Notes under the pieces: model-generated
Told to the model about the DNA's origin: nothing
Seen by the model: the letters and a program-made list of their open reading frames with translations, nothing else
Database searches by the model: none
Assembly: GCA_016282375.1 (NCBI GenBank)
Contig: JAEEKI010000023.1
Span: forward strand, 14,840-78,839
Reading direction: 5' to 3'
DNA length: 64,000 nt
Source of the DNA: Bacillales bacterium
GTDB taxonomy: Bacteria > Bacillota_I > Bacilli_A > RF39 > UBA660
Translations under genes and position numbers: made by a program
Shown: positions 1 to 64,000 of the stretch, one piece after another
Layout of the letters: each line of letters starts with the position of its first letter
How positions within the stretch are numbered: the first letter of the stretch is position 1

Positions 1-451
1 CGTCATAACCACAAAAACGCATTATACGCGCTAAAGAATCACCATAAGCTCCACCACGTGCATTACCAATGTGCAATATACCAGTCGGATTAGCACTAAC
101 AAATTCAATATTAACCTTTTGTCCATGTCCTATATTACATGCTCCATATAATTCATTTTGAGATAGGACATTAGGTATATTTAAAAATAAATAATCAGAT
201 TTAACATAAAAGTTTATAAAACCAGGACCGGCAATATCAATTTTTTCAATCCATGGTTCATTGATATCTTGAATTATTTCACTTGCTATATCTCTTGGAT
301 TTTTTTGCAATTGTTTAGTTAATTGCATTGCAATATTAGTACTAAAGTCGCCATTTTCTTTATTTTTAGGAATTTCAATAGTGATAGTCGGATTTTCAAT
401 AGCCATTTTTCTTAATTGATTACCTAATAATTCAATTAATTTTTCCTTCAT
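1..451 (-). CDS. argS: Arginyl-tRNA synthetase, N-terminal part (runs off the window start)
   Basis: Reverse-strand translation from ATG at 451 gives MKEKLIELLGNQLRKMAIENPTITIEIPKNKENGDFSTNIAMQ...FVSANPTGILHIGNARGGAYGDSLARIMRFCGYD, with the HIGH-type class I aaRS motif and the ArgS additional N-terminal domain pattern. It is absent from the ORF track because it is truncated by the window edge. Confidence 0.6.
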   Translation of the reverse strand, partial: MKEKLIELLGNQLRKMAIENPTITIEIPKNKENGDFSTNIAMQLTKQLQKNPRDIASEIIQDINEPWIEKIDIAGPGFINFYVKSDYLFLNIPNVLSQNELYGACNIGHGQKVNIEFVSANPTGILHIGNARGGAYGDSLARIMRFCGYD

Positions 452-544
452 AAAACCATCGCCTTTTTTCAAATTAGAATTATAGCATATAAATATCAAA
501 AAAGCACTCATAAATTTACTATTTTTTTTAATACTAAAAATTAG

Positions 545-2494
545 GTGATATTTACGCATATAATTCGCTTTTTATATAAGTTATTTATCTTTGGTTTCTT
601 AAGTATTACAACTATCATCGTAGGTTTATATACCCATGCTTATTTTTCAAAACCAATTACTTTAAATTCTTCGGGAAATTATTTTTTATATGATAAGAAT
701 GATAATCTAATATATCAAGGAAGTTCGGTTAATGAATGGACAGATTTAAATAATATATCTAGTGATTTAATTAATGCAGTAATTTCTGTCGAAGATAAGA
801 ATTTCTATAAGCATCATGGTTTTGATTATTTAAGAATTACAAAAGCATTATTTAAAAATATTAAAAGTCAAAAAATACTCGAAGGAGCTAGTACTATAAG
901 CCAACAATATATTAAAAATGCTTACCTAGAATTTGATAAGACTTGGAATAGGAAGATAAAAGAAGCATTTTTAACCCTTAATCTTGAAGTACATTATTCC
1001 AAAGAAGAAATCTTAGAAGCCTATCTTAACACTATTAATTATGGTCATGGTAATTATGGTATTCAAAGTGCTTCCCATTATTATTTTAATAAAGATGCAA
1101 AAGATTTAACTATCGAAGAAGCTATTATTTTATCTGGTATTCCTAAAAATCCTAGTAATAATAATCCGGTTTCTAATTATGATAATGCCATTAAAAGAGC
1201 TAAAACTGTGGCTTTAACAATGTATAATAACAAAATAATTAATAAGGAAACTTATGATAATTTATTTCAAAATAAAATTGAAATATATGGTAAAAGAAGT
1301 GATAAAGATCTTGTTACTTTAATGTATTATCAAGATGCCGTTATTGATGAACTTAAAAGTATTCCTGGTATCACCGAAGAACAAATTAATTCTGGTAATT
1401 TAAAAGTATATACTACCCTTGATTATGAAGCCCAAAAGATAATGGAAGAAGAAATAATTAATAATATACCTAATGAAAAGTTAGAAACCTCTAGTTTAAT
1501 AATTAATCCTCATGATGGAAGTATTATGGCTCTTACAGGTGGAGTTAATTATAAAAAAAGTCAGTATAATCGAGCCCTTAATTCAAAAAGACAAGTGGGT
1601 TCCACGATGAAACCCTTTTTATATTATGCCGCTTTAAAAAATGGCATGACTTCTTCTTCAACATTTAAAAGTCAATTTACAACTTTTACTCTAGATAATG
1701 GCAAAGTTTACTCTCCGAAAAACTACGCTAATGTCTATGGAAATAAAGATATTACTATGGCGACTGCAATTGCTTATTCTGATAATATTTACGCAGTTAA
1801 AACCAATCTTTTTCTAGGAATAGATGAACTTATCAATACCGCTAAAATATGTGGTATTAAAGAAAAATTAAATGAGGTTCCTTCTTTAGCACTTGGTACA
1901 TCAGAAATTAATATAATTGATTATGCTACAGGATATACTACTTTTGCTAGTGGCGGTTATCAAAAGAAATTACATTTAGTTAGAAAGGTAGTTGATCAAG
2001 ATAAGAAAACGCTGTATGAATTTAAAGATACTAATAATCTTGTTTTAAACCCTAATTATGTCTATATATTAAATGAATTATTAACTAGTACAACAAATAG
2101 TGCATTTTTAGATTATAACATTCCTACAGCCCTTTCTGTTGCTAATAAACTATCAAATAAATACGCATTAAAAACAGGAACTACTGATACCGATTATTGG
2201 ACTGTCGGTTATAACAATAATATATTAATGATTATGTGGCTAGGTTACGATAATAATGATCCTTTAGAGGTATCTGTGGGTGGTAATGCCAAAAATATAT
2301 GGGCTAATACAGTGGAAAGAATTAGTAAATTAAATAATTATCAAGATGGTTGGTATCATACACCAAATAATGTAATAGGACTATTATTAAATGCAATTGA
2401 TGGTACACCAACAAATGATATTAAAAAAGCTAATATGTTTTATTATTTAAGAGGTAGTGAACCTTTATATGATATAAATAGTTATCAAAATTAA
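545..2494 (+). CDS. Class A penicillin-binding protein (bifunctional glycosyltransferase/transpeptidase)
   Basis: N-terminal TM helix. GT51 motif in INAVISVEDKNFYKHHGFDYLRI. Transpeptidase motifs STMKPF (SxxK), SDN and KTGT. The GTG start at 545 is uncertain. Confidence 0.8.
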   Translation: MIFTHIIRFLYKLFIFGFLSITTIIVGLYTHAYFSKPITLNSSGNYFLYDKNDNLIYQGSSVNEWTDLNNISSDLINAVISVEDKNFYKHHGFDYLRITKALFKNIKSQKILEGASTISQQYIKNAYLEFDKTWNRKIKEAFLTLNLEVHYSKEEILEAYLNTINYGHGNYGIQSASHYYFNKDAKDLTIEEAIILSGIPKNPSNNNPVSNYDNAIKRAKTVALTMYNNKIINKETYDNLFQNKIEIYGKRSDKDLVTLMYYQDAVIDELKSIPGITEEQINSGNLKVYTTLDYEAQKIMEEEIINNIPNEKLETSSLIINPHDGSIMALTGGVNYKKSQYNRALNSKRQVGSTMKPFLYYAALKNGMTSSSTFKSQFTTFTLDNGKVYSPKNYANVYGNKDITMATAIAYSDNIYAVKTNLFLGIDELINTAKICGIKEKLNEVPSLALGTSEINIIDYATGYTTFASGGYQKKLHLVRKVVDQDKKTLYEFKDTNNLVLNPNYVYILNELLTSTTNSAFLDYNIPTALSVANKLSNKYALKTGTTDTDYWTVGYNNNILMIMWLGYDNNDPLEVSVGGNAKNIWANTVERISKLNNYQDGWYHTPNNVIGLLLNAIDGTPTNDIKKANMFYYLRGSEPLYDINSYQN

Positions 2495-2516
2495 AAAAAG
2501 TCAGTTATCTGACTTT
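2493..2516. terminator. Bidirectional rho-independent terminator between the PBP gene and parB
   Basis: Hairpin agtcag-ttat-ctgact (2499-2514), flanked by an A-run upstream and a T-rich run downstream. Confidence 0.45.
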
Positions 2517-3872
2517 CTATAATGATACATTAATAATAAATGATGCTGTATTACTTAATTCTGTTGAAGAACTATTAACGTTATATCCTAATGCTTTAAG
2601 TTCAGCAATTACACCCTCTAGTTTAGATTTTACTTCATTCATTGATTTAGTAGAAGTAGGTACCGGTGTTTGAGGAACAGGTGCAGTTTGAACAGGCTCT
2701 GGCATTGGAGCTGGAGGAGTACTTTGAACTGGCATAGGTGCTGCAGCTGGGGCTGGAGCAAAATCTAAATCTTCGATTGAAGGAGCAGCAACAGGTTGAA
2801 TAGGAGTTGGAGTTGGTTGAACTGGTTGAGGAGGCACTTGAGCATATGCAGGTTGTACAGGTGCAGAAACTGGTGCTGCAGCTGGTACAGGTGTATATGT
2901 TTGTACTGGGCTTACTTGTTCTTGTACCATTTGTGGTTGAATTTCTGTTTGCATAGGTTCCTCCTTTTCTTCCTCTTTATTTTCTTCTTCTATCTTTGCA
3001 ACCGCAAATCCGTTATTATCCGCTTTAGAACTTAAATCAAATAAATTATTTTGTTGATTAAATGGGTTAACAGCTTCTGTCATCTGCATGTTTACTGCTT
3101 CTGACTCTAAATTATTAAAGAATTTATTTGTACTTCTTTCCCCTAAATTTATAGCACCTATACTATTTTGTTCTTGAACAGATGTATCAGGCAGTGGTGC
3201 ATATGTTGGAATATCAACGGCATTTTGTTTTACCTTTTCAATATCCACACCTTGATTTAAATAAACTTGACCATATTCTTTACGTAATTCTAAATCTAGT
3301 AGTCTAACGGTCATTCTTTCATCAATTATTCTTTTTAACCATCTTACTTGTGCATCATTATCTTTAACTACTAGTAATGATCTTGCATGTCTTTCTGAAA
3401 TAGAACCATCCATGACTGCATTTTGTACTTCAGGCGCAAGTGTTAACAAACGAAGTTTATTAGCTATAGAACTTTCGGATAAGCCCAACTTCATTGCTAA
3501 TTGAGCTTGTGACATGTATCCTTGATCTAATAATGCCTTATATGATTTTGCTTCTTCGATAGCGGTTAATTCTTTTCTTTGAACATTTTCGGCGATAGCT
3601 ATTTCTGCACTTTGACGATCATCAATATTAGAAATAACAGCAGGAACGGCAACAAGACCGGCCATTTTAGCTGCCCGGAATCTTCTTTCACCTGCTACAA
3701 TTTCGTATTTGTCGCCCATTCTTCTTAATACTAATGGCTGAATAATACCATGTTGTTTAATAGAGGCTGCTAGTTCGTTTAAAGAAGTATCTTCAAAAGC
3801 TAACCGTGGTTGAAACCGGTTAGGTACAATATCTTCGACAGCAACTTGTAAAACACTAGAATCGAAATTCAT
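2517..3872 (-). CDS. parB: ParB/Spo0J-family partition protein with a long Pro/Gln/Val-rich low-complexity linker and a short C-terminal helix
   Basis: N-terminal ParB/Srx box (QPRLAFEDTSLNELAASIKQHGIIQPLVLRR...EIVAGERRFRAAKMAG) and HTH (MSQAQLAMKLGLSESSIANKLRLL). Residues about 215-410 are PVQP/APV-type low complexity. Its position next to rsmG is typical for noc/spo0J. Confidence 0.75.
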   Translation of the reverse strand: MNFDSSVLQVAVEDIVPNRFQPRLAFEDTSLNELAASIKQHGIIQPLVLRRMGDKYEIVAGERRFRAAKMAGLVAVPAVISNIDDRQSAEIAIAENVQRKELTAIEEAKSYKALLDQGYMSQAQLAMKLGLSESSIANKLRLLTLAPEVQNAVMDGSISERHARSLLVVKDNDAQVRWLKRIIDERMTVRLLDLELRKEYGQVYLNQGVDIEKVKQNAVDIPTYAPLPDTSVQEQNSIGAINLGERSTNKFFNNLESEAVNMQMTEAVNPFNQQNNLFDLSSKADNNGFAVAKIEEENKEEEKEEPMQTEIQPQMVQEQVSPVQTYTPVPAAAPVSAPVQPAYAQVPPQPVQPTPTPIQPVAAPSIEDLDFAPAPAAAPMPVQSTPPAPMPEPVQTAPVPQTPVPTSTKSMNEVKSKLEGVIAELKALGYNVNSSSTELSNTASFIINVSL

Positions 3873-3902
3873 ACTAAAGCCCCTTCTCCTATTATTAATC
3901 TA

Positions 3903-3941
3903 AGTATAAAACAAAACTCCCTTTTTTGCAATAAAAAAGGA
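3903..3941 (-). promoter_or_regulatory. Putative sigma-A promoter of parB (TTGCAA-17-TATACT on the minus strand)
   Basis: The reverse complement reads ttgcaa aaaagggagttttgttt tatact, followed by RBS aggagaagggg and the ATG at 3872. Confidence 0.4.
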
Positions 3942-3972
3942 ATGCATATCAATGATTAGAATAAAATTTGTC

Positions 3973-4007
3973 ATAAAAAAGTAAGTATTATTAATTTATA
4001 CTTACTT
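3973..4007 (-). terminator. Rho-independent terminator downstream of paralog P1
   Basis: 10-bp stem aagtaagtat/atacttactt with a 9-nt loop, followed on the minus strand by a T-run. Confidence 0.45.
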
Positions 4008-4039
4008 ATAAAATAATTTATATGACTAATTGGCTGTTA

Positions 4040-5194
4040 TTAACTCCATGATATACAAAATGAACTATCATCTGAATTAACGACACATCCAACACTATCC
4101 GATGTATCAAAACATTGTAAGTCACCACCATCAAATACTCCACAACTTATTGTACCAACGCGACAATTAGCATAACTAAGATATGAGCTACAATCATTAT
4201 CAATGTCAATTTCGATTCCTTCATCAACAAAGACTTGGTATATGGCTTGTTTTGCACTTTCTTGTTGGACACTTGTAAAATTACTATTTGGTGTATGACC
4301 AGATAACCCATATTGAGTATATGGTTGACTTAAACATACTTCATGGTCATCACCATCATTTAAACATACATAATACTTACTATCATCTTGACCGATATAT
4401 ACTGCATGATTGGTTGCTTCACCACTATTTTGTAATGTTCCTCCATGATTAGGGTATGTATATATTGGCTCATAACTTCCTGTATTACTATTATATGTTG
4501 TTGATAAAGCATACCAATATTGAGTTGGTCCTGATGAAGATGCAGATGCTGTTCCCGCTACGCAAGAAACATTTACTACTTTAAATCTACCTTCATATGT
4601 TTTATCGGATAATGCACTTTGATCTGCATTTACATTATAAAACTTACTTGTGAGTGTCCATACGGCCGTACTTGTTGTTGAACCTGTTCCATCTATTTGC
4701 GCTCCACTTACGACTGATGCGACATAATTGGTATATGAAAGTGTTGATAAATCGGTTTCACTTTTTATATTATTGGTTCCTTCACTGACGTGGGCATTAT
4801 TGGCTAGTGTTCCTTGGATCGTAAATTCATTTGAGGATACGCCACTTGTATGAGTAGTATATTTATCACTACTTGTCCATTCATACACAATATCATATGT
4901 ACATACCATACTATAATCGGTATTGGTAGTGAAGTTTACCGTTAATGTTGTGTTATTCTCGGCGGCTATATTACCTTGTTTAGCTTGAACCATGTTACTT
5001 GCTGTTACATTAAGTAACATTTCTCCACCTAAGGTATCAAACACCATGTTATTTCGTTCTGTGACTGTATTGGCATTAGCTACATTTGTTATATTCATAT
5101 TACCTGTTGAAAAATATGCATATGTTGCAAAGGTTATAATCGTTAATAGCATTACGATTGCTATACTCATTAAAATAATATTATTCTTTTTCAT
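4040..5194 (-). CDS. Secreted Cys-rich protein, paralog P1 of a three-member family. Its signal peptide has a TasA/camelysin-like (SipW-cognate-like) GxTYAYF motif
   Basis: MKKNNIILMSIAIVMLLTIITFATYAYFSTGN..., with a C-terminal Cys-rich tail. It is homologous over its whole length to the ORFs at 61038 and 63502. An ATG at 5194 with RBS TAGGAGT is preferred over the upstream GTG at 5227. Confidence 0.75.
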   Translation of the reverse strand: MKKNNIILMSIAIVMLLTIITFATYAYFSTGNMNITNVANANTVTERNNMVFDTLGGEMLLNVTASNMVQAKQGNIAAENNTTLTVNFTTNTDYSMVCTYDIVYEWTSSDKYTTHTSGVSSNEFTIQGTLANNAHVSEGTNNIKSETDLSTLSYTNYVASVVSGAQIDGTGSTTSTAVWTLTSKFYNVNADQSALSDKTYEGRFKVVNVSCVAGTASASSSGPTQYWYALSTTYNSNTGSYEPIYTYPNHGGTLQNSGEATNHAVYIGQDDSKYYVCLNDGDDHEVCLSQPYTQYGLSGHTPNSNFTSVQQESAKQAIYQVFVDEGIEIDIDNDCSSYLSYANCRVGTISCGVFDGGDLQCFDTSDSVGCVVNSDDSSFCISWS

Positions 5195-5226
5195 ATGAAC
5201 TCCTATCTTATAAATAAAGAATATCA

Positions 5227-5258
5227 CAGATTAAAAGAATAGTCACTATTGACTATTC
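5227..5258 (-). terminator. Putative terminator overlapping the rsmG stop codon
   Basis: Stem gaatagtca/tgactattc (9 bp, loop 4), followed on the minus strand by TTTT. Confidence 0.35.
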
Positions 5259-5956
5259 CATTTCTTGCTTCTCTTTAATATTTGATTATATTCATATAAT
5301 TTATTACTATCTTTTTTTTCAATAACTAAAAGATTTCTTTCATCATTAGTAATTGGCAGATTAAAGCTTATTATTTGATACTTATTAATATTTAAATCAT
5401 TTAAATGATTATCAAGAATCCTTTTTTCATTAATAATACTACCTTTCATTAAGACTACTTGACCCTCTTTTTTTATAAAAGGTAATGATAAAGAAATAAT
5501 AATATCAATGAATGCTACCGCTCTTGAAACACATAAATCAAATTTATCCTGATTATTTTTAGCATAATTTTCAGCGCGATCATTAATAATAGTTACATCT
5601 TGTAAACTTAACTTATTTGTAATAATCTCTAAAAACTTAGTTTTTTTATTATTAGAATCTAGTAATGTTAGTTTAAGATGTGGATAAAATATTTTAATAA
5701 CGATTCCAGGAAAACCTGCACCGGTACCAATATCTATCATATTATTAACCTTTGATAAATCAACTGCCTTACATAAAGTAAGTGAATCATAAAAGTGTTT
5801 TAGATAAACATCTTCTTTTTTAATAATAGAGGTTAAATTAGTATGACTATTATACTCAATTAGTTCGTTATAATAGATTTCTAATTGTTTTAACTCATCT
5901 TCACTAATATAAATACCTAATTTTTTTACTTCTTCAATAAAATCATTTATTTGCAT
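5246..5956 (-). CDS. rsmG: 16S rRNA (guanine527-N7)-methyltransferase RsmG (GidB)
   Basis: SAM-binding motif IDIGTGAGFPGIV. Conserved position downstream of mnmG. Confidence 0.9.
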   Translation of the reverse strand: MQINDFIEEVKKLGIYISEDELKQLEIYYNELIEYNSHTNLTSIIKKEDVYLKHFYDSLTLCKAVDLSKVNNMIDIGTGAGFPGIVIKIFYPHLKLTLLDSNNKKTKFLEIITNKLSLQDVTIINDRAENYAKNNQDKFDLCVSRAVAFIDIIISLSLPFIKKEGQVVLMKGSIINEKRILDNHLNDLNINKYQIISFNLPITNDERNLLVIEKKDSNKLYEYNQILKRSKKWNSQ

Positions 5957-7838
5957 CTTTACTATATTCCCTTTTCATATAAACCAATAATAAACTAATA
6001 TCAACTGGATTTACGCCACTTATTCGACTAGCTTGAGCAATGGTTTTAGGCCGAACTAAAGCTAGTTTTTGTCGTGCTTCACTAGCAATATTTTTTATTT
6101 TACTATAATCAATATCATCTGGTATTTGCTTTTCTTCTAGTTTATCTAGTTTTTCTTTTTCTTGGTATTCCTTATTAATATAACCTTCATATTTATACTC
6201 TATTTCAACTTGTTCACATTCTTCGTGAGTATAATCACTTAAATCAAGATATCTTTTTATAATATCCATGGTTATTTCTGGTCTTTTTAAAAGTGTTAAA
6301 TAATTAAAATTACCAGATGGAATACTAATATTTCGTTCTTTAAAGTCTTTTTTTACTTCATCAGTAATAACTAGTTTATTATTATTTAATAATTCTTTTA
6401 AAGTTTTTATTTTAGCCATTTTATTGGTAAATCTTTGATATTTATCTTCGCTAACAGCCCCAATATCATAGGCTTTTTTAGTAAGTCTTATATCAGCATT
6501 ATCATGTCTTAATAATAAACGAAATTCGGCTCTAGAGGTAAGCATCCGATATGGATCAGTAATACCCTTAGTAACTAAATCATCAATTAATACACCAATA
6601 TAAGCTTCATGTCTTTTTAAAATAAATTCTTCTTTATTGTCTATTTTTAATGAAGCATTAATACCAGCGATTAATCCTTGACCAGCTGCCTCTTCATAAC
6701 CAGAGGTACCATTTATTTGACCAGCTGTATATAAATTCTTAATAATCTTAGTTTCCAATGAAGGACTAATTTGCATTGGATCAATAGCATCATATTCAAT
6801 AGCATAAGCATATTTTGAAATAACAGCATTTTCTAAGCCTTTTAAACTATGGACCATTTTTTCTTGAACATCTCTTGGCATAGATGTTGAAAAACCTTGT
6901 AAGTACCATTCATCATAATAGATACTTTCTGGTTCTAAGAAAAGTTGATGACGCTCTTTATCAGCAAAACGCACAATTTTATCTTCGATTGAGGGACAAT
7001 ATCTTGGACCTACTCCGGTAGCATATCCACCATACATGGCACTCTTTTTCAAATTATCTCGAATAATTTGATGAGTATTCTCATTTGTATAAACTAAGTA
7101 GCATTTTTGTTGTCTATTTAAATCATATTGTGGTTCAACATCAAATGAAAAGGTCCAATAAACATCATCACCAGTCTCTGGTTTTAGAATATCAAAATTA
7201 ATGGAATCAGCTTTAATCCTCTGAGGGGTACCAGTTTTTAAACGTTTAATATTAAAACCTAACTTATGAAGATTTGTTGATAATTCGTTACTTCTTTTTT
7301 CACCGTGAGGACCTCCGGGGGTATTCTCACTTCCTATTAAAATATTGGCATTAAGGTAAGTACCTGTTGTTAAAATTACGCTTGTTCCTTCGATTTTTTC
7401 ACCATTATTTAATACTACCCCCGTAACGGTATTATTATCAACAATTAAGTTTTCAACCATACCCTCTTTTATTTCTAAATTGGGTGTTTCATCTAAATAT
7501 TTGCGCATTACTTTTGGATAAACTCTTTTATCTGCTTGCGCTCTTAAAGCTCTTACGGCTGGACCTTTAGAATTATTTAACATCTTGATTTGAAAGTGGG
7601 AATAATCCGCTACTTTACCCATCAAACCACCTAGGGCATCTATTTCACGAACAATAATACCTTTGGCACTACCACCAATCGACGGATTACATGGCATATC
7701 AGCAAGATTATCAATATTAGCCGTTACTAGTAGGGTCTTTTTACCCATGAAAGCTGCGATATGAGCTGCTTCACAACCAGCATGTCCTGCTCCAACAACT
7801 ATAACATCATACATAATATCCCCTACTTTCCCACACAA
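5943..7838 (-). CDS. mnmG: tRNA uridine 5-carboxymethylaminomethyl modification enzyme MnmG (GidA)
   Basis: FAD-binding N-terminus YDVIVVGAGHAGCEAA. 631 aa. Conserved synteny. Confidence 0.95.
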   Translation of the reverse strand: MCGKVGDIMYDVIVVGAGHAGCEAAHIAAFMGKKTLLVTANIDNLADMPCNPSIGGSAKGIIVREIDALGGLMGKVADYSHFQIKMLNNSKGPAVRALRAQADKRVYPKVMRKYLDETPNLEIKEGMVENLIVDNNTVTGVVLNNGEKIEGTSVILTTGTYLNANILIGSENTPGGPHGEKRSNELSTNLHKLGFNIKRLKTGTPQRIKADSINFDILKPETGDDVYWTFSFDVEPQYDLNRQQKCYLVYTNENTHQIIRDNLKKSAMYGGYATGVGPRYCPSIEDKIVRFADKERHQLFLEPESIYYDEWYLQGFSTSMPRDVQEKMVHSLKGLENAVISKYAYAIEYDAIDPMQISPSLETKIIKNLYTAGQINGTSGYEEAAGQGLIAGINASLKIDNKEEFILKRHEAYIGVLIDDLVTKGITDPYRMLTSRAEFRLLLRHDNADIRLTKKAYDIGAVSEDKYQRFTNKMAKIKTLKELLNNNKLVITDEVKKDFKERNISIPSGNFNYLTLLKRPEITMDIIKRYLDLSDYTHEECEQVEIEYKYEGYINKEYQEKEKLDKLEEKQIPDDIDYSKIKNIASEARQKLALVRPKTIAQASRISGVNPVDISLLLVYMKREYSKDANK

Positions 7839-9163
7839 AAATCCCTAAATAAGCGATCAATAAGAGCATCTTCATAAGTATCACCAATTATTTCGCCTAA
7901 TAGATCATAACAAGTCTTTAAATCGCTTTCAATTAAGTCTATTGGTATACCACTATCTAATGATTCTTTAGCCTTTTTCATAGCATCATTTGCCCTATTT
8001 ACCAAGCTTATTTGTCGAGCATTAGATAAATATGTTAAGTCTTTATTTATTTCATTAATATTAAACATCTCGATTAATGTATCTTTTAAGGAATCAAGTC
8101 CATTAACACTCTTTGTATTTCCATATATAACATTATCATCAGATATATTAATAACAATCTTTTCATCGTTCTTATTAACAAAAATGACATGTTTTTTGTC
8201 CTTAATAACATTTAATAACTTTTTATCATCTTCATCTAGTGGTCTACTACCATCTAAAACTAGTAATACTAAATCGGCATCATTAAGGGCCTGATTACTC
8301 TTTTCAACGCCTATTTTTTCTACGACATCGGTTGTTTCATGAATACCTGCTGTATCAATTAATTTAACTTCGATACCATCTAAACTAATTATTCCTTCGA
8401 CTAAATCACGTGTTGTACCGGCTATATCAGTAACAATAGCCTTTTCTTCATCTAATAAATGATTTAAGATACTACTTTTACCTACGTTTGGTTTGCCTAT
8501 AATAGCAACATTTATTCCATCAGATACTATTTTACCGTATGAAGCACCTTTAACTAATTGATCTAACTTTTGACTAATTACGACTAACTTTTCATTAAGT
8601 AAATTTTCGGTTATAACTAAATTATCTGTATATTCAGGATAATCAATATTTACCTCAATATTAGCCATTAAAGATATAATATCTTCTCTAATATCATTTA
8701 TTATTTTTGTTAGATTACCACCTATTTGATTTAATGATAACTTTCTTTTTGATTCTGTTTTAGCATTGATTAGTTCATTAACGGCTTCTGATTCTAAAAG
8801 ATTAATTCTACCATTTAAGAATGCTCTTTTAGTAAATTCGCCAGGCTCAGCAAGACGACATCCTTTAGTTAATAATACTTCTAATATCTTATTCGTAGTC
8901 GTATATCCACCATGACAATTTATTTCTACTACATCCTCTTTGGTATAGGTCTTAGGTGCACGCATTACCATAACTAGTACTTCATCAATTATTTCATTAT
9001 CTAAAGTAATATGACCATATTTAATAATATGAGATTCCCCTTTTTTTATAGGATTTGAAAAAATACTATTGGTTATTTCAATAGCTTTATCTCCACTTAA
9101 ACGGATAATGGAAATTGCGCCAACCCCTAAGGATGTTGCAATTGCACATATTGTATCATCCAT
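7823..9163 (-). CDS. mnmE: tRNA modification GTPase MnmE (TrmE)
   Basis: G-domain GKPNVGKSSILN, DTAGI, NKND. C-terminal CVGK motif. Confidence 0.95.
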   Translation of the reverse strand: MDDTICAIATSLGVGAISIIRLSGDKAIEITNSIFSNPIKKGESHIIKYGHITLDNEIIDEVLVMVMRAPKTYTKEDVVEINCHGGYTTTNKILEVLLTKGCRLAEPGEFTKRAFLNGRINLLESEAVNELINAKTESKRKLSLNQIGGNLTKIINDIREDIISLMANIEVNIDYPEYTDNLVITENLLNEKLVVISQKLDQLVKGASYGKIVSDGINVAIIGKPNVGKSSILNHLLDEEKAIVTDIAGTTRDLVEGIISLDGIEVKLIDTAGIHETTDVVEKIGVEKSNQALNDADLVLLVLDGSRPLDEDDKKLLNVIKDKKHVIFVNKNDEKIVINISDDNVIYGNTKSVNGLDSLKDTLIEMFNINEINKDLTYLSNARQISLVNRANDAMKKAKESLDSGIPIDLIESDLKTCYDLLGEIIGDTYEDALIDRLFRDFCVGK

Positions 9164-9222
9164 AATATCACTTCGCTCTCGCGTATTATAGCACGAATTT
9201 AAATAAAAATAAAAGAGTATCT

Positions 9223-9840
9223 CTACTCTTTTACCTCGATATAACTAATTACGATATGCCTATTTGGCTCTTCACCTTCACTAACTGTCGAAATATTCTT
9301 ATATTTAGTTAACACATTGTGAACAATTCTTCTTTCGTAAGCATTCATATTTTCCATATGAACAGCTACTTTAGTCTTAAGAACATCACGAGCAATGTTT
9401 TTAGCTAGTCTTTCTAATCTAGCAACTTTTTTATCTTTATAATCTTCGACATCTAGGGAAATGGCAAAAAATATACCTGTTTCTACAAGAACTTTTTGTT
9501 TAACTAGATTTTCTAAAGCTTTTAAAGTATTACCATTATGACCAATTAAAATATTGTTATTATTTGAATACATCTTTAAAACAGTACGATCATCATGATT
9601 TCTTAATTCAAAAGATACTTCTAAACCTAATTTTTCAATAATCTCTTTTAAGAATTCTTTAATTAAGTTATAAACATCTTCTTTTTTATAAACTATAACT
9701 TCAGTAGTTTCACCCTTAAACAAACCCTTTTTAACTTCTCCTGCACGGTAAATGATATCATTTTTATCCAAATTATTGTCTTCACAAATTTGGTTTAATG
9801 TTTCTTCGAAATCTTTACCAGACTTAGTTATTTTTTCCAT
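9223..9840 (-). CDS. jag: Jag/KhpB RNA-binding protein (KH and R3H domains)
   Basis: 205 aa. R3H-like C-terminus (ERRIVHNVL). Conserved yidC-jag pairing. Confidence 0.85.
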   Translation of the reverse strand: MEKITKSGKDFEETLNQICEDNNLDKNDIIYRAGEVKKGLFKGETTEVIVYKKEDVYNLIKEFLKEIIEKLGLEVSFELRNHDDRTVLKMYSNNNNILIGHNGNTLKALENLVKQKVLVETGIFFAISLDVEDYKDKKVARLERLAKNIARDVLKTKVAVHMENMNAYERRIVHNVLTKYKNISTVSEGEEPNRHIVISYIEVKE

Positions 9841-10885
9841 ACTTCATACCTTCCTTTATTTTTAATTTACTATTTATATCTTTCTTCTCCCGTCTGTCAT
9901 AATGACTTTCTTCTTTCTTTTTATCGATTAAATTCATAACAAACGTTTGAATAACTATAAATGCATATGTAACAATCCAGTATAAAGCAATGGCTGTTGG
10001 TAAACTAAATGATGCAAATGTAATAAATACGGTCATAACAATCAACATCGTTTTCATTTGACTTTGTCCTTCAGCATTTGGCATTTGATTCTTAGACATT
10101 GAATACTTAAATGAAAAATATGTTGTTAAACTAATTAATACTACTAGAATAATAAATGAATATTGATGATTAGCAATACCTACACTTGGTGTTGTTCCCA
10201 AATTCCAACCAAATATCTTTCCTTCATATATAGCCGGTATTTTATAAATTGCTTGTAAGAAAGCAAAGAATAAAGGTAATTGAATTAAAGCAAGTACACA
10301 ACTTAATACAGGATTTATCTTATATTTTCGATAAACTGCCATGGTTTCTTGCGTTTTCATCATCATTGATTCTTGATCAGTACGTCCTGCATACTTCTTT
10401 TCAATCTTTTGTAATTCAGGAGTTGCTTTTTGAATTCCCTTACTTTGTCTTTGGGTCTTAATATTAAATGGTAAGATAATAATTCTGATTAATAACCCTA
10501 TTACAATTAAAGATAAACCTAAGTAAGCATTTTTAAGACCCCATGACTTAAATACATAACCTAATTTAAGAATAATATAAGCAAGAGGTTTAACAAATAA
10601 GAATTGCCATACACTTCTTGTTTTATTAGATGTTATCTTAAATTTATTACATTCTGGTAACTTAGATAACTTAGGTGACATTTGATCTTCATATTTTTCA
10701 TATAACTTATATATATCTGTATCTTTAGATGGCTTACAGAAGATACTCTTTTGAAGATTTTGACCTGTTGTTTCATTAATAACAATCTTACCTGCATCAT
10801 CCTTAATATAATTATTAGCTCCACATCCTGTTGTTAATAATATAACTGATAGTAGAATAATACTCATTATTTTTTTATTTTTCAT
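9824..10885 (-). CDS. yidC: Membrane protein insertase YidC/SpoIIIJ family (lipoprotein)
   Basis: Lipobox LLTTGC. Multiple TM helices. Basic C-terminal tail. Located downstream of rnpA. Confidence 0.85.
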   Translation of the reverse strand: MKNKKIMSIILLSVILLTTGCGANNYIKDDAGKIVINETTGQNLQKSIFCKPSKDTDIYKLYEKYEDQMSPKLSKLPECNKFKITSNKTRSVWQFLFVKPLAYIILKLGYVFKSWGLKNAYLGLSLIVIGLLIRIIILPFNIKTQRQSKGIQKATPELQKIEKKYAGRTDQESMMMKTQETMAVYRKYKINPVLSCVLALIQLPLFFAFLQAIYKIPAIYEGKIFGWNLGTTPSVGIANHQYSFIILVVLISLTTYFSFKYSMSKNQMPNAEGQSQMKTMLIVMTVFITFASFSLPTAIALYWIVTYAFIVIQTFVMNLIDKKKEESHYDRREKKDINSKLKIKEGMKYGKNN

Positions 10886-11207
10886 TTAAATCTCCTATTA
10901 ATGTTTTAAGACTTAATGATTTATCATTATAACTAGCCGTTAAACACGTTTTCTTAATTATTATAATATACTTTCGATTATTTTTAAATAGCAACTTATT
11001 TTCGTCAATAAGAGCTTTTGTTTGCCTTTTCAATCTGTTTCTTATAACTGCATTACCACATTTTTTTTGCGTAGTAACTCCAAAAAGTTTATTATTAGAA
11101 TCTATATCAACATAAAAAATTGTAAAAAATTGATTACTTGCTTTTTTACCATTATTAATTATGTAATTAAAATCATTACTAGATTTAATAATTTCCCTTT
11201 TTTTCAT
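10875..11207 (-). CDS. rnpA: RNase P protein component
   Basis: 110-aa basic protein downstream of rpmH. Typical rpmH-rnpA-yidC order. Confidence 0.9.
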   Translation of the reverse strand: MKKREIIKSSNDFNYIINNGKKASNQFFTIFYVDIDSNNKLFGVTTQKKCGNAVIRNRLKRQTKALIDENKLLFKNNRKYIIIIKKTCLTASYNDKSLSLKTLIGDLNEK

Positions 11208-11227
11208 AAACTATCCCAAATTGAAAA

Positions 11228-11247
11228 AAAACCACGATGATGTGGTT
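11228..11247 (-). terminator. Attenuator/terminator hairpin between rpmH and rnpA
   Basis: Stem aaaccac/gtggttt with a 6-nt loop, followed on the minus strand by a T-run. Confidence 0.4.
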
Positions 11248-11369
11248 TATTTTGATAAAACTTTTCTTCCTTTTCTACGACGTGAAGATAAAACTTTTCC
11301 ACCTTTTCTTGAAAAAAAGCCATGAGTTTTCTTCATTTTTCTTTTATTAGGTTGATATGTTCTTTTCAT
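11247..11369 (-). CDS. rpmH: 50S ribosomal protein L34
   Basis: Manual reverse translation gives [40 protein letters not shown]. It is not in the ORF track because it is short. Confidence 0.9.
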
Positions 11370-11467
11370 ATAATATTTCTCCTTTTTAGCGTTCTTATTA
11401 TAATATTTTAATTAACACTATGTCAAGAATAAATATTTACTTTTATATATAATAATGAAAGAAAAAT

Positions 11468-11626
11468 TTATCAACATAAAAATTATCAACAAAATCAACA
11501 ACATTAAAAAATAGGGAATGTTAATAAAATAAAATTATCAACAAATGAATTTTGTTGAAAGTGTTGATATGTTATGTTATCATACTAAACAAAAGGATAA
11601 AATGGTGTTGATAATATTGTTGATAA
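11468..11626. promoter_or_regulatory. oriC upstream DnaA-box cluster (at least 6 TTATCAACA-type boxes) plus AT-rich region
   Basis: TTATCAACA at 11469, 11484 and 11535. Reverse-complement TGTTGATA(A/T) at 11562, 11606 and 11618. Located between rpmH and dnaA. Confidence 0.7.
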
Positions 11627-11710
11627 CTATTTAAGATACACATTTTTCTTTATCTTTAAATCAAAATAAGATACAATGAAATTGTTAATAATTATGAGTG
11701 GGGTAAGGGT

Positions 11711-13066
11711 ATGAATGAAAATGAAATATTCAAAAACTTTTTAGAGTATATTCAACCAAAAGTTAATTTGAATTCTTTTAATTTATGGTTTGCATCTTTA
11801 GAACCTTTATCTTTTGATGGAGAGATATTAAATATCAAAGTACCAACATTAACTCATAAAAAAATACTTACTGATACATATAAAGATGTTGTAGATGAAG
11901 CGTTTTATGCAACTTTAAATAAAAAGATTCAAGTACAATATTATACTAATGATGAAATAGAAGCTGAAAAAGAGAAGAATAGTACAGTAATTGATGTTAG
12001 TCAATATCTAGAAGATGATTGGGAAAGTAATTTAAATCCTAATTTTACTTTTGATACCTTTGTAGTAGGGGATTCTAATAAATTTGCTGTTATGAATGCT
12101 CACATAGTTGCCGAAAATCCTGGTGTTGAGATTAATCCTTTCTTCTTATATGGAAAAAGTGGAATAGGTAAGACACACTTAATGCAAGCTATTGGTAACT
12201 ATATAATGGCTAATTCTAAAAAGAAAGTTCTTTATGTATCAAGTGAAGAATTTAGAGATGATTACACGGGTATTGCTAGTGTTAGTAAAGGTATAGATAC
12301 CATGAATTATGCCACTAGTTTTAAAAGAAAATACCAAAATGTTGATGTATTAATAATTGATGATATCCAATTTCTAGTAGATGCCGTTAAATCTCAACAA
12401 GAATTCTTCCATATATTTACGAATCTATATAATGCTAATAAACAAATTATCATCAGTAGCGATAAACCACCAGAAGAGTTAAAAAAATTTGAAGATCGTC
12501 TTCGTAGTCGATTTATGATGGGCTTATCGGTTGATATTCAACCACCAGATTTTGATCTAAAATGTAAGATAATTAAAAAGAAGATAGAAAATACAACTTT
12601 AAAAGGTAAATTAGACCATGAAATAATCGAATATATAGCTAATTCATGTAAGAATGATATTCGCCAAATCGAAGGGACTATCAAAAGATTAATGGCCTAT
12701 ACAGCGATGATGGGACCTACCAAAATTGATTTGAATTTTACAATGGAAGCACTCAATGATTACTTAAAAGTTAATATTTATGCAGAAAACTCTATTAGTA
12801 AAATTCAAAATATCGTTGCTGATTATTTCAATATATCAGTAAGTGATTTAAAAAGTAAAAAGAAAACTGCTAATATTGCAAAACCAAGACATATAGCTAT
12901 GTATCTATGTCGAGTTGATACAGAAGAAGGTTTAGCAAGAATTGGCTTAGAATTTGGAGGGAGGGATCATTCCACAGTATCTTCAGCACTGGATAAAATT
13001 ACTAGCGAATTAAAAACCGATAGTAAATTAAACATGATAATAAAGGATATTGAAAGTAAGTTATAA
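11711..13066 (+). CDS. dnaA: Chromosomal replication initiator DnaA
   Basis: AAA+ Walker A GKSGIGKTHLMQAIGN, IDDIQFL, and a C-terminal DNA-binding domain. Confidence 0.97.
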   Translation: MNENEIFKNFLEYIQPKVNLNSFNLWFASLEPLSFDGEILNIKVPTLTHKKILTDTYKDVVDEAFYATLNKKIQVQYYTNDEIEAEKEKNSTVIDVSQYLEDDWESNLNPNFTFDTFVVGDSNKFAVMNAHIVAENPGVEINPFFLYGKSGIGKTHLMQAIGNYIMANSKKKVLYVSSEEFRDDYTGIASVSKGIDTMNYATSFKRKYQNVDVLIIDDIQFLVDAVKSQQEFFHIFTNLYNANKQIIISSDKPPEELKKFEDRLRSRFMMGLSVDIQPPDFDLKCKIIKKKIENTTLKGKLDHEIIEYIANSCKNDIRQIEGTIKRLMAYTAMMGPTKIDLNFTMEALNDYLKVNIYAENSISKIQNIVADYFNISVSDLKSKKKTANIAKPRHIAMYLCRVDTEEGLARIGLEFGGRDHSTVSSALDKITSELKTDSKLNMIIKDIESKL

Positions 13067-13069
13067 AAA

Positions 13070-13127
13070 ATGTTGATAAAAAATGGATTAAACATTGAAT
13101 AAATAAGCATTAAAAAAGTTATCAACA
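13070..13127. promoter_or_regulatory. oriC downstream DnaA-box cluster (between dnaA and dnaN)
   Basis: TGTTGATAA at 13070 and TTATCAACA at 13119, plus degenerate copies in AT-rich sequence. This is a bipartite origin like that of Bacillus. Confidence 0.55.
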
Positions 13128-13187
13128 ACAATCAACATTATAATAAATATAATTATTAAAAATATAAAATAAGAAAGAGGGAACAAT

Positions 13188-14306
13188 ATGAAATTTACAA
13201 TTGATAAAAACATTTTTTTAGAGGCTTTATATAATGTTACTAAAGCTTTATCTCAAAAGATAACAATACCTGTCTTAAATGGTATAGTTATTGATGTGAA
13301 TAAAAAGGGAATTGAATTATTAGCAAGTGATAGTGAACTAACAATTAAAGTAACTATTGATAAGAAAGATATTAAAAATATAGATAAAGAAGGAAAGTTA
13401 ATAATCCAAAGCCGCTATATTTTAGATATTGTTCGTAAAATGCCAAGTGATATTATTAATTTTGAAAGTTCTGATAATAATACCGTAAAAATATATACAG
13501 ATACTAATGAATTCTTACTAAATTGTTATAATTTGGAAGATTATCCTAATATATCTTTAGATTTAAACAAGAATTTTATCACCTTACAATCAACAATTTT
13601 AAGACAAATTATTAATCAAACTTCTTATGCGATGTCTACCCAAGAAGTAAGACCTTTATTAACAGGACTAAATCTTAAGATAAATGGTGATTTATTAGAG
13701 TGTATTGCTACTGATTCGTATCGTTTAGCTAAAAAAGTAGTTAAATTAAATGAACCAATCGAGGATTCAGTTAATATTGTTATACCTGGAAAAAGTGTTA
13801 ACGAATTAGTATCTATCTTAAAAGATGAAGAAGATGTTAAAATACATATCTTTAGTAACAAAATTTTGTTCGAATTTAAGAATATTATGTTACAAAGTAC
13901 TTTATTAAATGGTACTTATCCAGATACAACTAATTATATTCCTAAAGAATTTTCTTATATAATAGATTTAAAATTAAAAGATTTTTACGATGCTATTGAT
14001 CGAGCTTCCATTATTACTTTAAGTAAAGATAAAAACATTGTTAAAATGTGTATTGATGATAAAATTATGACTATTTTAGGAAGTTCATCAGAAAATGGTA
14101 AGACTAAAGAAGAAATAAGTATTGAATCTAATAATAAAAATAGATTAGATATTAGTTTTTCATCTAAATATATGATGGATGCTTTAAAAGTATTAGATAC
14201 AACTCAAATTATTCTTCAGATAAATGGTGATGATAAACCAATTATTATTAACGCTGTAGATGATGATACAGTAATTGAGTTAATTTTACCAATAAAAACA
14301 TATTAG
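13188..14306 (+). CDS. dnaN: DNA polymerase III beta sliding clamp
   Basis: 372 aa. N-terminus MKFTIDKNIFLEALYNV. Synteny dnaA-dnaN. Confidence 0.95.
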   Translation: MKFTIDKNIFLEALYNVTKALSQKITIPVLNGIVIDVNKKGIELLASDSELTIKVTIDKKDIKNIDKEGKLIIQSRYILDIVRKMPSDIINFESSDNNTVKIYTDTNEFLLNCYNLEDYPNISLDLNKNFITLQSTILRQIINQTSYAMSTQEVRPLLTGLNLKINGDLLECIATDSYRLAKKVVKLNEPIEDSVNIVIPGKSVNELVSILKDEEDVKIHIFSNKILFEFKNIMLQSTLLNGTYPDTTNYIPKEFSYIIDLKLKDFYDAIDRASIITLSKDKNIVKMCIDDKIMTILGSSSENGKTKEEISIESNNKNRLDISFSSKYMMDALKVLDTTQIILQINGDDKPIIINAVDDDTVIELILPIKTY

Positions 14307-14368
14307 TAACAAAAACTGACATTTTTTGCATAAATAATGTGTTATAAGATGGTTGTCAGGGGAGAAAT

Positions 14369-14806
14369 ATGGAAAATCTTATAACAGAAAAAACAATCTT
14401 AATCGTCAAAGAGGGGAATAATTCATATCTTTATGAAAGTAATAACAAACGTTTTCTTCATAAAAAAATATATGATGTTATTAATGAAGGATGCAATTAT
14501 TACGGTAGTTCATATAAAGGAAGAGTCGAAGGTTCAAATTATTTATTAGGTTCAATATATAAAGCACCAATCATTATTAGTGAGACTAAAAATATTATTA
14601 TGTTTCCGACCACCTCGTTTGCTTGTGATGACTGTATGTGGATAAATTATGCATGGATAGATAAATATTACTATGATAATAATAAGTCGGTTATTTTGTT
14701 TAAAAATGGTCTTAAAATTGATATTAATCTTTCTTCAAAAATAATTAATAATCAAATCTTAAGATCATCACGTTTAGAATCAATATTAAAAAGCAAAAAA
14801 CGATGA
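14369..14806 (+). CDS. ComK-family protein (competence transcription factor-like)
   Basis: CNYYGSSYKGRVEGSNYLLGSIYKAPIIISETKNIIMFPTTSFACDDCMWINYAWI aligns to B. subtilis ComK CRFFGSSYAGRKAGTYEVTKISHKPPIMVDPSNQIFLFPTLSSTRPQCGWISHVHV. The C-terminal ...SRLESIL aligns to ...RTAWLRTKF. Confidence 0.6.
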   Translation: MENLITEKTILIVKEGNNSYLYESNNKRFLHKKIYDVINEGCNYYGSSYKGRVEGSNYLLGSIYKAPIIISETKNIIMFPTTSFACDDCMWINYAWIDKYYYDNNKSVILFKNGLKIDINLSSKIINNQILRSSRLESILKSKKR

Positions 14807-14820
14807 TTTTGCTTTTTTTA
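14791..14820 (+). terminator. Rho-independent terminator after the comK-like gene
   Basis: Stem aagcaaaa/ttttgctt with an 8-nt loop overlapping the stop codon, followed by TTTTTT. Confidence 0.5.
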
Positions 14821-14830
14821 ATGCCATATT

Positions 14831-14841
14831 TGTGATATAAT
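14831..14841 (+). promoter_or_regulatory. Extended -10 element (TGaTATAAT) upstream of recF
   Basis: tgtgatataat lies 65 nt upstream of the recF ATG. No good -35 is present, since it overlaps the terminator T-run. Confidence 0.3.
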
Positions 14842-14908
14842 GTTATTGCGTATAGGAGTACGAGGCAATTAGAAAAATCAAAAATTTTGCACAAAAAAGA
14901 GGTTTAAC

Positions 14909-16012
14909 ATGAAATTACAAAATTTAGTCCTAAAAAACTTTCGAAATTATTCACATCTTGATCTTGATTTTTCTGATACATTAAATATCATTTATGGTGA
15001 TAATGGCAGTGGTAAATCAAATTTAATTGAAGGAATATATATTCTGGCTTTAACTAAGTCATTTAGGACAAATAATGATTTAAATCTTATTAAGAATAAT
15101 GAAGCTAAGTGCTCGATAATAGGAAATATTATTACAAATGAAAAGACTACTTATCAAATAGATTTAGATAATGCTGGTAAAACGGTTTATATAGATTCAG
15201 ATAAAGTTACTAAGATTAGTGATTTTGTTACAAAAATAAACATTGTCTTATTTAATCCGTTAGATACTAGAATAATAAGTGATTCACCAGCTTTTCGAAG
15301 AAGAATGTTAAATATTGAAATATCACAAATAAATAGGGAATATCTTAATTTATTAAGTGATTATAATAAGTTATTAAAAAATCGTAATGCTTATTTAAAA
15401 CAATTATTAATAAATGGTAATTCTTCGACAGAGTATTTAGATATTCTTACTCGTAAACTGGTGGAAAATGGTTTAAAAATTCATTTAATTAGAAAAGAGT
15501 ATATTGATAAAATTAATAGCTATATATCTGATATTTACCGTAATATTTTTGAATATGGTGAATTAAAAATAAATTATAAAAGTATATATACAAACAAAAG
15601 TATGGATAAGATGCTGGAGATGTATCAAAAGAATTATCGTAAAGAAATGAATTATAGCAAAACTTTGTTCGGTATTCATCATGATGATATTGAAATATTA
15701 CTAGATGGTCATAATATTAAGGAATACGGTAGTGTAGGACAACAAAAAAACTCAATAATATCTTTTAAATTAGCAGAAGTTTTAATAATTAAAAGTGTTA
15801 AAAATGAGTATCCAATACTTATTTTAGATGATTTATTTAGTGAACTCGATAATACCAAAATAAATAATATTATAAAAATGTTAAATAGAGAAGTACAAAC
15901 ATTTATTACGACAACAAGTATTGATAAAGTAAGTAAAGATTTATTAGTAGACGCAACATTATATCAAGTAAAAGATGGCGTCATTGAAAGGAATGATACT
16001 AATGGAAAATGA
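14909..16012 (+). CDS. recF: DNA replication and repair protein RecF
   Basis: Walker [17 protein letters not shown]-like fold. Located between dnaN and gyrB. Confidence 0.95.
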
Positions 16013-17927
16013 ACAAAAGTATACTGAAAATGATATTCAAGTTTTAGAGGGTCTTGAAGCGGTTCGTAAAAGACCAGGTATGTACATTGGAACAACTGAT
16101 ATTAAAGGTCTTCATCATTTAGTATGGGAAATTGTTGATAACTCAATTGATGAAGCTTTAGCAGGATATTGTAATAGTATTGAGATTATTATAAATAAAG
16201 ATAATTCAGTTACAGTCAAGGATAATGGTCGAGGAATTCCAGTTGGTATCCATCCTAAAACAGGTATTTCGACGGTTGAAACTGTTTATACAGTATTGCA
16301 TGCTGGTGGAAAATTTGGTGGTGGCGGATACAAGGTATCTGGTGGACTACATGGTGTAGGTGCTTCCGTTGTTAATGCTTTATCTTCCTCAGTAGTGGTT
16401 ACCGTTTATAAAGAAGGCAAAATTTATGAAGTTAAATTTGCTAATGGTGGAAAAACGGTTCAACCATTAAAAGTTATTGGGGATTGTGAAGATAATCGTA
16501 CAGGAACAACTGTTACCTTTAAACCAGATCCTTCGATTTTTGATACTGTGATTTTTGATTATGAGACTTTAAAGATAAGAGTAAGAGAATTAGCCTTTTT
16601 AAATAAAGGGTTAAAACTTACTTTAAGAGATGACCGTGATGAAGAAGATACCACTGGAGATAGTTTTTGTTATGAAGGTGGTATTTCGGAATATGTTAGA
16701 TTTATTAACCAAGGAAAAACGCCAATTCATGAAGATATTATCCATTTAGAGGGAACGGAAGAAAATGTTTTCTTTGAAGTAGCTATGCAATATAATACCG
16801 GCTATAATGATAACATTTATTCCTTTGTAAATAATATTAATACTCACGATGGTGGTACACATGAAGAAGGTGTGCGTCGGGCTTTAACAAGAGTAATCAA
16901 CAGCTATGCTCGTAAGAATGGAATGTTAAAAGAAAAAGATGAATCTTTAACAGGTGATGATGTTAAAGAAGGATTATCAATGATTATTTCTTGTAAGCAC
17001 CCAAATCCTCAATTTGAAGGACAAACCAAAGGTAGATTAGGTAATTCAGAAGTTAGAAAACTAGCAGATAGTGTATTTTCTACAGGTTTTGAAAAATTTT
17101 TGTTAGAGAATCCTGAAGATGCACGTTTAATAGTTAATAAAGCCATGCTTGCATGTCGGGCAAGAAATGCGGCGAAAAAAGCTAGAGAAATAACGAGAAA
17201 AAGCGACCTACAAACAACTAATTTCTTTGGTAAATTATCTGATTGTAAGAGTAAAGATCCAAAAGTATCTGAGATATTTATCGTCGAGGGAGATTCCGCT
17301 GGTGGTAGTGCTAAAAAGGGTCGTGATTCAATGACACAAGCCATACTACCATTAAGAGGCAAAATTTTAAACGTTGAAAAAGCTCGATTAGATAAAGCTT
17401 TAGGAAACGAAGAAATACGAACAATTATAACGGCTTTTGGTACTGGAATAGGCGAAGAATTTGATTTATCTAAGTTACGTTATGACAAAATAATCATCAT
17501 GACCGATGCCGATGTCGATGGATCACATATTAGAGTATTGCTTTTAACTTTGTTTTATCGCTTTTTCAGACCAATTGTAGAAGCAGGACATGTTTATGCT
17601 GCGCAACCTCCTTTATATCGAATAATGCATGGTAAAACACGTAAATATGTTTTAAATGATGAAGAGAAAGATAAATATTTAGCAACGTTAAGTGATGCTG
17701 TAAGACAAAAAGCTGAAGTAGCCAGAATGAAAGGTCTTGGTGAAATGGATGCGGAAGAACTTAATGAAACAACAATGGATATTGAAAAAAGGGTTCTTCG
17801 GAAAATTACTGTTGATGATTGTGTTTCGGCGGATGCTATTTTTGAAAAATTAATGGGCGATGAAGTTGAACCAAGAAGAGATTTCATTGTTGAAAACGCT
17901 GGATATGCAATCAACATTGATATATAG
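16002..17927 (+). CDS. gyrB: DNA gyrase subunit B
   Basis: [34 protein letters not shown] ATPase and Toprim domains. The ATG at 16002 is preferred over the ORF-track start at 15975. Confidence 0.95.
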
Positions 17928-17930
17928 AAG

Positions 17931-20558
17931 GTGGGTGATATCATGAATGAAGACAATAAAGATTTAGAAGAATTATTAGAAAGAGCTGCTGAGGATCAAA
18001 ATGAGGCACCTGTAGAGCCATTTGAAGACCAAGATGATAAAAATATTGATACTCATGTTAATAACGCTGAATTTAGTGGCTATTTTCATGAGAGAGATAG
18101 TTTAACTGAAAATAATATTGTTAGTGAAGTAAGTACATCATTTTTGGAGTACTCAATGAGTGTTATAACAGCAAGAGCTTTACCGGACTTAAGAGATGGT
18201 TTAAAGCCTGTTAATAGACGTATTTTATGGGCAATGTATGAATCAGGTTATACACCAGATAAACCTCACCGTAAATCGGCAACAACTGTTGGTTATGTAA
18301 TGGGTAATTACCATCCACATGGTGATTCTTCCATTTATGAAGCAATGGTTAGAATGGCACAAGATTTTAACCAACGATATATGTTAATTGATGGACATGG
18401 TAACTTTGGTAATATCGAAGGTGATGGCGCTGCCGCCATGCGTTATACCGAATCTAGACTTGATAAATTATCTTTAGAATTACTTAGAGACATTCGTAAA
18501 GATACCGTAGATATGGATGATAACTTTGATTTTACGAAAAAAGAGCCACGCGTGTTACCGTCTAGATTTCCTAATATTTTAGTTAATGGAACAATGGGTA
18601 TTGCGGTTGGTATGGCAACAAATATTCCACCTCATAATTTAGGTGAAGTTATAGATGGATGTGTTGCTTATATTGATAATCCTGATATTGATGTTGATGG
18701 ATTAATGAAATATATTAAAGGACCAGATTTTCCAACCGGTGGTATTATCTTAGGAAATAAAGGTATTAAACAAGCTTATGAAACTGGCCGTGGTGGTATT
18801 GTAATAAGAAGTAAAGCCTCCATCGAAGAACATGGTACTCATAATGCAATTGTTATTACTGAAGTACCATATGGTGTTAATACTCTTGAATTAAAAAATA
18901 GAGTTGCTGAACTCGTTCATAACAAGATTATTGATGGTATTTCTGATTACCATACTGATTTAAAAGATGGTGTTAAAATTACTATTACTTTAAAGAAGGA
19001 TGCTAATCCTCAAGTCGTACTTAATAACCTATATAAACACACTAATTTTCAAGTTAATTACGGGATTATATTCTTAATGCTTGATAATGGTGTACCGCGT
19101 ACTTTAGGCTTAAAATCAATAATTTCCAAGTATATAGATCATCAAAAAGAAGTTATTATCCGTCGTACTAAGTTTGAATTAAATGAAGATGAAAAAAGAG
19201 TTCATATTTTAGAAGGTTTAAAGATTGCTTTAGATAATATTGATGAAGTAGTAGCAATCATTCGTTCGGCTAGTGATGATGAAGAAGCTAAGAGTAAATT
19301 AATGTCTCGTTTTGGACTATCTGAAGTTCAAAGTGATAACATCCTAGAAATGCGTTTAAAACGTTTAACAGGCTTAGAAAGAGACAAAATTGAAAGTGAA
19401 TTAAACGATTTACTAAAGGAAATTGACTATTTGAAGAGTGTTTTAGCTTCTGAACAAAAAGTATTAGATATTATTAAAGAAGAAATGCTTGAAATTAAGA
19501 AGAAATACTCAGATGAAAGACGTACACACATTGATATGACCGCTATTGAGTATATCGAAGATGAATCACTAATTCCTGAAGAAAACATCGTTGTTGCTTT
19601 ATCACATAATGGCTATATTAAAAGAGCTAATGTTGATACATATAAAACGCAACACCGTGGTGGAGTTGGGGTTAAAGGCATGGGTACAAACGAAGAAGAC
19701 TATATTGAACAATTAGTTAATTTATCTACTCATGATCATCTATTATTCTTCACAAATAAAGGTAAAGTATATCGCGTTAAAGGCTATGAAATACCTGAAT
19801 ATGGTCGTGCATCTAAAGGATTACCGGTTATTAACCTGTTAGCCATCGAAAAAGATGAAAGAGTTAATTCAATTGTTCCAGTATCACAAACGGAAAGTGA
19901 TGTTGATTATTTGTTCTTTGCAACCAAAGAGGGTATTGTTAAGAAAACATTGTTATCTGAGTTTGAAAATATCCGTAATTCTGGAAAAATATGTATTAAT
20001 TTAAGAGAAAGCGATGAATTAATAGGTGTTAAGAAAGTTAAAAAGAATGATTTTATTTTATTAGCATCCGATGCTGGAAGAATGGTAAGATTTAACGAAA
20101 CAGATGTTCGTGTTATGGGCAGAACAGCAAGCGGCGTTCGTGGAATTAATTTAGATAGTACAAACAAATGTATTTGTTTAGAAGTAGTTAACGACGAAGA
20201 CAACATCTTATTAATTACAGAAAAAGGTTATGGAAAACAAACAAAAGTTCTTGAATATCGTGAGACAAAACGTGGAAGTAAAGGTGTTAAAGCGTTAAAT
20301 ATTACAGATAAGAACGGAATTCTTGCGGCAGTAAAATTAGTTATTCCTGAAAATGATGTTATTATAATGACTAATCAAGGTATGGTTGTTAGAATACCTA
20401 TTAATCAAATATCTGAATACGGTCGAGTAACTCAAGGTGTTCGTGTTATTAATTTAAAAGATGGTCAATTAGTTGCAGCTGTTAGCTTAGTTTCTAGTGA
20501 TGAAAACGAAGAGTATTCAGAAAATAGCGCCGAAAATACGCCAAATTCTGAAGAATAA
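17931..20558 (+). CDS. gyrA: DNA gyrase subunit A
   Basis: 875 aa. Active-site region [10 protein letters not shown]-terminal beta-pinwheel repeats. Confidence 0.95.
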
Positions 20559-20566
20559 CTAGTCAA

Positions 20567-20680
20567 TGTTTCACGTGAAACATTGTTGATAAATTGTTGC
20601 TTTTATAAATTTTAATGTTACACGTGAAACATTGTTGATAATTTGTGATTAATAAAATTCGATATGTTTCACGTGAAACA
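20567..20680. repeat. Three copies of a 16-bp palindrome TGTT(T/A)CACGTGAAACA. The first two are extended to 26-nt direct repeats ending in a DnaA-box-like TTGTTGATAA
   Basis: Copies at 20567-20592, 20616-20641 (25/26 identical) and 20665-20680. They lie immediately upstream of the SRP RNA promoter and downstream of gyrA. Confidence 0.7.
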
Positions 20681-20685
20681 TATAT

Positions 20686-20714
20686 TGCAAATTAAGAAAG
20701 TATTTGGTATTATA
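20686..20714 (+). promoter_or_regulatory. Sigma-A promoter TTGCAA-17-TATTAT for SRP RNA
   Basis: ttgcaa (20686-20691), a 17-nt spacer, then tattat (20709-20714). The transcript would start around 20720. Confidence 0.5.
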
Positions 20715-20719
20715 AATAC

Positions 20720-20797
20720 GTGCAACAAATATATTGTAACCTGGTCAGATTCGGAAGAAAGCAGCCACATCAATCCCTATTTGTGTGCACTTTTTTT
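20720..20797 (+). ncRNA. ffs: Small (4.5S-type) signal recognition particle RNA
   Basis: ACCUGGUCAGAUUCGGAAGAAAGCAGCCACAUCAAUCCC matches the conserved SRP RNA domain IV of E. coli 4.5S (ACCAGGUCAGGUCCGGAAGGAAGCAGCCAAGGCAG), including the GGAA tetraloop. The closing helix is gtgcaacaaata / tatttgtgtgcac, followed by a T7 run. In Bacillus the scr gene also neighbours tadA and dnaX. Confidence 0.7.
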
Positions 20798-20808
20798 ATG
20801 GAGATTAT

Positions 20809-21222
20809 ATGAAAGTAATAGAAGTTATGTTGAAAGAAGCCAAAAAAGCTTATGATAATAATGAGGTACCAATTGGATGTGTAATTGTTAAAGATGGGAA
20901 AATTCTTTCAAAGGCACATAACACTAAACAAAGAAGTTACTTATGTACGAATCATGCGGAAATAATTGCTATTCAAAAGGCGGAAGAGAAAACTAAAGAT
21001 TGGCGATTAGATCAATGTGAGATGTATGTAACGCTTGAACCATGTAAGATGTGTAAAGAAGTAATTAAACAATCCAGAATTAAAAGTGTCCATTATTTAT
21101 TGAAGTCTAATTTTGATAACGAGGAGAATAAACATATTAACTATGCTATGATGCACGAAGATGCTGATAAAATGGTGGAATATAAAGAATTATTACAATC
21201 ATATTTTAAAAGTAAAAGATAG
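20809..21222 (+). CDS. tadA: tRNA-specific adenosine deaminase TadA
   Basis: Deaminase zinc motifs HAEIIAI and LEPCKMC. The ATG at 20809 with RBS ggag is preferred; the ORF-track start at 20785 would overlap the SRP RNA. Confidence 0.9.
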   Translation: MKVIEVMLKEAKKAYDNNEVPIGCVIVKDGKILSKAHNTKQRSYLCTNHAEIIAIQKAEEKTKDWRLDQCEMYVTLEPCKMCKEVIKQSRIKSVHYLLKSNFDNEENKHINYAMMHEDADKMVEYKELLQSYFKSKR

Positions 21223-21249
21223 AAGAAAAGCCTTATTATTGGTATAATA

Positions 21250-22932
21250 ATGGTATATGGAGGAAAGATGAACTACAAAGTTTTATACAGAAAATATAGA
21301 CCTGGTGATTTTGATAGTGTGGTGGGACAGAATAATTCAATTATGCTGTTGAAAGATAGTGTAATTAATGAAAAAATTTCTCATGCGTACATTTTTTCGG
21401 GTCCAAGAGGCACAGGAAAAACAAGTACTGCAAAAATCTTTGCAAAAGCAATCAATTGTTTGTGTCCGAAAGATGGAAATCCCTGTGGGGAATGTGATAA
21501 TTGCCGTAATTTTGCATCAAGTAATGATATATATGAAATTGATGCTGCATCTAATAATGGTGTTGATCAAATAAGAGAAATTGTAGAAAATATTAAATTA
21601 ACACCTATAAATTTAAAGTATAAGGTATATATTATAGATGAAGTCCATATGCTTAGTATAAGTGCCTTTAATGCGCTGTTATTAACTCTTGAAGAGCCTC
21701 CAAAGCATGCTGTATTTATTTTAGCTACCACGGATATCGAAGATGTTCCTATAACAGTATTATCGCGTTGTCAAAGGTTAGATTTTAAGAAAATAAAGGC
21801 CCAAGATATTGAAGGTAATATAAAAGATATATGTGCTAAAGAGAAGATAGAGATTGAGGAATCTGCCATAAGTGAAATAGCGAGTTATTCTGATGGTGGT
21901 ATGCGTGATGCGTTAAGTATTTTAGATCAATTATCCAAAACTTCAGAAAAGATTACGCAAGACATGGTATTAAAATCAATTGGCGTTATATCAAATGAAA
22001 AAGTAAAAGAATTAGTTAAATATTATATAGATGAAGACGTTGAAAACATAGTAAAATTTGTTGATCAACTTCGTGAATCATCTGTTGATTTTAAATCTCT
22101 GATTAAAAAAACTATTCGTCAAGTTCGTTTGGAAGCTTTGGAAGTTTTAAGACAAAAAAATGATAATTCTTGTTATGAAAAATATAAAAAATTATGTTTT
22201 GATTTATCAAATTTAGTATATAAGATAAATGTTAACGTTGATGTGTATACTTTATTTGAATTTACGCTTTTGCCCACTGTGGAAAAATACATAAATATTG
22301 CAGAAGATACGCCAAAAAATCATGCAAAATTGGAAAAAATAAAACAGGAAAAATCCGAACTAAAAACAGTTGCTAAAGAGAAAGAAATATCTAAAATTTT
22401 GACACCCCCGGAGGATAAATTGATGCAAAAATCCACACCATCTGTTGAAGATAATAGTCAAAATATTGTACCCGTTAATGATGATCAAAACAAATTAAAA
22501 AATATCAAATTAATTGATATAAGAATTAATAATTGTTTTGCCAGTGCTAGTAAGATTTATTTGAATAACTTTAAAAAGCAATGGGATATTTTTATGAATA
22601 CATTATCTAATAAAAAAATTAAAGGATTATTATTGGATGTTGAAATAGTATTAGCTTCTGATAAAATTGCGGTCCTAAATTCAAAATTTAGTGACATTGT
22701 TAACAAAATTAACACCGATTTAGAAAAAATAGAGGACATTTTTCAAAAAAACACATCATTTTTTTATAAATTCATAGCAATTGATAATGAGTACTGGAAT
22801 ACAAAAATGGATGAATACAAAAAAAATATCAAAAACGGGAAAAAATATACTATAATAAAAGAACCAGATAATATATTAGATGATGGTGTTGTTGATGATG
22901 TTTTTACATCAAGTAAAATTGAAGTTCAATAA
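21250..22932 (+). CDS. dnaX: DNA polymerase III subunits tau/gamma
   Basis: AAA+ GPRGTGKTSTAKIFAKAINC with a zinc module (CGECDNC). 560 aa. Confidence 0.93.
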   Translation: MVYGGKMNYKVLYRKYRPGDFDSVVGQNNSIMLLKDSVINEKISHAYIFSGPRGTGKTSTAKIFAKAINCLCPKDGNPCGECDNCRNFASSNDIYEIDAASNNGVDQIREIVENIKLTPINLKYKVYIIDEVHMLSISAFNALLLTLEEPPKHAVFILATTDIEDVPITVLSRCQRLDFKKIKAQDIEGNIKDICAKEKIEIEESAISEIASYSDGGMRDALSILDQLSKTSEKITQDMVLKSIGVISNEKVKELVKYYIDEDVENIVKFVDQLRESSVDFKSLIKKTIRQVRLEALEVLRQKNDNSCYEKYKKLCFDLSNLVYKINVNVDVYTLFEFTLLPTVEKYINIAEDTPKNHAKLEKIKQEKSELKTVAKEKEISKILTPPEDKLMQKSTPSVEDNSQNIVPVNDDQNKLKNIKLIDIRINNCFASASKIYLNNFKKQWDIFMNTLSNKKIKGLLLDVEIVLASDKIAVLNSKFSDIVNKINTDLEKIEDIFQKNTSFFYKFIAIDNEYWNTKMDEYKKNIKNGKKYTIIKEPDNILDDGVVDDVFTSSKIEVQ

Positions 22933-22938
22933 GGAGGA

Positions 22939-23241
22939 ATGAATATGAACATGCAACAAATAATGGCGCAAGCTCAAAGAATGCAAAAGGATATCATGGC
23001 AAAGAAAGACCAAATTGATAAAATGTCTTTTGAAGGAAAGTCTGATTGGGTAGTAATTAATTTTAAAGGTAACAGATCAGTTGATTCTGTGGAAATTGTT
23101 AATGATGCTGCTTTTGATAAAGAAAACAAGGATATACTAAGTGATATGATTATGTTAGCTATTAAAGATGGTCTTGCTAAGATTGATAAAGAAACGGAAG
23201 ATAAATTAGGTTCTTACGGCAATATGGGCGGGTTGTTATAA
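22939..23241 (+). CDS. ybaB: Nucleoid-associated protein YbaB/EbfC
   Basis: 100 aa. MQQIMAQAQRMQKDI N-terminus. Conserved dnaX-ybaB-recR order. Confidence 0.9.
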   Translation: MNMNMQQIMAQAQRMQKDIMAKKDQIDKMSFEGKSDWVVINFKGNRSVDSVEIVNDAAFDKENKDILSDMIMLAIKDGLAKIDKETEDKLGSYGNMGGLL

Positions 23242-23243
23242 GT

Positions 23244-23843
23244 ATGGTTTATCCAGAAACCCTTGAAAAAATAATTAGATTTTATAAGAAATTACCAAGT
23301 ATTGGTGAAAAAAGTGCTGAAAGGTTAGCTTTAGCGACTTTAAATATCGATGATGATATCATTAGTGATTTTGCTGATAGTTTAGTTAATGCTAAAGAAC
23401 TTTTACAGCCGTGTAAGGTATGTCATAATCTTACTGATAAAGAAGTGTGTGATATTTGTTCTGATGAAAATCGTAACCAAAATTTAATTTGTGTAATCGA
23501 AGATTATAAAAGTGCATTTTCATTTGAAAAAGCTGGGCGTTTTAATGGTGTTTATCATGTACTTAATGGTTTAATATCACCAATAAATAATATAGGTCCA
23601 GAAGATATTAATATTTCTTCCTTAGTAAAGAGAGTCGATAGTTTAGATAATCCAGAACTAATTTTAGCATTGAAGTCTTCGATTGAAGGAGAAACAACCA
23701 CTTTATATATTAAAAAAATATTTGAAAAGAAACAGGTTACAATTTCTCGTTTGTCTTATGGAATACCTATGGGTGCAGAAATTGACTATCTAGATATTAT
23801 GACTTTGGATAAGGCTCTTGAGGATCGGAAGAAGATATCATAA
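23244..23843 (+). CDS. recR: Recombination protein RecR
   Basis: HhH N-terminus. C4 zinc finger CKVCHNLTDKEVCDIC. Toprim domain. Confidence 0.95.
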   Translation: MVYPETLEKIIRFYKKLPSIGEKSAERLALATLNIDDDIISDFADSLVNAKELLQPCKVCHNLTDKEVCDICSDENRNQNLICVIEDYKSAFSFEKAGRFNGVYHVLNGLISPINNIGPEDINISSLVKRVDSLDNPELILALKSSIEGETTTLYIKKIFEKKQVTISRLSYGIPMGAEIDYLDIMTLDKALEDRKKIS

Positions 23844-23867
23844 AAAATAAATCTTGGCATATTATTT

Positions 23868-24068
23868 GTGCGAAAGGATAATATGCTAAGACTGATATTT
23901 AAAGTTGTAAAAAGAGTGATAATAGCCTTTTTTTTACTTTATGGTATTAACTTAATGTTAAATACTTTGCATATCATAATACCAATCAATGTGGTAACGG
24001 TTGTTTTTACTAGTATATTTACTTTACCAGGTCTATTGTCATTAATTGTTTTATATTTTGTGTTATAA
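23868..24068 (+). CDS. bofA: BofA-like small membrane protein (pro-sigma-K processing inhibitor family)
   Basis: INLMLNTLHIIIPINVVTVVFTSIFTLPGLLSLIV aligns with B. subtilis BofA VNMFGGSLGIHVPINLVTTAISGILGIPGIAALVV. Same position after recR as in Bacillus. Confidence 0.55.
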   Translation: MRKDNMLRLIFKVVKRVIIAFFLLYGINLMLNTLHIIIPINVVTVVFTSIFTLPGLLSLIVLYFVL

Positions 24069-24079
24069 GGAGTTTATTT

Positions 24080-24894
24080 TGACAGCGGAAGAAGTTTTAA
24101 ATAGTCTTTTAAATATATATCATGAGCAAAGGTTAGCTCATGCTTATTTATTTGAGACAAACAATTTAGAACGGGCTCTTGTTGATTTAAAAAGGTTTAT
24201 TAAAAGAATGGCTTGTTCTAAAGAATATCAAGACAATTGTTCAGTTTGCAATTTATGTAATTTAATTGACAATAATAGTTTACCAAGTTTACTAATCATT
24301 CAAGCTGATGGTAATAGCATAAAAAAAGATCAAATTGAATTAATTCGTAGTTCATTTGCCACGAAGCCGGTATATACATCAGCAAATGTTTATGTCGTTG
24401 TCGAGCCAGAATTAATGAATGATACAGCCTATAATAGAATGTTAAAATTTATCGAGGAACCAGAAAGTGATATTATTGGCTTTTTCTTAACTAAGAATAA
24501 AGATAAAATTCCGCCAACAATTATCAGCAGATTAGAAATATTAAAATTACATTATATTGGTGCCTATACTGATGATATAGTTAGTGAAAATAATGATAAA
24601 ATTGAGGAAATATTAAAAGATTACATAGCAAAAATAAATCACAATATTGATGAAATATTATGTTATAATAATAGTGTAATTTTAAAAGAGTTACCTGATA
24701 AATCAGATATAATTATCTTATTTAAGAAATTGCTAAATTATTTTCAACAAAAGTATCGTGAGTCTTATGATTTTCAAACAAATCAAGTATGTAGACTGAT
24801 TATTGATTATTTAGAGAAACTCAATTATAATGTTAATATTTCTCTTTTGTTGGACAGTTTTGCAATTGAAATGGAGCAGTTATATGAAAAATAA
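24080..24894 (+). CDS. holB: DNA polymerase III delta-prime subunit (HolB)
   Basis: AAA+-like without a Walker A lysine (AHAYLF). Zinc module CSVCNLC. TIISRLEIL sensor motif. A TTG start at 24080 after RBS aaggag is likely. Confidence 0.8.
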
Positions 24895-25678
24895 AATATA
24901 TCAAGTCATTTTTAAGAATAGTTGTAAGCCTTATTCGTTTAAGTCTGATTTGGAATTAGACGTAAATACTGAAGTTATTGTGGAAACAGAGAAAGGTGAA
25001 CAATACGGAAAAGTAGTAGGAGAACAAACTAATCGTAGTGATAAAGATAATTATCAAAAGGTTATTAGAATAGCCACTCCTGAAGATACAGAAGTCTACT
25101 ATAAAAACTTAAAAGATGCTGACTCAGCATTGAAAAAATGTAAGGATTTAGTTAAGGACTTTGGTCTTGATATGTATATTATTAATGCTCAATTTAGTTT
25201 TGACCGTTCACAGTTATTAATTAATTTTACCGCTGATGATCGCATTGATTTTCGTGAATTAGCTCGAAAATTAGCCTCCGTTTATCGAACAAGAATTGAA
25301 CTACGTCAAATTGGTGCGCGCGACAAGGCTAAACAAATTGGGGGAATAGGTGTATGTGGTCAAAAACTTTGTTGTGCTAATTTCTTAAATCAAATTGACT
25401 CTATTTCGATGAATAAAGCAAAAAATCAAAATTTGGCATTAAATCCATCTAAAATCAACGGTGCATGTGGCAGACTATTATGCTGTCTTTGCTATGAAGA
25501 TGATGAATATACTCGTTGTTCAGCAGGATTGTTGCCTATTGGTACGAAGATTAATTATCAAGGTGAAGAAGCGCAAATCATTGGCGTAGACATCTTAACT
25601 AGAACTTATAAGGTTATAATTAACGATGAAAAAGTTAGTATTAAACATGAGGATATCAAGAATGATCGTAAAAAATGA
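24881..25678 (+). CDS. ricT: PSP1-domain protein YaaT/RicT (stage 0 sporulation / RNase Y regulatory complex)
   Basis: PSP1 C-terminal domain with a Cys cluster (GVCGQKLCCANF...GACGRLLCCLCYE). Follows holB as in B. subtilis. Confidence 0.8.
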   Translation, partial: YMKNKIYQVIFKNSCKPYSFKSDLELDVNTEVIVETEKGEQYGKVVGEQTNRSDKDNYQKVIRIATPEDTEVYYKNLKDADSALKKCKDLVKDFGLDMYIINAQFSFDRSQLLINFTADDRIDFRELARKLASVYRTRIELRQIGARDKAKQIGGIGVCGQKLCCANFLNQIDSISMNKAKNQNLALNPSKINGACGRLLCCLCYEDDEYTRCSAGLLPIGTKINYQGEEAQIIGVDILTRTYKVIINDEKVSIKHEDIKNDRKK

Positions 25679-26369
25679 TTTATTTGATTATGAAAGCCGT
25701 TACATTTATCAAGATAACGAGCTATTTAAGTTTTCTTTAGATTCAATCTTACTTGCGGAATATGCAAGTATTTTTTTAAGTAATAATATGCAAGTATTGG
25801 ATTTATGTACTGGTAATATGGCAGTACCTTTAATTATGTCCAAGTATTCTTCAGCCCATGTGACTGGCTTTGAGATTCAAAAAAAAGTTTATGAATTGGG
25901 ATGTAAATCTATTTTGGAAAATCAACTTAGTAATCAGTTAACGATTATTAATGATGATGTTAAAAATATTAAACAACACTTTGCTAGCGAGTATTTTGAT
26001 GTTATGGTATGTAATCCTCCTTTTTTTAAAGAAGGAAGCTCCATTAAAAATGTAAACACAGGATTATCAATGGCAAGGCATGAAATATCGATTAATCTTG
26101 AGGATATCTTTCAAATTGCCAGGTCATTTTTAAAGAATAATGGTTCGTTAGTGATTGTTCATCGGGTTAATCGTCTTGATGAGATTATAAATCTAGGTTT
26201 TAAATATAAAATACATATTAAAAATATTCAGTTGATATCTACTAAAGAAGACAAAAAACCCAGTATTGTTTTAGTAAGGGCTGTCAAAAATAGTAAAAGT
26301 GGAGTTATAATAAATAAAGAAAAGTGCATTGAAAATGTTAAATCTTATCAAAATATGTTTAAGGAGTAA
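25662..26369 (+). CDS. N6-adenine-specific methyltransferase, YabB/TrmN6-like
   Basis: SAM-binding LDLCTGNMAVP and catalytic NPPF (CNPPFFKEGS). Confidence 0.75.
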   Translation: MIVKNDLFDYESRYIYQDNELFKFSLDSILLAEYASIFLSNNMQVLDLCTGNMAVPLIMSKYSSAHVTGFEIQKKVYELGCKSILENQLSNQLTIINDDVKNIKQHFASEYFDVMVCNPPFFKEGSSIKNVNTGLSMARHEISINLEDIFQIARSFLKNNGSLVIVHRVNRLDEIINLGFKYKIHIKNIQLISTKEDKKPSIVLVRAVKNSKSGVIINKEKCIENVKSYQNMFKE

Positions 26370-26371
26370 AT

Positions 26372-26920
26372 ATGAAATTAATTGTAGGTTTAGGTAATCC
26401 GGGTGTTAAATATAAAAACACACGACATAATATTGGTTTTATTATTTTAGATAATTATGTTCAAGATAATAAATGGATTCAAGATAAAGATGCACTTATT
26501 GTCACTACTTTAATTGATGGCAATAAGGTATTATTTGTTAAGCCACAAACATATATGAACTTATCGGGTAGATGTGTGGCAAGATTAGTTAAATATTATA
26601 AAATATTGCCTGAAGATATTTTAGTTATTCATGATGATTTAGATTTACCAAAGTTAAAATATCGAGTAAAATATAATTCATCTTCTGGAGGCCATAATGG
26701 TATTAATGATATTATTAATGCTTTAGGTACAAAGGCTTTTACACGTTTAAAAATTGGTATTGGTCATGAACCTTATGAAGATATAAAAGATTATGTGCTT
26801 GGCAAATTAAGTAAAGACGAATTAACACTTTTAAAAAATGATATATTTAATAGTCTTATCACTGATTTTATTAATAAAGATAGTAATTATATAATGAATA
26901 AATATAATCAAAAAGGATAG
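26372..26920 (+). CDS. pth: Peptidyl-tRNA hydrolase
   Basis: MKLIVGLGNPGVKYKNTRHNIGF. Confidence 0.95.
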   Translation: MKLIVGLGNPGVKYKNTRHNIGFIILDNYVQDNKWIQDKDALIVTTLIDGNKVLFVKPQTYMNLSGRCVARLVKYYKILPEDILVIHDDLDLPKLKYRVKYNSSSGGHNGINDIINALGTKAFTRLKIGIGHEPYEDIKDYVLGKLSKDELTLLKNDIFNSLITDFINKDSNYIMNKYNQKG

Positions 26921-26922
26921 TT

Positions 26923-29900
26923 ATGGATTTTCTCAACGATATTTTTGATACAAAAAATGGTAGTGTTATCTGCGGTTTAACTGATGAGTTAAACGTTTTT
27001 TGTGTTCTAAATATGTTTCGAAAATCACAAAGAGATATTGTAGTTTTAACATCATCGCTATATGAAGCAAATAACTATTATAATTTATTTCAAACATATA
27101 CCAATGATGTTTTGCTTTTTTTAATGGATGATTTTATTTCTTCGATGGTTAAAACATCTTCGCCAGAGTTAAAATTAACACGTTTAAATACTTTGGACTT
27201 AATTCCTTCGAAAAGACACATTATTATTACTAATCTGATGGGATTTTTAAAATTTTTACCTAATGTTCAAAAACGTGAAAGTCGTATTTTAACTTTAAAA
27301 GATCACTTGTGTATTAAACGTGATGCATTAGTGGAAAAACTTATTGATTATGGTTATCGAAGAGAGTCGGTTACAACTTCGACGGGTGAATTTTCAGTTC
27401 GAGGAATGATAGTCGATGTGTTTCTAATTAATGAAAAGCATCCTATTAGAATTGAATTTGATGGTGATGAGATAGATAACATACGTTACTATGATGAGGA
27501 TACCCAAAGGACAATTAACAAGATTGATGAGATTATTTTAAAACCTATCGGTGAAATGGACCAAATTGACATGCCTTCATCTTTAATTGACTATCTAAAA
27601 GATCCATTAGTTGTCAAGATTGATGTTAATCAGATTAACGCTTCATATTACAAACTTCAAGAAGATATTTTAGAATATACTTCCAAAAATGATATAACTG
27701 ATAAGTTAATGTTTGAGTTTGATGATATTAAAACAGCAGATGTTATTGAATTAAATAAGTTTGCTAATGGTAAAAATGATATTGTTGTTAATTGCTCTTC
27801 GATTGAAAACTTTGATCAAGATTATGAACTATTATCACGTAATGTAACTAAATGGTTGGAAGAAAAGAAGAAAGTAATTTTTTGTTTGTCAAGTAAGAAT
27901 GAGATTAAAAGAATTAAAGAATTATTTCCTAATGTTCAAGTCTTAAATTTAAAGATTAATCATGGTTTTATGATTAGTAATTATGTTGTTATTTCTGAAT
28001 TTGATATTGAAAAAACGAAACATAATTATAAATATCAAAATAACTTTTATGGTGGAAAAAAGGTTACTAGTTATAATGATTTAAAAATTGGTGATTATAT
28101 TGTTCATATTGCTCATGGTATTGGTATATATAACGGTATTGCCACTTTAACCAAAGATGGGGTAAAAAAAGATTATATTCAACTTTTATATTTAAATAAT
28201 GATAAAATCTATATTCCAGTTGAGAAAATAAGTAATATTTATAAATATTCAGATAAAGATGGTTCTACACCACATTTAAATCGCTTGAATTCTTCGAGTT
28301 GGTTGAAAACAAGGGAGTATGTTCAAAAGAAAGTTCAAGATATTTCACGGGAACTAATCGAATTATACAAAAAAAGGGTAGCTATCAAGTCAGAAATCTA
28401 TAAATCTTATCCTGAGGAAGATGTCTTTAATAGTGAATTTAGTTATGATTTAACCGCCGATCAACAAAGATCCATAAACGATATTTTTGCTGATTTAAAA
28501 AGTGGTTATCCGATGGACCGTTTATTATGCGGTGATGTTGGTTTTGGTAAGACTGAAGTAGCTTTAAGAGCGATGTTTAAAGCTGTTTTAAATAACCATC
28601 AAGTAATGTATTTATGTCCAACGACAATTCTTTCTAAGCAACAATACCTAGTAGCTAAAGATCGTTTTCAAAATTGGCCAATTGAGATTGCTTTATTAAA
28701 TCGATTTACGACCCCTAAAGAAGTAACCCGAATTATCGAAGGTCTAAAAACCGGTAGAATCGATATTGTTTTTGGTACTCATAAGTTGTTAAATGATAAA
28801 GTCAAATTTAAGGACTTAGGTTTAATGGTTGTCGATGAAGAACAAAGATTTGGGGTTAAACATAAAGAAATAATCAAAGAAATGAAAGCAGACATTAATG
28901 TTTTAACTTTATCGGCTACGCCTATTCCTCGTACTTTGAAAATGGCTCTTTCTGGTTTAAGGGATTTATCCATTATTGATACAGCACCTCTTAATAGGTA
29001 TCCTGTTCAAACATATGTTATTAGCGAAGATGACTTAATTATCAAGGATGCTATATACAAGGAATTAGCACGTGATGGACAAGTATTCATTTTGTTTAAT
29101 AATGTTGAAAATATGGAAGCTAGAGTAACACATTTGAGAAATTTAATTCCGAATGAAACAATCCGTTTTGCTCATGGGCAAATGGATAAAGAAGAGTTAG
29201 ATACCATCATGGAAGACTTTGTAGATCATAAGTTTAACATTATTGTTTGCACGACGATTATCGAAAATGGTATTGATATTCCGAATGCTAATACTTTAAT
29301 TATTTATGATGCTGATCGATTAGGTTTATCACAACTTTATCAATTACGTGGCCGTGTTGGTCGTAGTGATAAAATTGCTTATGCTTATTTAATGTATAAC
29401 AAGATGAAAATGCTTAATGATGATGCTATCAAAAGATTACAAGCTATCAAAGAATTTACGGAATTAGGTAGTGGTTATAAGATTGCCATGCGTGATTTAT
29501 CCATTCGTGGTTCTGGGGATATTTTTGGCGCTAATCAAGCTGGTTTTGTGGATACAGTGGGAGTTTCTTTATATATGAAACTCATCGAAGATGAAATGCG
29601 TCGTCAGAAAGGTGAAATAGTCGAAGAAGAGGATGACAAAGATCAAACATTATTAAGTGTCGAGACGCATATTGATGATAGTTATATTTCTGATGAAGAC
29701 ATTAAGATAGAAATCCATCAAATGATTAATCAAATTGATTCTTATGATAAACTAATAGATGTTAAAACCACTCTAGAAGACCGTTTTGGTAAGATAACCC
29801 CGGTTTTAGAAAATTATATGTATGAAGAATGGTTTGAAAAGATAGCTAATAAATTACATATTACGAAAGTTAAACAGACAGATCGTTTTATTGAAATAGA

Positions 29901-30078
29901 ATTACCTTTAGAACTATCTAAGAGCATCAAAGGAGATAAGTTATTATACGAATCATATAGTATATCAAAAAACTTTTCGTTATCTTATAAACATAACTGC
30001 ATTATTATAACTTTGTATTATAAGAATTTACCTGATCACTTTATTAAGTATATTGTTAAATTATTAAATACATTTTAG
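26923..30078 (+). CDS. mfd: Transcription-repair coupling factor Mfd
   Basis: Superfamily 2 helicase motifs GDVGFGKTEVALRA and DEEQRFGV. TRG motif region. 1051 aa, with an N-terminal region somewhat shorter than E. coli Mfd. Confidence 0.93.
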   Translation: MDFLNDIFDTKNGSVICGLTDELNVFCVLNMFRKSQRDIVVLTSSLYEANNYYNLFQTYTNDVLLFLMDDFISSMVKTSSPELKLTRLNTLDLIPSKRHIIITNLMGFLKFLPNVQKRESRILTLKDHLCIKRDALVEKLIDYGYRRESVTTSTGEFSVRGMIVDVFLINEKHPIRIEFDGDEIDNIRYYDEDTQRTINKIDEIILKPIGEMDQIDMPSSLIDYLKDPLVVKIDVNQINASYYKLQEDILEYTSKNDITDKLMFEFDDIKTADVIELNKFANGKNDIVVNCSSIENFDQDYELLSRNVTKWLEEKKKVIFCLSSKNEIKRIKELFPNVQVLNLKINHGFMISNYVVISEFDIEKTKHNYKYQNNFYGGKKVTSYNDLKIGDYIVHIAHGIGIYNGIATLTKDGVKKDYIQLLYLNNDKIYIPVEKISNIYKYSDKDGSTPHLNRLNSSSWLKTREYVQKKVQDISRELIELYKKRVAIKSEIYKSYPEEDVFNSEFSYDLTADQQRSINDIFADLKSGYPMDRLLCGDVGFGKTEVALRAMFKAVLNNHQVMYLCPTTILSKQQYLVAKDRFQNWPIEIALLNRFTTPKEVTRIIEGLKTGRIDIVFGTHKLLNDKVKFKDLGLMVVDEEQRFGVKHKEIIKEMKADINVLTLSATPIPRTLKMALSGLRDLSIIDTAPLNRYPVQTYVISEDDLIIKDAIYKELARDGQVFILFNNVENMEARVTHLRNLIPNETIRFAHGQMDKEELDTIMEDFVDHKFNIIVCTTIIENGIDIPNANTLIIYDADRLGLSQLYQLRGRVGRSDKIAYAYLMYNKMKMLNDDAIKRLQAIKEFTELGSGYKIAMRDLSIRGSGDIFGANQAGFVDTVGVSLYMKLIEDEMRRQKGEIVEEEDDKDQTLLSVETHIDDSYISDEDIKIEIHQMINQIDSYDKLIDVKTTLEDRFGKITPVLENYMYEEWFEKIANKLHITKVKQTDRFIEIELPLELSKSIKGDKLLYESYSISKNFSLSYKHNCIIITLYYKNLPDHFIKYIVKLLNTF

Positions 30079-30125
30079 TATATAAAATAATTCTTAAAAC
30101 ACACTATAAATAGGAGTGTGTTTTT

Positions 30126-30626
30126 TTGAAGAATACAGGTATTGTTCGCAGGATAGATGAATTAGGAAGAATTGTTATTCCTAAAGAAATAAGAGATATT
30201 TTAAATATTACTAATGGTGATGAATTAGAGATATATGTCGAAAATGATAATATTATCTTACATAAATATTCGCAGTTGGGAAAAGAGAAAGATAAAAATG
30301 ATAAACTTTTTGCATCGCTTAGTTTTCTTACGGAGGGATTACTCCTTTTAGGGGATAAAGATAAAATAGTTAGTAATGGTCCTTACGAAAATCAAACTTT
30401 TTCGGATGAAATAAGAGAATTAATAATGGAAAGAAAGCCATATCGAAGTCTTAATCTAGAACAATATATAATAGGTGAAAATAATCTTCAGGGTTATTTC
30501 TATTTTTATCCTATCTTGCATAATAGTGTTATCAAAGGTGTTATTATCTTAGTTAAATCGACTCCTATCAAAAAAGAAGATGAAATATTTGTTAGAGTTC
30601 TAAAAAATATAATTGATAATTTCTAA
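30126..30626 (+). CDS. spoVT: Stage V sporulation protein T (AbrB-type N-domain plus GAF-like C-domain)
   Basis: MKNTGIVRRIDELGRIVIPKEIRDILNITNGDELEIY swapped-hairpin AbrB domain. Located downstream of mfd as in Bacillus. TTG start. Confidence 0.85.
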   Translation: MKNTGIVRRIDELGRIVIPKEIRDILNITNGDELEIYVENDNIILHKYSQLGKEKDKNDKLFASLSFLTEGLLLLGDKDKIVSNGPYENQTFSDEIRELIMERKPYRSLNLEQYIIGENNLQGYFYFYPILHNSVIKGVIILVKSTPIKKEDEIFVRVLKNIIDNF

Positions 30627-30679
30627 GACCTATGTTAATATGTAGTTGCAAATGCATTGATTAGGAAGATTGTATTAAT

Positions 30680-30843
30680 TATTTTTTAGAGAGTACTATA
30701 ATGGTGGAATTAGTATAAATGGTTAATATTTTGTGGGCCTATGAGCAAGCGTGGGGTAGTTTCCTTATCAACAAAGTAGCATGTTAGACATGAATTAAGG
30801 TGGTACCGCGGGAATTCCCGTCCTTTAGTTCATGTCTTTTTTC
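30680..30843 (+). promoter_or_regulatory. T-box riboswitch leader (Met specifier) controlling metG
   Basis: AGAGAG Stem I start. Candidate AUG specifier in ctataATGgtgg. Conserved T-box sequence aattaaggtggtaccgcgg (30793-30811). Terminator agacatgaa...ttcatgtct followed by TTTTTTC (30786-30843). Confidence 0.8.
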
Positions 30844-30861
30844 TTTTAAGGAGGAATTATT

Positions 30862-32391
30862 ATGAAAGACAAATTTTATATTAGTACAGCTATTGCTTAT
30901 ACTTCATCAAAACCACATATTGGTAATACATACGAGATTGTATTAGCAGATGCGATTGCTAGATATAAGAGGTTACAAGGTTATGATGTATATTTTCAAA
31001 CCGGTACAGATGAACATGGAGAAAAAATTGAATTAAAGGCCAAAGATGCGGGTATCTCACCACAAGAATATGTGGATAAGGTGGCTGGTCAAATTAAAGA
31101 TATCTGGGATATTATGAATACAAGCTATGATCGTTTTATCCGAACTACTGATCCTAAACATGAAAAGACAGTTCAAGATATTTTTAAAAAGTTATATGAT
31201 CAAGGTGATATTTATAAGGGAGAATATAAGGGATTATATTGTACCCCATGTGAATCGTTTTGGACAGAGAGTCAATTAGTTGATGGCAAATGTCCAGATT
31301 GTGGTAGAGAAGTTAAAGAAGCTACGGAAGAAGCATACTTTTTAAGAATCAGTAAATATTCTCAATGGTTAGAGGAATATATTGAATCACATCCTGGTTT
31401 TATTGAACCTGAATCTCGTAAAAATGAGATTGTAAATAATTTTATTAAACCAGGTCTACAAGATTTATGTGTCTCAAGAACCTCTTTTAAATGGGGAATA
31501 CCAGTTACTTTTGATCCAGATCATGTTGTATATGTTTGGATTGATGCTTTATCTAACTATATTACTTTCCTAGGTTACCATGTTAATGAGGAATCCGATG
31601 AGGAATTTAAGAAATATTGGCCTTGTGATATTCATTTAATTGGTAAGGATATTTTGCGTTTTCATGTTATTTATTGGCCAATTATGCTTCATTTGTTAGG
31701 AGTAGAATTGCCTCGTAAGGTATTTGGTCATCCATGGTTACTATTTGGTAATGATAAGATGAGTAAGAGCAAAGGAAATATCGCTTATGCTGACGATTTA
31801 GTTAATAGATACGGTGTTGATTCTATTCGTTTTTATATGTTACATGATATGCCTTTTTCCTCAGATGGAAATTATACGGAAGATTTATTAGTGGAAACAA
31901 TTAACAGTAATTTAGCTAATGTCTTAGGTAATCTAGTTAATCGTAGTATTGGTATGGCTAATAAGTATTTTGAAGGCATTGTAACTAATACAAATGTTAA
32001 TGAAAACATAGATAAAGAATTTATTGATTATGTTGTAGGTAAGAAGGCTATCGTTGATGAAAAAATAGATAGTTTAAGAATTGCTGATGCTCTTGAAGAA
32101 GTAATTGATTTGTTCAGAAGATGTAATAAATATATTGATGAAACAACTCCTTGGGTACTTGCTAAAGAGGGTAATAATGATCGTTTAAATACAGTTCTTT
32201 ATAATCTTGTTGAGTCTATTAGAATTGGTGCAGTATTATTACAAGCTTTCTTACCAGATACTTGTGAAAGTATTTTCTATCAAATAAACACGGATATTAC
32301 TAGTTTTGCTAGTATTAATGAATTTGGTCAATACAAATCTGGAACAAAGGTTAATGAAGCTAAGGTATTGTTCCAACGGATTGATAAATAA
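30862..32391 (+). CDS. metG: Methionyl-tRNA synthetase (short form without the C-terminal tRNA-binding domain)
   Basis: HIGH-type motif PHIGNTYE. KMSKS as DKMSKSKGN. Zinc knuckle CTPCESF...CPDCGRE. Confidence 0.95.
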   Translation: MKDKFYISTAIAYTSSKPHIGNTYEIVLADAIARYKRLQGYDVYFQTGTDEHGEKIELKAKDAGISPQEYVDKVAGQIKDIWDIMNTSYDRFIRTTDPKHEKTVQDIFKKLYDQGDIYKGEYKGLYCTPCESFWTESQLVDGKCPDCGREVKEATEEAYFLRISKYSQWLEEYIESHPGFIEPESRKNEIVNNFIKPGLQDLCVSRTSFKWGIPVTFDPDHVVYVWIDALSNYITFLGYHVNEESDEEFKKYWPCDIHLIGKDILRFHVIYWPIMLHLLGVELPRKVFGHPWLLFGNDKMSKSKGNIAYADDLVNRYGVDSIRFYMLHDMPFSSDGNYTEDLLVETINSNLANVLGNLVNRSIGMANKYFEGIVTNTNVNENIDKEFIDYVVGKKAIVDEKIDSLRIADALEEVIDLFRRCNKYIDETTPWVLAKEGNNDRLNTVLYNLVESIRIGAVLLQAFLPDTCESIFYQINTDITSFASINEFGQYKSGTKVNEAKVLFQRIDK

Positions 32392-32393
32392 CG

Positions 32394-33173
32394 ATGGATA
32401 AGTTAATGTATATTGACACACATTGCCATTTGTATAAAGAGTATTATGACAATCTTGAAGAAATAATAGACACTTGTCGAAGTAAAAAGATTAGTATCAT
32501 GATTGTTAACGGCTGTGATAAAAAAAGTAGTATTGAAACATTAGAATTAGCTAATAAATACCCTGAAATATATGCTGCGATTGGCTTTCATCCCACGGAA
32601 TTAGATTCTTTTAAAGATGGGGATATAGAGTGGTTAAAAACACATGTTATCAATTCTAAAGTAGTAGCCATTGGGGAAATTGGGTTAGATTATCATTATG
32701 ACAACACTGACAAAGAAAAAGAAATTGATATTTTTGAACAGCAATTAATATTAGCAGAAACAATTCATTTACCCGTTATTATTCATAGTCGTGATGCGAC
32801 TAAAGATACGATTGATATTTTAAAAAAATACCATGTACAAGGAATTATACATGGTTTTTCTGGTTCATTAGAAACAGCAAGAGAATTTATTAAATTAGGG
32901 TTTAAATTAGGAGTCAACGGGGTTGTTACTTTTAAAAATGCTCATCTTAAGGAAGTAATTAAAGAAATAGGTATCAAGCACATAGTATTAGAAACCGATA
33001 GTCCTTATTTAACTCCCCATCCTTATCGAGGAACCACTAATTATCCTTATAATGTCAGTCTTGTTGCGGATTTTTTAGCAAATTATTTAGCTATTCCTTT
33101 ACAAGAACTTTTAATGATAACTAATAAAAATGTCGAGGAAGTATTAGAAATTAATCTGGAGAATCATATTTAG
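32394..33173 (+). CDS. tatD: TatD-family metal-dependent DNase/hydrolase (YabD)
   Basis: MYIDTHCHL N-terminal metal-binding motif. 259 aa. Follows metG as in Bacillus. Confidence 0.9.
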   Translation: MDKLMYIDTHCHLYKEYYDNLEEIIDTCRSKKISIMIVNGCDKKSSIETLELANKYPEIYAAIGFHPTELDSFKDGDIEWLKTHVINSKVVAIGEIGLDYHYDNTDKEKEIDIFEQQLILAETIHLPVIIHSRDATKDTIDILKKYHVQGIIHGFSGSLETAREFIKLGFKLGVNGVVTFKNAHLKEVIKEIGIKHIVLETDSPYLTPHPYRGTTNYPYNVSLVADFLANYLAIPLQELLMITNKNVEEVLEINLENHI

Positions 33174-34503
33174 TAAATAATTCACTAATATAATAATGAT
33201 TATGGAACATTTTTATCATGGCATAATATCTTTCGTGCTCTCGCCAGCCAAAGTGAGTAGAACTATTACCCTCGGTTACGATTGTTACATTAGGGTATTT
33301 TTGCTTCAACTTTTTATAATCATTATAAGGAATACCTGTATTATTAATCCATAATCTTTCTAAAAGAGGAAAGTCGTTATCTAATAATACAGAGAAATCT
33401 TTAACATGATAATCATTACTTAAGTTTAAATCGACTAATTCAGTGTTATTTATTAAAGGTGATATATCAGATATTTTGGTAATAAATAATTCTAAATAAT
33501 GAAGGTGTTTTAAACTAGCAAGTGGAGAAATGTCTGAAATGGGATTATCGGCTATGATTAATAAACGCAAATCAGGCAAATATTTACCAATAGCAGTAAT
33601 ATCTGTAATATTTTGGTGTCCTAAATCTAGAGCTTGTAAATCAGTACAATACTTAAATATTTCTAAATCCTCAGAATTGATAGGAACGTAGTTGTAATTT
33701 GTTATTAAAACTGAAAAGGCAATTTGATCGGTTTTTAAAGACCATCTACGAAGGTGTAATCTCCAAACAATTTTGGTGTTAGGAAAATCATTGCGTAAAT
33801 TATAAAGGGTTTCGTTATCAAGATTGCAATCTGATAAATCTAAGTAGACTAAATTTGGTAGTAGTTTTAAGTCTTTTTTAAACTTTTCTAAATCCGTTAT
33901 TTGTGCGCCTGTTAAATCTAAACGGGTTTCTTTAGAATTGACGGTTTTATCATAGATATCTACATTCCAAACATAGTTAATGTATGGATACATACTTGTT
34001 AATACTAATTGAATATCTTTGTCATGAAAATTGTCAGGGAAAACCAATTCTTTTAACTCGGTGAAATTGGCAAGTTCATCAATAATGCTTTCCGTAACGT
34101 GATTTGTAAGTTCGATAAATTCAGCATCATCACGGTACGTTTCTCCTTGAAGAGTAGCAGTCGAGGCAATAGCAAAAAAGATATTTGGATATCTATCTTG
34201 TAATTCTTGTTTTTTTTCTATGCTAATTGTTTGATCATTAACAATTACTTTTTTAAGTCTTTTAAATTTACTTAAGCCATCTTCCCATGATCTATCTTCA
34301 TTAATTGGTAAATTTGATAAATCAAGAACTTCGATAAAATTGTTGTATCTATGGCCTAAGAAAGTAATATTACTAAAAAGAAGAATATAGAAAAATAATA
34401 TCGATAATGTTCCTATTAAGGTTAAGATAATTATTTTGATTATTCTATACATTTGTGACTGCTCCCTAGTATCAAGTATATCATAATAATAAATAATCAG
34501 CAT
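33151..34503 (-). CDS. Leucine-rich-repeat (internalin-like) membrane-anchored protein
   Basis: N-terminal TM helix. 22-residue LRRs, e.g. LDLGHQNITDITAIGKYLPDLRLLIIADNPISDISPLASLKHLHYLELFITKISDISPL. The true start may be the internal Met at 34452. Confidence 0.7.
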   Translation of the reverse strand: MLIIYYYDILDTREQSQMYRIIKIIILTLIGTLSILFFYILLFSNITFLGHRYNNFIEVLDLSNLPINEDRSWEDGLSKFKRLKKVIVNDQTISIEKKQELQDRYPNIFFAIASTATLQGETYRDDAEFIELTNHVTESIIDELANFTELKELVFPDNFHDKDIQLVLTSMYPYINYVWNVDIYDKTVNSKETRLDLTGAQITDLEKFKKDLKLLPNLVYLDLSDCNLDNETLYNLRNDFPNTKIVWRLHLRRWSLKTDQIAFSVLITNYNYVPINSEDLEIFKYCTDLQALDLGHQNITDITAIGKYLPDLRLLIIADNPISDISPLASLKHLHYLELFITKISDISPLINNTELVDLNLSNDYHVKDFSVLLDNDFPLLERLWINNTGIPYNDYKKLKQKYPNVTIVTEGNSSTHFGWREHERYYAMIKMFHNHYYISELFTKYDSPD

Positions 34504-34514
34504 ATTATTTATGG

Positions 34515-35288
34515 GTGATTTTTATGAATATTAATGTTGGGGATTATGTTACCAGAAAGTCCTATCATAATGATACTGTTTTCAAAGTTTTAAGTATCAC
34601 CGAAGACATGGTTTATTTAAAAGGTGTATATGTTAGACTGTGTGCTGATAGTCAAATTGATGATTTATCAAAGGTGGAATTAGACGAAGATGAATTTAAA
34701 GTAGATATCGCTTCGGAGGAAAATCGGAGTGATTATTTTTATTTGCCCGGGAAAATATTGCATATTGATGGTGATAGTGAATATTTAGAAAAATGTTTAA
34801 AATTTTATAAACAAATGGGAGTATATGCCGTTGGGAAAAAAATATCTGAAAATGAAATTGCAAATCAAATTATCTCATTGTTGCAAGATGTGCGACCAGA
34901 TATTGTCATTATAACGGGACATGATGCTTATTTAAAAAAGAAAGGAAATAAAGAAGATATTAATAATTATAAAAACTCTCGTAATTTTGTTAAAGCAGTT
35001 CGAGCCGCACGAAAGTATGAAAAAAGTCAAGAAAAACTGGTGATTATTGCGGGTGCTTGTCAAAGTGATTATGAAGAATTAATTAAAGCAGGGGCAAATT
35101 TTGCTTCAAGTCCTAAAAGAGTTAATATCCATGCTTTAGATCCTGCGATTATTGCCATCAGTATTGCAATGACTAAGCGTAATGAAGCGATAGATATTGT
35201 TAATATTTTAAACAAAACCAAATATGGTTCAGATGGACTAGGGGGTATTATTACTAACGGTCTAATGTATGTGGGGTTTCCTAGATGA
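34515..35288 (+). CDS. yabG: Sporulation-specific protease YabG (peptidase U57)
   Basis: N-terminus INVGDYVTRKSYHNDTVFKVLSI resembles B. subtilis YabG QIGDMVARKSYQMDVLFRII. Located upstream of veg as in Bacillus. Confidence 0.8.
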   Translation: MIFMNINVGDYVTRKSYHNDTVFKVLSITEDMVYLKGVYVRLCADSQIDDLSKVELDEDEFKVDIASEENRSDYFYLPGKILHIDGDSEYLEKCLKFYKQMGVYAVGKKISENEIANQIISLLQDVRPDIVIITGHDAYLKKKGNKEDINNYKNSRNFVKAVRAARKYEKSQEKLVIIAGACQSDYEELIKAGANFASSPKRVNIHALDPAIIAISIAMTKRNEAIDIVNILNKTKYGSDGLGGIITNGLMYVGFPR

Positions 35289-35497
35289 ATATTGATTTTA
35301 TTAAAAAGGACCTTAGTAGTAAACTAGGTAAAAAGGTTTTAATTACGGTATATGGTATGCGTAGTCGCGTTGATTATTATGAAGGAATTTTATATAAAAT
35401 ATATCCCAATATTTTTACTATTAAATATCAAGGCGAAGAAAAGAGTTTTACTTATCGAGACGTAATTACAAAAGATATAACAATTAAATATATCTAA
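35285..35497 (+). CDS. veg: Veg protein (biofilm formation stimulator)
   Basis: 70-aa protein with LGKKVLITVYGMRSRVDYYEGILYKIYPNIFTIKYQGEEKSFTYRDV, matching the Veg family pattern. yabG-veg synteny. Confidence 0.8.
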   Translation: MNIDFIKKDLSSKLGKKVLITVYGMRSRVDYYEGILYKIYPNIFTIKYQGEEKSFTYRDVITKDITIKYI

Positions 35498-35534
35498 TTA
35501 ATAGAATATGATATAATGATGCTAGGTGGTTTAG

Positions 35535-37121
35535 ATGAAAAAAGTAATTGTTTGGTTATTATGTTTATTTATTGTGTTGCTTGTTTATTATTTTCAATTG
35601 CCTCCGCTTAATTTATCTAGTCCTAACTTTTGGATATTTGCTTTTGATGTTATTTTTCTTAGTGTGTTGGCGATTATTTTTACAAGTGATAATCGAATTA
35701 TTATCAACAAAAGGTTTAATAATAGTTTATTTACTAAATATAAAATTATAGTAATTAGTATAACGACTTTATTTTGTTTATTGTTTTTGATTAATATTAT
35801 ATCTTTACCTATTTTTAACGCTAAAGAATATTCAAAGCGTATTGAAGTAACAGAGCATCAAGATTTTGTATCTGATGTTAAAGAAGTTGATTTTTCAAAG
35901 ACACCACTTTTGGACAAAGATAGTAGTCAAAAACTAGGTGATCGGAAGATGGGCGAATTTACATCCATGGTTAGTCAATTTTATGTTAGTAATTTATATA
36001 CTCAGATTAACTATAATAACCAAATTATTAGAGTTACACCATTAGAGTATGCTAATTTTATTAAATATTTAACTAATCGTAAATCCGGTATTGGAGGATA
36101 TATTTCTGTTAATTCCGTTGATGGAAGTGCTAGCCTTGTTAAGTTAGATAATGGTATGCGATATATGCCAAGTGCTTATTTTTTTGAAAATTTGTATCGT
36201 AAACTACGTTTTGATTATCCATTTACAATATTTGATAAACCTTCGTTTGAGGTTGATAATGAAGGTCGACCATACTGGATTATTCCTACGGTTAATTATA
36301 AGGCTGTTGGTTTAAAGAAAGAGATTAATGGGGCTGTTATTTTAGATCCTACGACGGGTGAGAGTCAGAAATACAAAGTGGAGGATATTCCAAGTTGGGT
36401 AGATCATGTTTATAGTGCTGAATTAATTATTGAACAAGTTAATGACTGGGGTAATTATAAGAATGGTTATTTAAATTCTATTTTTGGTCAAAAAGATGTT
36501 ATTAATACGACAGATGGCTATAACTATTTAGTCATGGATGATGATGTGTTCTTATATACAGGAATTACTTCCGTATCTACAGATGAATCGAATTTAGGCT
36601 TTATCTTAGTAAATATGAGGACTAAAGAGACCAAGTATTATTTATTGCCAGGTGCTGAAGAATATAGTGCTATGGCCTCAGCTGAAGGATTAGTTCAAGA
36701 AAAAAAATATGTAGCATCTTTTCCTTTGCTGATTAATTTAAGTGGTAAACCTACTTATTTGTTAAGTCTTAAGGACAATGCTGGTTTAGTTAAAATGTAT
36801 GCTTTTATTGATGTTAGCGATTATCAAAAAGTTGTTGTTAGTGATGCATCACTAGGTATTAATGCTGCGGCTGAAAAATATTTAAATGATGCTAATATAC
36901 AAACCAACAGTAATTTAGTGGAAAAAGATATTATGATTAAGAGTATTACGACTGCTGTTATTGATGGTACTACTTATTATTATTTTACTGATTATGAGGA
37001 TAATAAGTATAGTGCCTCTATTAAAATAGCTAAAGAAATACTACCTTTTTTAGAAGTTAATGATACTATAAATGTATCTTATAAAGAAGGTAAAATATTT
37101 CAAATTATTACCATAAATTAA
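35535..37121 (+). CDS. Hypothetical membrane protein (3 N-terminal TM helices plus a roughly 430-aa extracytoplasmic domain)
   Basis: Hydrophobic N-terminal segments. No recognisable catalytic motifs. Confidence 0.5.
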   Translation: MKKVIVWLLCLFIVLLVYYFQLPPLNLSSPNFWIFAFDVIFLSVLAIIFTSDNRIIINKRFNNSLFTKYKIIVISITTLFCLLFLINIISLPIFNAKEYSKRIEVTEHQDFVSDVKEVDFSKTPLLDKDSSQKLGDRKMGEFTSMVSQFYVSNLYTQINYNNQIIRVTPLEYANFIKYLTNRKSGIGGYISVNSVDGSASLVKLDNGMRYMPSAYFFENLYRKLRFDYPFTIFDKPSFEVDNEGRPYWIIPTVNYKAVGLKKEINGAVILDPTTGESQKYKVEDIPSWVDHVYSAELIIEQVNDWGNYKNGYLNSIFGQKDVINTTDGYNYLVMDDDVFLYTGITSVSTDESNLGFILVNMRTKETKYYLLPGAEEYSAMASAEGLVQEKKYVASFPLLINLSGKPTYLLSLKDNAGLVKMYAFIDVSDYQKVVVSDASLGINAAAEKYLNDANIQTNSNLVEKDIMIKSITTAVIDGTTYYYFTDYEDNKYSASIKIAKEILPFLEVNDTINVSYKEGKIFQIITIN

Positions 37122-37132
37122 AATAATACATA

Positions 37133-37161
37133 TTGCAAAAATAATAATAATTAGATAAAAT
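37133..37161 (+). promoter_or_regulatory. Sigma-A-type promoter TTGCAA-17-TAAAAT upstream of spoVG
   Basis: ttgcaa (37133-37138), a 17-nt spacer, then taaaat (37156-37161). RBS aaggagtgag precedes the ATG at 37193. Confidence 0.45.
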
Positions 37162-37192
37162 AATATTGTGAATACGGTAAAGGAGTGAGAAA

Positions 37193-37465
37193 ATGGAAAT
37201 TACATCTGTAAAAGTTCACAAGACTGAAAGAGAAGGTTCTCGGATGAAGGGATATGCAACAGTAACATTAGACGATTGTTTTGTTGTTAGAAATATCCGT
37301 ATTATTGAAGGAGATGAAAAGTTATTTATCGCAATGCCTAGTCGCAAAGTAGCTGATGATCGTTATGAAGACATCGCTCATCCTATCAATGCTGAGACTA
37401 GAAAGATGTTTGAAGATAAAATACTTGAAGAATATAAAAATCCGACTGAAACAGAAGAAGAATAA
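37193..37465 (+). CDS. spoVG: Septation protein SpoVG
   Basis: MEITSVKVHKTEREGSRMKGYATVTLDDCFVVRNIRIIEGDEKLFIAMPSRK is highly conserved in SpoVG. Confidence 0.95.
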   Translation: MEITSVKVHKTEREGSRMKGYATVTLDDCFVVRNIRIIEGDEKLFIAMPSRKVADDRYEDIAHPINAETRKMFEDKILEEYKNPTETEEE

Positions 37466-37470
37466 TCTTA

Positions 37471-37497
37471 AGGCACCGTTAGGTGTCTTTCTTTTTG
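37471..37497 (+). terminator. Rho-independent terminator after spoVG
   Basis: Stem ggcacc/ggtgtc (with a G-U pair), loop gtta, followed by TTTCTTTTT. Confidence 0.5.
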
Positions 37498-37509
37498 AGA
37501 TAAGGAGTT

Positions 37510-38052
37510 ATGATGCTATATAGATTTAGAGATTTGATAGATAAATATGGTAATGGTTATCAGATTAAAAAAAAGATGGCTTCAGGGCAAATAATTAAAC
37601 GAAATGATGGTTTGTATGCTGATAGTGATAATATATCTTTTACGGATGTGATTGTAAAAAAATATCCTAAGGCAGTTATTACGGGTTTAACGGCGTATTA
37701 TTGTTATAATTTATATGATATTAATCCTCCGGTTATTCATGTAGCATCGCAAAGAGATACTAGTAAGATAAGTAATCCTACCATTGTTCAACATTTTGTT
37801 GCAAAATCCATTTTTAAATTAGGTATTATCAATTTAAAAATCAATAATTCTGAAATTAAGATTTATGATAAAGAAAAATTATTAATAGAGTTAATCCGTA
37901 ATAAAGATAAATATTCGGAAAGTCAATTTTCGAATATTATTGATAATTACAAAGTTATAAAGGATACCTTAGATTTTCATAAAATAAATGATTATTTATC
38001 TTATTATCCTAATGGTAAACAATTAAGTATAGAATTAGAAAAATATGTTTAA
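37510..38052 (+). CDS. Hypothetical protein with an AbiEi-like (type IV TA antitoxin / transcriptional regulator) N-terminal motif
   Basis: GQIIKRNDGLYADSD resembles the G.i.r..rGvY motif of AbiEi_4. VITGLTAYYCYNL resembles the second AbiEi motif. No AbiEii nucleotidyltransferase partner is adjacent. Confidence 0.35.
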   Translation: MMLYRFRDLIDKYGNGYQIKKKMASGQIIKRNDGLYADSDNISFTDVIVKKYPKAVITGLTAYYCYNLYDINPPVIHVASQRDTSKISNPTIVQHFVAKSIFKLGIINLKINNSEIKIYDKEKLLIELIRNKDKYSESQFSNIIDNYKVIKDTLDFHKINDYLSYYPNGKQLSIELEKYV

Positions 38053-38095
38053 GACATATTTTTTTAATTTGGGAATATCTTTTAGGGGAGGATAT

Positions 38096-38377
38096 ATGAA
38101 TGAACAAGCACTAAGTGTTTCGCATGAAATAAAACTAATTGATCGAAGCATATTATCTATCACGGGAGTAACAAAGATTATTAGTTTTGATAGCAATGAA
38201 TTTATTATAGAAAGTAATATGGGGCCGATTCATATTATGGGAACTAATTTGGAATTATTATCTTTAGATACTCACGAAGGTCTAATTCGGATTAAAGGTA
38301 AAGTATCAAGTATAATTTATATGGATAAACAAATTAAAAAGAAAGATGAATCAATTATTGCTAAACTGTTTAAATGA
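38096..38377 (+). CDS. yabP: Sporulation protein YabP
   Basis: MNEQALSVSHEIKLIDRSILSITGVTKIISFDSNEFII matches the YabP family. RBS ggggagg precedes the ATG at 38096. Confidence 0.85.
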   Translation: MNEQALSVSHEIKLIDRSILSITGVTKIISFDSNEFIIESNMGPIHIMGTNLELLSLDTHEGLIRIKGKVSSIIYMDKQIKKKDESIIAKLFK

Positions 38378-38685
38378 AAATTGATATTCAGATAATAGCT
38401 TTATTATTCAATTTTCTTTATGGTGTAATCTTTTATTATGTGGTATTAATCAATTATCATTTTATTAAAAAGGAAGTTGTTTTGTTAAAAATAATAATAA
38501 CTTTACTATTTCTTTTTGATTTTACTTGTTTGTATCTCATTATGATGTACAAAATTAACTATGGTAGTTTTCATATTTATTATTTATTAATGTTTGTATT
38601 AGGGTATTTAAGTTCATTAAGTGTAAAAAATCGCGTAAAGAAGACACACATTTATCAAAAACTAATTGACACCTTTAAGAAGTAA
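38374..38685 (+). CDS. yabQ: Spore cortex biosynthesis membrane protein YabQ
   Basis: Small polytopic membrane protein immediately after yabP, with a 4-nt overlap. Confidence 0.7.
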   Translation: MKIDIQIIALLFNFLYGVIFYYVVLINYHFIKKEVVLLKIIITLLFLFDFTCLYLIMMYKINYGSFHIYYLLMFVLGYLSSLSVKNRVKKTHIYQKLIDTFKK

Positions 38686-39007
38686 TTATAAGATTATTGA
38701 GAATAGGGGTGCATTTAGTTTGGCCAGCAGAGGAAAAAAAGAAAGAAGAAGACTTTTTTTGATTTCCATAACAGTAATACTACTGTTAGTTTCTTTGTTT
38801 GGCAGTATGTATCATGATTTTATGCAAATAATTAATAATCATAAAGAAACTATTGCATTGACGGCTGAATATGAAAGACTTTTAGAAGAAGAGAAGGCAT
38901 TAACATCTGAAGTTACTAAAATGCAAGATCCTAATTATTTAGCTAGATATGCTAAAGAAAAGTATTTATATTCTGAGGATAATGAAATAATAATAAGAAT
39001 TGATTGA
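38666..39007 (+). CDS. divIC: Septum formation initiator DivIC/FtsB
   Basis: Single TM helix plus a coiled coil. C-terminal NYLARYAKEKYLYSEDNEII motif typical of FtsB/DivIC. yabP-yabQ-divIC order as in Bacillus. Confidence 0.8.
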   Translation: MTPLRSNYKIIENRGAFSLASRGKKERRRLFLISITVILLLVSLFGSMYHDFMQIINNHKETIALTAEYERLLEEEKALTSEVTKMQDPNYLARYAKEKYLYSEDNEIIIRID

Positions 39008-39091
39008 CAATTCTTATTTTTTTATTTTAAAAACATTGATTTTTAATAATAATGTGATAACATTAAGATAGAGAAGGTTGAGTGTGATGTT

Positions 39092-39898
39092 ATGAAAAAT
39101 GAAGTAGAAAAATTAAAAGATGACAAAAATATAATTTTGGTTGTAATTATATTTGTTTTAGTATCAATTATTTTAATGCTTACTGTGTATATTGTGTATG
39201 ATAAAGTTTATTTAAGAAACGCTACGCCTAAAGGTAGTGAATCGGGAAGTGGCAATAATACTATTTGGGTAGACAATACTTCTTCGAATACAATTCAAGT
39301 TTTAGATCTTCAAAGTAACTTTGTTCAAGAAATGTATGATGCGCTATCTTATGAAGATGCTACTATCCTATTTGCTGGTACTGATGTTTCTTCACTTCTT
39401 GCTCAAGGAAAAGTGTATAGTCTTTCTTTAAAAGAAATTAGTGACAGGAATATTTATCGACTTGTAACAAATCGAGTAAATGGAACGATTGTTTCTGAAG
39501 ATGAGGTTGGTACAAAGACAATTCAATACAAGGAGAGCGATTTACGTTATGTAATTAAAGATATTTTTGGTGACAGTAAATCTAATTCCTTTGATTTTAG
39601 CGCTCTTACATGGACTGGCCCAATGAGTTATGGTGAGAACAGAATTGAAAGTATTGACAAGGAAAAAGGCATTATTATTGCTAATCAAACTGTTGAAACT
39701 TCAGCAGTTATTAAACCACAAATTACTAGTAAGCTATTAAGAGCAGAACATAATATTGATGCCAAAGAGGCATATATTTATGAGGAAATAGTAGGTACTA
39801 TTGATGGTCGAATTGAATTCGTTTATAATGTAAAATTCATTTATGGTGAAGAAAATGGTGTTTACTATTTCAGAGGATTTCAAATAAAAAAAGTTTAG
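39092..39898 (+). CDS. Hypothetical single-pass membrane protein
   Basis: N-terminal TM anchor (IILVVIIFVLVSIILMLTVYIV). 268 aa. No recognisable motifs. Confidence 0.5.
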   Translation: MKNEVEKLKDDKNIILVVIIFVLVSIILMLTVYIVYDKVYLRNATPKGSESGSGNNTIWVDNTSSNTIQVLDLQSNFVQEMYDALSYEDATILFAGTDVSSLLAQGKVYSLSLKEISDRNIYRLVTNRVNGTIVSEDEVGTKTIQYKESDLRYVIKDIFGDSKSNSFDFSALTWTGPMSYGENRIESIDKEKGIIIANQTVETSAVIKPQITSKLLRAEHNIDAKEAYIYEEIVGTIDGRIEFVYNVKFIYGEENGVYYFRGFQIKKV

Positions 39899-39926
39899 AA
39901 CTGTTTTAACAGTTCTATTTTTTTAT
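39888..39926. terminator. Bidirectional terminator between the 39092 gene and clpP
   Basis: Stem agaactgt/acagttct with loop ttta, flanked by an A7 run upstream and a T7 run downstream. Confidence 0.55.
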
Positions 39927-40496
39927 AATTTCATCTATTAAGCCATAATCTAGTGCTTCTTTGGCTGTCATATAATTATCTTTTAGAGTATCTTTTTCGA
40001 TTTTATTTATTGTGTTTTTGGTGTTTTTAGCAAGAATCTTATTAATTCTTTGTTTTATTTTTAATATTTGATCACTAACAATTTTAATATCTGAGGCTTG
40101 ACCTTGAGCGCCACCAAGGGGCTCATGAATCATTATTTCACAGTTTGGTAAAGCATATCTTTTATTCCCTGATGATAGCAAAAAAGCGCCCATGCTAGCA
40201 CATAAACCAATTCCAATGGTATTAACGTCGCTTTTTACAAAATTGATTGTGTCGTAGATAGCCAGCCCAGCTGTAACGCTGCCCCCAGGACTATTAATAT
40301 ATAAATTAATATCGTCATTTGATTTGCTGTCTAAATATAATAACTCACCAATAATATTCGTGGCTAATTGATCATTAATTTCCCCGGTTAAGAAAACAAT
40401 TCTTTTGGTAAGAAGTAATGAATATAAATCAAATGTACATTCTTTACTATTTAGATCATCCATAATCATGGGAATAATGTTCATTTTGTTTATCAC
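39915..40496 (-). CDS. clpP: ATP-dependent Clp protease proteolytic subunit
   Basis: Catalytic Ser region GLCASMGAFLLSSG and MIHEPLGGAQGQASDI. Confidence 0.95.
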   Translation of the reverse strand: MINKMNIIPMIMDDLNSKECTFDLYSLLLTKRIVFLTGEINDQLATNIIGELLYLDSKSNDDINLYINSPGGSVTAGLAIYDTINFVKSDVNTIGIGLCASMGAFLLSSGNKRYALPNCEIMIHEPLGGAQGQASDIKIVSDQILKIKQRINKILAKNTKNTINKIEKDTLKDNYMTAKEALDYGLIDEIIKK

Positions 40497-40530
40497 CTAT
40501 AAATATAATAGATATCTTTTGTGTTTTTTA

Positions 40531-40559
40531 TTCATAAAAAGATTTATTTGTGATATAAT
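40531..40559 (+). promoter_or_regulatory. Promoter TTCATA-17-(TGa)TATAAT for the TGS/uridine-kinase gene
   Basis: ttcata (40531-40536), a 17-nt spacer, then an extended -10 tgatataat (40551-40559). Confidence 0.45.
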
Positions 40560-40577
40560 CTATGTAAGATAAGGGGA

Positions 40578-42233
40578 TTGTCAATGAGTGAGATACAGTT
40601 AGTACTTCCAAATGGTAAAAAGGTTAATTTTCCTAAATATACAACTTACTATGATATTAGTAAGCATTTTAAGATGAAAACTGATGTTTTAGGAGTAATG
40701 GTTAATAATCAGATAACATCTTTAAATGATCGTGCTGATCATAATGCGACGATAAAGTTTTTGGATATCAATGATCAAAATGGTAATCGTATTTATGTAG
40801 CAGGACTAAAGATGGTTTTTGAGTATGCTTTAAAAAAGGTATTACCCCAAGCATCAGTTAAGTTTTCTTATAGTTTACCTAAGGGAATTATCGCTGATGT
40901 AGAGTATAACAAAGAGATAACTAATGAGATAATTGGATATATTCGTAAAAGTATGTCGACGGTGGTAACGGATGATATTTTAATTGAAAAATTAATTGTT
41001 AAGAATGCTGATGGAATTGCTTATTATGAAGAAATAGGTAATGTTGTAAAAGCCGAAAATATTAAAAATATAATTGATGGTACAGTAATGCTGTATCGTT
41101 TAGATGATTTAATTAATTATTACTATTCAGAAATGCCTAGATCTACTGGCGTTATTAAAAAATATGAACTTCGTTATTTAGGACATAAACGTTTTGTTTT
41201 AAATTATCCTACGTATAGTGATGATGGTAAGACACCAGAATTTATTAATTATGCTGGAGTAATTGATGCTTACGTCGAAGGAAAAAAATGGTTAAATACA
41301 ATGAATATTCCATACATAAATGATGTTAATCGTGAAATATGTAATGGTAAGATTGCAAATTTTGTTAAATCATGTGAGTTGAACTTCAATTTAAGTATTA
41401 ATGAAACCGCAAAATACATTTCAAAGAATCCTAAAATAAAATATGTTACTATTTCAGGTCCATCAACAAGTGGTAAAACGACAGTTATTAAAAGAATTGC
41501 AAATTATTTTGAAATATATGGTTTAGATCCAATCATCATTTCTATTGACGACTATTTTAAAGAGAGAGTCGATACACCAAAAGATGAAAAAGGTGAATAT
41601 GATTTTGAATGTCTTCAAGCAATTGATCTTGATTATTTAGCTAAAGATATTGATAAATTATTAAAAGGGGAAGAAATTTATTTACCTCAGTTTAATTTTA
41701 TAACTGGCTGTAAGGAAGTATCGAGTCGTAAAATCAAAATGAAAGATAATAGTATTTTGTTATTCGAAGGATTACATGGAATTAATGATGATTTATTACC
41801 AATGTTACCTCGTAATGAAAAATATAAAATTTATGTTAGTCCTTATATACCTTTATGCTTGGATGAACATAATTTTATTACTTGTGAGGACTTAAGATTG
41901 ATTCGAAGAATAGTAAGAGATTTCCGAACTCGGGGATTCCCAGTTGAAAAGACTCTTAAGAGTAATATCAAAGTTCGGGCCGGAGAAATTAAGTATATTA
42001 ATCCGTATATTCATCAAGCGGATAAAATTATTAATACTTCTTTGCCTTATGAGGTTGGTGTTCTAAAAGTTTTTGTTGAACCTTTATTATTTGCCGTACC
42101 TCGTGATTCAGAATTCTTTAATGAGGCCCGAAGATTATTAAATTTCTTAAAACAATTTTTCACTATTAGTAGTGAATTTGTTCCTAAGGATTCTATCCTT
42201 AGAGAATTTATAGGAGGAGATAACGATGATTAG
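40578..42233 (+). CDS. TGS-domain / uridine kinase (PRK-Udk family) fusion protein
   Basis: N-terminus resembles the ThrRS TGS domain (IQLVLPNGKKVNFPKYTTYYDIS). P-loop ISGPSTSGKTT plus LLFEGLHGIND, typical of uridine kinase/phosphoribulokinase. Confidence 0.7.
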   Translation: MSMSEIQLVLPNGKKVNFPKYTTYYDISKHFKMKTDVLGVMVNNQITSLNDRADHNATIKFLDINDQNGNRIYVAGLKMVFEYALKKVLPQASVKFSYSLPKGIIADVEYNKEITNEIIGYIRKSMSTVVTDDILIEKLIVKNADGIAYYEEIGNVVKAENIKNIIDGTVMLYRLDDLINYYYSEMPRSTGVIKKYELRYLGHKRFVLNYPTYSDDGKTPEFINYAGVIDAYVEGKKWLNTMNIPYINDVNREICNGKIANFVKSCELNFNLSINETAKYISKNPKIKYVTISGPSTSGKTTVIKRIANYFEIYGLDPIIISIDDYFKERVDTPKDEKGEYDFECLQAIDLDYLAKDIDKLLKGEEIYLPQFNFITGCKEVSSRKIKMKDNSILLFEGLHGINDDLLPMLPRNEKYKIYVSPYIPLCLDEHNFITCEDLRLIRRIVRDFRTRGFPVEKTLKSNIKVRAGEIKYINPYIHQADKIINTSLPYEVGVLKVFVEPLLFAVPRDSEFFNEARRLLNFLKQFFTISSEFVPKDSILREFIGGDNDD

Positions 42234-43230
42234 AGTAGCTATAAATGGTTTTGGAAGGATAGGAAGACTAGCTTTTAGGCAAATGATTACGAGTAATGAT
42301 TTTGATATTGTTGCAATAAATTCTCGTAGTGGTACACCTGAAGAGTTTGCTTATTTAGCTAAATATGATACTGTACATGGTTCATTTCATGAAAATGAAA
42401 TTGGTTTTGACGATAATAGTTTAGTTATTTGTGGTCAAAAGCATATTCAAGTTTTTAATGAAGATGACCCTGCGAATTTACCATGGAAAGACTTAAAGGT
42501 TGATTTGGTCTTAGAGTGTACAGGTGCCTTCACTTCGAAAGAAGGAGCCATGAAGCATATCACAGCTGGTGCTAAAAAAGTATTAATTTCTGCGCCTGGT
42601 AAAGATGAAATGCCTACGATTGTAGCAAATGTTAATGATAATACTTTACCTGGTGATGCAACAGTTGTTAGTGCGTCTAGTTGTACTACTAACTGTCTTG
42701 CTCCGGTTTTAAAAGTTATTGAAGATAATTTCGGCATTGAAAGAGGCATGATGTGCACTATTCATGCTTATACATCAGACCAAGGTTTGTTAGATAATTC
42801 TCATAAGAAAGGAATTTTATCTCGAAGAGGAAGAGCAGCAGGCGCTAATATAGTACCCACGACAACGGGAGCAGCTAAATCAATTGGTTTAGTAATACCT
42901 AGTCTGAAAGGTAAATTAGATGGTTTAGCATATCGTGTACCAACGACAGACGGTTCTGTAGTAGAAGTTAATTTAGAGTTAAAAAAACATGTTTCCAAAG
43001 AAGAAATTAATCAATGTTTTAAAAATAATCAAAATGAAACGATTAGATACACTGATGATCCTATTGTATCATGTGATGTAGTTGGTAAAAAGTATGGTGC
43101 AACAGTGGATGGACTTTCAACAATGATTGTTGATGATGGTGAAAAACAATTAGTTAAAGTCGTAGCATGGTATGACAATGAGTATGGTTATACAGCTCAA
43201 ATGCTTAGGACTGCCAAGAAGATGTTTTAG
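42226..43230 (+). CDS. gap: Glyceraldehyde-3-phosphate dehydrogenase
   Basis: VAINGFGRIGRLAFR NAD-binding motif. Active site SCTTNCLAP. Confidence 0.97.
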   Translation: MIRVAINGFGRIGRLAFRQMITSNDFDIVAINSRSGTPEEFAYLAKYDTVHGSFHENEIGFDDNSLVICGQKHIQVFNEDDPANLPWKDLKVDLVLECTGAFTSKEGAMKHITAGAKKVLISAPGKDEMPTIVANVNDNTLPGDATVVSASSCTTNCLAPVLKVIEDNFGIERGMMCTIHAYTSDQGLLDNSHKKGILSRRGRAAGANIVPTTTGAAKSIGLVIPSLKGKLDGLAYRVPTTDGSVVEVNLELKKHVSKEEINQCFKNNQNETIRYTDDPIVSCDVVGKKYGATVDGLSTMIVDDGEKQLVKVVAWYDNEYGYTAQMLRTAKKMF

Positions 43231-43288
43231 GACATCTTTTTTCTTGTAAAAAAAGGCCGATTTTGATAAACTAAAAGTATATAGTAGG

Positions 43289-44425
43289 GTGATTATTGTG
43301 AAATTTATTGATGAAGAGAATATTCAACATAAGAAGGTTATTTTAAGGTTGGATTTGAATGTACCTATTGAAAATGGAGAAATAACCGACTCAACACGAA
43401 TTGAGAAATCTTTAAAGACGATTAAGTATTTGTTAGATAATCATAATAGTTTAATAATTCTTAGTCATTTAGGTCGTGTTAAGAGTCGTGAGGATAAAAT
43501 TACTAATAGTTTGAAACCTGTTGCTTATAAATTAACGGAGTTATTACATCAAAAAGTTGAATTCATCGATGAACCGGTAGGAATGGATGTCTTAAATAAG
43601 TGTAAGACATTAAATCCTGGTGAAATTGTTTTACTCGAAAATACTCGATTTTGTGATTTCCCTGAAAAACTAGAAAGTTCCAATGATCTTAATCTTGCTA
43701 AGTATTGGAGTACGTTAGGTGATGTTTTTGTATGTGATGCTTTTGGTTCATTACATCGTTTACATTCTTCGGTTGCCGGCATTTCTAAATATCTGCCATC
43801 TTACTTTGGCTTACTTGTCAAAGAAGAAATAGCTGGATTAGCACCGATTATCAATCCTCAAAGACCATTTGCTGTCTTTATGGGTGGAGCTAAGATAGAT
43901 GATAAATTACCATATATAGAAAAACTGCTTCCTGAAGTTGATTATTTATTAATAGGCGGTGGAATAGCAAATTCCTTTTTATATGCCTGCGGTTATGATG
44001 TAGGAGATAGCTTGTGTACAAAAGATGAAGATATTCTTAATCTTTTAAAAGAGTGGTTTACAAAATATCGTTCAAAAATAATTATGCCGATTGATTTTGC
44101 TTTTGATGATAAAGCTATTATGGATTTAGGCCCAAAATCAATTGCAAAGTATCAAAGTGTTTTTGAAATATGCAAAACAATATTTATTAATGGCTCTTGC
44201 GGTAAATTTGAGACCGAAAGATTTGCTAAAGGGACAGTTGATTTGTTTGCGAGTTTAAAGAATATTAAAGCATACAAAGTTGCGGGCGGCGGAGATACTT
44301 TAAATGTCATTAATAAATACCATTTAAATGCTAGTTTTAGTTTCTTATCTAGTGGTGGTGGTGCTTCCCTAGAATATGTATCTAATAAAAACTTGACAGC
44401 AATTGACTACATAAATAAAGAATAA
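43289..44425 (+). CDS. pgk: Phosphoglycerate kinase
   Basis: RLDLNVP...ITDSTRI...ILSHLGR N-domain motifs. 378 aa. Confidence 0.93.
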   Translation: MIIVKFIDEENIQHKKVILRLDLNVPIENGEITDSTRIEKSLKTIKYLLDNHNSLIILSHLGRVKSREDKITNSLKPVAYKLTELLHQKVEFIDEPVGMDVLNKCKTLNPGEIVLLENTRFCDFPEKLESSNDLNLAKYWSTLGDVFVCDAFGSLHRLHSSVAGISKYLPSYFGLLVKEEIAGLAPIINPQRPFAVFMGGAKIDDKLPYIEKLLPEVDYLLIGGGIANSFLYACGYDVGDSLCTKDEDILNLLKEWFTKYRSKIIMPIDFAFDDKAIMDLGPKSIAKYQSVFEICKTIFINGSCGKFETERFAKGTVDLFASLKNIKAYKVAGGGDTLNVINKYHLNASFSFLSSGGGASLEYVSNKNLTAIDYINKE

Positions 44426-44559
44426 TCTTAAATAATCGACACCATTTTACATTATTAGACATAAGTCGACTTTGCTTTTTATAGATTTTTAGTTTTTAAT
44501 AAATTATAATTTAATTACGTGCTTGGTTTGGTTATAAGAAAGAGAGACATAAAAAACTT

Positions 44560-45315
44560 ATGAACAAGGTAATAAGAACCGTAATTATTGATGATAGCAG
44601 CTTGGTAGTTAATAACTTAAAATCACATTTTGCAAGCAGTGATATTATTAAAGTAACAGCCGTTTTCACTAGTGGGGATGCTGCGTTTAATTATATTGTC
44701 AATCATCATGATGAAGTTGATTTAATCTTAATGGATATTTTAATATCAGGTATTGATGGTTTAACCTTTTTATCAGAAATTAAGGAACGTAATATTAACA
44801 AAAAAATTATCATTATATCGAGTTATAAAGATGAAGTAATTATTAATCGCTGTTCAAATTATAATGTTTCTTATTATATACTGAAACCTTTTAGTATTCT
44901 TGCTTTAGAAAAGCGCATTAAAGAATTGTTTAGTAATAAACCTCAGAGTTTTAAGAAAAATGAAAATATTGATTTAGAAATCAGTGACATATTGCATAAC
45001 TTAGGTATTCCTTCCCATATACGGGGATATAAGTATATTCGTGATGGTATTATTATGATTTATAACAATGATAATTTGTCATTTATTACTAAAGAAATAT
45101 ACCCACAGATTGCATATAAATATGATACAACACCTTCACGTGTGGAAAGAGCAATTAGACATGCAATTGAGGTAAGTTGGATTCGTGGAGATTTAGCTTT
45201 AATGGAAGAACTATTTGGCTTTAGTGTAAGTTGTGATAAAGCCAAACCAACTAATTCAGAGTTCTTATCGACAATTGCTGATCGCATTAAGTTAACTAGA
45301 AGTGCTTTAAAGTAG
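44560..45315 (+). CDS. spo0A: Sporulation master regulator Spo0A
   Basis: Receiver domain with the phospho-acceptor Asp (LILMDIL). Spo0A_C signature SHIRGYKYIRDGI...TTPSRVERAIRHAIEVSWIRG...KAKPTNSEF. Confidence 0.93.
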   Translation: MNKVIRTVIIDDSSLVVNNLKSHFASSDIIKVTAVFTSGDAAFNYIVNHHDEVDLILMDILISGIDGLTFLSEIKERNINKKIIIISSYKDEVIINRCSNYNVSYYILKPFSILALEKRIKELFSNKPQSFKKNENIDLEISDILHNLGIPSHIRGYKYIRDGIIMIYNNDNLSFITKEIYPQIAYKYDTTPSRVERAIRHAIEVSWIRGDLALMEELFGFSVSCDKAKPTNSEFLSTIADRIKLTRSALK

Positions 45316-45391
45316 AATTTGAAGCACTTTTTTAATTTGTTGAGTTTTTTGACTTAGTATGATAATATCATTATTGTAAGAGCGTGAGATT

Positions 45392-46885
45392 ATGAAAAAG
45401 GTATTAACTATAATATTTGATGGTTTTGGTTATCGAGAAGAAACGCGTGGTAATGCTATTAAAGCAGCCAATATGCATAATTTCTTAGATTTTTGGAATA
45501 ATTACCCTCATACAACTTTGTATGCTTCCGAAGAAAAAGTTGGTTTATTACCAGGCCAAACAGGTAATAGTGAAGTTGGTCATATGACTATTGGTGCAGG
45601 TAGGTTAATAAATTCCGATATGGATCGATTTTCTTTATTATTAAATAATCCTAGTGAATCGGCATTATATAATGAATTAATATCTCATCCAGAAAAAAGA
45701 GTTCATATCATGGGATTATGCAGTGATGGAAATAGTCATGCTAGTATTTTGCACTTTATTAGATTATATGAATTACTAGTCCAACAAGGTTTTAAAAACA
45801 TCTATTTTCATCTTGTTACAGATGGTCGCGAAACACCAGTAAAGTCAGCCTACAATTATGTTAGAACAATCGAAGATTTAATTAAAAAGTATGGCGTTGG
45901 TAAAATTGCAACAATGTGCGGTAGGTATTATGCTATGGATCGGGACAATCGTTATGAAAGAACGAAAGTTTACTACGATTTGATTACCCGTGGAATGGGA
46001 CATCGAGCTAATGATTTAAAGACAAGCATTGATCGTAGTTATGAAAAAGGTATCACTGATGAATTTATGGAACCGGTTTTGTTAAATGAGGATGGTTTAC
46101 TTCGTAATAATGATGTCTTACTTTGGATGAACTATCGTACAGATCGTGCTAAACAAATATTAGATGCTCTGGTTAATTATGATAAATTTACGGCTTTTCA
46201 AACGAAAGATTATTCTCAATTAGAGGTTTATACCCCTACTATTATTGATAAAGATATTGTTACTAAGCATTTTTTAGATGAAGTAAATGTGGATAATCCT
46301 TTAGGAATTTACTTTTCTAAATTAGGATTAAAACAAGCTCGTATTGCTGAAAGCGAAAAATATCCTCATGTTACTACTTTTTTTGATGGTGGTTTTGGTG
46401 GCAAGATTGATAATGTTGATAAATTTCATATTCCATCACCGCAAGTGGCTACATATGATTTGAAACCTGAGATGAGTGCTGTAGCAGTATGCCGTAAGAT
46501 AATGGAATGCATGGAAAAGGATTATGACTTTATTTTTGCTAATTTTGCTAATTCAGATGCTGTAGGTCATACTGGGAATATGGAAGCCGCTACCAAAGCT
46601 TGTATGGCACTAGATGTTTGCTTTGGCAAAATTTTAGAGTCAGCTGAAGAAAACTTTTATACCATAATTCTTTTAGCAGATCATGGTAATTGTGATACGA
46701 TGATTAATGAAGATGGTACACCGTGTACAACGCATTCTCTTGCAAAAGTACCGTTTGTTATCGGTGATAAAAAAGTTAAATTATTAGATGATGGTGATTT
46801 AACCAATGTAGCTCCGACAATCCTTGATTATATGGATATTGCTATCCCTAGTCAGATGACAGGAGAATCATTATTAGATAAATAA
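45392..46885 (+). CDS. gpmI: 2,3-bisphosphoglycerate-independent phosphoglycerate mutase
   Basis: 497 aa. N-terminus MKKVLTIIFDGFGYRE. ADHGN metal-site motif. Confidence 0.93.
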   Translation: MKKVLTIIFDGFGYREETRGNAIKAANMHNFLDFWNNYPHTTLYASEEKVGLLPGQTGNSEVGHMTIGAGRLINSDMDRFSLLLNNPSESALYNELISHPEKRVHIMGLCSDGNSHASILHFIRLYELLVQQGFKNIYFHLVTDGRETPVKSAYNYVRTIEDLIKKYGVGKIATMCGRYYAMDRDNRYERTKVYYDLITRGMGHRANDLKTSIDRSYEKGITDEFMEPVLLNEDGLLRNNDVLLWMNYRTDRAKQILDALVNYDKFTAFQTKDYSQLEVYTPTIIDKDIVTKHFLDEVNVDNPLGIYFSKLGLKQARIAESEKYPHVTTFFDGGFGGKIDNVDKFHIPSPQVATYDLKPEMSAVAVCRKIMECMEKDYDFIFANFANSDAVGHTGNMEAATKACMALDVCFGKILESAEENFYTIILLADHGNCDTMINEDGTPCTTHSLAKVPFVIGDKKVKLLDDGDLTNVAPTILDYMDIAIPSQMTGESLLDK

Positions 46886-46906
46886 CTGGAGAAATCCAGT
46901 TTTTTT
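46886..46906 (+). terminator. Rho-independent terminator after gpmI
   Basis: ctgga-gaaa-tccag, followed by TTTTTTT. Confidence 0.6.
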
Positions 46907-47082
46907 GTGATTTTATGCTTGATTTTGGCCTATAAACTGTGTTAAAATTGATTTTGTATGACTGCGAGGACATGCGAGGTTGCTGATACGCTAGGCAAAG
47001 TTGGTAAAATTGCATTTAGCATTTCAGGTAATTTGCATCGAGCGAGCCTATACTAGATATAGACGAAAGGAGACGTGTAAAA

Positions 47083-47391
47083 ATGTCAAAAGGACAAGTT
47101 CGTATTACATTAAAAGCTTATGATCACAGAGCATTAGATGTTGCTGCTGGTAAAATATGCGAAACCGTAAAAAGAACAGGTGGGGAAATATCTGGACCTG
47201 TACCTCTACCTACAGAGATTGAAAAATTTACTGTATTAAGAGCTGTACATAAATATAAGGATGCACGTGAACAATTCGAAAGAAGAACTCACAAAAGACT
47301 TATCGATATTAAAAACCCAAGTAAAGAGACAGTTGATGCTCTTAGCCATTTAGATTTACCAAGTGGTGTTGATATCAACATAAAATTATAA
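47083..47391 (+). CDS. rpsJ: 30S ribosomal protein S10
   Basis: [14 protein letters not shown]. First gene of the S10 operon. Confidence 0.97.
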
Positions 47392-47413
47392 AAATAAGGA
47401 AAGGAATTAGAAA

Positions 47414-48205
47414 ATGAAAGGAATCTTAGGGCGCAAAGTTGGTATGACTCAAGTATTTACTAAAGATGGTAAACTTATTCCTGTTACAGTAGTAGAAGTT
47501 GAACCAAATGTAGTAATGCAAGTTAAAACATCTGAAAAGAATGGTTATAATGCAATTCAACTTGGCGTATTTGAAAAGAAAGAAAAAAATGCAACTAGAG
47601 CTGAAATTGGCAATGCAAAAAAAGCAAACACTACTCCTAAGCGCTTCTTAAAAGAAATAAGAGACTACGAAGGAACTTATAATGTTGGAGACGCTGTTGG
47701 TGTAGATGTATTTGCTAACGGTGAAGTAGTAGACGTTACAGGTACTACTAAAGGTAAGGGAACTCAAGGTGTTATTAAAAGACATAATCAATCTAGAGGA
47801 CCTATGGGCCATGGTTCACATTATCATAGAAGACCAGGTTCACTTGGAACAATGCTTCCAAAAAGAGTATTAAAGGGTAAAAATTTACCAGGACATATGG
47901 GTGTTGAAACAGTTACTATTCAAAATCTTGAAGTAATTGAGGTAAATGCTAACGAAAATTACATGTTAATAAGTGGTAATGTTCCTGGTGCTAAAAATTC
48001 ATTAGTATTAATTAGAACGGCTGTAAAAGGTGAAAAACCTCGTAAAGGTCAAGAATTAGTTGAATATGAAGAAACTGTTGTTGATGAAGTAGTAGAAGAC
48101 AATGCTACTAAAAATGTTACAGAAGAAGTTAACGAAGAAGTAACTGAAGAAGCTCCAGTTGAAGAAGAAACTAATGAAACTGCTGAAGAAAAGGAAGACA
48201 AGTAG
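47414..48205 (+). CDS. rplC: 50S ribosomal protein L3 (with a roughly 50-aa acidic C-terminal extension)
   Basis: [15 protein letters not shown]. The conserved L3 core is followed by an extra EEV/TEE-rich tail. Confidence 0.95.
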
Positions 48206-48223
48206 TCTTAGAAAGGATTTAGA

Positions 48224-48847
48224 ATGACAAAGATAGCAATTAGAAACCTAAAAGGCGAAAAAGTTAAAGATATTACTTTAGCAGATAACGTTTGGAACGT
48301 TGAAACAAATGCTAACAGTATGAAAAAGGCTGTTAGATTACAACTTGATGCTTCAAGACAAGGTACAGCTAAAACTAAAACTAGAAGTGAAGTTTCTGGT
48401 GGTGGAAGAAAACCTTGGAAGCAAAAAGGAACTGGTCGTGCTAGACAAGGATCAATCCGTGCTACACAATGGCGTGGTGGCGGAATTGCTGGCGGCGTTA
48501 ATCCAAGAGATTACAGTTTCAAAATTAATCGTAAAGAAGGAATTTTAGCACTTAAGAGTGCCTTAACTGAAAAAGCAAATTCAAAAAAACTTATTGTTGT
48601 AGAAAATTTAGTATTAGATTCTCTTAAAACAAAAGATGCAGTTAAACTTATGAAAGATGTTGCTTTAGAAGGTAAAATTCTATTCGTAGCAAATGAAGAT
48701 GCAGAAAACTTATATATGGCTACAAGAAACTTAGACAACGTATTAGTATTATTCGCTGATGAATTAAACGTATACGATGTACTAAATGCAGATGTTCTTG
48801 TAATAGATGAAGCAAGTTTAAAAGAAATTGAGGAGGTGCTTAAATAA
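48224..48847 (+). CDS. rplD: 50S ribosomal protein L4
   Basis: Synteny. GTGRARQGS motif. Confidence 0.95.
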   Translation: MTKIAIRNLKGEKVKDITLADNVWNVETNANSMKKAVRLQLDASRQGTAKTKTRSEVSGGGRKPWKQKGTGRARQGSIRATQWRGGGIAGGVNPRDYSFKINRKEGILALKSALTEKANSKKLIVVENLVLDSLKTKDAVKLMKDVALEGKILFVANEDAENLYMATRNLDNVLVLFADELNVYDVLNADVLVIDEASLKEIEEVLK

Positions 48848-49122
48848 TGAAACATTATAGTGATATTATTATTGCACCAGTTATTACCGAAAAGTCTATG
48901 GCTGATAGACAAAATAATGTATATACTTTTAAAGTAGTTAAAGAAGCTACTAAAGACGAAATTAAAGCTGCTATTGAAGAAGCATTTAATGTTCAAGTTA
49001 AAAGTGTTAATACATTAAATACAAAATCAAAGAAAAGAAGAGTTGGAAAATACTCTGGAAGAACTAAAACTTATAAGAAAGCAATTGTTACTTTAAAAGA
49101 TGGTTCTTCTATCGAAATGTAG
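48847..49122 (+). CDS. rplW: 50S ribosomal protein L23
   Basis: Synteny. 91 aa. Confidence 0.93.
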   Translation: MKHYSDIIIAPVITEKSMADRQNNVYTFKVVKEATKDEIKAAIEEAFNVQVKSVNTLNTKSKKRRVGKYSGRTKTYKKAIVTLKDGSSIEM

Positions 49123-49137
49123 TAAGGAGGATTAAAT

Positions 49138-49968
49138 ATGGCAATTAAACATTTTAAAGCTGTTACAAATGGTCGTAGAGGAATGTCTACACTAGTTAAT
49201 GAAGAACTTACTACAAAAACTCCAACTAAAAGCCTATTAAAGACTAAGAAGAAAACTGGCGGTAGAAATAATCAAGGAAGAATGACTGTTCGTCATATTG
49301 GCGGAGGCAACAAACAAAAATATAGAATTATAGATTTTAAAAGAAATAAAATCGGTGTTACAGGTAGAGTTGCATCAATCGAATATGATCCAAATAGAAC
49401 AGCAAATATTGCTTTGATTAATTATCTAGATGGTGTAAAAAGATATATTATTGCTCCAAAAGATTTAACTGTTGGTTCAATAATTGAAAATGGTGAGAAT
49501 GCCGATATTAAAGTAGGTAATGCTCTTCCACTTCAAAATATCCCAGTTGGTACAGTAGTTCATTGTGTTGAACTTCGTCCTGGTAAAGGCGCTGAATTAT
49601 GTCGGAGCGCTGGATCATCTGCTCAAATTCTTGGTAGAGAAGGCAAATATGTTCTTTTAAGACTTCAATCAGGTGAAACTAGAAAAGTATTAGGTGTATG
49701 CTATGCATCCATCGGTGTTGTTGGTAATGAAGATTACAATTTAGTTAATCTAGGAAAAGCTGGAAGAAAAAGACATATGGGTATTAGACCAACTAACAGA
49801 GGTTCTGTTATGAACCCTAATGATCACCCTCATGGTGGTGGTGAAGGACGTGCTCCAATCGGACGTAAGAGTCCAATGACTCCTTGGGGTAAACCTGCAC
49901 TTGGTCATAAAACACGTAAACCTAAGAAAGCTTCTAGTAAGCTAATTATTAGTAGGAAGTCAAAATAG
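49138..49968 (+). CDS. rplB: 50S ribosomal protein L2
   Basis: [16 protein letters not shown] and HPHGGGEG motifs. Confidence 0.97.
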
Positions 49969-49976
49969 GAGGATAT

Positions 49977-50240
49977 ATGGCAAGAAGTTTAAAAAAAGGC
50001 GCTTTTGTTGAAGAAAGTCTTCTTAAAAAAGTAAATAAAATGAATGAAGAAAACAAGAAAACAGTTATTAAAACTTGGTCAAGAAGAAGTACTATTTATC
50101 CTGAATTTGTAGGACATACGCTTGCAGTTCATAACGGTAAAGAGTTTATTCCAGTTTATATAACTGAAGAAATGGTAGGCCATAAATTAGGCGAATTTTC
50201 ACAAACTCGTAAATTTACTGGTCATGCCGGAAATAAATAG
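49977..50240 (+). CDS. rpsS: 30S ribosomal protein S19
   Basis: [23 protein letters not shown] motif. Confidence 0.97.
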
Positions 50241-50248
50241 GAGGAAAA

Positions 50249-50596
50249 ATGGAAACATATGCAATTCATAAAACAGCAATGATTAAACCTAGAGTAGCAA
50301 GAATGACTATGGATTTAGTAAGAGGTAAAAGTGTTTCAGTTGCAAGAGGCATTTTAGAAACTACTAATACTAAAGCTAGTGGTCTTATCCTTAAGGTTTT
50401 AAATTCTGCTGTTGCTAATGCTGTTAATAATAACGGTGCTGATGAAAAAGATTTAGTTATAAGTAAATGTTTTATTAATCCAGGACCTATTTATAAAAGA
50501 ATTCAATTTGCTTCTCGTGGTAATGTTGATAGACATGACAAGAGAACAAGCCATATCGTAGTATATGTAACTGATAACAAGGAGGTTACGGAATAA
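50249..50596 (+). CDS. rplV: 50S ribosomal protein L22
   Basis: Synteny. 115 aa. Confidence 0.93.
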
Positions 50597-51279
50597 TGGG
50601 ACAAAAAGTTAATCCAATTGGATATCGTATCGGTGTTAATAAAGATTGGGATTCTAGATGGTATGCAGATAAAGATTATTCGAAAAATCTATTAAAAGAT
50701 ATTAAGATTAGAGAATATATCGAAAAGCATTTAAAAGATGCTGCTATTGCGAAAGTAATCATTGAAAGAAAGAAAGATCGTTGCGAAATTACATTAAATA
50801 CTGCTAAACCTGGTGTAATTATTGGCCGTGGTGGAGAAGATATTGAAAAGCTTCGTAAAGTAATTTCTAAATTAGTTAAAGAAGATGTTTACATTAATAT
50901 CGTTGAAGAAAAGAATCCAGATTTAAATGCCAAACTTGTTGCTGATAGCATTGCACTGCAAATTGAAAATAGAGCCCCATTTAGAACGGTTCAAAAAAGA
51001 GCTATCAGAAATACAATGAAAGCTGGCGCTAAAGGTATTAAGACTGCTGTTTCAGGTAGACTTGGTGGAGCAGAAATGGCTCGTACTGAAGGTTATACTG
51101 AAGGTACAGTGCCTCTACATACAATTAGAGCTGATGTTGATTATGCAACTAGTGAAGCTAATACAACTTATGGAAAAATCGGTGTAAAGGTTTGGATTTA
51201 TAAGAATGAAATCCTACCTGTTAAAAAAAGAACTACTAAGAAGGGAGCGGATTTAGATGTTGATGCCAAAGAGAACTAA
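50596..51279 (+). CDS. rpsC: 30S ribosomal protein S3
   Basis: [15 protein letters not shown] domain. Confidence 0.97.
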
Positions 51280-51682
51280 GTATCGTAAAAGTCATAGACT
51301 TAGTTATGAAGGAAAAGCTAAAGGAAATACAACTTTAACTCAAGGCGAATATGGTCTTCAAGCTGTTGAAGGCGCATGGATCTCTGCTCGTCAAATAGAA
51401 GCTGCTCGTATCGCAATGACTCGTTTTATGAAAAGAGGCGGAAAAGTTTATATTAACATTTTCCCTCATATGCCTAGAACAAAGAAACCTCTTGAAACTC
51501 GTCAAGGTAAAGGTAAAGGTAACGTTGAAGAATGGGTAGCAGTAGTTAAAAAGGGTAAAATTTTATTTGAAATAAGTGAGATTGATGGGGAAACAGCTCG
51601 TGAAGCATTAAGACTTGCATCTCATAAGTTATCACTTAAAACGAAATTCGTAGTAAAGGAGAGTGAAACTCTTGGAAATTAG
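51257..51682 (+). CDS. rplP: 50S ribosomal protein L16
   Basis: [11 protein letters not shown]. Confidence 0.95.
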
Positions 51683-51872
51683 TGAAATCAGAAAATTATC
51701 AAGTGAAGATTTGAAGAAAAAGATTGCTTCTAAAAAGGAAGAATTATTCACTAAAAGAATGCAAGCTTCTTCAGGAAATTTAGAAAAACCTGTTGAACTT
51801 CGCGTACTACGTAGAGAAATAGCAAGAATGAAAACAGTATTAAGAGAAAGAGAAATGGATGGTGAAAAATAA
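51663..51872 (+). CDS. rpmC: 50S ribosomal protein L29
   Basis: [30 protein letters not shown] or TTG start. Confidence 0.9.
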
Positions 51873-52129
51873 TGAATGAGTCTAAACAAGAATTAGTTGG
51901 TAGAGTTGTTAGTGATAAGACTGATAAAACTATTACTGTTTTAGTCGAAACTCACAAAAAACATCCATTATACGGAAAAAGAGTTAAATACTCTAAAAAG
52001 TATGCTGCTCATGATGAAAAGAATGAAGCAAAAGTAGGAGATACAGTTAGAATTAGAATGACAAAACCTATTTCAAAAACTAAACATTATGAATTAGTTA
52101 AAGTCATTGAAAAAGCTGTTATTCTATAG
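51872..52129 (+). CDS. rpsQ: 30S ribosomal protein S17
   Basis: Synteny. 85 aa. Confidence 0.93.
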
Positions 52130-52140
52130 GAGGTATTATT

Positions 52141-52509
52141 ATGGTAATGCAAGAATCTAGATTAAAAGTTGCTGATAATAGTGGCGCTCGTGAATTACTT
52201 GTTATTAGAGTAATGGGCGGCAGCAAAGTTAAAACAGCTAATATCGGTGATGTAGTTGTTGGAACTGTTAAAAAAGCAATACCTAATGGTACTGTTAAAG
52301 AAGGTAAAGTAGTTAAAGCTGTAATTGTTAGAACTGTTGAAGGCGTTAGACGTTCAGATGGCAGTTATATCAAATTTGGTGATAACGCTTGCGTTCTTAT
52401 TAAAGATGATAAATCACCAATTGGTACTCGTGTACTAGGACCAGTTGCTAGAGAATTACGTGAAAAAGATTACATGAAAATTGTATCTTTAGCACCTGAG
52501 GTTTTATAG
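52141..52509 (+). CDS. rplN: 50S ribosomal protein L14
   Basis: [22 protein letters not shown]. Confidence 0.97.
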
Positions 52510-52517
52510 GAGGATAT

Positions 52518-52811
52518 ATGAAGGTTAAAGTTGGAGACACTGTAAGAATTCTTGCCGGAAAAGATAAAGGCAAAGAAGGTAAAGTACTTAGAACAATTAA
52601 GCTTCAAAACCGTGTTGTAGTTGAAGGAATCAATGTTGCTAAAAAACATTCAAAACCTCGTACTACTGAAGATAAAGGCGGAATTATTGATATTGAAGCA
52701 CCTATCCATGTATCTAATGTAAAAGTTGTTGGTGAGAAAAAAGTAAAAGAAGCTAAGACAAAAGAAGTTAAAAAGGAAACTAAAAAAACTTCTAAGAAAG
52801 AATCAAAGTAG
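52518..52811 (+). CDS. rplX: 50S ribosomal protein L24
   Basis: [23 protein letters not shown] motif. Confidence 0.95.
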   Translation: MKVKVGDTVRILAGKDKGKEGKVLRTIKLQNRVVVEGINVAKKHSKPRTTEDKGGIIDIEAPIHVSNVKVVGEKKVKEAKTKEVKKETKKTSKKESK

Positions 52812-52818
52812 GTGAACT

Positions 52819-53358
52819 ATGAGTAATTTTAAAGAACTATATAATAAAGAAGTCATTAAGACTTTAATGGATGAATATCATTACACTACTGTAATGCAAG
52901 TACCTAGAATTGAAAAAATAGTTATTAACATGGGTGTCGGTGATGGTGCTCACGATTCTAAGTTTATGGATGCAGCTATTAAAGATCTTACTTTGATTGC
53001 TGGTCAAAAACCAGTTATAACTAAAGCTCGTAAATCAATTGCTGGTTTCCATTTAAGAGAAGGCCAATCAATTGGAGCTAAAGTTACACTTCGTGGCGAA
53101 AATATGTATTGTTTTCTTGAAAAACTTATTAAAGTGGCACTTCCTCGTGTAAGAGATTTTAGAGGTGTATCACCTAAGAGTTTTGATGGAAAAGGTAATT
53201 ATACACTAGGTATTAAAGAACAATTAATATTCCCAGAAATTGAATATGATGATGTTCTAAAGATTCGTGGTATGGACGTTGTAATTGTTACAACTGCTAA
53301 GACTGACGATGAAGCAAGAAGTTTACTAAAAGCATTTGGAATGCCTTTTAGAGGATAG
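52819..53358 (+). CDS. rplE: 50S ribosomal protein L5
   Basis: Synteny. 179 aa. Confidence 0.95.
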
Positions 53359-53369
53359 GAGAAGATAAT

Positions 53370-53555
53370 ATGGCAAAAACAAGTATGATTGTAAAAAATA
53401 ATCGTAAACCAAAATATGAAGTTAGAGCTTATACAAGATGTAAAAGATGTGGAAGACCTCATGGTGTTCTACGTAAATTCGAATTATGCCGTATTTGCTT
53501 CAGAGAACTTGCTAATAAAGGACAAATTCCTGGTGTAAAGAAATCTAGTTGGTAG
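53370..53555 (+). CDS. rpsZ: 30S ribosomal protein S14 type Z (zinc-binding)
   Basis: 61 aa with [20 protein letters not shown]. Confidence 0.95.
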
Positions 53556-53569
53556 GAAGGAGATAGTTT

Positions 53570-53968
53570 ATGTTTGTACAAGATAAAATAGCAGATATGC
53601 TTACAAGAATAAGAAATGCTAATCAAATGCGTTATGAAACTGTTGAAGTTTGCGGAACAAAGATGACTTTAGGCATTGCAGAAATTCTTAAAAAAGAAGG
53701 ATTTATTGCTGATTATAAATATGAAAAAGAAAAGACTGGCGATAAACTTGTTTTAACACTAAAATATGGTGAAAAGAAAGAAAGAGTTATAACTGGTCTT
53801 AAAAGAATTAGTAAATCTGGTTTAAGAGTTTATGCTAGCGCAGACGAACTTCCTAGAGTACTAAATGGATTAGGTATAGCAATTATTTCTACTTCTAAAG
53901 GTCTTATGACTGATAAAGAAGCTAGAAGTGCAGGGTTAGGAGGCGAAGTACTTGCCTATATTTGGTAA
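53570..53968 (+). CDS. rpsH: 30S ribosomal protein S8
   Basis: [13 protein letters not shown]. Confidence 0.95.
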
Positions 53969-53974
53969 GGTATT

Positions 53975-54514
53975 ATGAGTAGAATCGGAAATAGAAGACT
54001 TACTATCCCTGAAAAAGTTGAAGTTAATGTAACTGAGACTGATATTACAGTTAAAGGTCCAAAAGGCGAACTTAATATGTCATATAGTCCCCTTTTGAAA
54101 GTAACTGTAGAAGATAATGAAATTGTAGTTTCTAAAAAGAAAGATACAAAAGAAGCTAATATTATGTCTGGAACAACTAATGCTAACATTAACAATATGT
54201 TAGTTGGTGTAAGTAAAGGTTTTTCAAAAGAACTTGAAGCAGTAGGTGTAGGATATCGTTTTGCTGTATCCGGCAATAAGATTATTGTTAGTGCAGGATA
54301 TTCACATAATGTTGAAGTAGCAATCCCTAGTGGTATTACAGTTACTTCTCCATCAAATACTGAACTTACAATTAGTGGTTTTGATAGACAAAAGATTTCT
54401 GAATTTGCGGCAAATATTCGTAAGATCAGAGAACCAGAACCATACAAAGGTAAAGGTATAAGATACAAAGAAGAACATATTCGCCGTAAAGAAGGAAAGA
54501 AAGCGGCTAAGTAA
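53975..54514 (+). CDS. rplF: 50S ribosomal protein L6
   Basis: [17 protein letters not shown]. Confidence 0.95.
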
Positions 54515-54525
54515 AGGAGCAAGTT

Positions 54526-54879
54526 ATGATAAGTAAAGAGAAAAGAGAAGCAAGAATTAGAAGACATGCTCGTGTACGTAAGACTGTGTCTGGTACAAAA
54601 GAGATGCCTAGATTAAATGTTTTTAGATCAAATAATGCTATTTATGCTCAAGTAATTGATGATGTAGCAGGTGCTACTTTAGTTAGCTCATCAACATTGG
54701 AATTAAAGATTAAAAATGGTGGTAACATCGAAGCTGCAAAAGCCGTTGGTAAAGATGTAGCTGAAAAATGTAAAAAAGCTAAAATTAAGAAAGTTGTATT
54801 TGACCGTGGTGGTTACTTATATCACGGAAGAGTTGCTGCCCTTGCAGACGCTGCAAGAGAAGCAGGATTAGAGATATAG
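54526..54879 (+). CDS. rplR: 50S ribosomal protein L18
   Basis: Synteny. 117 aa. Confidence 0.93.
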
Positions 54880-54889
54880 GGAGGCATTT

Positions 54890-55423
54890 ATGGCAGAGAA
54901 AAAAGAAAAATTTGATAATAAAAAGAATTTTGATAATAAAGCAAAAACTAATTTATTAGAAGAAAAAGTTATCAATATTGGTAGGGTAACAAAAGTTACC
55001 CAAGGTGGTAGACACTTTCGTTTTAGCGCTACAGTAGCTGTCGGAAACCGCAAAGGTATCATAGGAATTGGTACTGGAAAGGCTAACGAAGTTCCAGAAG
55101 CTATTAAGAAAGCTTTACAAGCTGCTAATAAAAATGTTGTAAAGGTAAGTCTAGTTGATAATAGAACAATTCCTCATGAAGCAACTGGAAAAGTAGGTCG
55201 TGCTGTTGTATTAGTTAAACCTGCTAAAGAAGGTCGTGGAATTATCGCTGGTGGAGCAGCCAGAGCTGTTCTAGAACTTGCTGGTGTTAAGGATATTGTT
55301 GCTAAATCACTAGGAAGTAATACGCAAGTTAATGTTGCTAAAGCAACACTAAATGCTCTTATTTCTCAACGTACTAAAGAACATATTGCAGAACTTAGAG
55401 GAAAGAAAGTTGAGGAGTTATAA
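54890..55423 (+). CDS. rpsE: 30S ribosomal protein S5
   Basis: [23 protein letters not shown]. Confidence 0.95.
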
Positions 55424-55866
55424 TGAAATTAGAAAATTTACCAAAAACTGCTGAACTTAAAGCATCTAAAAGAGTAGGAAGAGGACCAGGTAGTGGTATG
55501 GGTAAGACTGCTACTCGTGGAGAAAATGGTCAAAAATCAAGAAGCGGTGCTTCAATTAAACCATGGTTCCAAGGTGGTCAATCTCCACTTTATAGAAGAA
55601 TTCCTAAAAGAGGATTCAATAATGCAAGATTTACAACACGTTTTGCTACTATTAATTTAAGTGATCTTAACAATTTCTTCAAAGACGGTGACGTTGTAAC
55701 TGAAGAAGTATTAAAAGAAAGAGGTATAATTAAGAAAAGACTTAGTGGTATTAAGATATTAGGTAATGGTAATTTAGAAAAGAAATTAACTATTAAAGCT
55801 AATCGTTTTACTACTACAGCCGTTTCTAAAATTGAAGAAGCAGGCGGCAAAGCCGAGGTGATCTAG
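55423..55866 (+). CDS. rplO: 50S ribosomal protein L15 (directly abuts rpsE; no L30 gene between them)
   Basis: [29 protein letters not shown]. Confidence 0.95.
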   Translation: MKLENLPKTAELKASKRVGRGPGSGMGKTATRGENGQKSRSGASIKPWFQGGQSPLYRRIPKRGFNNARFTTRFATINLSDLNNFFKDGDVVTEEVLKERGIIKKRLSGIKILGNGNLEKKLTIKANRFTTTAVSKIEEAGGKAEVI

Positions 55867-57132
55867 ATGTTTAAAGGTCTTAAAGGACTATTTAGTAAAA
55901 ACAACCGAGATCTTAGAAAGAAAATTTATTTCACATTATTTTGTTTAGGTATCTTTTGTTTAGGAACAGGAATTACTATTCCTTGGGCCTCAGTTGTATA
56001 CCAAGAATTAGGATTCTTAGAAATCTTTAATATCATGAGTGGTGGAGGTTTGCAAAATTTCTCAATATTTGCATTAGGTGTTTCACCTTATATTACTGCA
56101 TCAATCATTACAGAAATCCTTCAAATGGATATTGTTCCTTATTTTAAAGATTTAAAAGAACAAGGATATACAGGAAGACAAAAGATTAACCAAATAACAA
56201 GATATTTAGGTATAGCAATTGCCTTTTTCCAAGCATATGCTCTTACAGCCTTCTATATGAATGGTTTAGGAGCTATTGACATTTTAAAAACTACGCTTGT
56301 AATGGTTGCCGGAACTTCATTTTGTATGTGGATGGGTGATCAAATTACCAACAAGGGTTTAGGAAATGGTCAATCTATGCTAATTATGGCAGGTATTATT
56401 CAAAGTATGCCAAATATTTTTAGAGGTGCCTATTCAGCATTTATTACTGCTGGTACATACAGTAGTGGCTTAGGTATTACATTATTTACATTATTCTGTT
56501 TAATATATGTAATCATTATTGTTGGAATTACTTGGGTTCAACTTGCTGAAAGAAGAATTCCAATCCAATATTCTAATCGTACTAATGCTGCTTATGGTGC
56601 TCAAACAAATTATTTACCGCTTAAAATTAACTCAGCAAGCGTTATTCCTGTAATTTTTGCGTCAATTGTTACAACAATTCCGGCAACGATTGCAGCGCTT
56701 ACTAAGAAAAAAGCGATTATAAATTTTGTAAACAATTATATTGTCTATACTTCAAATACGGGATTTATTCTATACTTAGTATTAATTTTATTCTTTGGAT
56801 ATTTTTATACTTTCTTAGTAATGAATCCAACCGAAATGAGTAAAGACTTAAATGAACGTGGGGGGTATATTCCAGGGATTAGACCTGGTAAAGACACAGC
56901 AGATTACATTAGTAATTCTTTATCAAGACTTACATTAGTAGGTTCATTGTTCTTAATTATTTTAGCAGCAATGCCTATCTTGTTATCAAAGTTTACTAAT
57001 TTACCTTCAAGTGTAACTATCGGAGGTACAGGTATTCTGATTGTTGTCGGAGTTGCTATTGAAACATATAAGCAACTTGAAAGTAGTTTAGTTTCAAGAA
57101 GCTATTCTGCGAAAAGAAAGAGGCTAAGATAA
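55867..57132 (+). CDS. secY: Preprotein translocase subunit SecY
   Basis: 10-TM protein. 421 aa. Follows rplO. Confidence 0.95.
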   Translation: MFKGLKGLFSKNNRDLRKKIYFTLFCLGIFCLGTGITIPWASVVYQELGFLEIFNIMSGGGLQNFSIFALGVSPYITASIITEILQMDIVPYFKDLKEQGYTGRQKINQITRYLGIAIAFFQAYALTAFYMNGLGAIDILKTTLVMVAGTSFCMWMGDQITNKGLGNGQSMLIMAGIIQSMPNIFRGAYSAFITAGTYSSGLGITLFTLFCLIYVIIIVGITWVQLAERRIPIQYSNRTNAAYGAQTNYLPLKINSASVIPVIFASIVTTIPATIAALTKKKAIINFVNNYIVYTSNTGFILYLVLILFFGYFYTFLVMNPTEMSKDLNERGGYIPGIRPGKDTADYISNSLSRLTLVGSLFLIILAAMPILLSKFTNLPSSVTIGGTGILIVVGVAIETYKQLESSLVSRSYSAKRKRLR

Positions 57133-57782
57133 TGAAAAATATAATTTTTATTGCTCCACCCGCTGCGGGAAAAGGTACAGCTAGTGAATTACTTGTTGAA
57201 AGATTCGGTTATGAACATATTTCAACAGGTGATATGTTAAGAGAAGCCATTGCTTCTGGAAGTGAACTTGGAAATGAAGTAAAGAGTATTATGGAACAAG
57301 GTCAACTTGTTAGCGATGAAATCGTCATAGCTTTACTTAAAGAAAAAATAGAAGAAATCAAAGGTAAATCATTTATTTTAGATGGATTCCCAAGAACATT
57401 ACCACAAGCTGAAGAATTAAATACCATTTTTCAAGAAGAAGGCATCGATAATTACGTAGCAATTTTCTTAGATGTTTCTGAAGAACTTGCTATGCAAAGA
57501 TCATTAGGTAGAATTACTTGCAGTAAGTGCGGTACAATATTCCATCGCTATTTTGAGAGTAAAAAACCAAAAGTTGAAGGAGTTTGTGATAACTGCGGAG
57601 CAGAATTAATTAGCCGTAGTGATGATAATGAAGAATCTTTCAAGAAGAGATTCGAGACTTATATCAGTAATAGCAAAGCAATTTTAGACTATTACAAAGA
57701 TAAAAATAGACTTGAAATTATTAATGCAAATCGTGAAGCTCAAGAATCTATTGTAGATATTGAGAAGGTCATTAATGATTAG
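57132..57782 (+). CDS. adk: Adenylate kinase (zinc-lid type)
   Basis: P-loop GAPGAGKGT-like IFIAPPAAGKGT. Lid CSKCG...CDNCG. Confidence 0.95.
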   Translation: MKNIIFIAPPAAGKGTASELLVERFGYEHISTGDMLREAIASGSELGNEVKSIMEQGQLVSDEIVIALLKEKIEEIKGKSFILDGFPRTLPQAEELNTIFQEEGIDNYVAIFLDVSEELAMQRSLGRITCSKCGTIFHRYFESKKPKVEGVCDNCGAELISRSDDNEESFKKRFETYISNSKAILDYYKDKNRLEIINANREAQESIVDIEKVIND

Positions 57783-58518
57783 TATTCGTAGTCAACGCGA
57801 AATTGCATTAATGAGACAAGCTGGGCATATCAATTATTTAACTCACCAAGAGTTAAAAAAGCATATTAAGGCTGGTATAACAACTGGTGAGTTAAATGAT
57901 ATCGCCGATAAATTTATGCGCAAGTTAGGTGGAAAGCCTAGTTGTTTAAATTACGAAGGATATCCTAAAAGTATATGTATTTCTATTAATGACGAAGTTG
58001 TACATGGGATACCGGGAAATCGTAAGTTAAAAAATGGTGATATTGTATCAATAGACTTTTGTGTTGAGTACAAAGGCTATCAAAGTGATGCTACCATTAC
58101 ACATATCGTCGGTAGCGTAAGTAAAGAAGTAGAAGATTTAGTAATAAATACAGAAAAGAGTTTGTATATTGGTATTAATGAAGTAAAACCTGGTGCTAAA
58201 GTTAGCGCTATTGGTAAAGCCATCGAAGATTATGCAACAAAGTGTGGTCTTGGAGTGGTAAGAGAACTTGTTGGTCATGGACTTGGAACAAGTATTCATG
58301 AAGATCCAGATGTTCCCAATTATTATACTAATATGCCAACAGTTTTAAAGGAAGGTATGGTTATTGCTATTGAACCAATGTTAACATTAGGAAAAAGATA
58401 TGTTTATCTTAAAGATGATAACTGGACAGTTGCAACCGATGATGGACTTCCAGCAGCTCATTTTGAGCATACTGTATTAGTTACAAAAGATGGCTATGAA
58501 ATATTAACGGGAGAGTGA
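57775..58518 (+). CDS. map: Methionine aminopeptidase type I
   Basis: [18 protein letters not shown]. Metal-binding Asp/His/Glu pattern. Confidence 0.93.
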
Positions 58519-58528
58519 TATAGAAGAT

Positions 58529-58753
58529 ATGGCTAAAAAGAATAGTGATAAAATTGAAGTTGAAGGCAAAGTTGTTGAAGTATTAAAGGGTAGTGACTAT
58601 CTTGTTGAACTTCAAAACGGACATACTGTAAAAGCCTACGTTTCTGGTAAAATGCGCATCCATATGATTCGTATCTTACCAGGTGATACCGTTACAGTAG
58701 AATTGTCGCCTTATGATTTAACACGTGGGATTATAACATGGAATAAGAGATAG
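58529..58753 (+). CDS. infA: Translation initiation factor IF-1
   Basis: 74 aa S1-like fold. [19 protein letters not shown]. Confidence 0.95.
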
Positions 58754-58765
58754 GAGTGAATAAGG

Positions 58766-58879
58766 ATGAAAGTTAGACCATCTGTCAAAAAAATTTGCAA
58801 GAAATGCAAAGTAATTAAGAGAAAAGGTAAAGTTATGGTTATTTGTAATAACCCTAAACATAAACAAGTACAAGGATAG
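58766..58879 (+). CDS. rpmJ: 50S ribosomal protein L36
   Basis: Manual translation gives [37 protein letters not shown]. Not in the ORF track. Confidence 0.93.
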
Positions 58880-58887
58880 GAGATATT

Positions 58888-59262
58888 ATGGCAAGAATTA
58901 AAAATATTGAATTACCAAGTGAAAAACAAGCATGGGTTGGCCTTACAGCTATCTATGGTATTGGTAAGAATTTAGGTAAAACAATTTGTGAGAATGCAAA
59001 AGTTGAACCATCAAAGAAAGTTAAAGATTTAACTGAAGATGAAGTAAATGCTCTTCGTAAAGAAGTTGAAAAACATTTAACTGAAGGTGATCTTCGTCGT
59101 GAAGTTCAAATGAGCATTAAGAACAAGATGGAAATCAATTGTTATCAAGGTATTAGACACAAAAAAGGACTTCCAGTAAGAGGTCAAAGAACTAATCGTA
59201 ACGCACACACTCGTAAGGGTCGTGGAAAAGTTGTTGCAAACAAGAAAAAGGTTGGAAAGTAG
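58888..59262 (+). CDS. rpsM: 30S ribosomal protein S13
   Basis: MARIKNIELPSEKQAWVGLTAIYGIG. Confidence 0.95.
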   Translation: MARIKNIELPSEKQAWVGLTAIYGIGKNLGKTICENAKVEPSKKVKDLTEDEVNALRKEVEKHLTEGDLRREVQMSIKNKMEINCYQGIRHKKGLPVRGQRTNRNAHTRKGRGKVVANKKKVGK

Positions 59263-59272
59263 GTGTTAGTTT

Positions 59273-59656
59273 ATGGCATATAATAGAAGAAAGAAAAAAG
59301 TTAAAAATACTGTTACTGAAGCTGAAGCACATATTCATGCAACATATAATAACACTATCGTAACAATCAGTGATCATAATGGTAACGCTATCAGTTGGTC
59401 ATCAGCTGGTAGAATTGGTTATAAAGGTAGCAAAAAGAAAACTCCATTTGCTGCTGGACTAACTGCTGAAGCTGCTGCGGCTGCTGCTAAAGAACAAGGC
59501 GTTGTAAAAGTAGATGTTTATGTAAAAGGTTTAGGACCTGGAAGAGAAAATGCTATTCGTAGTATACAAACTGCTGGTCTTGAAATTACAAGTATTACTG
59601 ATGAAACACCAGTTCCACACAACGGATGTCGTCCACCAAAAAGACCAAGAAATTAA
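59273..59656 (+). CDS. rpsK: 30S ribosomal protein S11
   Basis: Synteny. 127 aa. Confidence 0.95.
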
Positions 59657-59674
59657 TTTAAGGGGGTATTGTGA

Positions 59675-60619
59675 ATGATAAAATTTGAAAAACCAGAATA
59701 TAAAATTACGGAATATCAAGAATCTAATAATTATGGAAAATTTGAACTAGAACCACTTGAAAGAGGTTTTGGTACTACAATTGGTAATGCTCTAAGAAGA
59801 GTATTATTATCAAGTCTTCCAGGAAGTAGTGTTATATCTGTAAAAATCGATGGTGTTATGCATGAATTCCAAAAAATCGATGGCATTATCGAAGATGTTA
59901 CAACTATTGTTTTAAATATTAAGAAATTAGTTGTAAAAAATCATTCTGAAGATATTAAAACATTAAAATTATCTGCTAATAAAGAAGGCGTAGTTACAGC
60001 TGCTGACTTTGAAAAAGATGCAGATATCGAAGTAATTAATCCAGATTTAGTTATTTGTACACTTGTTAAGGGTGGCAAAATTGATATGGAACTTACGATT
60101 GCTAATGGTCGTGGTTATGTTGAAGCAAAAGTTAATAAAGAATTACTAGGGGATGCTAAAGTTGGTGTTATTCCTGTTGATTCAAACTTTTCACCTATCG
60201 AAGTTGTTAAATACGAAGTATTAGATACACGTGTAGGTCAAAATGAAAACTATGATAAATTAGTTTTAGAAGTAACTACTGATGGTAGTATGACTCCAGA
60301 AGAAGCTATTGCTCTTGCTTCGAAGATTTTAGTTGAGCATTTTAATTTATTATGTGATTTAAATAGTATTGCTAATGTATCTGGTATAATGCAAGAAAAA
60401 CATGTTGATACAATGACTAAGACATTAGAAACACCAATCGAAGAAGTTGAATTCTCAGTAAGAGCATATAATTGCTTAAAAAGAGCTGGTATTCATACCA
60501 TTCAAGATTTAGTTAACAAAAAAGAAATAGAAGTTACAAAGATTAGAAACTTAGGAAAGAAATCTTTAAAAGAAGTTCTTGATAAAGTTGCTGATTTAGG
60601 ACTAGAGTTTAAGGAGTAG
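59675..60619 (+). CDS. rpoA: DNA-directed RNA polymerase alpha subunit
   Basis: 314 aa. N-terminal dimerisation and C-terminal alphaCTD motifs. Confidence 0.95.
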   Translation: MIKFEKPEYKITEYQESNNYGKFELEPLERGFGTTIGNALRRVLLSSLPGSSVISVKIDGVMHEFQKIDGIIEDVTTIVLNIKKLVVKNHSEDIKTLKLSANKEGVVTAADFEKDADIEVINPDLVICTLVKGGKIDMELTIANGRGYVEAKVNKELLGDAKVGVIPVDSNFSPIEVVKYEVLDTRVGQNENYDKLVLEVTTDGSMTPEEAIALASKILVEHFNLLCDLNSIANVSGIMQEKHVDTMTKTLETPIEEVEFSVRAYNCLKRAGIHTIQDLVNKKEIEVTKIRNLGKKSLKEVLDKVADLGLEFKE

Positions 60620-60622
60620 AAT

Positions 60623-60964
60623 ATGGCATATCGTAAATTAGGTAGAGATACTCAAGTAAGAAGAAGCATTTTAGCTGGTCTTACTAAAGATGTTATCAAT
60701 CATGAAAGTATTATTACAACAGAAACTAGAGCTAAAGAAGTACGTAAGTTTGTTGATAAAATGATTACTTACGGAAAAGATGGTTCCCTAGTTTCTCGTA
60801 GAAAAGCATTAGCTTTCCTACATAATGATAAAGACACAGTTGCCAAGGTATTTAATGATCTTGCAAAAAGATATGAATCAAGAGATGGCGGTTATACAAG
60901 AATAGTTAAACTTGCTGAACGTCGTGGCGATGATGCTTTAGAGGTTAAATTAGAATTAGTATAG
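60623..60964 (+). CDS. rplQ: 50S ribosomal protein L17
   Basis: [15 protein letters not shown]. Confidence 0.95.
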
Positions 60965-60983
60965 TGAAAACTATACTTTTTTG
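60958..60983 (+). terminator. Rho-independent terminator after rplQ
   Basis: Stem agtatag/ctatact, loop tgaaaa, followed by TTTTTT. Confidence 0.5.
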
Positions 60984-61012
60984 TTGCGTGAAAATATTGC
61001 CTTTGCTATAAT
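60984..61012 (+). promoter_or_regulatory. Near-consensus sigma-A promoter TTGCGT-17-TATAAT for paralog P2
   Basis: ttgcgt (60984-60989), a 17-nt spacer, then tataat (61007-61012). RBS ataggagtgg. ATG at 61038. Confidence 0.55.
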
Positions 61013-61037
61013 GAACCTATAAGATAGGAGTGGCTAT

Positions 61038-62183
61038 ATGAAAAAGAATAATATTGTATTAATAGTTATCGCCATCGTTACATTACTAACATTTATTATC
61101 GGAGCAACGTATGCATATTTTGCTACAGGCAATTTAAATATTACAAATGCTGCTAATATTAATACGGTAACAGAACGAAACAACATGGTCTTTGATACTA
61201 TAGGTGGTGGAATGATTCTAAATATAACGGCAGCCAATATGGCTGAGAGTCTAAGTGGAAATGTAGCGGCGGAGAATAATACGACCCTAACCGTTAATTT
61301 TACAGCTAACACAAGTTATAGTATGGTATGTACATATGATATTGTGTATGAATGGACTTCAAGTGACAAATATACAGCTCATACAAGTGGAGTATCATCA
61401 AATGAATTTACGATTCAAGGAACACTAGCAAGTAATGTGCATGTTAGTGAAGGGACAAATAGTATTAAAACTGAGAAGGATTTATCAACTTTATCATATA
61501 CAAACTATAGTGCCATCGTCGTAAGTGGAGCGCAAATAGACGGAACTGGAAATACAATGAGTACGGCCGTATGGACCTTATCAAGTAAGTTTTATAATGT
61601 AAGCCAAGATCAAAGTGCTTTATCAGGCAAAACATATAGTGGTAGATTTAAAGTAGCTAATGTCTCATGTACAGCAGGAACTGTAACAGTACCTGGCCCA
61701 ACAAGTTATTGGTTTCCAACAACAACATCAACATTGAATAGTAGCACTAATCAATATGAACCAACTTATACACATCCCGCAACAGGAGGGCCAGTGCAAT
61801 CAAGCGGAAGCGCAACAAATCATAATGTATATATAGGACAAGATAGTAGTAAGTATTATGCATGTGCTATAATTCAAGGCCATGAAATATGTTTAAGCCA
61901 ACCATATACACAATATGGACTTGAAGGACACACAAGAGGACATTTTACGGACGCACAACAAGTAAGCGCGAGGCAAGCTATCTACCAAGTATTTATTGAT
62001 GCTGGAATAACAGTTGATATCAATAATGATTGCTACGCTGGTCCCACTAGCACTGCCTGCTGTGTGGGCTACCTCTACTGTGAAGCGAACATCTTCGGCT
62101 TTGTCGATTGTATATATGACGATAACAACGAGAGCGAGTCCTGTGGAGTTGACCGACTTGGCCATGCCTATTGTTATTTGTAG
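61038..62183 (+). CDS. Secreted Cys-rich protein, paralog P2 (same family as 4040..5194), with a GC-anomalous 3' end
   Basis: MKKNNIVLIVIAIVTLLTFIIGATYAYFATGN... signal peptide. Homologous to P1 and P3 over its whole length. The final roughly 50 codons are Cys-rich and about 55% GC. Confidence 0.75.
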   Translation: MKKNNIVLIVIAIVTLLTFIIGATYAYFATGNLNITNAANINTVTERNNMVFDTIGGGMILNITAANMAESLSGNVAAENNTTLTVNFTANTSYSMVCTYDIVYEWTSSDKYTAHTSGVSSNEFTIQGTLASNVHVSEGTNSIKTEKDLSTLSYTNYSAIVVSGAQIDGTGNTMSTAVWTLSSKFYNVSQDQSALSGKTYSGRFKVANVSCTAGTVTVPGPTSYWFPTTTSTLNSSTNQYEPTYTHPATGGPVQSSGSATNHNVYIGQDSSKYYACAIIQGHEICLSQPYTQYGLEGHTRGHFTDAQQVSARQAIYQVFIDAGITVDINNDCYAGPTSTACCVGYLYCEANIFGFVDCIYDDNNESESCGVDRLGHAYCYL

Positions 62184-62310
62184 GATTAGTTGTCCTCTGC
62201 GGGAGTGCTCGAATATCTTAATATCTTGAAACTAATTTTGCCGACAGGCAAAATTTAAGGCCAATGGGTGCACAAGCGTGAGTGTAGGCACACGAAAAAT
62301 TATCAAAATA

Positions 62311-62353
62311 ATGTAAAAAAAATAGTATAATTCTTAGAACTATACTATTTTTT
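62311..62353. terminator. Bidirectional terminator between P2 and ispG
   Basis: Stem atagtata/tatactat flanked by an A8 run and a T7 run. Confidence 0.45.
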
Positions 62354-63417
62354 TATCATTTCATTTATGATTTTTTTTAATTCAGGTATTATATCTTCTT
62401 GTTTTCCTTTTTTGATAATTTCTCCTTTTTTAAAGATAACTGCTTCGTTTATACCTCCGGCTATACCAATATCGGCTTCCTTGGCTTCTCCAGGACCATT
62501 AACTGCACATCCCATGACAGCAACAGTAATATCATTATTTATAGTTTGTAAAAAGGATTCAATTTCTTTAGCAATTGGTAATAAATTATTCTTGTTCTAC
62601 CACAGGTTGGACATGATATTAATTTGGGTCCAGGGAATAGATTACAATCTTTTAATATTTCTTTAGCTACAAGGATTTCTTCTTTGGGATTATCTGATAA
62701 TGAAACACGAATTGTATTACCAATGCCTTTTTTAAGAAGAATGCCAAGACCAATACTAGATTTAATAGTACCACTAAATTTAGTACCTGATTCTGTTATC
62801 CCAATATGAAGAGGATATGTAAATACTTTAGATGCCTGTTCATAGGCTTTTATACATAAATCCAAGTCTGTGGCTTTAAGAGATAGGCATATATCATAAA
62901 AACCATATTTTTCTAATATGGCAACATTTCTTTTTGCACTTTCAATCATTCCTTTAACAGTAACTTTATTATTAGCTAATAAATTTTTTTCTAAAGAACC
63001 TCCATTAATACCAATTCTAATAGGAATATGTTGTTTCTTACAAGCATCAACTACCTTTTTAATATTTTCTTCAGAACCAATATTACCAGGATTAATTCTA
63101 ATTTTATCAACACCACTTTTAATGGCTTCAAGAGCTATTTTATAATCAAAATGAATATCGGCTACGATAGGAATATGAATTTGTTTTTTAATATCTTTGA
63201 TGGCTTTGGCATCTTCGAGATCTAAACATGCTACTCTAATTATTTCACAGCCAACATTTTCTAATTCTAAGATTTGTTTAACAGTGGCATTAACATCCTT
63301 GGTTTTAGTATTAGTCATTGATTGAATTACGACTTTGTTATTTCCTCCAATTTCGATATTTCCAACTTTAATTGCTTTTGTTTGTGTTCTTTTATACATA
63401 TGATACAATCCTTTCAT
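62345..63417 (-). pseudogene. ispG: 4-hydroxy-3-methylbut-2-enyl diphosphate synthase IspG (GcpE), interrupted by a single-nucleotide frameshift near 62575. It is either a pseudogene or a sequencing error
   Basis: The 292-aa ORF 62539..63417 ends ...SCPTCGRTRIIYYQLLKKLNPFYKL*. The +1 frame at 62345..62575 encodes the expected C-terminus IAKEIESFLQTINNDITVAVMGCAVNGPGEAKEADIGIAGG..., including the 4Fe-4S Cys. Confidence 0.6.
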
Positions 63418-63501
63418 TATTCATCATACGCTATATAAGATATCATTGTAAATATTCTATGGTTAGTTTATAATTAACTTATAAATAGATAGTAGGAGTC
63501 A

Positions 63502-64000
63502 TATGAAAAAGAATAATGCTGTTTTAATAACAATTATTATAGTAATATTATTAGCCTTAGTAATAGGGGCAACGTATGCATATTTTGCTACAGGTAATTT
63601 AAATATAACGAATGTAGCCAATGTAAATACGGTAACAGAACGAAACAACATGGTATTTGATACTCTAGGTGGCGGGATGAGTCTTAATATTACGGCAGCG
63701 AATATGTCCGAGAGTCTAAGTGGTAATTTAGCCGCGGAGAATAATACAACATTAACGGTTAATTTTACTGCCAACACCAGTTATAGTATGGTCTGTACAT
63801 ATGATATTGTCTATGAATGGACATCCTCAGATAAATATACAGCTCATACAAGTGGAGTATCGTCAAATGAATTTACTATTCAAGGAACACTTGCAAATAA
63901 TGCTCATGTAAGTGAAGGAACCAATAATATAAGTAGTGAAACAGACCTATCAACATTAACATATACAAATTACAGTGCAACGGTGGTAAGTGGAGCCCAA
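63502..64000 (+). CDS. Secreted protein paralog P3 (N-terminal 166 aa; continues beyond the window)
   Basis: MKKNNAVLITIIIVILLALVIGATYAYFATGNLNITNVANVNTVTERNNMVFDT... is about 85% nucleotide-identical to P2 over the first 500 nt. RBS gtaggagt. Confidence 0.75.

Follow-up and report, generated by a model that had tools for sequence, protein, structure and literature searches.

Putative surface proteins of an uncultured rumen Bacilli lineage as probable targets of a chromosomal diversity-generating retroelement

The C-type lectin fold has been described as systematic among the variable regions (VRs) of diversity-generating retroelements (DGRs) annotated to date (PMC8144416), and Legionella LdtA and Treponema TvpA are surface-located DGR variable proteins with this fold. 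Regarding the cassettes themselves, an architecture that associates a MutS-like gene (MSL) with the accessory gene avd is already known (PMC5758913). A system of particular relevance here is that of the Type V pilus tip adhesins of Bacteroides, surface proteins whose C-terminal head is diversified by a gut DGR that is cellular and not phage-borne, and whose N-terminal module is common to many non-variable paralogues across the genome (bioRxiv 10.1101/2024.11.15.621889). From the perspective of protein export, the relevant comparison is with TasA, CalY, and TapA, the substrates of the signal peptidase SipW (TIGR04088, PF12389).

Here, we analyzed a 64-kb stretch of DNA (the window) in which an earlier note had reported a lineage-specific, three-member family of secreted Cys-rich proteins of which two copies flank ispG. 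The three ORFs, P1, P2, and P3 (table 1), are indeed paralogues located at the places reported, save that P3 starts at 63503 and not at 63502, and their N-terminal identity of about 80% was confirmed by ungapped amino acid comparisons of P2 with P1 (80.6% over the first 216 residues), of P2 with P3 (87.3% over 166 residues), and of P1 with P3 (81.3%). All three harbor the KK-hydrophobic-(G/F)ATYAYF(A/S)TGN motif and are preceded by the same TAGGAGT ribosome-binding site, as had been described. Three members is nonetheless an undercount, as a fourth copy (P0049) lies on the same 79.7-kb contig, and lineage-specificity does not extend to the N-terminal domain (NTD), which on its own belongs to a far larger family (426 clusters at 50% identity, E<=0.001). 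Likewise, the P2 promoter that had been called near-consensus has a perfect −10 with a TGn extension but a −35 that agrees at only three of six positions, which is why a consensus scan did not list it. The family had not been recognized in the earlier note, and P1, P2, and P3 in fact fall below the threshold of every Pfam and NCBIfam family; scans against both collections returned no family for P1–P3, for 73 full-length relatives or for 67 NTD-only relatives, and a PDB profile search gave nothing relevant. Overall, the view of P1–P3 as predicted exported or surface-located proteins that fit no described family is supported. In the neighborhoods of L002, L003, L010, L109, and L110, the genes of the family lie dispersed between housekeeping genes and share no conserved partner.

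Table 1. Coordinates of the features of the P1–P3 family (positions in the window, except for the last row)
Feature	Position	Strand	Description
P1	4040..5194	−	384 aa; paralogue between rsmG and a noc/parB-like gene
P1 tail	4040..4204	−	fossil variable region; ends CISWS*
P2 promoter-like site	60984..61012	+	read from sequence; 17-nt spacer between −35 and −10
P2 −35	60984–60989	+	TTGCGT
P2 −10, TGn-extended	61004–61012	+	TGCTATAAT
P2 ribosome-binding site	61025..61031	+	TAGGAGT
P2	61038..62183	+	381 aa; signal peptide, N-terminal beta-sandwich domain (NTD), C-terminal domain (CTD), Cys-rich variable-region-type tail
P2 signal peptide or anchor	61038..61121	+	residues 1–28, ending GATYAYF
P2 NTD beta-sandwich	61182..61676	+	residues 49–213; two invariant Cys, C98 and C211
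P2 CTD core	61677..62027	+	residues 214–330; YIGQD..KYY.C..CLSQPYTQYGL motif, long helix
P2 variable-region-type tail	62028..62183	+	residues 331–381 and stop TAG; Cys-stapled beta-meander
Back-up in-frame stop TAG	62187..62189	+	two codons past the first stop; likewise in the TR/VR pairs of relatives
GC-rich segment	62190..62211	+	TTGTCCTCTGCGGGAGTGCTCG; 22-mer at the position of the relatives' IMH
Conserved post-VR element	62215..62254	+	ATCTTAATATCTTGAAACTAATTTTGCC; 28-nt element with hairpin
Hairpin	62236–62253	+	TTTTGCC-GACA-GGCAAAA; computed fold
ispG	62345..63417	−	between P2 and P3; a 1-nt deletion near 62585 breaks the gene into two ORFs (292 aa and 56 aa)
P3	63503..64000 (window end)	+	first 166 aa; full length 385 aa (P0039)
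S26-type fragment	L003 20406–20588		SM.PT type; not adjacent to a family gene

The C-termini of these proteins are Cys-rich, as had been noted, with seven Cys in the last 51 aa of P2 and six in the last 54 aa of P1. What had been missed is that, judging from sequence comparison, this tail is a DGR variable region, because the differences between a template repeat (TR) and the tail fall at TR adenines and because the same TR is found together with different tails. Two sister species carry the P2 orthologue just after rplQ, and behind it come a MutS-like gene, the TR, Avd, and a reverse transcriptase (RT). At locus L009, the order is rplQ, the P2 orthologue P0023, a MutS_I-like ORF of 127/134 aa, the TR, bAvd, and RVT_1, and both there and in L105–L108 the target, the MutS_I-like ORF, the TR, bAvd, and the RT all lie on one strand. 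This succession of MSL, avd, TR, and RT in L009 and L105–L108 resembles DGR cassette architecture D (Wu et al. 2018, PMC5758913), from which it departs in that the MutS_I match is sub-threshold (17.3 vs 20.6 bits) and in that the cassette is absent from the window. The TR of a sister species matches the Cys-rich tail, and in L009 all 26 of the 26 mismatches between TR and VR are found at TR adenines, as are 27 of 27 in L106, 25 of 26 in L107, and 21 of 23 in L108. These last three loci, which come from three samples, have the same RT and the same TR together with three different VRs, and the stop codon of the TR itself is mutated in them. Elsewhere in the sample of L009, a different scaffold (L010) carries a second paralogue, which represents a further, remote VR of the L009 TR, with an identical hairpin and an identical IMH (start site of mutagenic homing). 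The variable region comprises 48 codons, 15 of which are AAY codons set between invariant Cys, Gly, and Val, so that about 4e17 tails are possible. Family-wide, entropy amounts to 3.24 bits in tail columns where the TR has Asn, 1.92 bits in the other tail columns, and 0.95 bits in the NTD. The divergence of the tails between copies would be explained by their nature as DGR variable regions.

On this basis, we consider it very probable that P1–P3 form a family of exported surface proteins, in an uncultured rumen Bacilli lineage, that are targets of a chromosomal DGR. Mutagenic homing is established DGR biology, from which the mechanism outlined here is taken, and its outcome is what is observed in the sister genomes. 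The SipW-type signal peptide would lead to the export of the protein, P1–P3 included, and the conserved N-terminal beta-sandwich would act as a stalk or assembly module, common to many adhesin-like proteins, whereas the last ~48 codons of the C-terminal head would make up the VR, in the form of a Cys-stapled beta-meander. The cassette located beside the P2 orthologue (MutS-like gene, TR, Avd, and RT) would copy the TR with adenine-specific errors and the mutated copy would be written into the VR, homing being steered by the GC-rich IMH and the downstream hairpin, while A-free codons would hold Cys, Gly, and Val fixed as the AAY codons vary. The Cys of the tail may form disulfides and the head may bind a ligand. 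The guess of "variable surface material" made in the earlier note was, in this respect, right in spirit.

Within the window, P2 keeps every mark of a DGR target. Its tail is homologous to the proven variable regions of L009, L010, and L106–L108 and differs from the gene body in composition (GC3 of 0.55 vs 0.21; A fraction of 0.21 vs 0.38), and downstream of it are found 3' target-recognition elements, namely, the double stop, the GC-rich 22-mer, and the 28-nt element with its hairpin, the last of which is common to all proven VRs. The 28-nt element, of which the window holds one copy when none is expected by chance, follows every VR-type tail examined and is absent behind TRs. The homology between P2 and L009 stops at ~62301, where the L009 cassette starts, and the 64-kb window has no TR, Avd, or RT. 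By blastn, the tails of P1 and P2 and the L009 TR have no second copy in the window, and none of the best 120 RT homologues lies on the window's contig. A 17-mer of the GC-rich segment of P2 is found elsewhere only in L079, the sole related locus among the 94 of a metagenome contig scan, and a TR sharing this 17-mer was found neither in the metagenome collection nor in IMG/VR. The P2 tail is 100% identical in L079, a second assembly, though the N-terminal part differs, and therefore no diversification of P2 itself is seen. VR/TR pairs with adenine-confined differences are found in orthologues and paralogues and not with the window copy; similarly, strain-to-strain differences of the VR under the same TR are seen in sister species and not for P2 or P1. 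Because the cassette is absent from the window while P2 keeps the marks of a target, two readings are left for P2, namely, a remote target served by a DGR that lies elsewhere in the genome, or a VR that was recently orphaned and is now frozen. Scans of IMG/VR for the post-VR element and for the IMH-like segment of P2 gave zero matches, which argues against a phage origin.

The other two copies have different tails. In P1, an old copy, the tail has taken on the AT-rich usage of the genome: its GC3 is 0.11, the 6-Cys scaffold is kept, the double stop, the GC-rich segment, and the conserved element with its hairpin are all missing, and the same tail occurs identically in three distinct proteins (P0027, P0030, and P0031). 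The tail of P3, which lies beyond the window, has lost several Cys and is degenerate at the protein level. As had been reported, P2 and P3 form direct repeats on either side of ispG (82% identity over 300 nt ungapped, 83% over 498 nt, longest exact run of 29 nt). The excision of ispG by recombination between them, which had been put forward in the earlier note, is possible in principle, since paralogues do recombine, but ispG is already frameshifted, in L079 as well.

A Cys-rich, variable tail could also be the active peptide of a polymorphic toxin or bacteriocin-like effector, which the NTD and CTD would serve to deliver, and a homologue with a PT-HINT domain after the CTD does exist (P0071). 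However, P0071 is the sole PT-HINT case, neither HINT nor toxin domains occur in the window proteins, and no immunity-like gene is found downstream of them. This reading is highly improbable, and we rejected it on the grounds that a pre-toxin HINT is missing from the window proteins and that the variation of the tail is templated by the TR.

With regard to export, the resemblance to SipW-cognate signal peptides that had been pointed out stands in so far as the P2 signal peptide aligns in register with that of TasA (GGTWA↓AF), which places the predicted cleavage between A26 and Y27; mature TasA in PDB 8AUR begins at A28. TIGR04088 is on the other hand sub-threshold on P3 (13.0 bits for a cut-off of 19), P1 and P2 being unlisted, and scores 16.6–19.0 bits on wider family members. 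When compared with a TasA family profile of 47 sequences by hhalign, the signal peptide alone was aligned, in register (65% probability, E 6e-5), and the comparison with TasA alone aligned nothing beyond it. The family is like TasA, CalY, and TapA in the length and motif of the signal peptide (GATYAYF vs GGTWAAF), but its mature domain is unrelated to theirs: the suggestion of a TasA/camelysin (PF12389) domain failed, with no match in sequence or predicted fold to the TasA jelly-roll and a PF12389 hit in 1 of the 67 NTD-only relatives, at E 0.019. Nor was sipW found in the neighborhood, a search for the S26 motif across the window plus 162 kb of related loci having yielded one S26-type fragment only, which is not beside a family gene. 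The NTD module is also found alone or fused to LRR, Big_2/MucBP, DUF6273-like, or PT-HINT domains. Type IV pilins were considered and rejected, as MKKNNIVLIV... has no G/FTLIE-type site of the class III signal peptides (Gly at −1, Glu at +5) and as the helix modeled by AF2 stops at residue 31 and gives way to a disordered linker, as opposed to a long alpha-1 packed on the globular domain.

These observations bear on two other readings of P1–P3. If they were TasA/camelysin-type subunits, cleaved by SipW, donating an N-terminal strand, and building matrix fibres, their tails would diverge by ordinary drift or selection. The register of the signal peptide, the TIGR04088 scores of relatives, which reach the cut-off of 19.0 bits, and the operons of 3–7 NTD-only paralogues in L005 and L111 are consistent with such subunits, as are residues 31–48, past the predicted cleavage, which are conserved yet of low confidence in AF2, as a donor strand would be; we nevertheless regard this reading as unlikely. 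P1–P3 may alternatively be type II membrane-anchored receptors, with a 23-residue hydrophobic segment left uncleaved and the NTD as a stalk that would lift the variable head clear of the wall. The segment concerned, IVLIVIAIVTLLTFIIGATYAYF, is strongly conserved and membrane-spanning in length, AF2 models residues 3–31 as a single helix, and no dedicated peptidase was found in the window and the 162 kb of related loci, but the register agrees with the cleavage site of TasA. Conservation of the motif is moreover also characteristic of the SipW-cognate class, which counts against an anchor, and we regard this reading as rather unlikely.

Returning to the exported DGR targets that we favor, the head itself is of interest. 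The AF2 model of the CTD alone has a pLDDT of 94.1 and a pTM of 0.88, no Pfam family matches this domain, and comparisons of sequence and predicted fold gave no C-type lectin fold for the VR domain. We tentatively propose, as a possibility, that the DGR of this lineage diversifies a non-C-type-lectin head (a helix and a beta-meander, with six A-free Cys codons stapling hairpins that bear 15 randomizable Asn codons) carried by a SipW-type exported module that may polymerize. In comparison with the Type V pilus tips of Bacteroides, the family is hosted by a Gram-positive bacterium, its module is not a Type V pilin, its signal is of SipW type and not a lipobox, and its VR domain has no C-type lectin similarity; its assembly into a fibre is putative.

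If true, such a non-lectin head would represent a novel structural way of accommodating massive templated variation and, on a SipW-type module, a Gram-positive counterpart of the DGR-diversified pilus tips. A confidently modeled, Cys-stapled, non-lectin scaffold with room for about 1e17 variants would widen the known rules for hypervariable binding sites and could serve as a compact base for engineered DGR evolution. In this lineage, the 28-nt post-VR element would offer a simple annotation marker of active, remote, and fossil DGR targets. Finally, a role would be given to an unannotated family of ~130 rumen proteins, which would thereby be tied to the larger, likewise unannotated NTD family whose 426 clusters include, among others, LRR, MucBP, and Big_2 adhesins.

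The divergent, Cys-rich C-terminus (last ~50 aa, hereafter the tail) of the probably exported protein family to which the window genes P1, P2 and P3 belong is the variable region (VR) of a diversity-generating retroelement (DGR). In such systems, a reverse transcriptase (RT), together with the accessory protein Avd, copies the RNA of a template repeat (TR) into cDNA that carries errors at adenines; guided by the IMH, a GC-rich site at the VR 3' end, and by a downstream hairpin, this cDNA homes to the VR. Our assignment follows from adenine-specific differences between TR and VR, from multiple VRs sharing one TR, and from the entropy of the Asn columns. On a 116.7-kb ENA scaffold from a sister species (L009), the P2 orthologue P0023 lies directly after rplQ, as P2 does, and is followed by a MutS_I-like ORF of 127/134 aa, a TR, bAvd and an RVT_1 reverse transcriptase. 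This TR is a 189-nt repeat of P0023's own 3' end, from which it differs at 26 positions, 26/26 of them at TR adenines; its translation reads CGANDNNANCNVGDFNCEVNNNGYVNCNDNSENVNCEVDSSGHANCED, with adenine-free Cys, Gly and Val codons and 15 AAY codons, so that ~15^15 = ~4e17 tails can be computed. The same sample also contains, on a different scaffold, a paralogue (L010) whose tail is another VR of this TR and whose GC-rich IMH and downstream hairpin are identical. In a second species sampled by three metagenomes (L106-L108; RT 71% identical), one identical TR accompanies three different VRs, with 27/27, 25/26 and 21/23 mismatches at TR adenines; the TR stop TAA is itself mutagenised in these VRs, to GGA or TTA, and where it is lost translation continues for three further codons and ends at a back-up TAG(TAG). 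Across 73 family members, column entropy reaches 3.24 bits at tail positions that are Asn in the TR, vs 1.92 in the rest of the tail and 0.95 in the N-terminal beta-sandwich domain (NTD). Templated, adenine-specific rewriting of the tail is therefore what the sister genomes show, with several dispersed DGR targets in each genome; an earlier note had rightly suspected a variable surface protein but overlooked the DGR. The ORF between VR and TR in L009 and L105-L108 scores 17.3 bits for MutS domain I (threshold 20.6), consistent with the MSL accessory class described by Wu et al. 2018; cassettes that combine MSL and Avd are already known (PMC5758913). P0315, one of the RT homologues, carries a MutS_I fusion.

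The three window ORFs are present as that note described, with a common N-terminus MKKNN-hydrophobic-(G/F)ATYAYF(A/S)TGN, a common TAGGAGT ribosome-binding site and 6-7 Cys within the last ~50 aa; the N-terminal identity it put at ~80% is 80.6% for P2/P1 (ungapped, first 216 aa) and 87.3% for P2/P3 (ungapped, 166 aa). P2 and P3 do flank ispG as direct repeats (83% identical in nt, with exact runs of at most 29 nt), and Pfam and NCBIfam scans matched zero families. The near-consensus promoter proposed for P2 has a perfect TGn-extended -10 but a weak -35, and the family is not three-member, since the 79.7-kb contig encodes P0001 (P2), P0027 (P1), P0039 (P3) and a fourth copy, P0049. The host is a Firmicute of ~30% GC and the window is its origin region, with dnaA, gyrBA, spoVG, yabP/Q and the ribosomal protein operon; the cumulative GC skew minimum at ~10-12 kb (window ~10000-11700) and the flanking gene strands (rnpA, yidC, jag and mnmE on -, dnaA and dnaN on +) place the replication origin inside the window.

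Coordinates of family genes and associated features in the window and in related loci
Locus	Feature	Position	Strand	Remarks
Window	Noc/ParB-like protein	2517-3872	-	TIGR04285 250 bits, cut-off 315 not reached; C-terminal extension ~250 aa, Pro/Gln/Ala/Val-rich
Window	P1	4040-5194	-	ORF
Window	P2	61038-62183	+	ORF
Window	GC-rich 22-mer	62190-62211		3' of P2
Window	28-nt element	62215-62242		3' of P2; hairpin TTTTGCC-GACA-GGCAAAA
Window	ispG, split	62345-63417	-	ORFs 292 aa + 56 aa, break near 62585
Window	P3	63503->64000	+	ORF, runs past window end
L001	Family copies	179-577, 2809-3387		VR-type tail before rpsB-tsf, another copy after
L005	NTD-only array	8672-12087		3 paralogues, 205-230 aa, downstream of RNase J
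L009	ORF between VR and TR	11298-11681		
L079	Family copies	67-1044, 1270-2415		Second paralogue directly upstream of P2 orthologue
L111	NTD-only array	4316-10766		7 paralogues, 205-230 aa, downstream of RNase J

P2 retains every mark of a DGR target, its cis elements being conserved: GC3 rises from 0.21 in the gene body to 0.55 in the tail and the A fraction drops from 0.38 to 0.21, a second TAG stands two codons after the first, and both the GC-rich segment and the hairpin element follow. The latter occurs once in the window (0 expected by chance) and, in the related loci examined, comes after every VR-type tail and never after TRs. No TR, Avd or RT lies within the 64-kb window, where homology with L009 spans P2 and ends at ~62301, the start of the L009 cassette, in place of which ispG (-) and then P3 are found. 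Scans of the metagenome collection and IMG/VR yielded no cognate TR, and the top 120 RT homologues include none on the window's 79.7-kb contig. A second assembly, L079, is 100% identical to window 61600-62700, P2 tail included, vs only 63-77% over 61100-61500 (the 5' half of P2, 61100-61600, aligning to L079 1330-1830), and the N-terminus of P0002 is that of another paralogue, P0054. These alignments indicate that paralogues have recently recombined or undergone gene conversion; given the upstream divergence and the identical tail, the NTD was swapped and the VR left unmoved. We read P2 as a remote or recently orphaned DGR target, at which present-day DGR activity is conceivable, if rather doubtful.

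The P1 tail has genome-typical codons (GC3 0.11), carries neither the GC-rich segment nor the 28-nt element, and is identical across three distinct proteins; judged by its sequence, it is a fossil VR, and its ending CISWS* (window 4040-4057) fits an old TAA->TGG read-through event. The P3 tail, known solely as protein P0039, has lost several Cys, and our reading is that P1 and P3 are decayed copies. The break in the intervening ispG resembles a 1-nt deletion (GRT-RIIYYQ... is read where GRTRINLLPIAKEIE... is expected), and since the same frameshift recurs at 100% identity in L079, an independent metagenome contig, ispG may be a pseudogene in this organism.

A search across 5.8 billion proteins retrieved 130 relatives of the window proteins, 0/130 with a functional name (the few named ones are all 'hypothetical protein'); sources, where named, are 'Bacilli bacterium' MAGs, and the loci in the genome collection belong to rumen MAGs. 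With full-length P2 as query, exhaustive HMMER searching of cluster representatives yielded 426 clusters at E<=0.001; of the matches listed at the top, most span the NTD. The proteins are modular: the NTD (N-terminal ~215 aa) also stands alone in proteins of ~210-230 aa or is fused to BspA-type LRR, Big_2/MucBP, DUF6273-like or PT-HINT domains, and the C-terminal domain (CTD, ~165 aa) may also follow other domains. Each array of 3-7 NTD-only paralogues (L005, L111) follows a gene for a 362-373-aa protein that is N-terminally similar and bears a CarboxypepD_reg-like domain; the arrangement looks like an operon for a multi-subunit surface structure, with no signal peptidase adjacent. Copy number and position of family genes differ among genomes. 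On a 2397-bp ENA contig, P0071 carries PT-HINT (87 bits) after the CTD and ends ...VHNVC, possibly a polymorphic-toxin derivative broken off by the contig end.

The TasA/camelysin likeness noted earlier holds for the signal peptide, in register, and not for the mature protein. TIGR04088 (cut-off 19) gives 13 bits on P3 and 16.6-19.0 on wider NTD family members, and hhalign of the NTD family reaches 14.6% probability against TasA alone and 64.9% against a 47-sequence TasA profile, aligning GATFAYF to GGTWAAF and nothing past the signal peptide. Membership of the TasA family was rejected, the alignment being confined to that segment. The export signal of the family is probably TasA-like, with a cleavage predicted for P2 at A26|Y27 from the mature start of TasA at A28 (PDB 8AUR); sipW, which the earlier note suggested looking for, was found near no family gene at any locus examined. 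The NTD may polymerise through donor-strand exchange, or it may be a stalk on an uncleaved anchor.

AF2 models the full-length protein (pLDDT 84.5) as a helix (3-31), low-confidence residues 31-48 and a sandwich of long strands, and the CTD alone (pLDDT 94.1, pTM 0.88) as small strands and a long helix (92-108), with the VR on a five-strand meander; Foldseek returned zero PDB matches at E<=0.001. According to PMC8144416, annotated DGR VRs are systematically C-Lec, and a Bacteroides DGR study (bioRxiv 10.1101/2024.11.15.621889) reports likewise, whereas the predicted model and the negative search make the VR of this family unusual and apparently non-lectin. The tail Cys would form disulfides, and in the rumen the head would bind variable ligands at the cell surface, candidates being other microbes, phage, and plant or host glycans. 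The finding chiefly offers an apparently non-lectin VR scaffold and a role for an unannotated family.

Follow-up and report, generated by a model that had tools for sequence, protein, structure and literature searches.

We analysed a 64-kb stretch of DNA, referred to here as the window, which carries three paralogous genes, P1, P2 and P3. P2 ends in a GC-rich patch and is followed downstream by the convergent ispG gene, which carries an apparent frameshift. The features of the locus are listed below.

4055-5194, minus strand: P1 (P0027), a paralog 67% identical to P2
61038-62183, plus strand: P2, ORF for a 381-aa surface protein of the DGR-target type
61683-62180, plus strand: VR-bearing C-terminal domain of P2 (residues 216-381), modelled by AF2 as a beta-hairpin, a long helix and a five-strand Cys-stapled beta-meander
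62031-62186, plus strand: putative variable region (VR), starting at the first Cys codon in the tail and ending a few bases beyond the stop; core of the patch
62187-62211, plus strand: IMH-like 3' boundary TAGTTGTCCTCTGCGGGAGTGCTCG, 64% GC, aligning with the invariant VR=TR segment of L043, a relative collinear with part of the window
62215-62234, plus strand: conserved 20-nt box ATCTTAATATCTTGAAACTA, directly 5' of the hairpin
62235-62254, plus strand: DGR-type target-site hairpin ATTTTGCC-GACA-GGCAAAAT, with an 8-bp stem (9 bp when taken as 62234-62255) and a 4-nt loop
62268-62293, plus strand: second conserved element of the flank, GTGCACAAGCGTGAGTGTAGGCACAC; the window contains AGTGTAGGCAC exactly once
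62295-62375, no strand: AT-rich inverted repeat I10 with A/T-run flanks and 40-nt arms (80% complementary), probably a bidirectional terminator serving both P2 and ispG, which converge on it
63503-64000, plus strand: P3 (P0039), a third paralog, 87% identical to P2 over its visible part and cut by the window end

Composition of the P2 3' end

An earlier note on this DNA had described a GC-anomalous patch at the 3' end of P2, with GCC, GGC, CTC, GTC, GCG and CCC codons in the last ~50 codons and continuing past the stop codon, and had called for a GC and codon analysis. That analysis bore the description out. GC content at 62030-62215 was 49.5%, compared with a mean of 30.3% over the whole window (sd 5.0% across 186-nt windows), a level reached by only 0.1% of windows of this size. 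The only other patch of at least 45% GC in the window, at 2603-2973, is the Pro/Ala-rich tail of a ParB-like ORF. We compared the last 50 codons of P2 (62031-62180) with a reference set of 1520 50-codon coding windows. GC3, C3, A and GC were 0.56, 0.46, 0.20 and 0.50, whereas the reference means (n=1520) were 0.175, 0.081, 0.371 and 0.306, respectively, and the P2 tail lay beyond all of the reference extremes (GC3 maximum 0.36, C3 maximum 0.24, A minimum 0.213). Y3 was 0.82. Recoding the 50 tail amino acids with the codon usage of the window gave a GC content of 0.354±0.018 and in none of 20,000 simulations reached 0.50; the anomaly thus stems from which codons are used and not from which amino acids they encode. 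On the 3' side of the TAG stop (62181-62183), GC was 50% at 62184-62215 and 42.7% at 62184-62300. The equivalent tail of P1 shares the Cys scaffold with P2 at background composition (GC 0.35, GC3 0.12), and is ordinarily AT-rich, as had been noted. The full-length tail of P3 is not of the VR type.

GC-rich islands in AT-rich genomes are often RNA genes, and the flank of P2 is conserved and contains hairpins, as would be expected if a structured RNA or another nucleotide-level element overlapping the gene 3' end were driving GC. However, there was no Rfam match up to E = 10 and no tRNA or tmRNA in 62000-62300, the fold energy of the flank was unexceptional (z = -1.37), and the patch is, in its coding part, hypervariable among relatives and not conserved. 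We therefore rejected this explanation as very improbable. An assembly chimera, in which a read from a GC-richer organism was joined into the contig, was considered because the window comes from a metagenome-assembled genome. Yet the reading frame and the Cys scaffold run on through the patch, the syntenic AT-rich context resumes on both sides, and an independent assembly (L001; GCA_016295045.1) has the same sequence over 1155 nt, which makes a chimera extremely improbable; it was likewise rejected.

Relatives carrying complete DGRs

In a diversity-generating retroelement (DGR), the reverse transcriptase (RT) and Avd copy the RNA of a template repeat (TR), misincorporating opposite adenines, and the cDNA then takes the place of the VR, which lies at the 3' end of the target gene. 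Transfer runs in one direction only, owing to the GC-rich IMH and a hairpin downstream. We found a complete DGR in L043, which is collinear with the window for 11.3 kb (85.4% nucleotide identity over window positions 51046-62301; 96.5% amino-acid identity of RpoA). There, the P2 ortholog is followed by a MutS_I-like ORF, the TR, bAvd (PF22296) and the RT (PF00078), the MutS_I match of the small ORF in the relatives being weak (E = 0.006, under the Pfam cut-off). The L043 VR (10993-11176) differs from the TR (11728-11911) at 24 of 184 positions, and all 24 are TR adenines (19 A>G and 5 A>T). Two further complete DGRs, L052 and L051, are built on the same Cys-rich VR scaffold, and 24/24 and 15/17 of their differences, respectively, are adenine-specific. 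L044, in turn, has no RT within 10 kb, and its VR shows against the L043 TR one non-adenine mismatch in 23; the lineage thus includes remote targets.

The P2 VR is positionally homologous to the L043 VR, and its composition (GC 0.50, GC3 0.56, C3 0.46, A 0.20) is the one seen in the proven VRs (GC 0.53-0.57, GC3 0.52-0.56, C3 0.40-0.48, A 0.15-0.21). Across 53 homologs, column entropy of the tail was 2.90 bits at codons with L043 TR adenines against 1.19 bits elsewhere (Mann-Whitney p = 1.4e-7), and the residue repertoire at AAY positions across the family was Y/G/S/D/N. VRs written from one TR differ at codon positions 1/2/3 by 0.17/0.21/0.02, against 0.09/0.05/0.18 in the trunk; for P2 and its closest relative, L054, the values were 0.40/0.42/0.32 in the VR and 0.08/0.10/0.27 in the trunk. 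By Y3, C3, A, family entropy and the excess at positions 1-2, P2 thus has a 3'-end VR with AAY-type variability. The L043 TR is not the template of the P2 VR, since many non-adenine positions differ between them.

These results suggest, with a probability of about 85%, that the patch comprises the VR of a DGR target gene and the target-site elements 3' of it, and is not foreign DNA. In this lineage a small MutS-like protein may join the RT and Avd. The TR of the family would encode the Cys/Gly/Val scaffold by adenine-free codons, with AAC or AAT at the variable positions, and its mutagenised VR would come to hold many NNC/NNT codons and few A. Such a VR, rich in NNC/NNT and poor in A, may be why the patch looks foreign in a 30% GC genome.

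The earlier note had read the patch differently, as a variable C-terminal cassette on a conserved N-terminal trunk, recently acquired or exchanged, as in C-terminal swapping of polymorphic toxins or variable adhesins. Such a cassette would have come from a GC-richer donor, by horizontal transfer or by tail swapping of the polymorphic-toxin type. The strongly atypical composition speaks for such an origin, as does the presence in the family of modular C-terminal heads on a common trunk; the hypervariable tail and the modular heads are indeed there. The tail, however, is homologous over its whole length to the tails of paralogs and orthologs, with the same Cys scaffold, and every DGR-type tail in relatives of 27-31% GC, as well as their TRs, is GC-rich. 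The excess consists of third-position C plus A depletion, as AAC-templated mutagenesis predicts. Nor did a donor come to light: DNA search of a phage collection gave no match, and in JGI metagenomes the 19-mer of the P2 IMH found only L001 again, besides chance matches in contigs of 47-70% GC. Finally, the tail and flank of P2 lie in L001 inside a perfectly identical block of 1155 nt, and the part exchanged between the window and L001 is the 5' trunk (65-80% identity), the opposite of a tail swap. A recently acquired cassette of either kind is largely refuted and very improbable. The note had also proposed a search for silent copies of alternative tails, which was a good idea because DGR VRs are rewritten from a silent template repeat; none was present in the window.

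Probable target-site elements downstream of the VR

An IMH-like segment, the 20-nt box and the hairpin are kept at P2 and at the proven VRs. In the L043/L044 alignment, VR/TR identity extends through TAGTTTGCGGCTCTGGTTGCCCCGCCC and then ends. The 20-nt box hardly varies among the window, both L001 copies, L002, L043, L044 and L053b, whereas the IMH sequences differ; it is found at targets and was absent after the TRs of the relatives whose TR flanks we inspected. The hairpin at 62235-62254 begins 23 nt after the IMH-like segment, dominates the centroid DNA fold, is the only instance of its motif in the window, and also occurs downstream of related VRs. In seven hand-registered sequences, 96.8% of cells were paired and five pairs had changed on both sides, a covariation matched by 0 of 500 shuffles. 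Published DGR hairpins have a stem of 7-10 bp and a 4-nt GRNA loop, and lie 4-34 bp from the VR (PMC3240598). The P2 hairpin agrees with these rules in stem, loop and distance, although its stem is AT-rich (3 of 8 pairs are GC), unlike the GC-rich stems in the literature; loops other than GRNA (TATC, TTTG, GATG) occur in some relatives. A perfect 8-bp hairpin lacking a T-run had been reported earlier at 62225-62244; the hairpin is real and has no T-run, but lies at 62235-62254.

Pattern matching showed the second flank element, GTGCC...GTGTAGGCAC, to be kept after the VRs of L043 and L052 as well; inspection by eye added L051 (where it reads TTGTAGGCAC), L044 and the upstream copy of L001. None of the IMH-like segment, the box and the hairpin was found at P1.

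Search for a cognate RT and TR

We found no RT, Avd or MutS-like ORF in the 64-kb window by tblastn with the L043 proteins, and no TR in it by a repeat search, an adenine-tolerant sliding scan of both strands or the conserved TR-spacer motif. None of the best 120 RT homologs lies on a contig as long as that of the window (79,710 bp), an adenine-tolerant scan of 52 fetched loci gave no cognate TR for P2, the 23-mer of the P2 IMH had 0 matches in IMG/VR, and the 19-mer search of JGI metagenomes yielded no cognate TR. The DGR looks chromosomal, as phage RTs reach no more than 33% identity to the L043 RT. Remote targets being documented, the absence of an RT from the window is compatible with membership among DGR targets, and with no RT, Avd or TR in the window or found elsewhere, P2 would be a target served from a distance or else a recent relic. 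We infer that a cognate TR gave rise to its VR; continued service of P2 in trans, by a DGR located elsewhere in the genome, is about as likely as recent relic status.

As a relic, P2 would have a DGR-written tail frozen after its cassette (MutS-like gene, TR, avd and RT) was lost or relocated. Collinearity with L043 stops at 62301, exactly where the L043 cassette starts, a place that ispG and P3 occupy in the window. Moreover, neither RT nor TR for the P2 VR turned up in any search made, target elements are visibly decayed in L053a and L054, and the L001 VR is identical to that of P2, with no sign of ongoing diversification. This identity is, however, uninformative, because it is part of the 1155-nt identical block. 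Furthermore, the composition of P2 is indistinguishable from that of VRs with a live TR, whereas P1, with its GC3 of 0.12, exemplifies an unserviced tail in an AT-biased genome. The IMH-like segment, the box, the perfect hairpin with its GRNA loop and the second element are all intact, and remote targets are known both in the lineage (L044) and for chromosomal DGRs (PMC5758913). A frozen VR is thus a plausible reading, though one we lean against.

The P2 protein and its C-terminal domain

P2 is a membrane-anchored or secreted surface protein. It consists of an N-terminal hydrophobic helix (residues 3-31) containing a conserved ATYAYF motif, a beta-rich trunk (~50-215) and the C-terminal domain (216-381), and was modelled by AF2 at full length with a pLDDT of 79.6. 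It had no matches in Pfam and NCBIfam; its 130 homologs come from uncultured 'Bacilli bacterium' MAGs. The trunk of the P2 family elsewhere bears other heads, namely DUF6273-like, LRR and, in one member, PT-HINT. The N-terminal ...GATYAYF... motif of the family resembles the SipW-cognate signal peptide (TIGR04088), and NCBIfam gave no match of this signal-peptide model to P2 at E<=1; a SipW-dependent (TasA-type) signal in P2 is a lead from motif likeness only.

The model of the VR-bearing domain alone was confident (pLDDT 94.6, pTM 0.89). Foldseek with it returned nothing at E<=1e-3 in PDB or BFVD, a sequence profile search of the PDB gave 0 matches, and the Pfam families of CLec type did not match the domain. 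Only 57 representatives of the domain were present among 1.84 billion proteins. In the largest published survey, annotated VR regions are systematically of the C-type lectin kind (PMC8144416). The P2 VR domain shows no match to the C-type-lectin fold of the Mtd, TvpA and DUF1566/FGE-sulfatase classes. The diversified residues, located on the Cys-rich beta-meander at the C-terminus, presumably form a ligand-binding tip.

We tentatively propose, at slightly less than even odds, that the VR sits in a Cys-stapled beta-meander that is not a C-type lectin and constitutes a new DGR scaffold, confined to a narrow lineage of uncultured rumen/gut Bacilli, on a modular trunk that also bears a second DGR-diversified head (DUF6273-like), and accompanied by a novel 20-nt box and the GTGCC...GTGTAGGCAC element. 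If so, DGR hypermutation would have a new protein scaffold, and the target-site elements would lack a described counterpart in other DGRs. With its confident model and no C-type-lectin match, the VR domain merits structural follow-up.

If the patch is a VR, an apparent signal of horizontal transfer resolves into a known mutational mechanism, and where a gene in an AT-rich genome ends in a sharp island rich in GC and C3 and poor in A, this can be the footprint of a DGR VR even with no RT nearby. A multigene family of surface proteins in uncultured rumen/gut Bacilli would thereby be identified as DGR targets, and these bacteria therefore appear to tune their surface binding specificities.

Comparison with known systems

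The arrangement at P2 resembles that of mtd in the DGR of Bordetella phage BPP-1, where the VR also takes up the last ~50 codons and continues past the stop, a GC-rich 3' boundary is followed within 4-34 bp by a hairpin with an 8-bp stem and a 4-nt GRNA loop (PMC3240598), and the variable positions follow the same AAY-codon logic as in the P2 family. In contrast to BPP-1, P2 is chromosomal, belongs to an uncultured Bacilli lineage of 30% GC and is not a phage tail fibre. Its hairpin stem is AT-rich, the 20-nt box and the second conserved element are additional to the hairpin, its VR domain has no C-type-lectin match, and neither RT nor TR is in the window.

The combination of a small MutS_I-like ORF, Avd and RT in the relatives is that of the chromosomal MSL DGRs (architecture D, Wu et al. 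2018; PMC5758913), with the MutS_I match in the relatives, again, being weak (E = 0.006). Among these, the DGR of Legionella includes an MSL protein; the surface lipoprotein that it diversifies, LdtA, is, like P2, a surface-anchored target with a diversified C-terminus. The Legionella target VR belongs to the DUF1566/CLec2 category, whereas the P2 VR lies in a Cys-rich beta-meander with no such match.

In Treponema denticola (TvpA family), one TR serves several targets distant from the RT (PMC5758913), and the L043 TR with the L044 VR is a local example of such remote targeting. P2, with no adjacent RT and no serving DGR found in the searches made, would be in the same situation, although TvpA has a C-type-lectin fold of the FGE-sulfatase type.

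The P2 family also shares with polymorphic toxins and variable adhesins a conserved trunk with alternative C-terminal modules, including the one PT-HINT member. No silent alternative tails or immunity genes were found near P2, where the downstream gene is the convergent ispG. Unlike in cassette swapping, the tail varies point by point at template-adenine positions on a fixed scaffold.

Composition of the P2 3′ end

The patch at 62030-62215, which spans the last 50 codons of the surface-protein gene P2 and ~30 nt past its TAG, has 49.5% GC against a window average of 30.3%, a value matched by only 0.1% of same-length windows.

Members of the P2 family in the window
61038-62183, + strand: P2, 381-aa ORF
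4055-5194, − strand: P1, 67% identical to P2, full length
From 63503, + strand, cut by the window end: P3, 87% identical to P2 over the visible part

In the last 50 codons of P2, GC3 is 0.56, third-position C 0.46 and adenine content 0.20; across 1520 reference windows of 50 codons the means are 0.175, 0.081 and 0.371, and the extremes 0.36, 0.24 and 0.213, respectively. The tail peptide re-coded with the codon usage of the window gave 35.4±1.8% GC, and 50% was reached in 0 of 20,000 simulations; codon choice is the source of the anomaly. The GC-anomalous patch and the unusual codons described in the earlier note, a first reading from sequence alone, are thus both real. The sole other patch of at least 45% GC (2603-2973) is the 3′ part of an ORF at 2517-3872 (− strand), where it encodes low-complexity sequence, rich in Pro, Ala, Val and Gln, at the C-terminus of a ParB-like protein; its high GC likely reflects amino-acid composition.

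The same note had taken the P2 tail for a recently acquired or exchanged cassette. The tail of P1, however, can be aligned with that of P2 and has the same cysteine scaffold, so that the P2 tail is not an unrelated cassette. P1 was correctly described as ordinary at this end (background composition, GC3 0.12), and its downstream flank is very unlike that of P2. All 130 homologs of P2 come from metagenomes and MAGs of uncultured rumen or gut 'Bacilli bacterium', and none has a Pfam or NCBIfam annotation for the P2 architecture. Their last ~50 residues are hypervariable around a fixed scaffold, C..C.VG.L.C.V...G.V.C.D.S...C.VD..G.A.C. Some family members share with P2 only the N-terminal ~215 residues, and DUF6273, LRR and PT-HINT occur as alternative heads on this trunk.

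A diversity-generating retroelement in a collinear relative

The pattern of the P2 tail is very probably that of mutagenic retrohoming by a diversity-generating retroelement (DGR). A homolog 69% identical to P2 (P0023) is encoded on L043, a metagenome scaffold. The collinearity of this scaffold with the window extends over 11.3 kb and takes in the ribosomal protein operon, rpoA, rplQ, the P2 ortholog and its flank (85.4% nucleotide identity to window 51046-62301; RpoA 96.5% identical). Directly 3′ of the ortholog lie a small ORF that weakly matches MutS_I, a bAvd gene (PF22296) for the accessory protein and a reverse transcriptase (RT; PF00078), a cassette matching architecture D (MutS-like, Avd, RT) of Wu et al. 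(PMC5758913). The 3′ end of the target gene is repeated, over 184 nt, in the interval that separates the MutS-like ORF from avd. At each of the 24 positions that distinguish this downstream repeat from the gene, the repeat has A (19 A>G, 5 A>T); such differences define a DGR variable region (VR) and its template repeat (TR). The TR encodes CGANDNNANCNVGDFNCEVNNNGYVNC..., with adenine-free codons for the scaffold residues and AAC or AAT at the variable positions.

Two tests are independent of P2's own template. Codons that contain adenine in the L043 TR have a column entropy of 2.90 bits across the tails of 53 homologs, as against 1.19 bits for adenine-free codons (Mann-Whitney p=1.4e-7), and AAY positions are occupied mostly by Y, G, S, D and N. 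Furthermore, ordinary divergence falls on third codon positions, while DGR diversification falls on positions 1 and 2. Differences at positions 1/2/3 were 0.17/0.21/0.02 in the VR and 0.09/0.05/0.18 in the trunk between the L043 gene and a paralog on another scaffold from the same sample (L044), and 0.40/0.42/0.32 and 0.08/0.10/0.27, respectively, between P2 and its closest relative with DNA (L054).

The L044 paralog has no RT within 10 kb, and its VR has only one non-adenine mismatch to the L043 TR; by sequence, it is a remote DGR target. Its flank (L044 11132-11300) retains L043-type sequence into the beginning of the MutS-like coding sequence, which suggests that target and flank may have been duplicated from a cassette-adjacent copy. 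RT homologs led to two further complete DGRs (L052, GCA_016295295.1; L051, GCA_020624035.1) with the same Cys-rich VR scaffold and adenine-specific VR/TR differences at 24 of 24 and 15 of 17 positions, respectively. In every proven case the VR has 55-58% GC and the TR 47-48%, within loci of 27-31%; the last 50 codons of proven VRs (GC3 0.52-0.56, C3 0.40-0.48, A 0.15-0.21) are like those of P2. Together with the homology of the P1 tail, this shared composition speaks against horizontal transfer or a cassette swap, and the DGR reading replaces it. The P2 element is previously undescribed and belongs to a well-known kind of system.

A simple VR/TR finder, applied to all fetched loci, revealed four more DGRs adjoining trunk-family genes of ~600-730 aa in more distant gut and other Bacilli MAGs (L020, L029, L039, L041). 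Reconstruction of the target ORF was possible in L039 and L041 and showed a different, DUF6273-like VR head (tails such as ...GVRGVVSL...GSGTY...); the DGR-diversified heads on this one trunk family are therefore of two or more kinds.

Target-site elements downstream of P2

In proven targets VR/TR identity extends beyond the stop codon, across a GC-rich segment (IMH, the VR 3′ boundary), and then ends. The P2 flank has homologous elements in the same order.

Elements of the P2 flank (+ strand)
62187-62211: GC-rich, IMH-like segment, homologous in position to the IMH of proven targets
62215-62234: 20-nt box ATCTTAATATCTTGAAACTA, near-invariant among targets, absent after TRs
62235-62254: hairpin ATTTTGCC-GACA-GGCAAAAT, 8-9 bp stem
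62268-62293: second conserved element GTGCACAAGCGTGAGTGTAGGCACAC, downstream of the hairpin

The hairpin had been noticed before; it is real, but lies ten bases further downstream than was thought. Retrohoming in BPP-1 needs a hairpin/cruciform just 3′ of the VR (Guo et al., PMC3240598), and in DGR targets such hairpins generally lie 4-34 bp past the VR and have a stem of 7-10 bp and a GRNA loop of 4 nt (PMC3240598). The P2 hairpin fits this rule in stem length, GACA loop and distance (23 nt past the IMH-like end), but its stem is AT-rich. Loops are GGTA in L043 and GATA in a paralog in a second assembly (L001), and depart from GRNA in L002 (TATC), L051 (TTTG) and L054 (GATG); in BPP-1 the sequence of the loop is reportedly important. 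At L002 648-667 the loop is inverted on the sense strand (TATC, not GATA). Seven hairpins were aligned in a register that we chose by hand and that is biased towards structure; 96.8% of the cells are paired, and in five pairs both partners change. The second element, GTGCC...AGTGTAGGCAC (window 62268-62293; L043 11245-11267; L052 4753-4782), is kept even in DGRs with differing hairpin and IMH sequences.

Template and recombination

No RT, Avd, MutS-like ORF, TR or TR-spacer motif was found within the 64-kb window. Its collinearity with L043 stops at 62301, the exact start of the L043 cassette, beyond which the window has a terminator-like repeat, convergent ispG and P3. The L043 TR was rejected as template for P2 (many non-adenine differences, two extra codons, a different IMH), and searches of IMG/VR, JGI metagenomes and 52 fetched loci found no template. 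Since cassette and TR are absent from the window, P2 either is served remotely by a DGR located elsewhere in the genome or carries a VR that was orphaned recently. Composition and the intact target-site elements argue for a VR that would have been written recently; P1 is an example of an unserviced tail.

The L001 assembly (GCA_016295045.1) has a P2 ortholog with identical tail and flank. Because both lie within a stretch of 1155 nt without a single mismatch (61579-62733), their identity is uninformative on DGR activity. The 5′ third of P2 (window 61036-61580 versus L001 1268-1810) is only 65-80% identical, against 100% for its remainder; on the far side of ispG, identity is 78-95%. In the comparison of these two strains, which are otherwise nearly identical, it is the trunk, not the tail as a tail swap would have it, that has been exchanged; the P2 trunk is a mosaic, probably the product of recombination between paralogous genes. 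Upstream in L001 lies an additional tandem paralog, which has a GC-elevated tail of its own as well as the same box and hairpin.

Predicted structure

In the AF2 model of full-length P2 (pLDDT 79.6), residues 3-31 form a helix at the N-terminus, ahead of a beta-rich trunk and a C-terminal domain. Modelled alone, this domain is predicted with very high confidence (pLDDT 94.6, pTM 0.89) as a beta-hairpin and a long helix plus a meander of five strands that corresponds to the VR. Foldseek against PDB and BFVD gave no match at E≤1e-3 (best TM ≤0.29), a PDB sequence profile search gave none, and no family member matched DUF1566, FGE-sulfatase or other C-type-lectin families. The domain, which may be a non-lectin scaffold, is rare, with 57 representatives among 1.84 billion proteins.

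Other observations in the window

A one-base frameshift near 62585-62600, right after the CPTCGRT motif (GGTAGAACAAGAATAAT), divides ispG (gcpE; 62345-63417, − strand) into two ORFs, one of 292 aa and a GcpE_C ORF of 56 aa. The frameshift is also present in L001, but inside the 1155-nt identical block, which is not independent confirmation; ispG could be a pseudogene, or the two assemblies could share an error. Two tandem 49-nt copies (20565-20662), each with the palindrome TGTTTCACGTGAAACA, directly follow an 875-aa ORF (17931-20558). Upstream of a 451-aa ORF (11711-13066), an imperfect inverted repeat of 46 nt at 11458-11651 has many TTATCAACA-like motifs; from gene order, this is probably the dnaA/oriC region.
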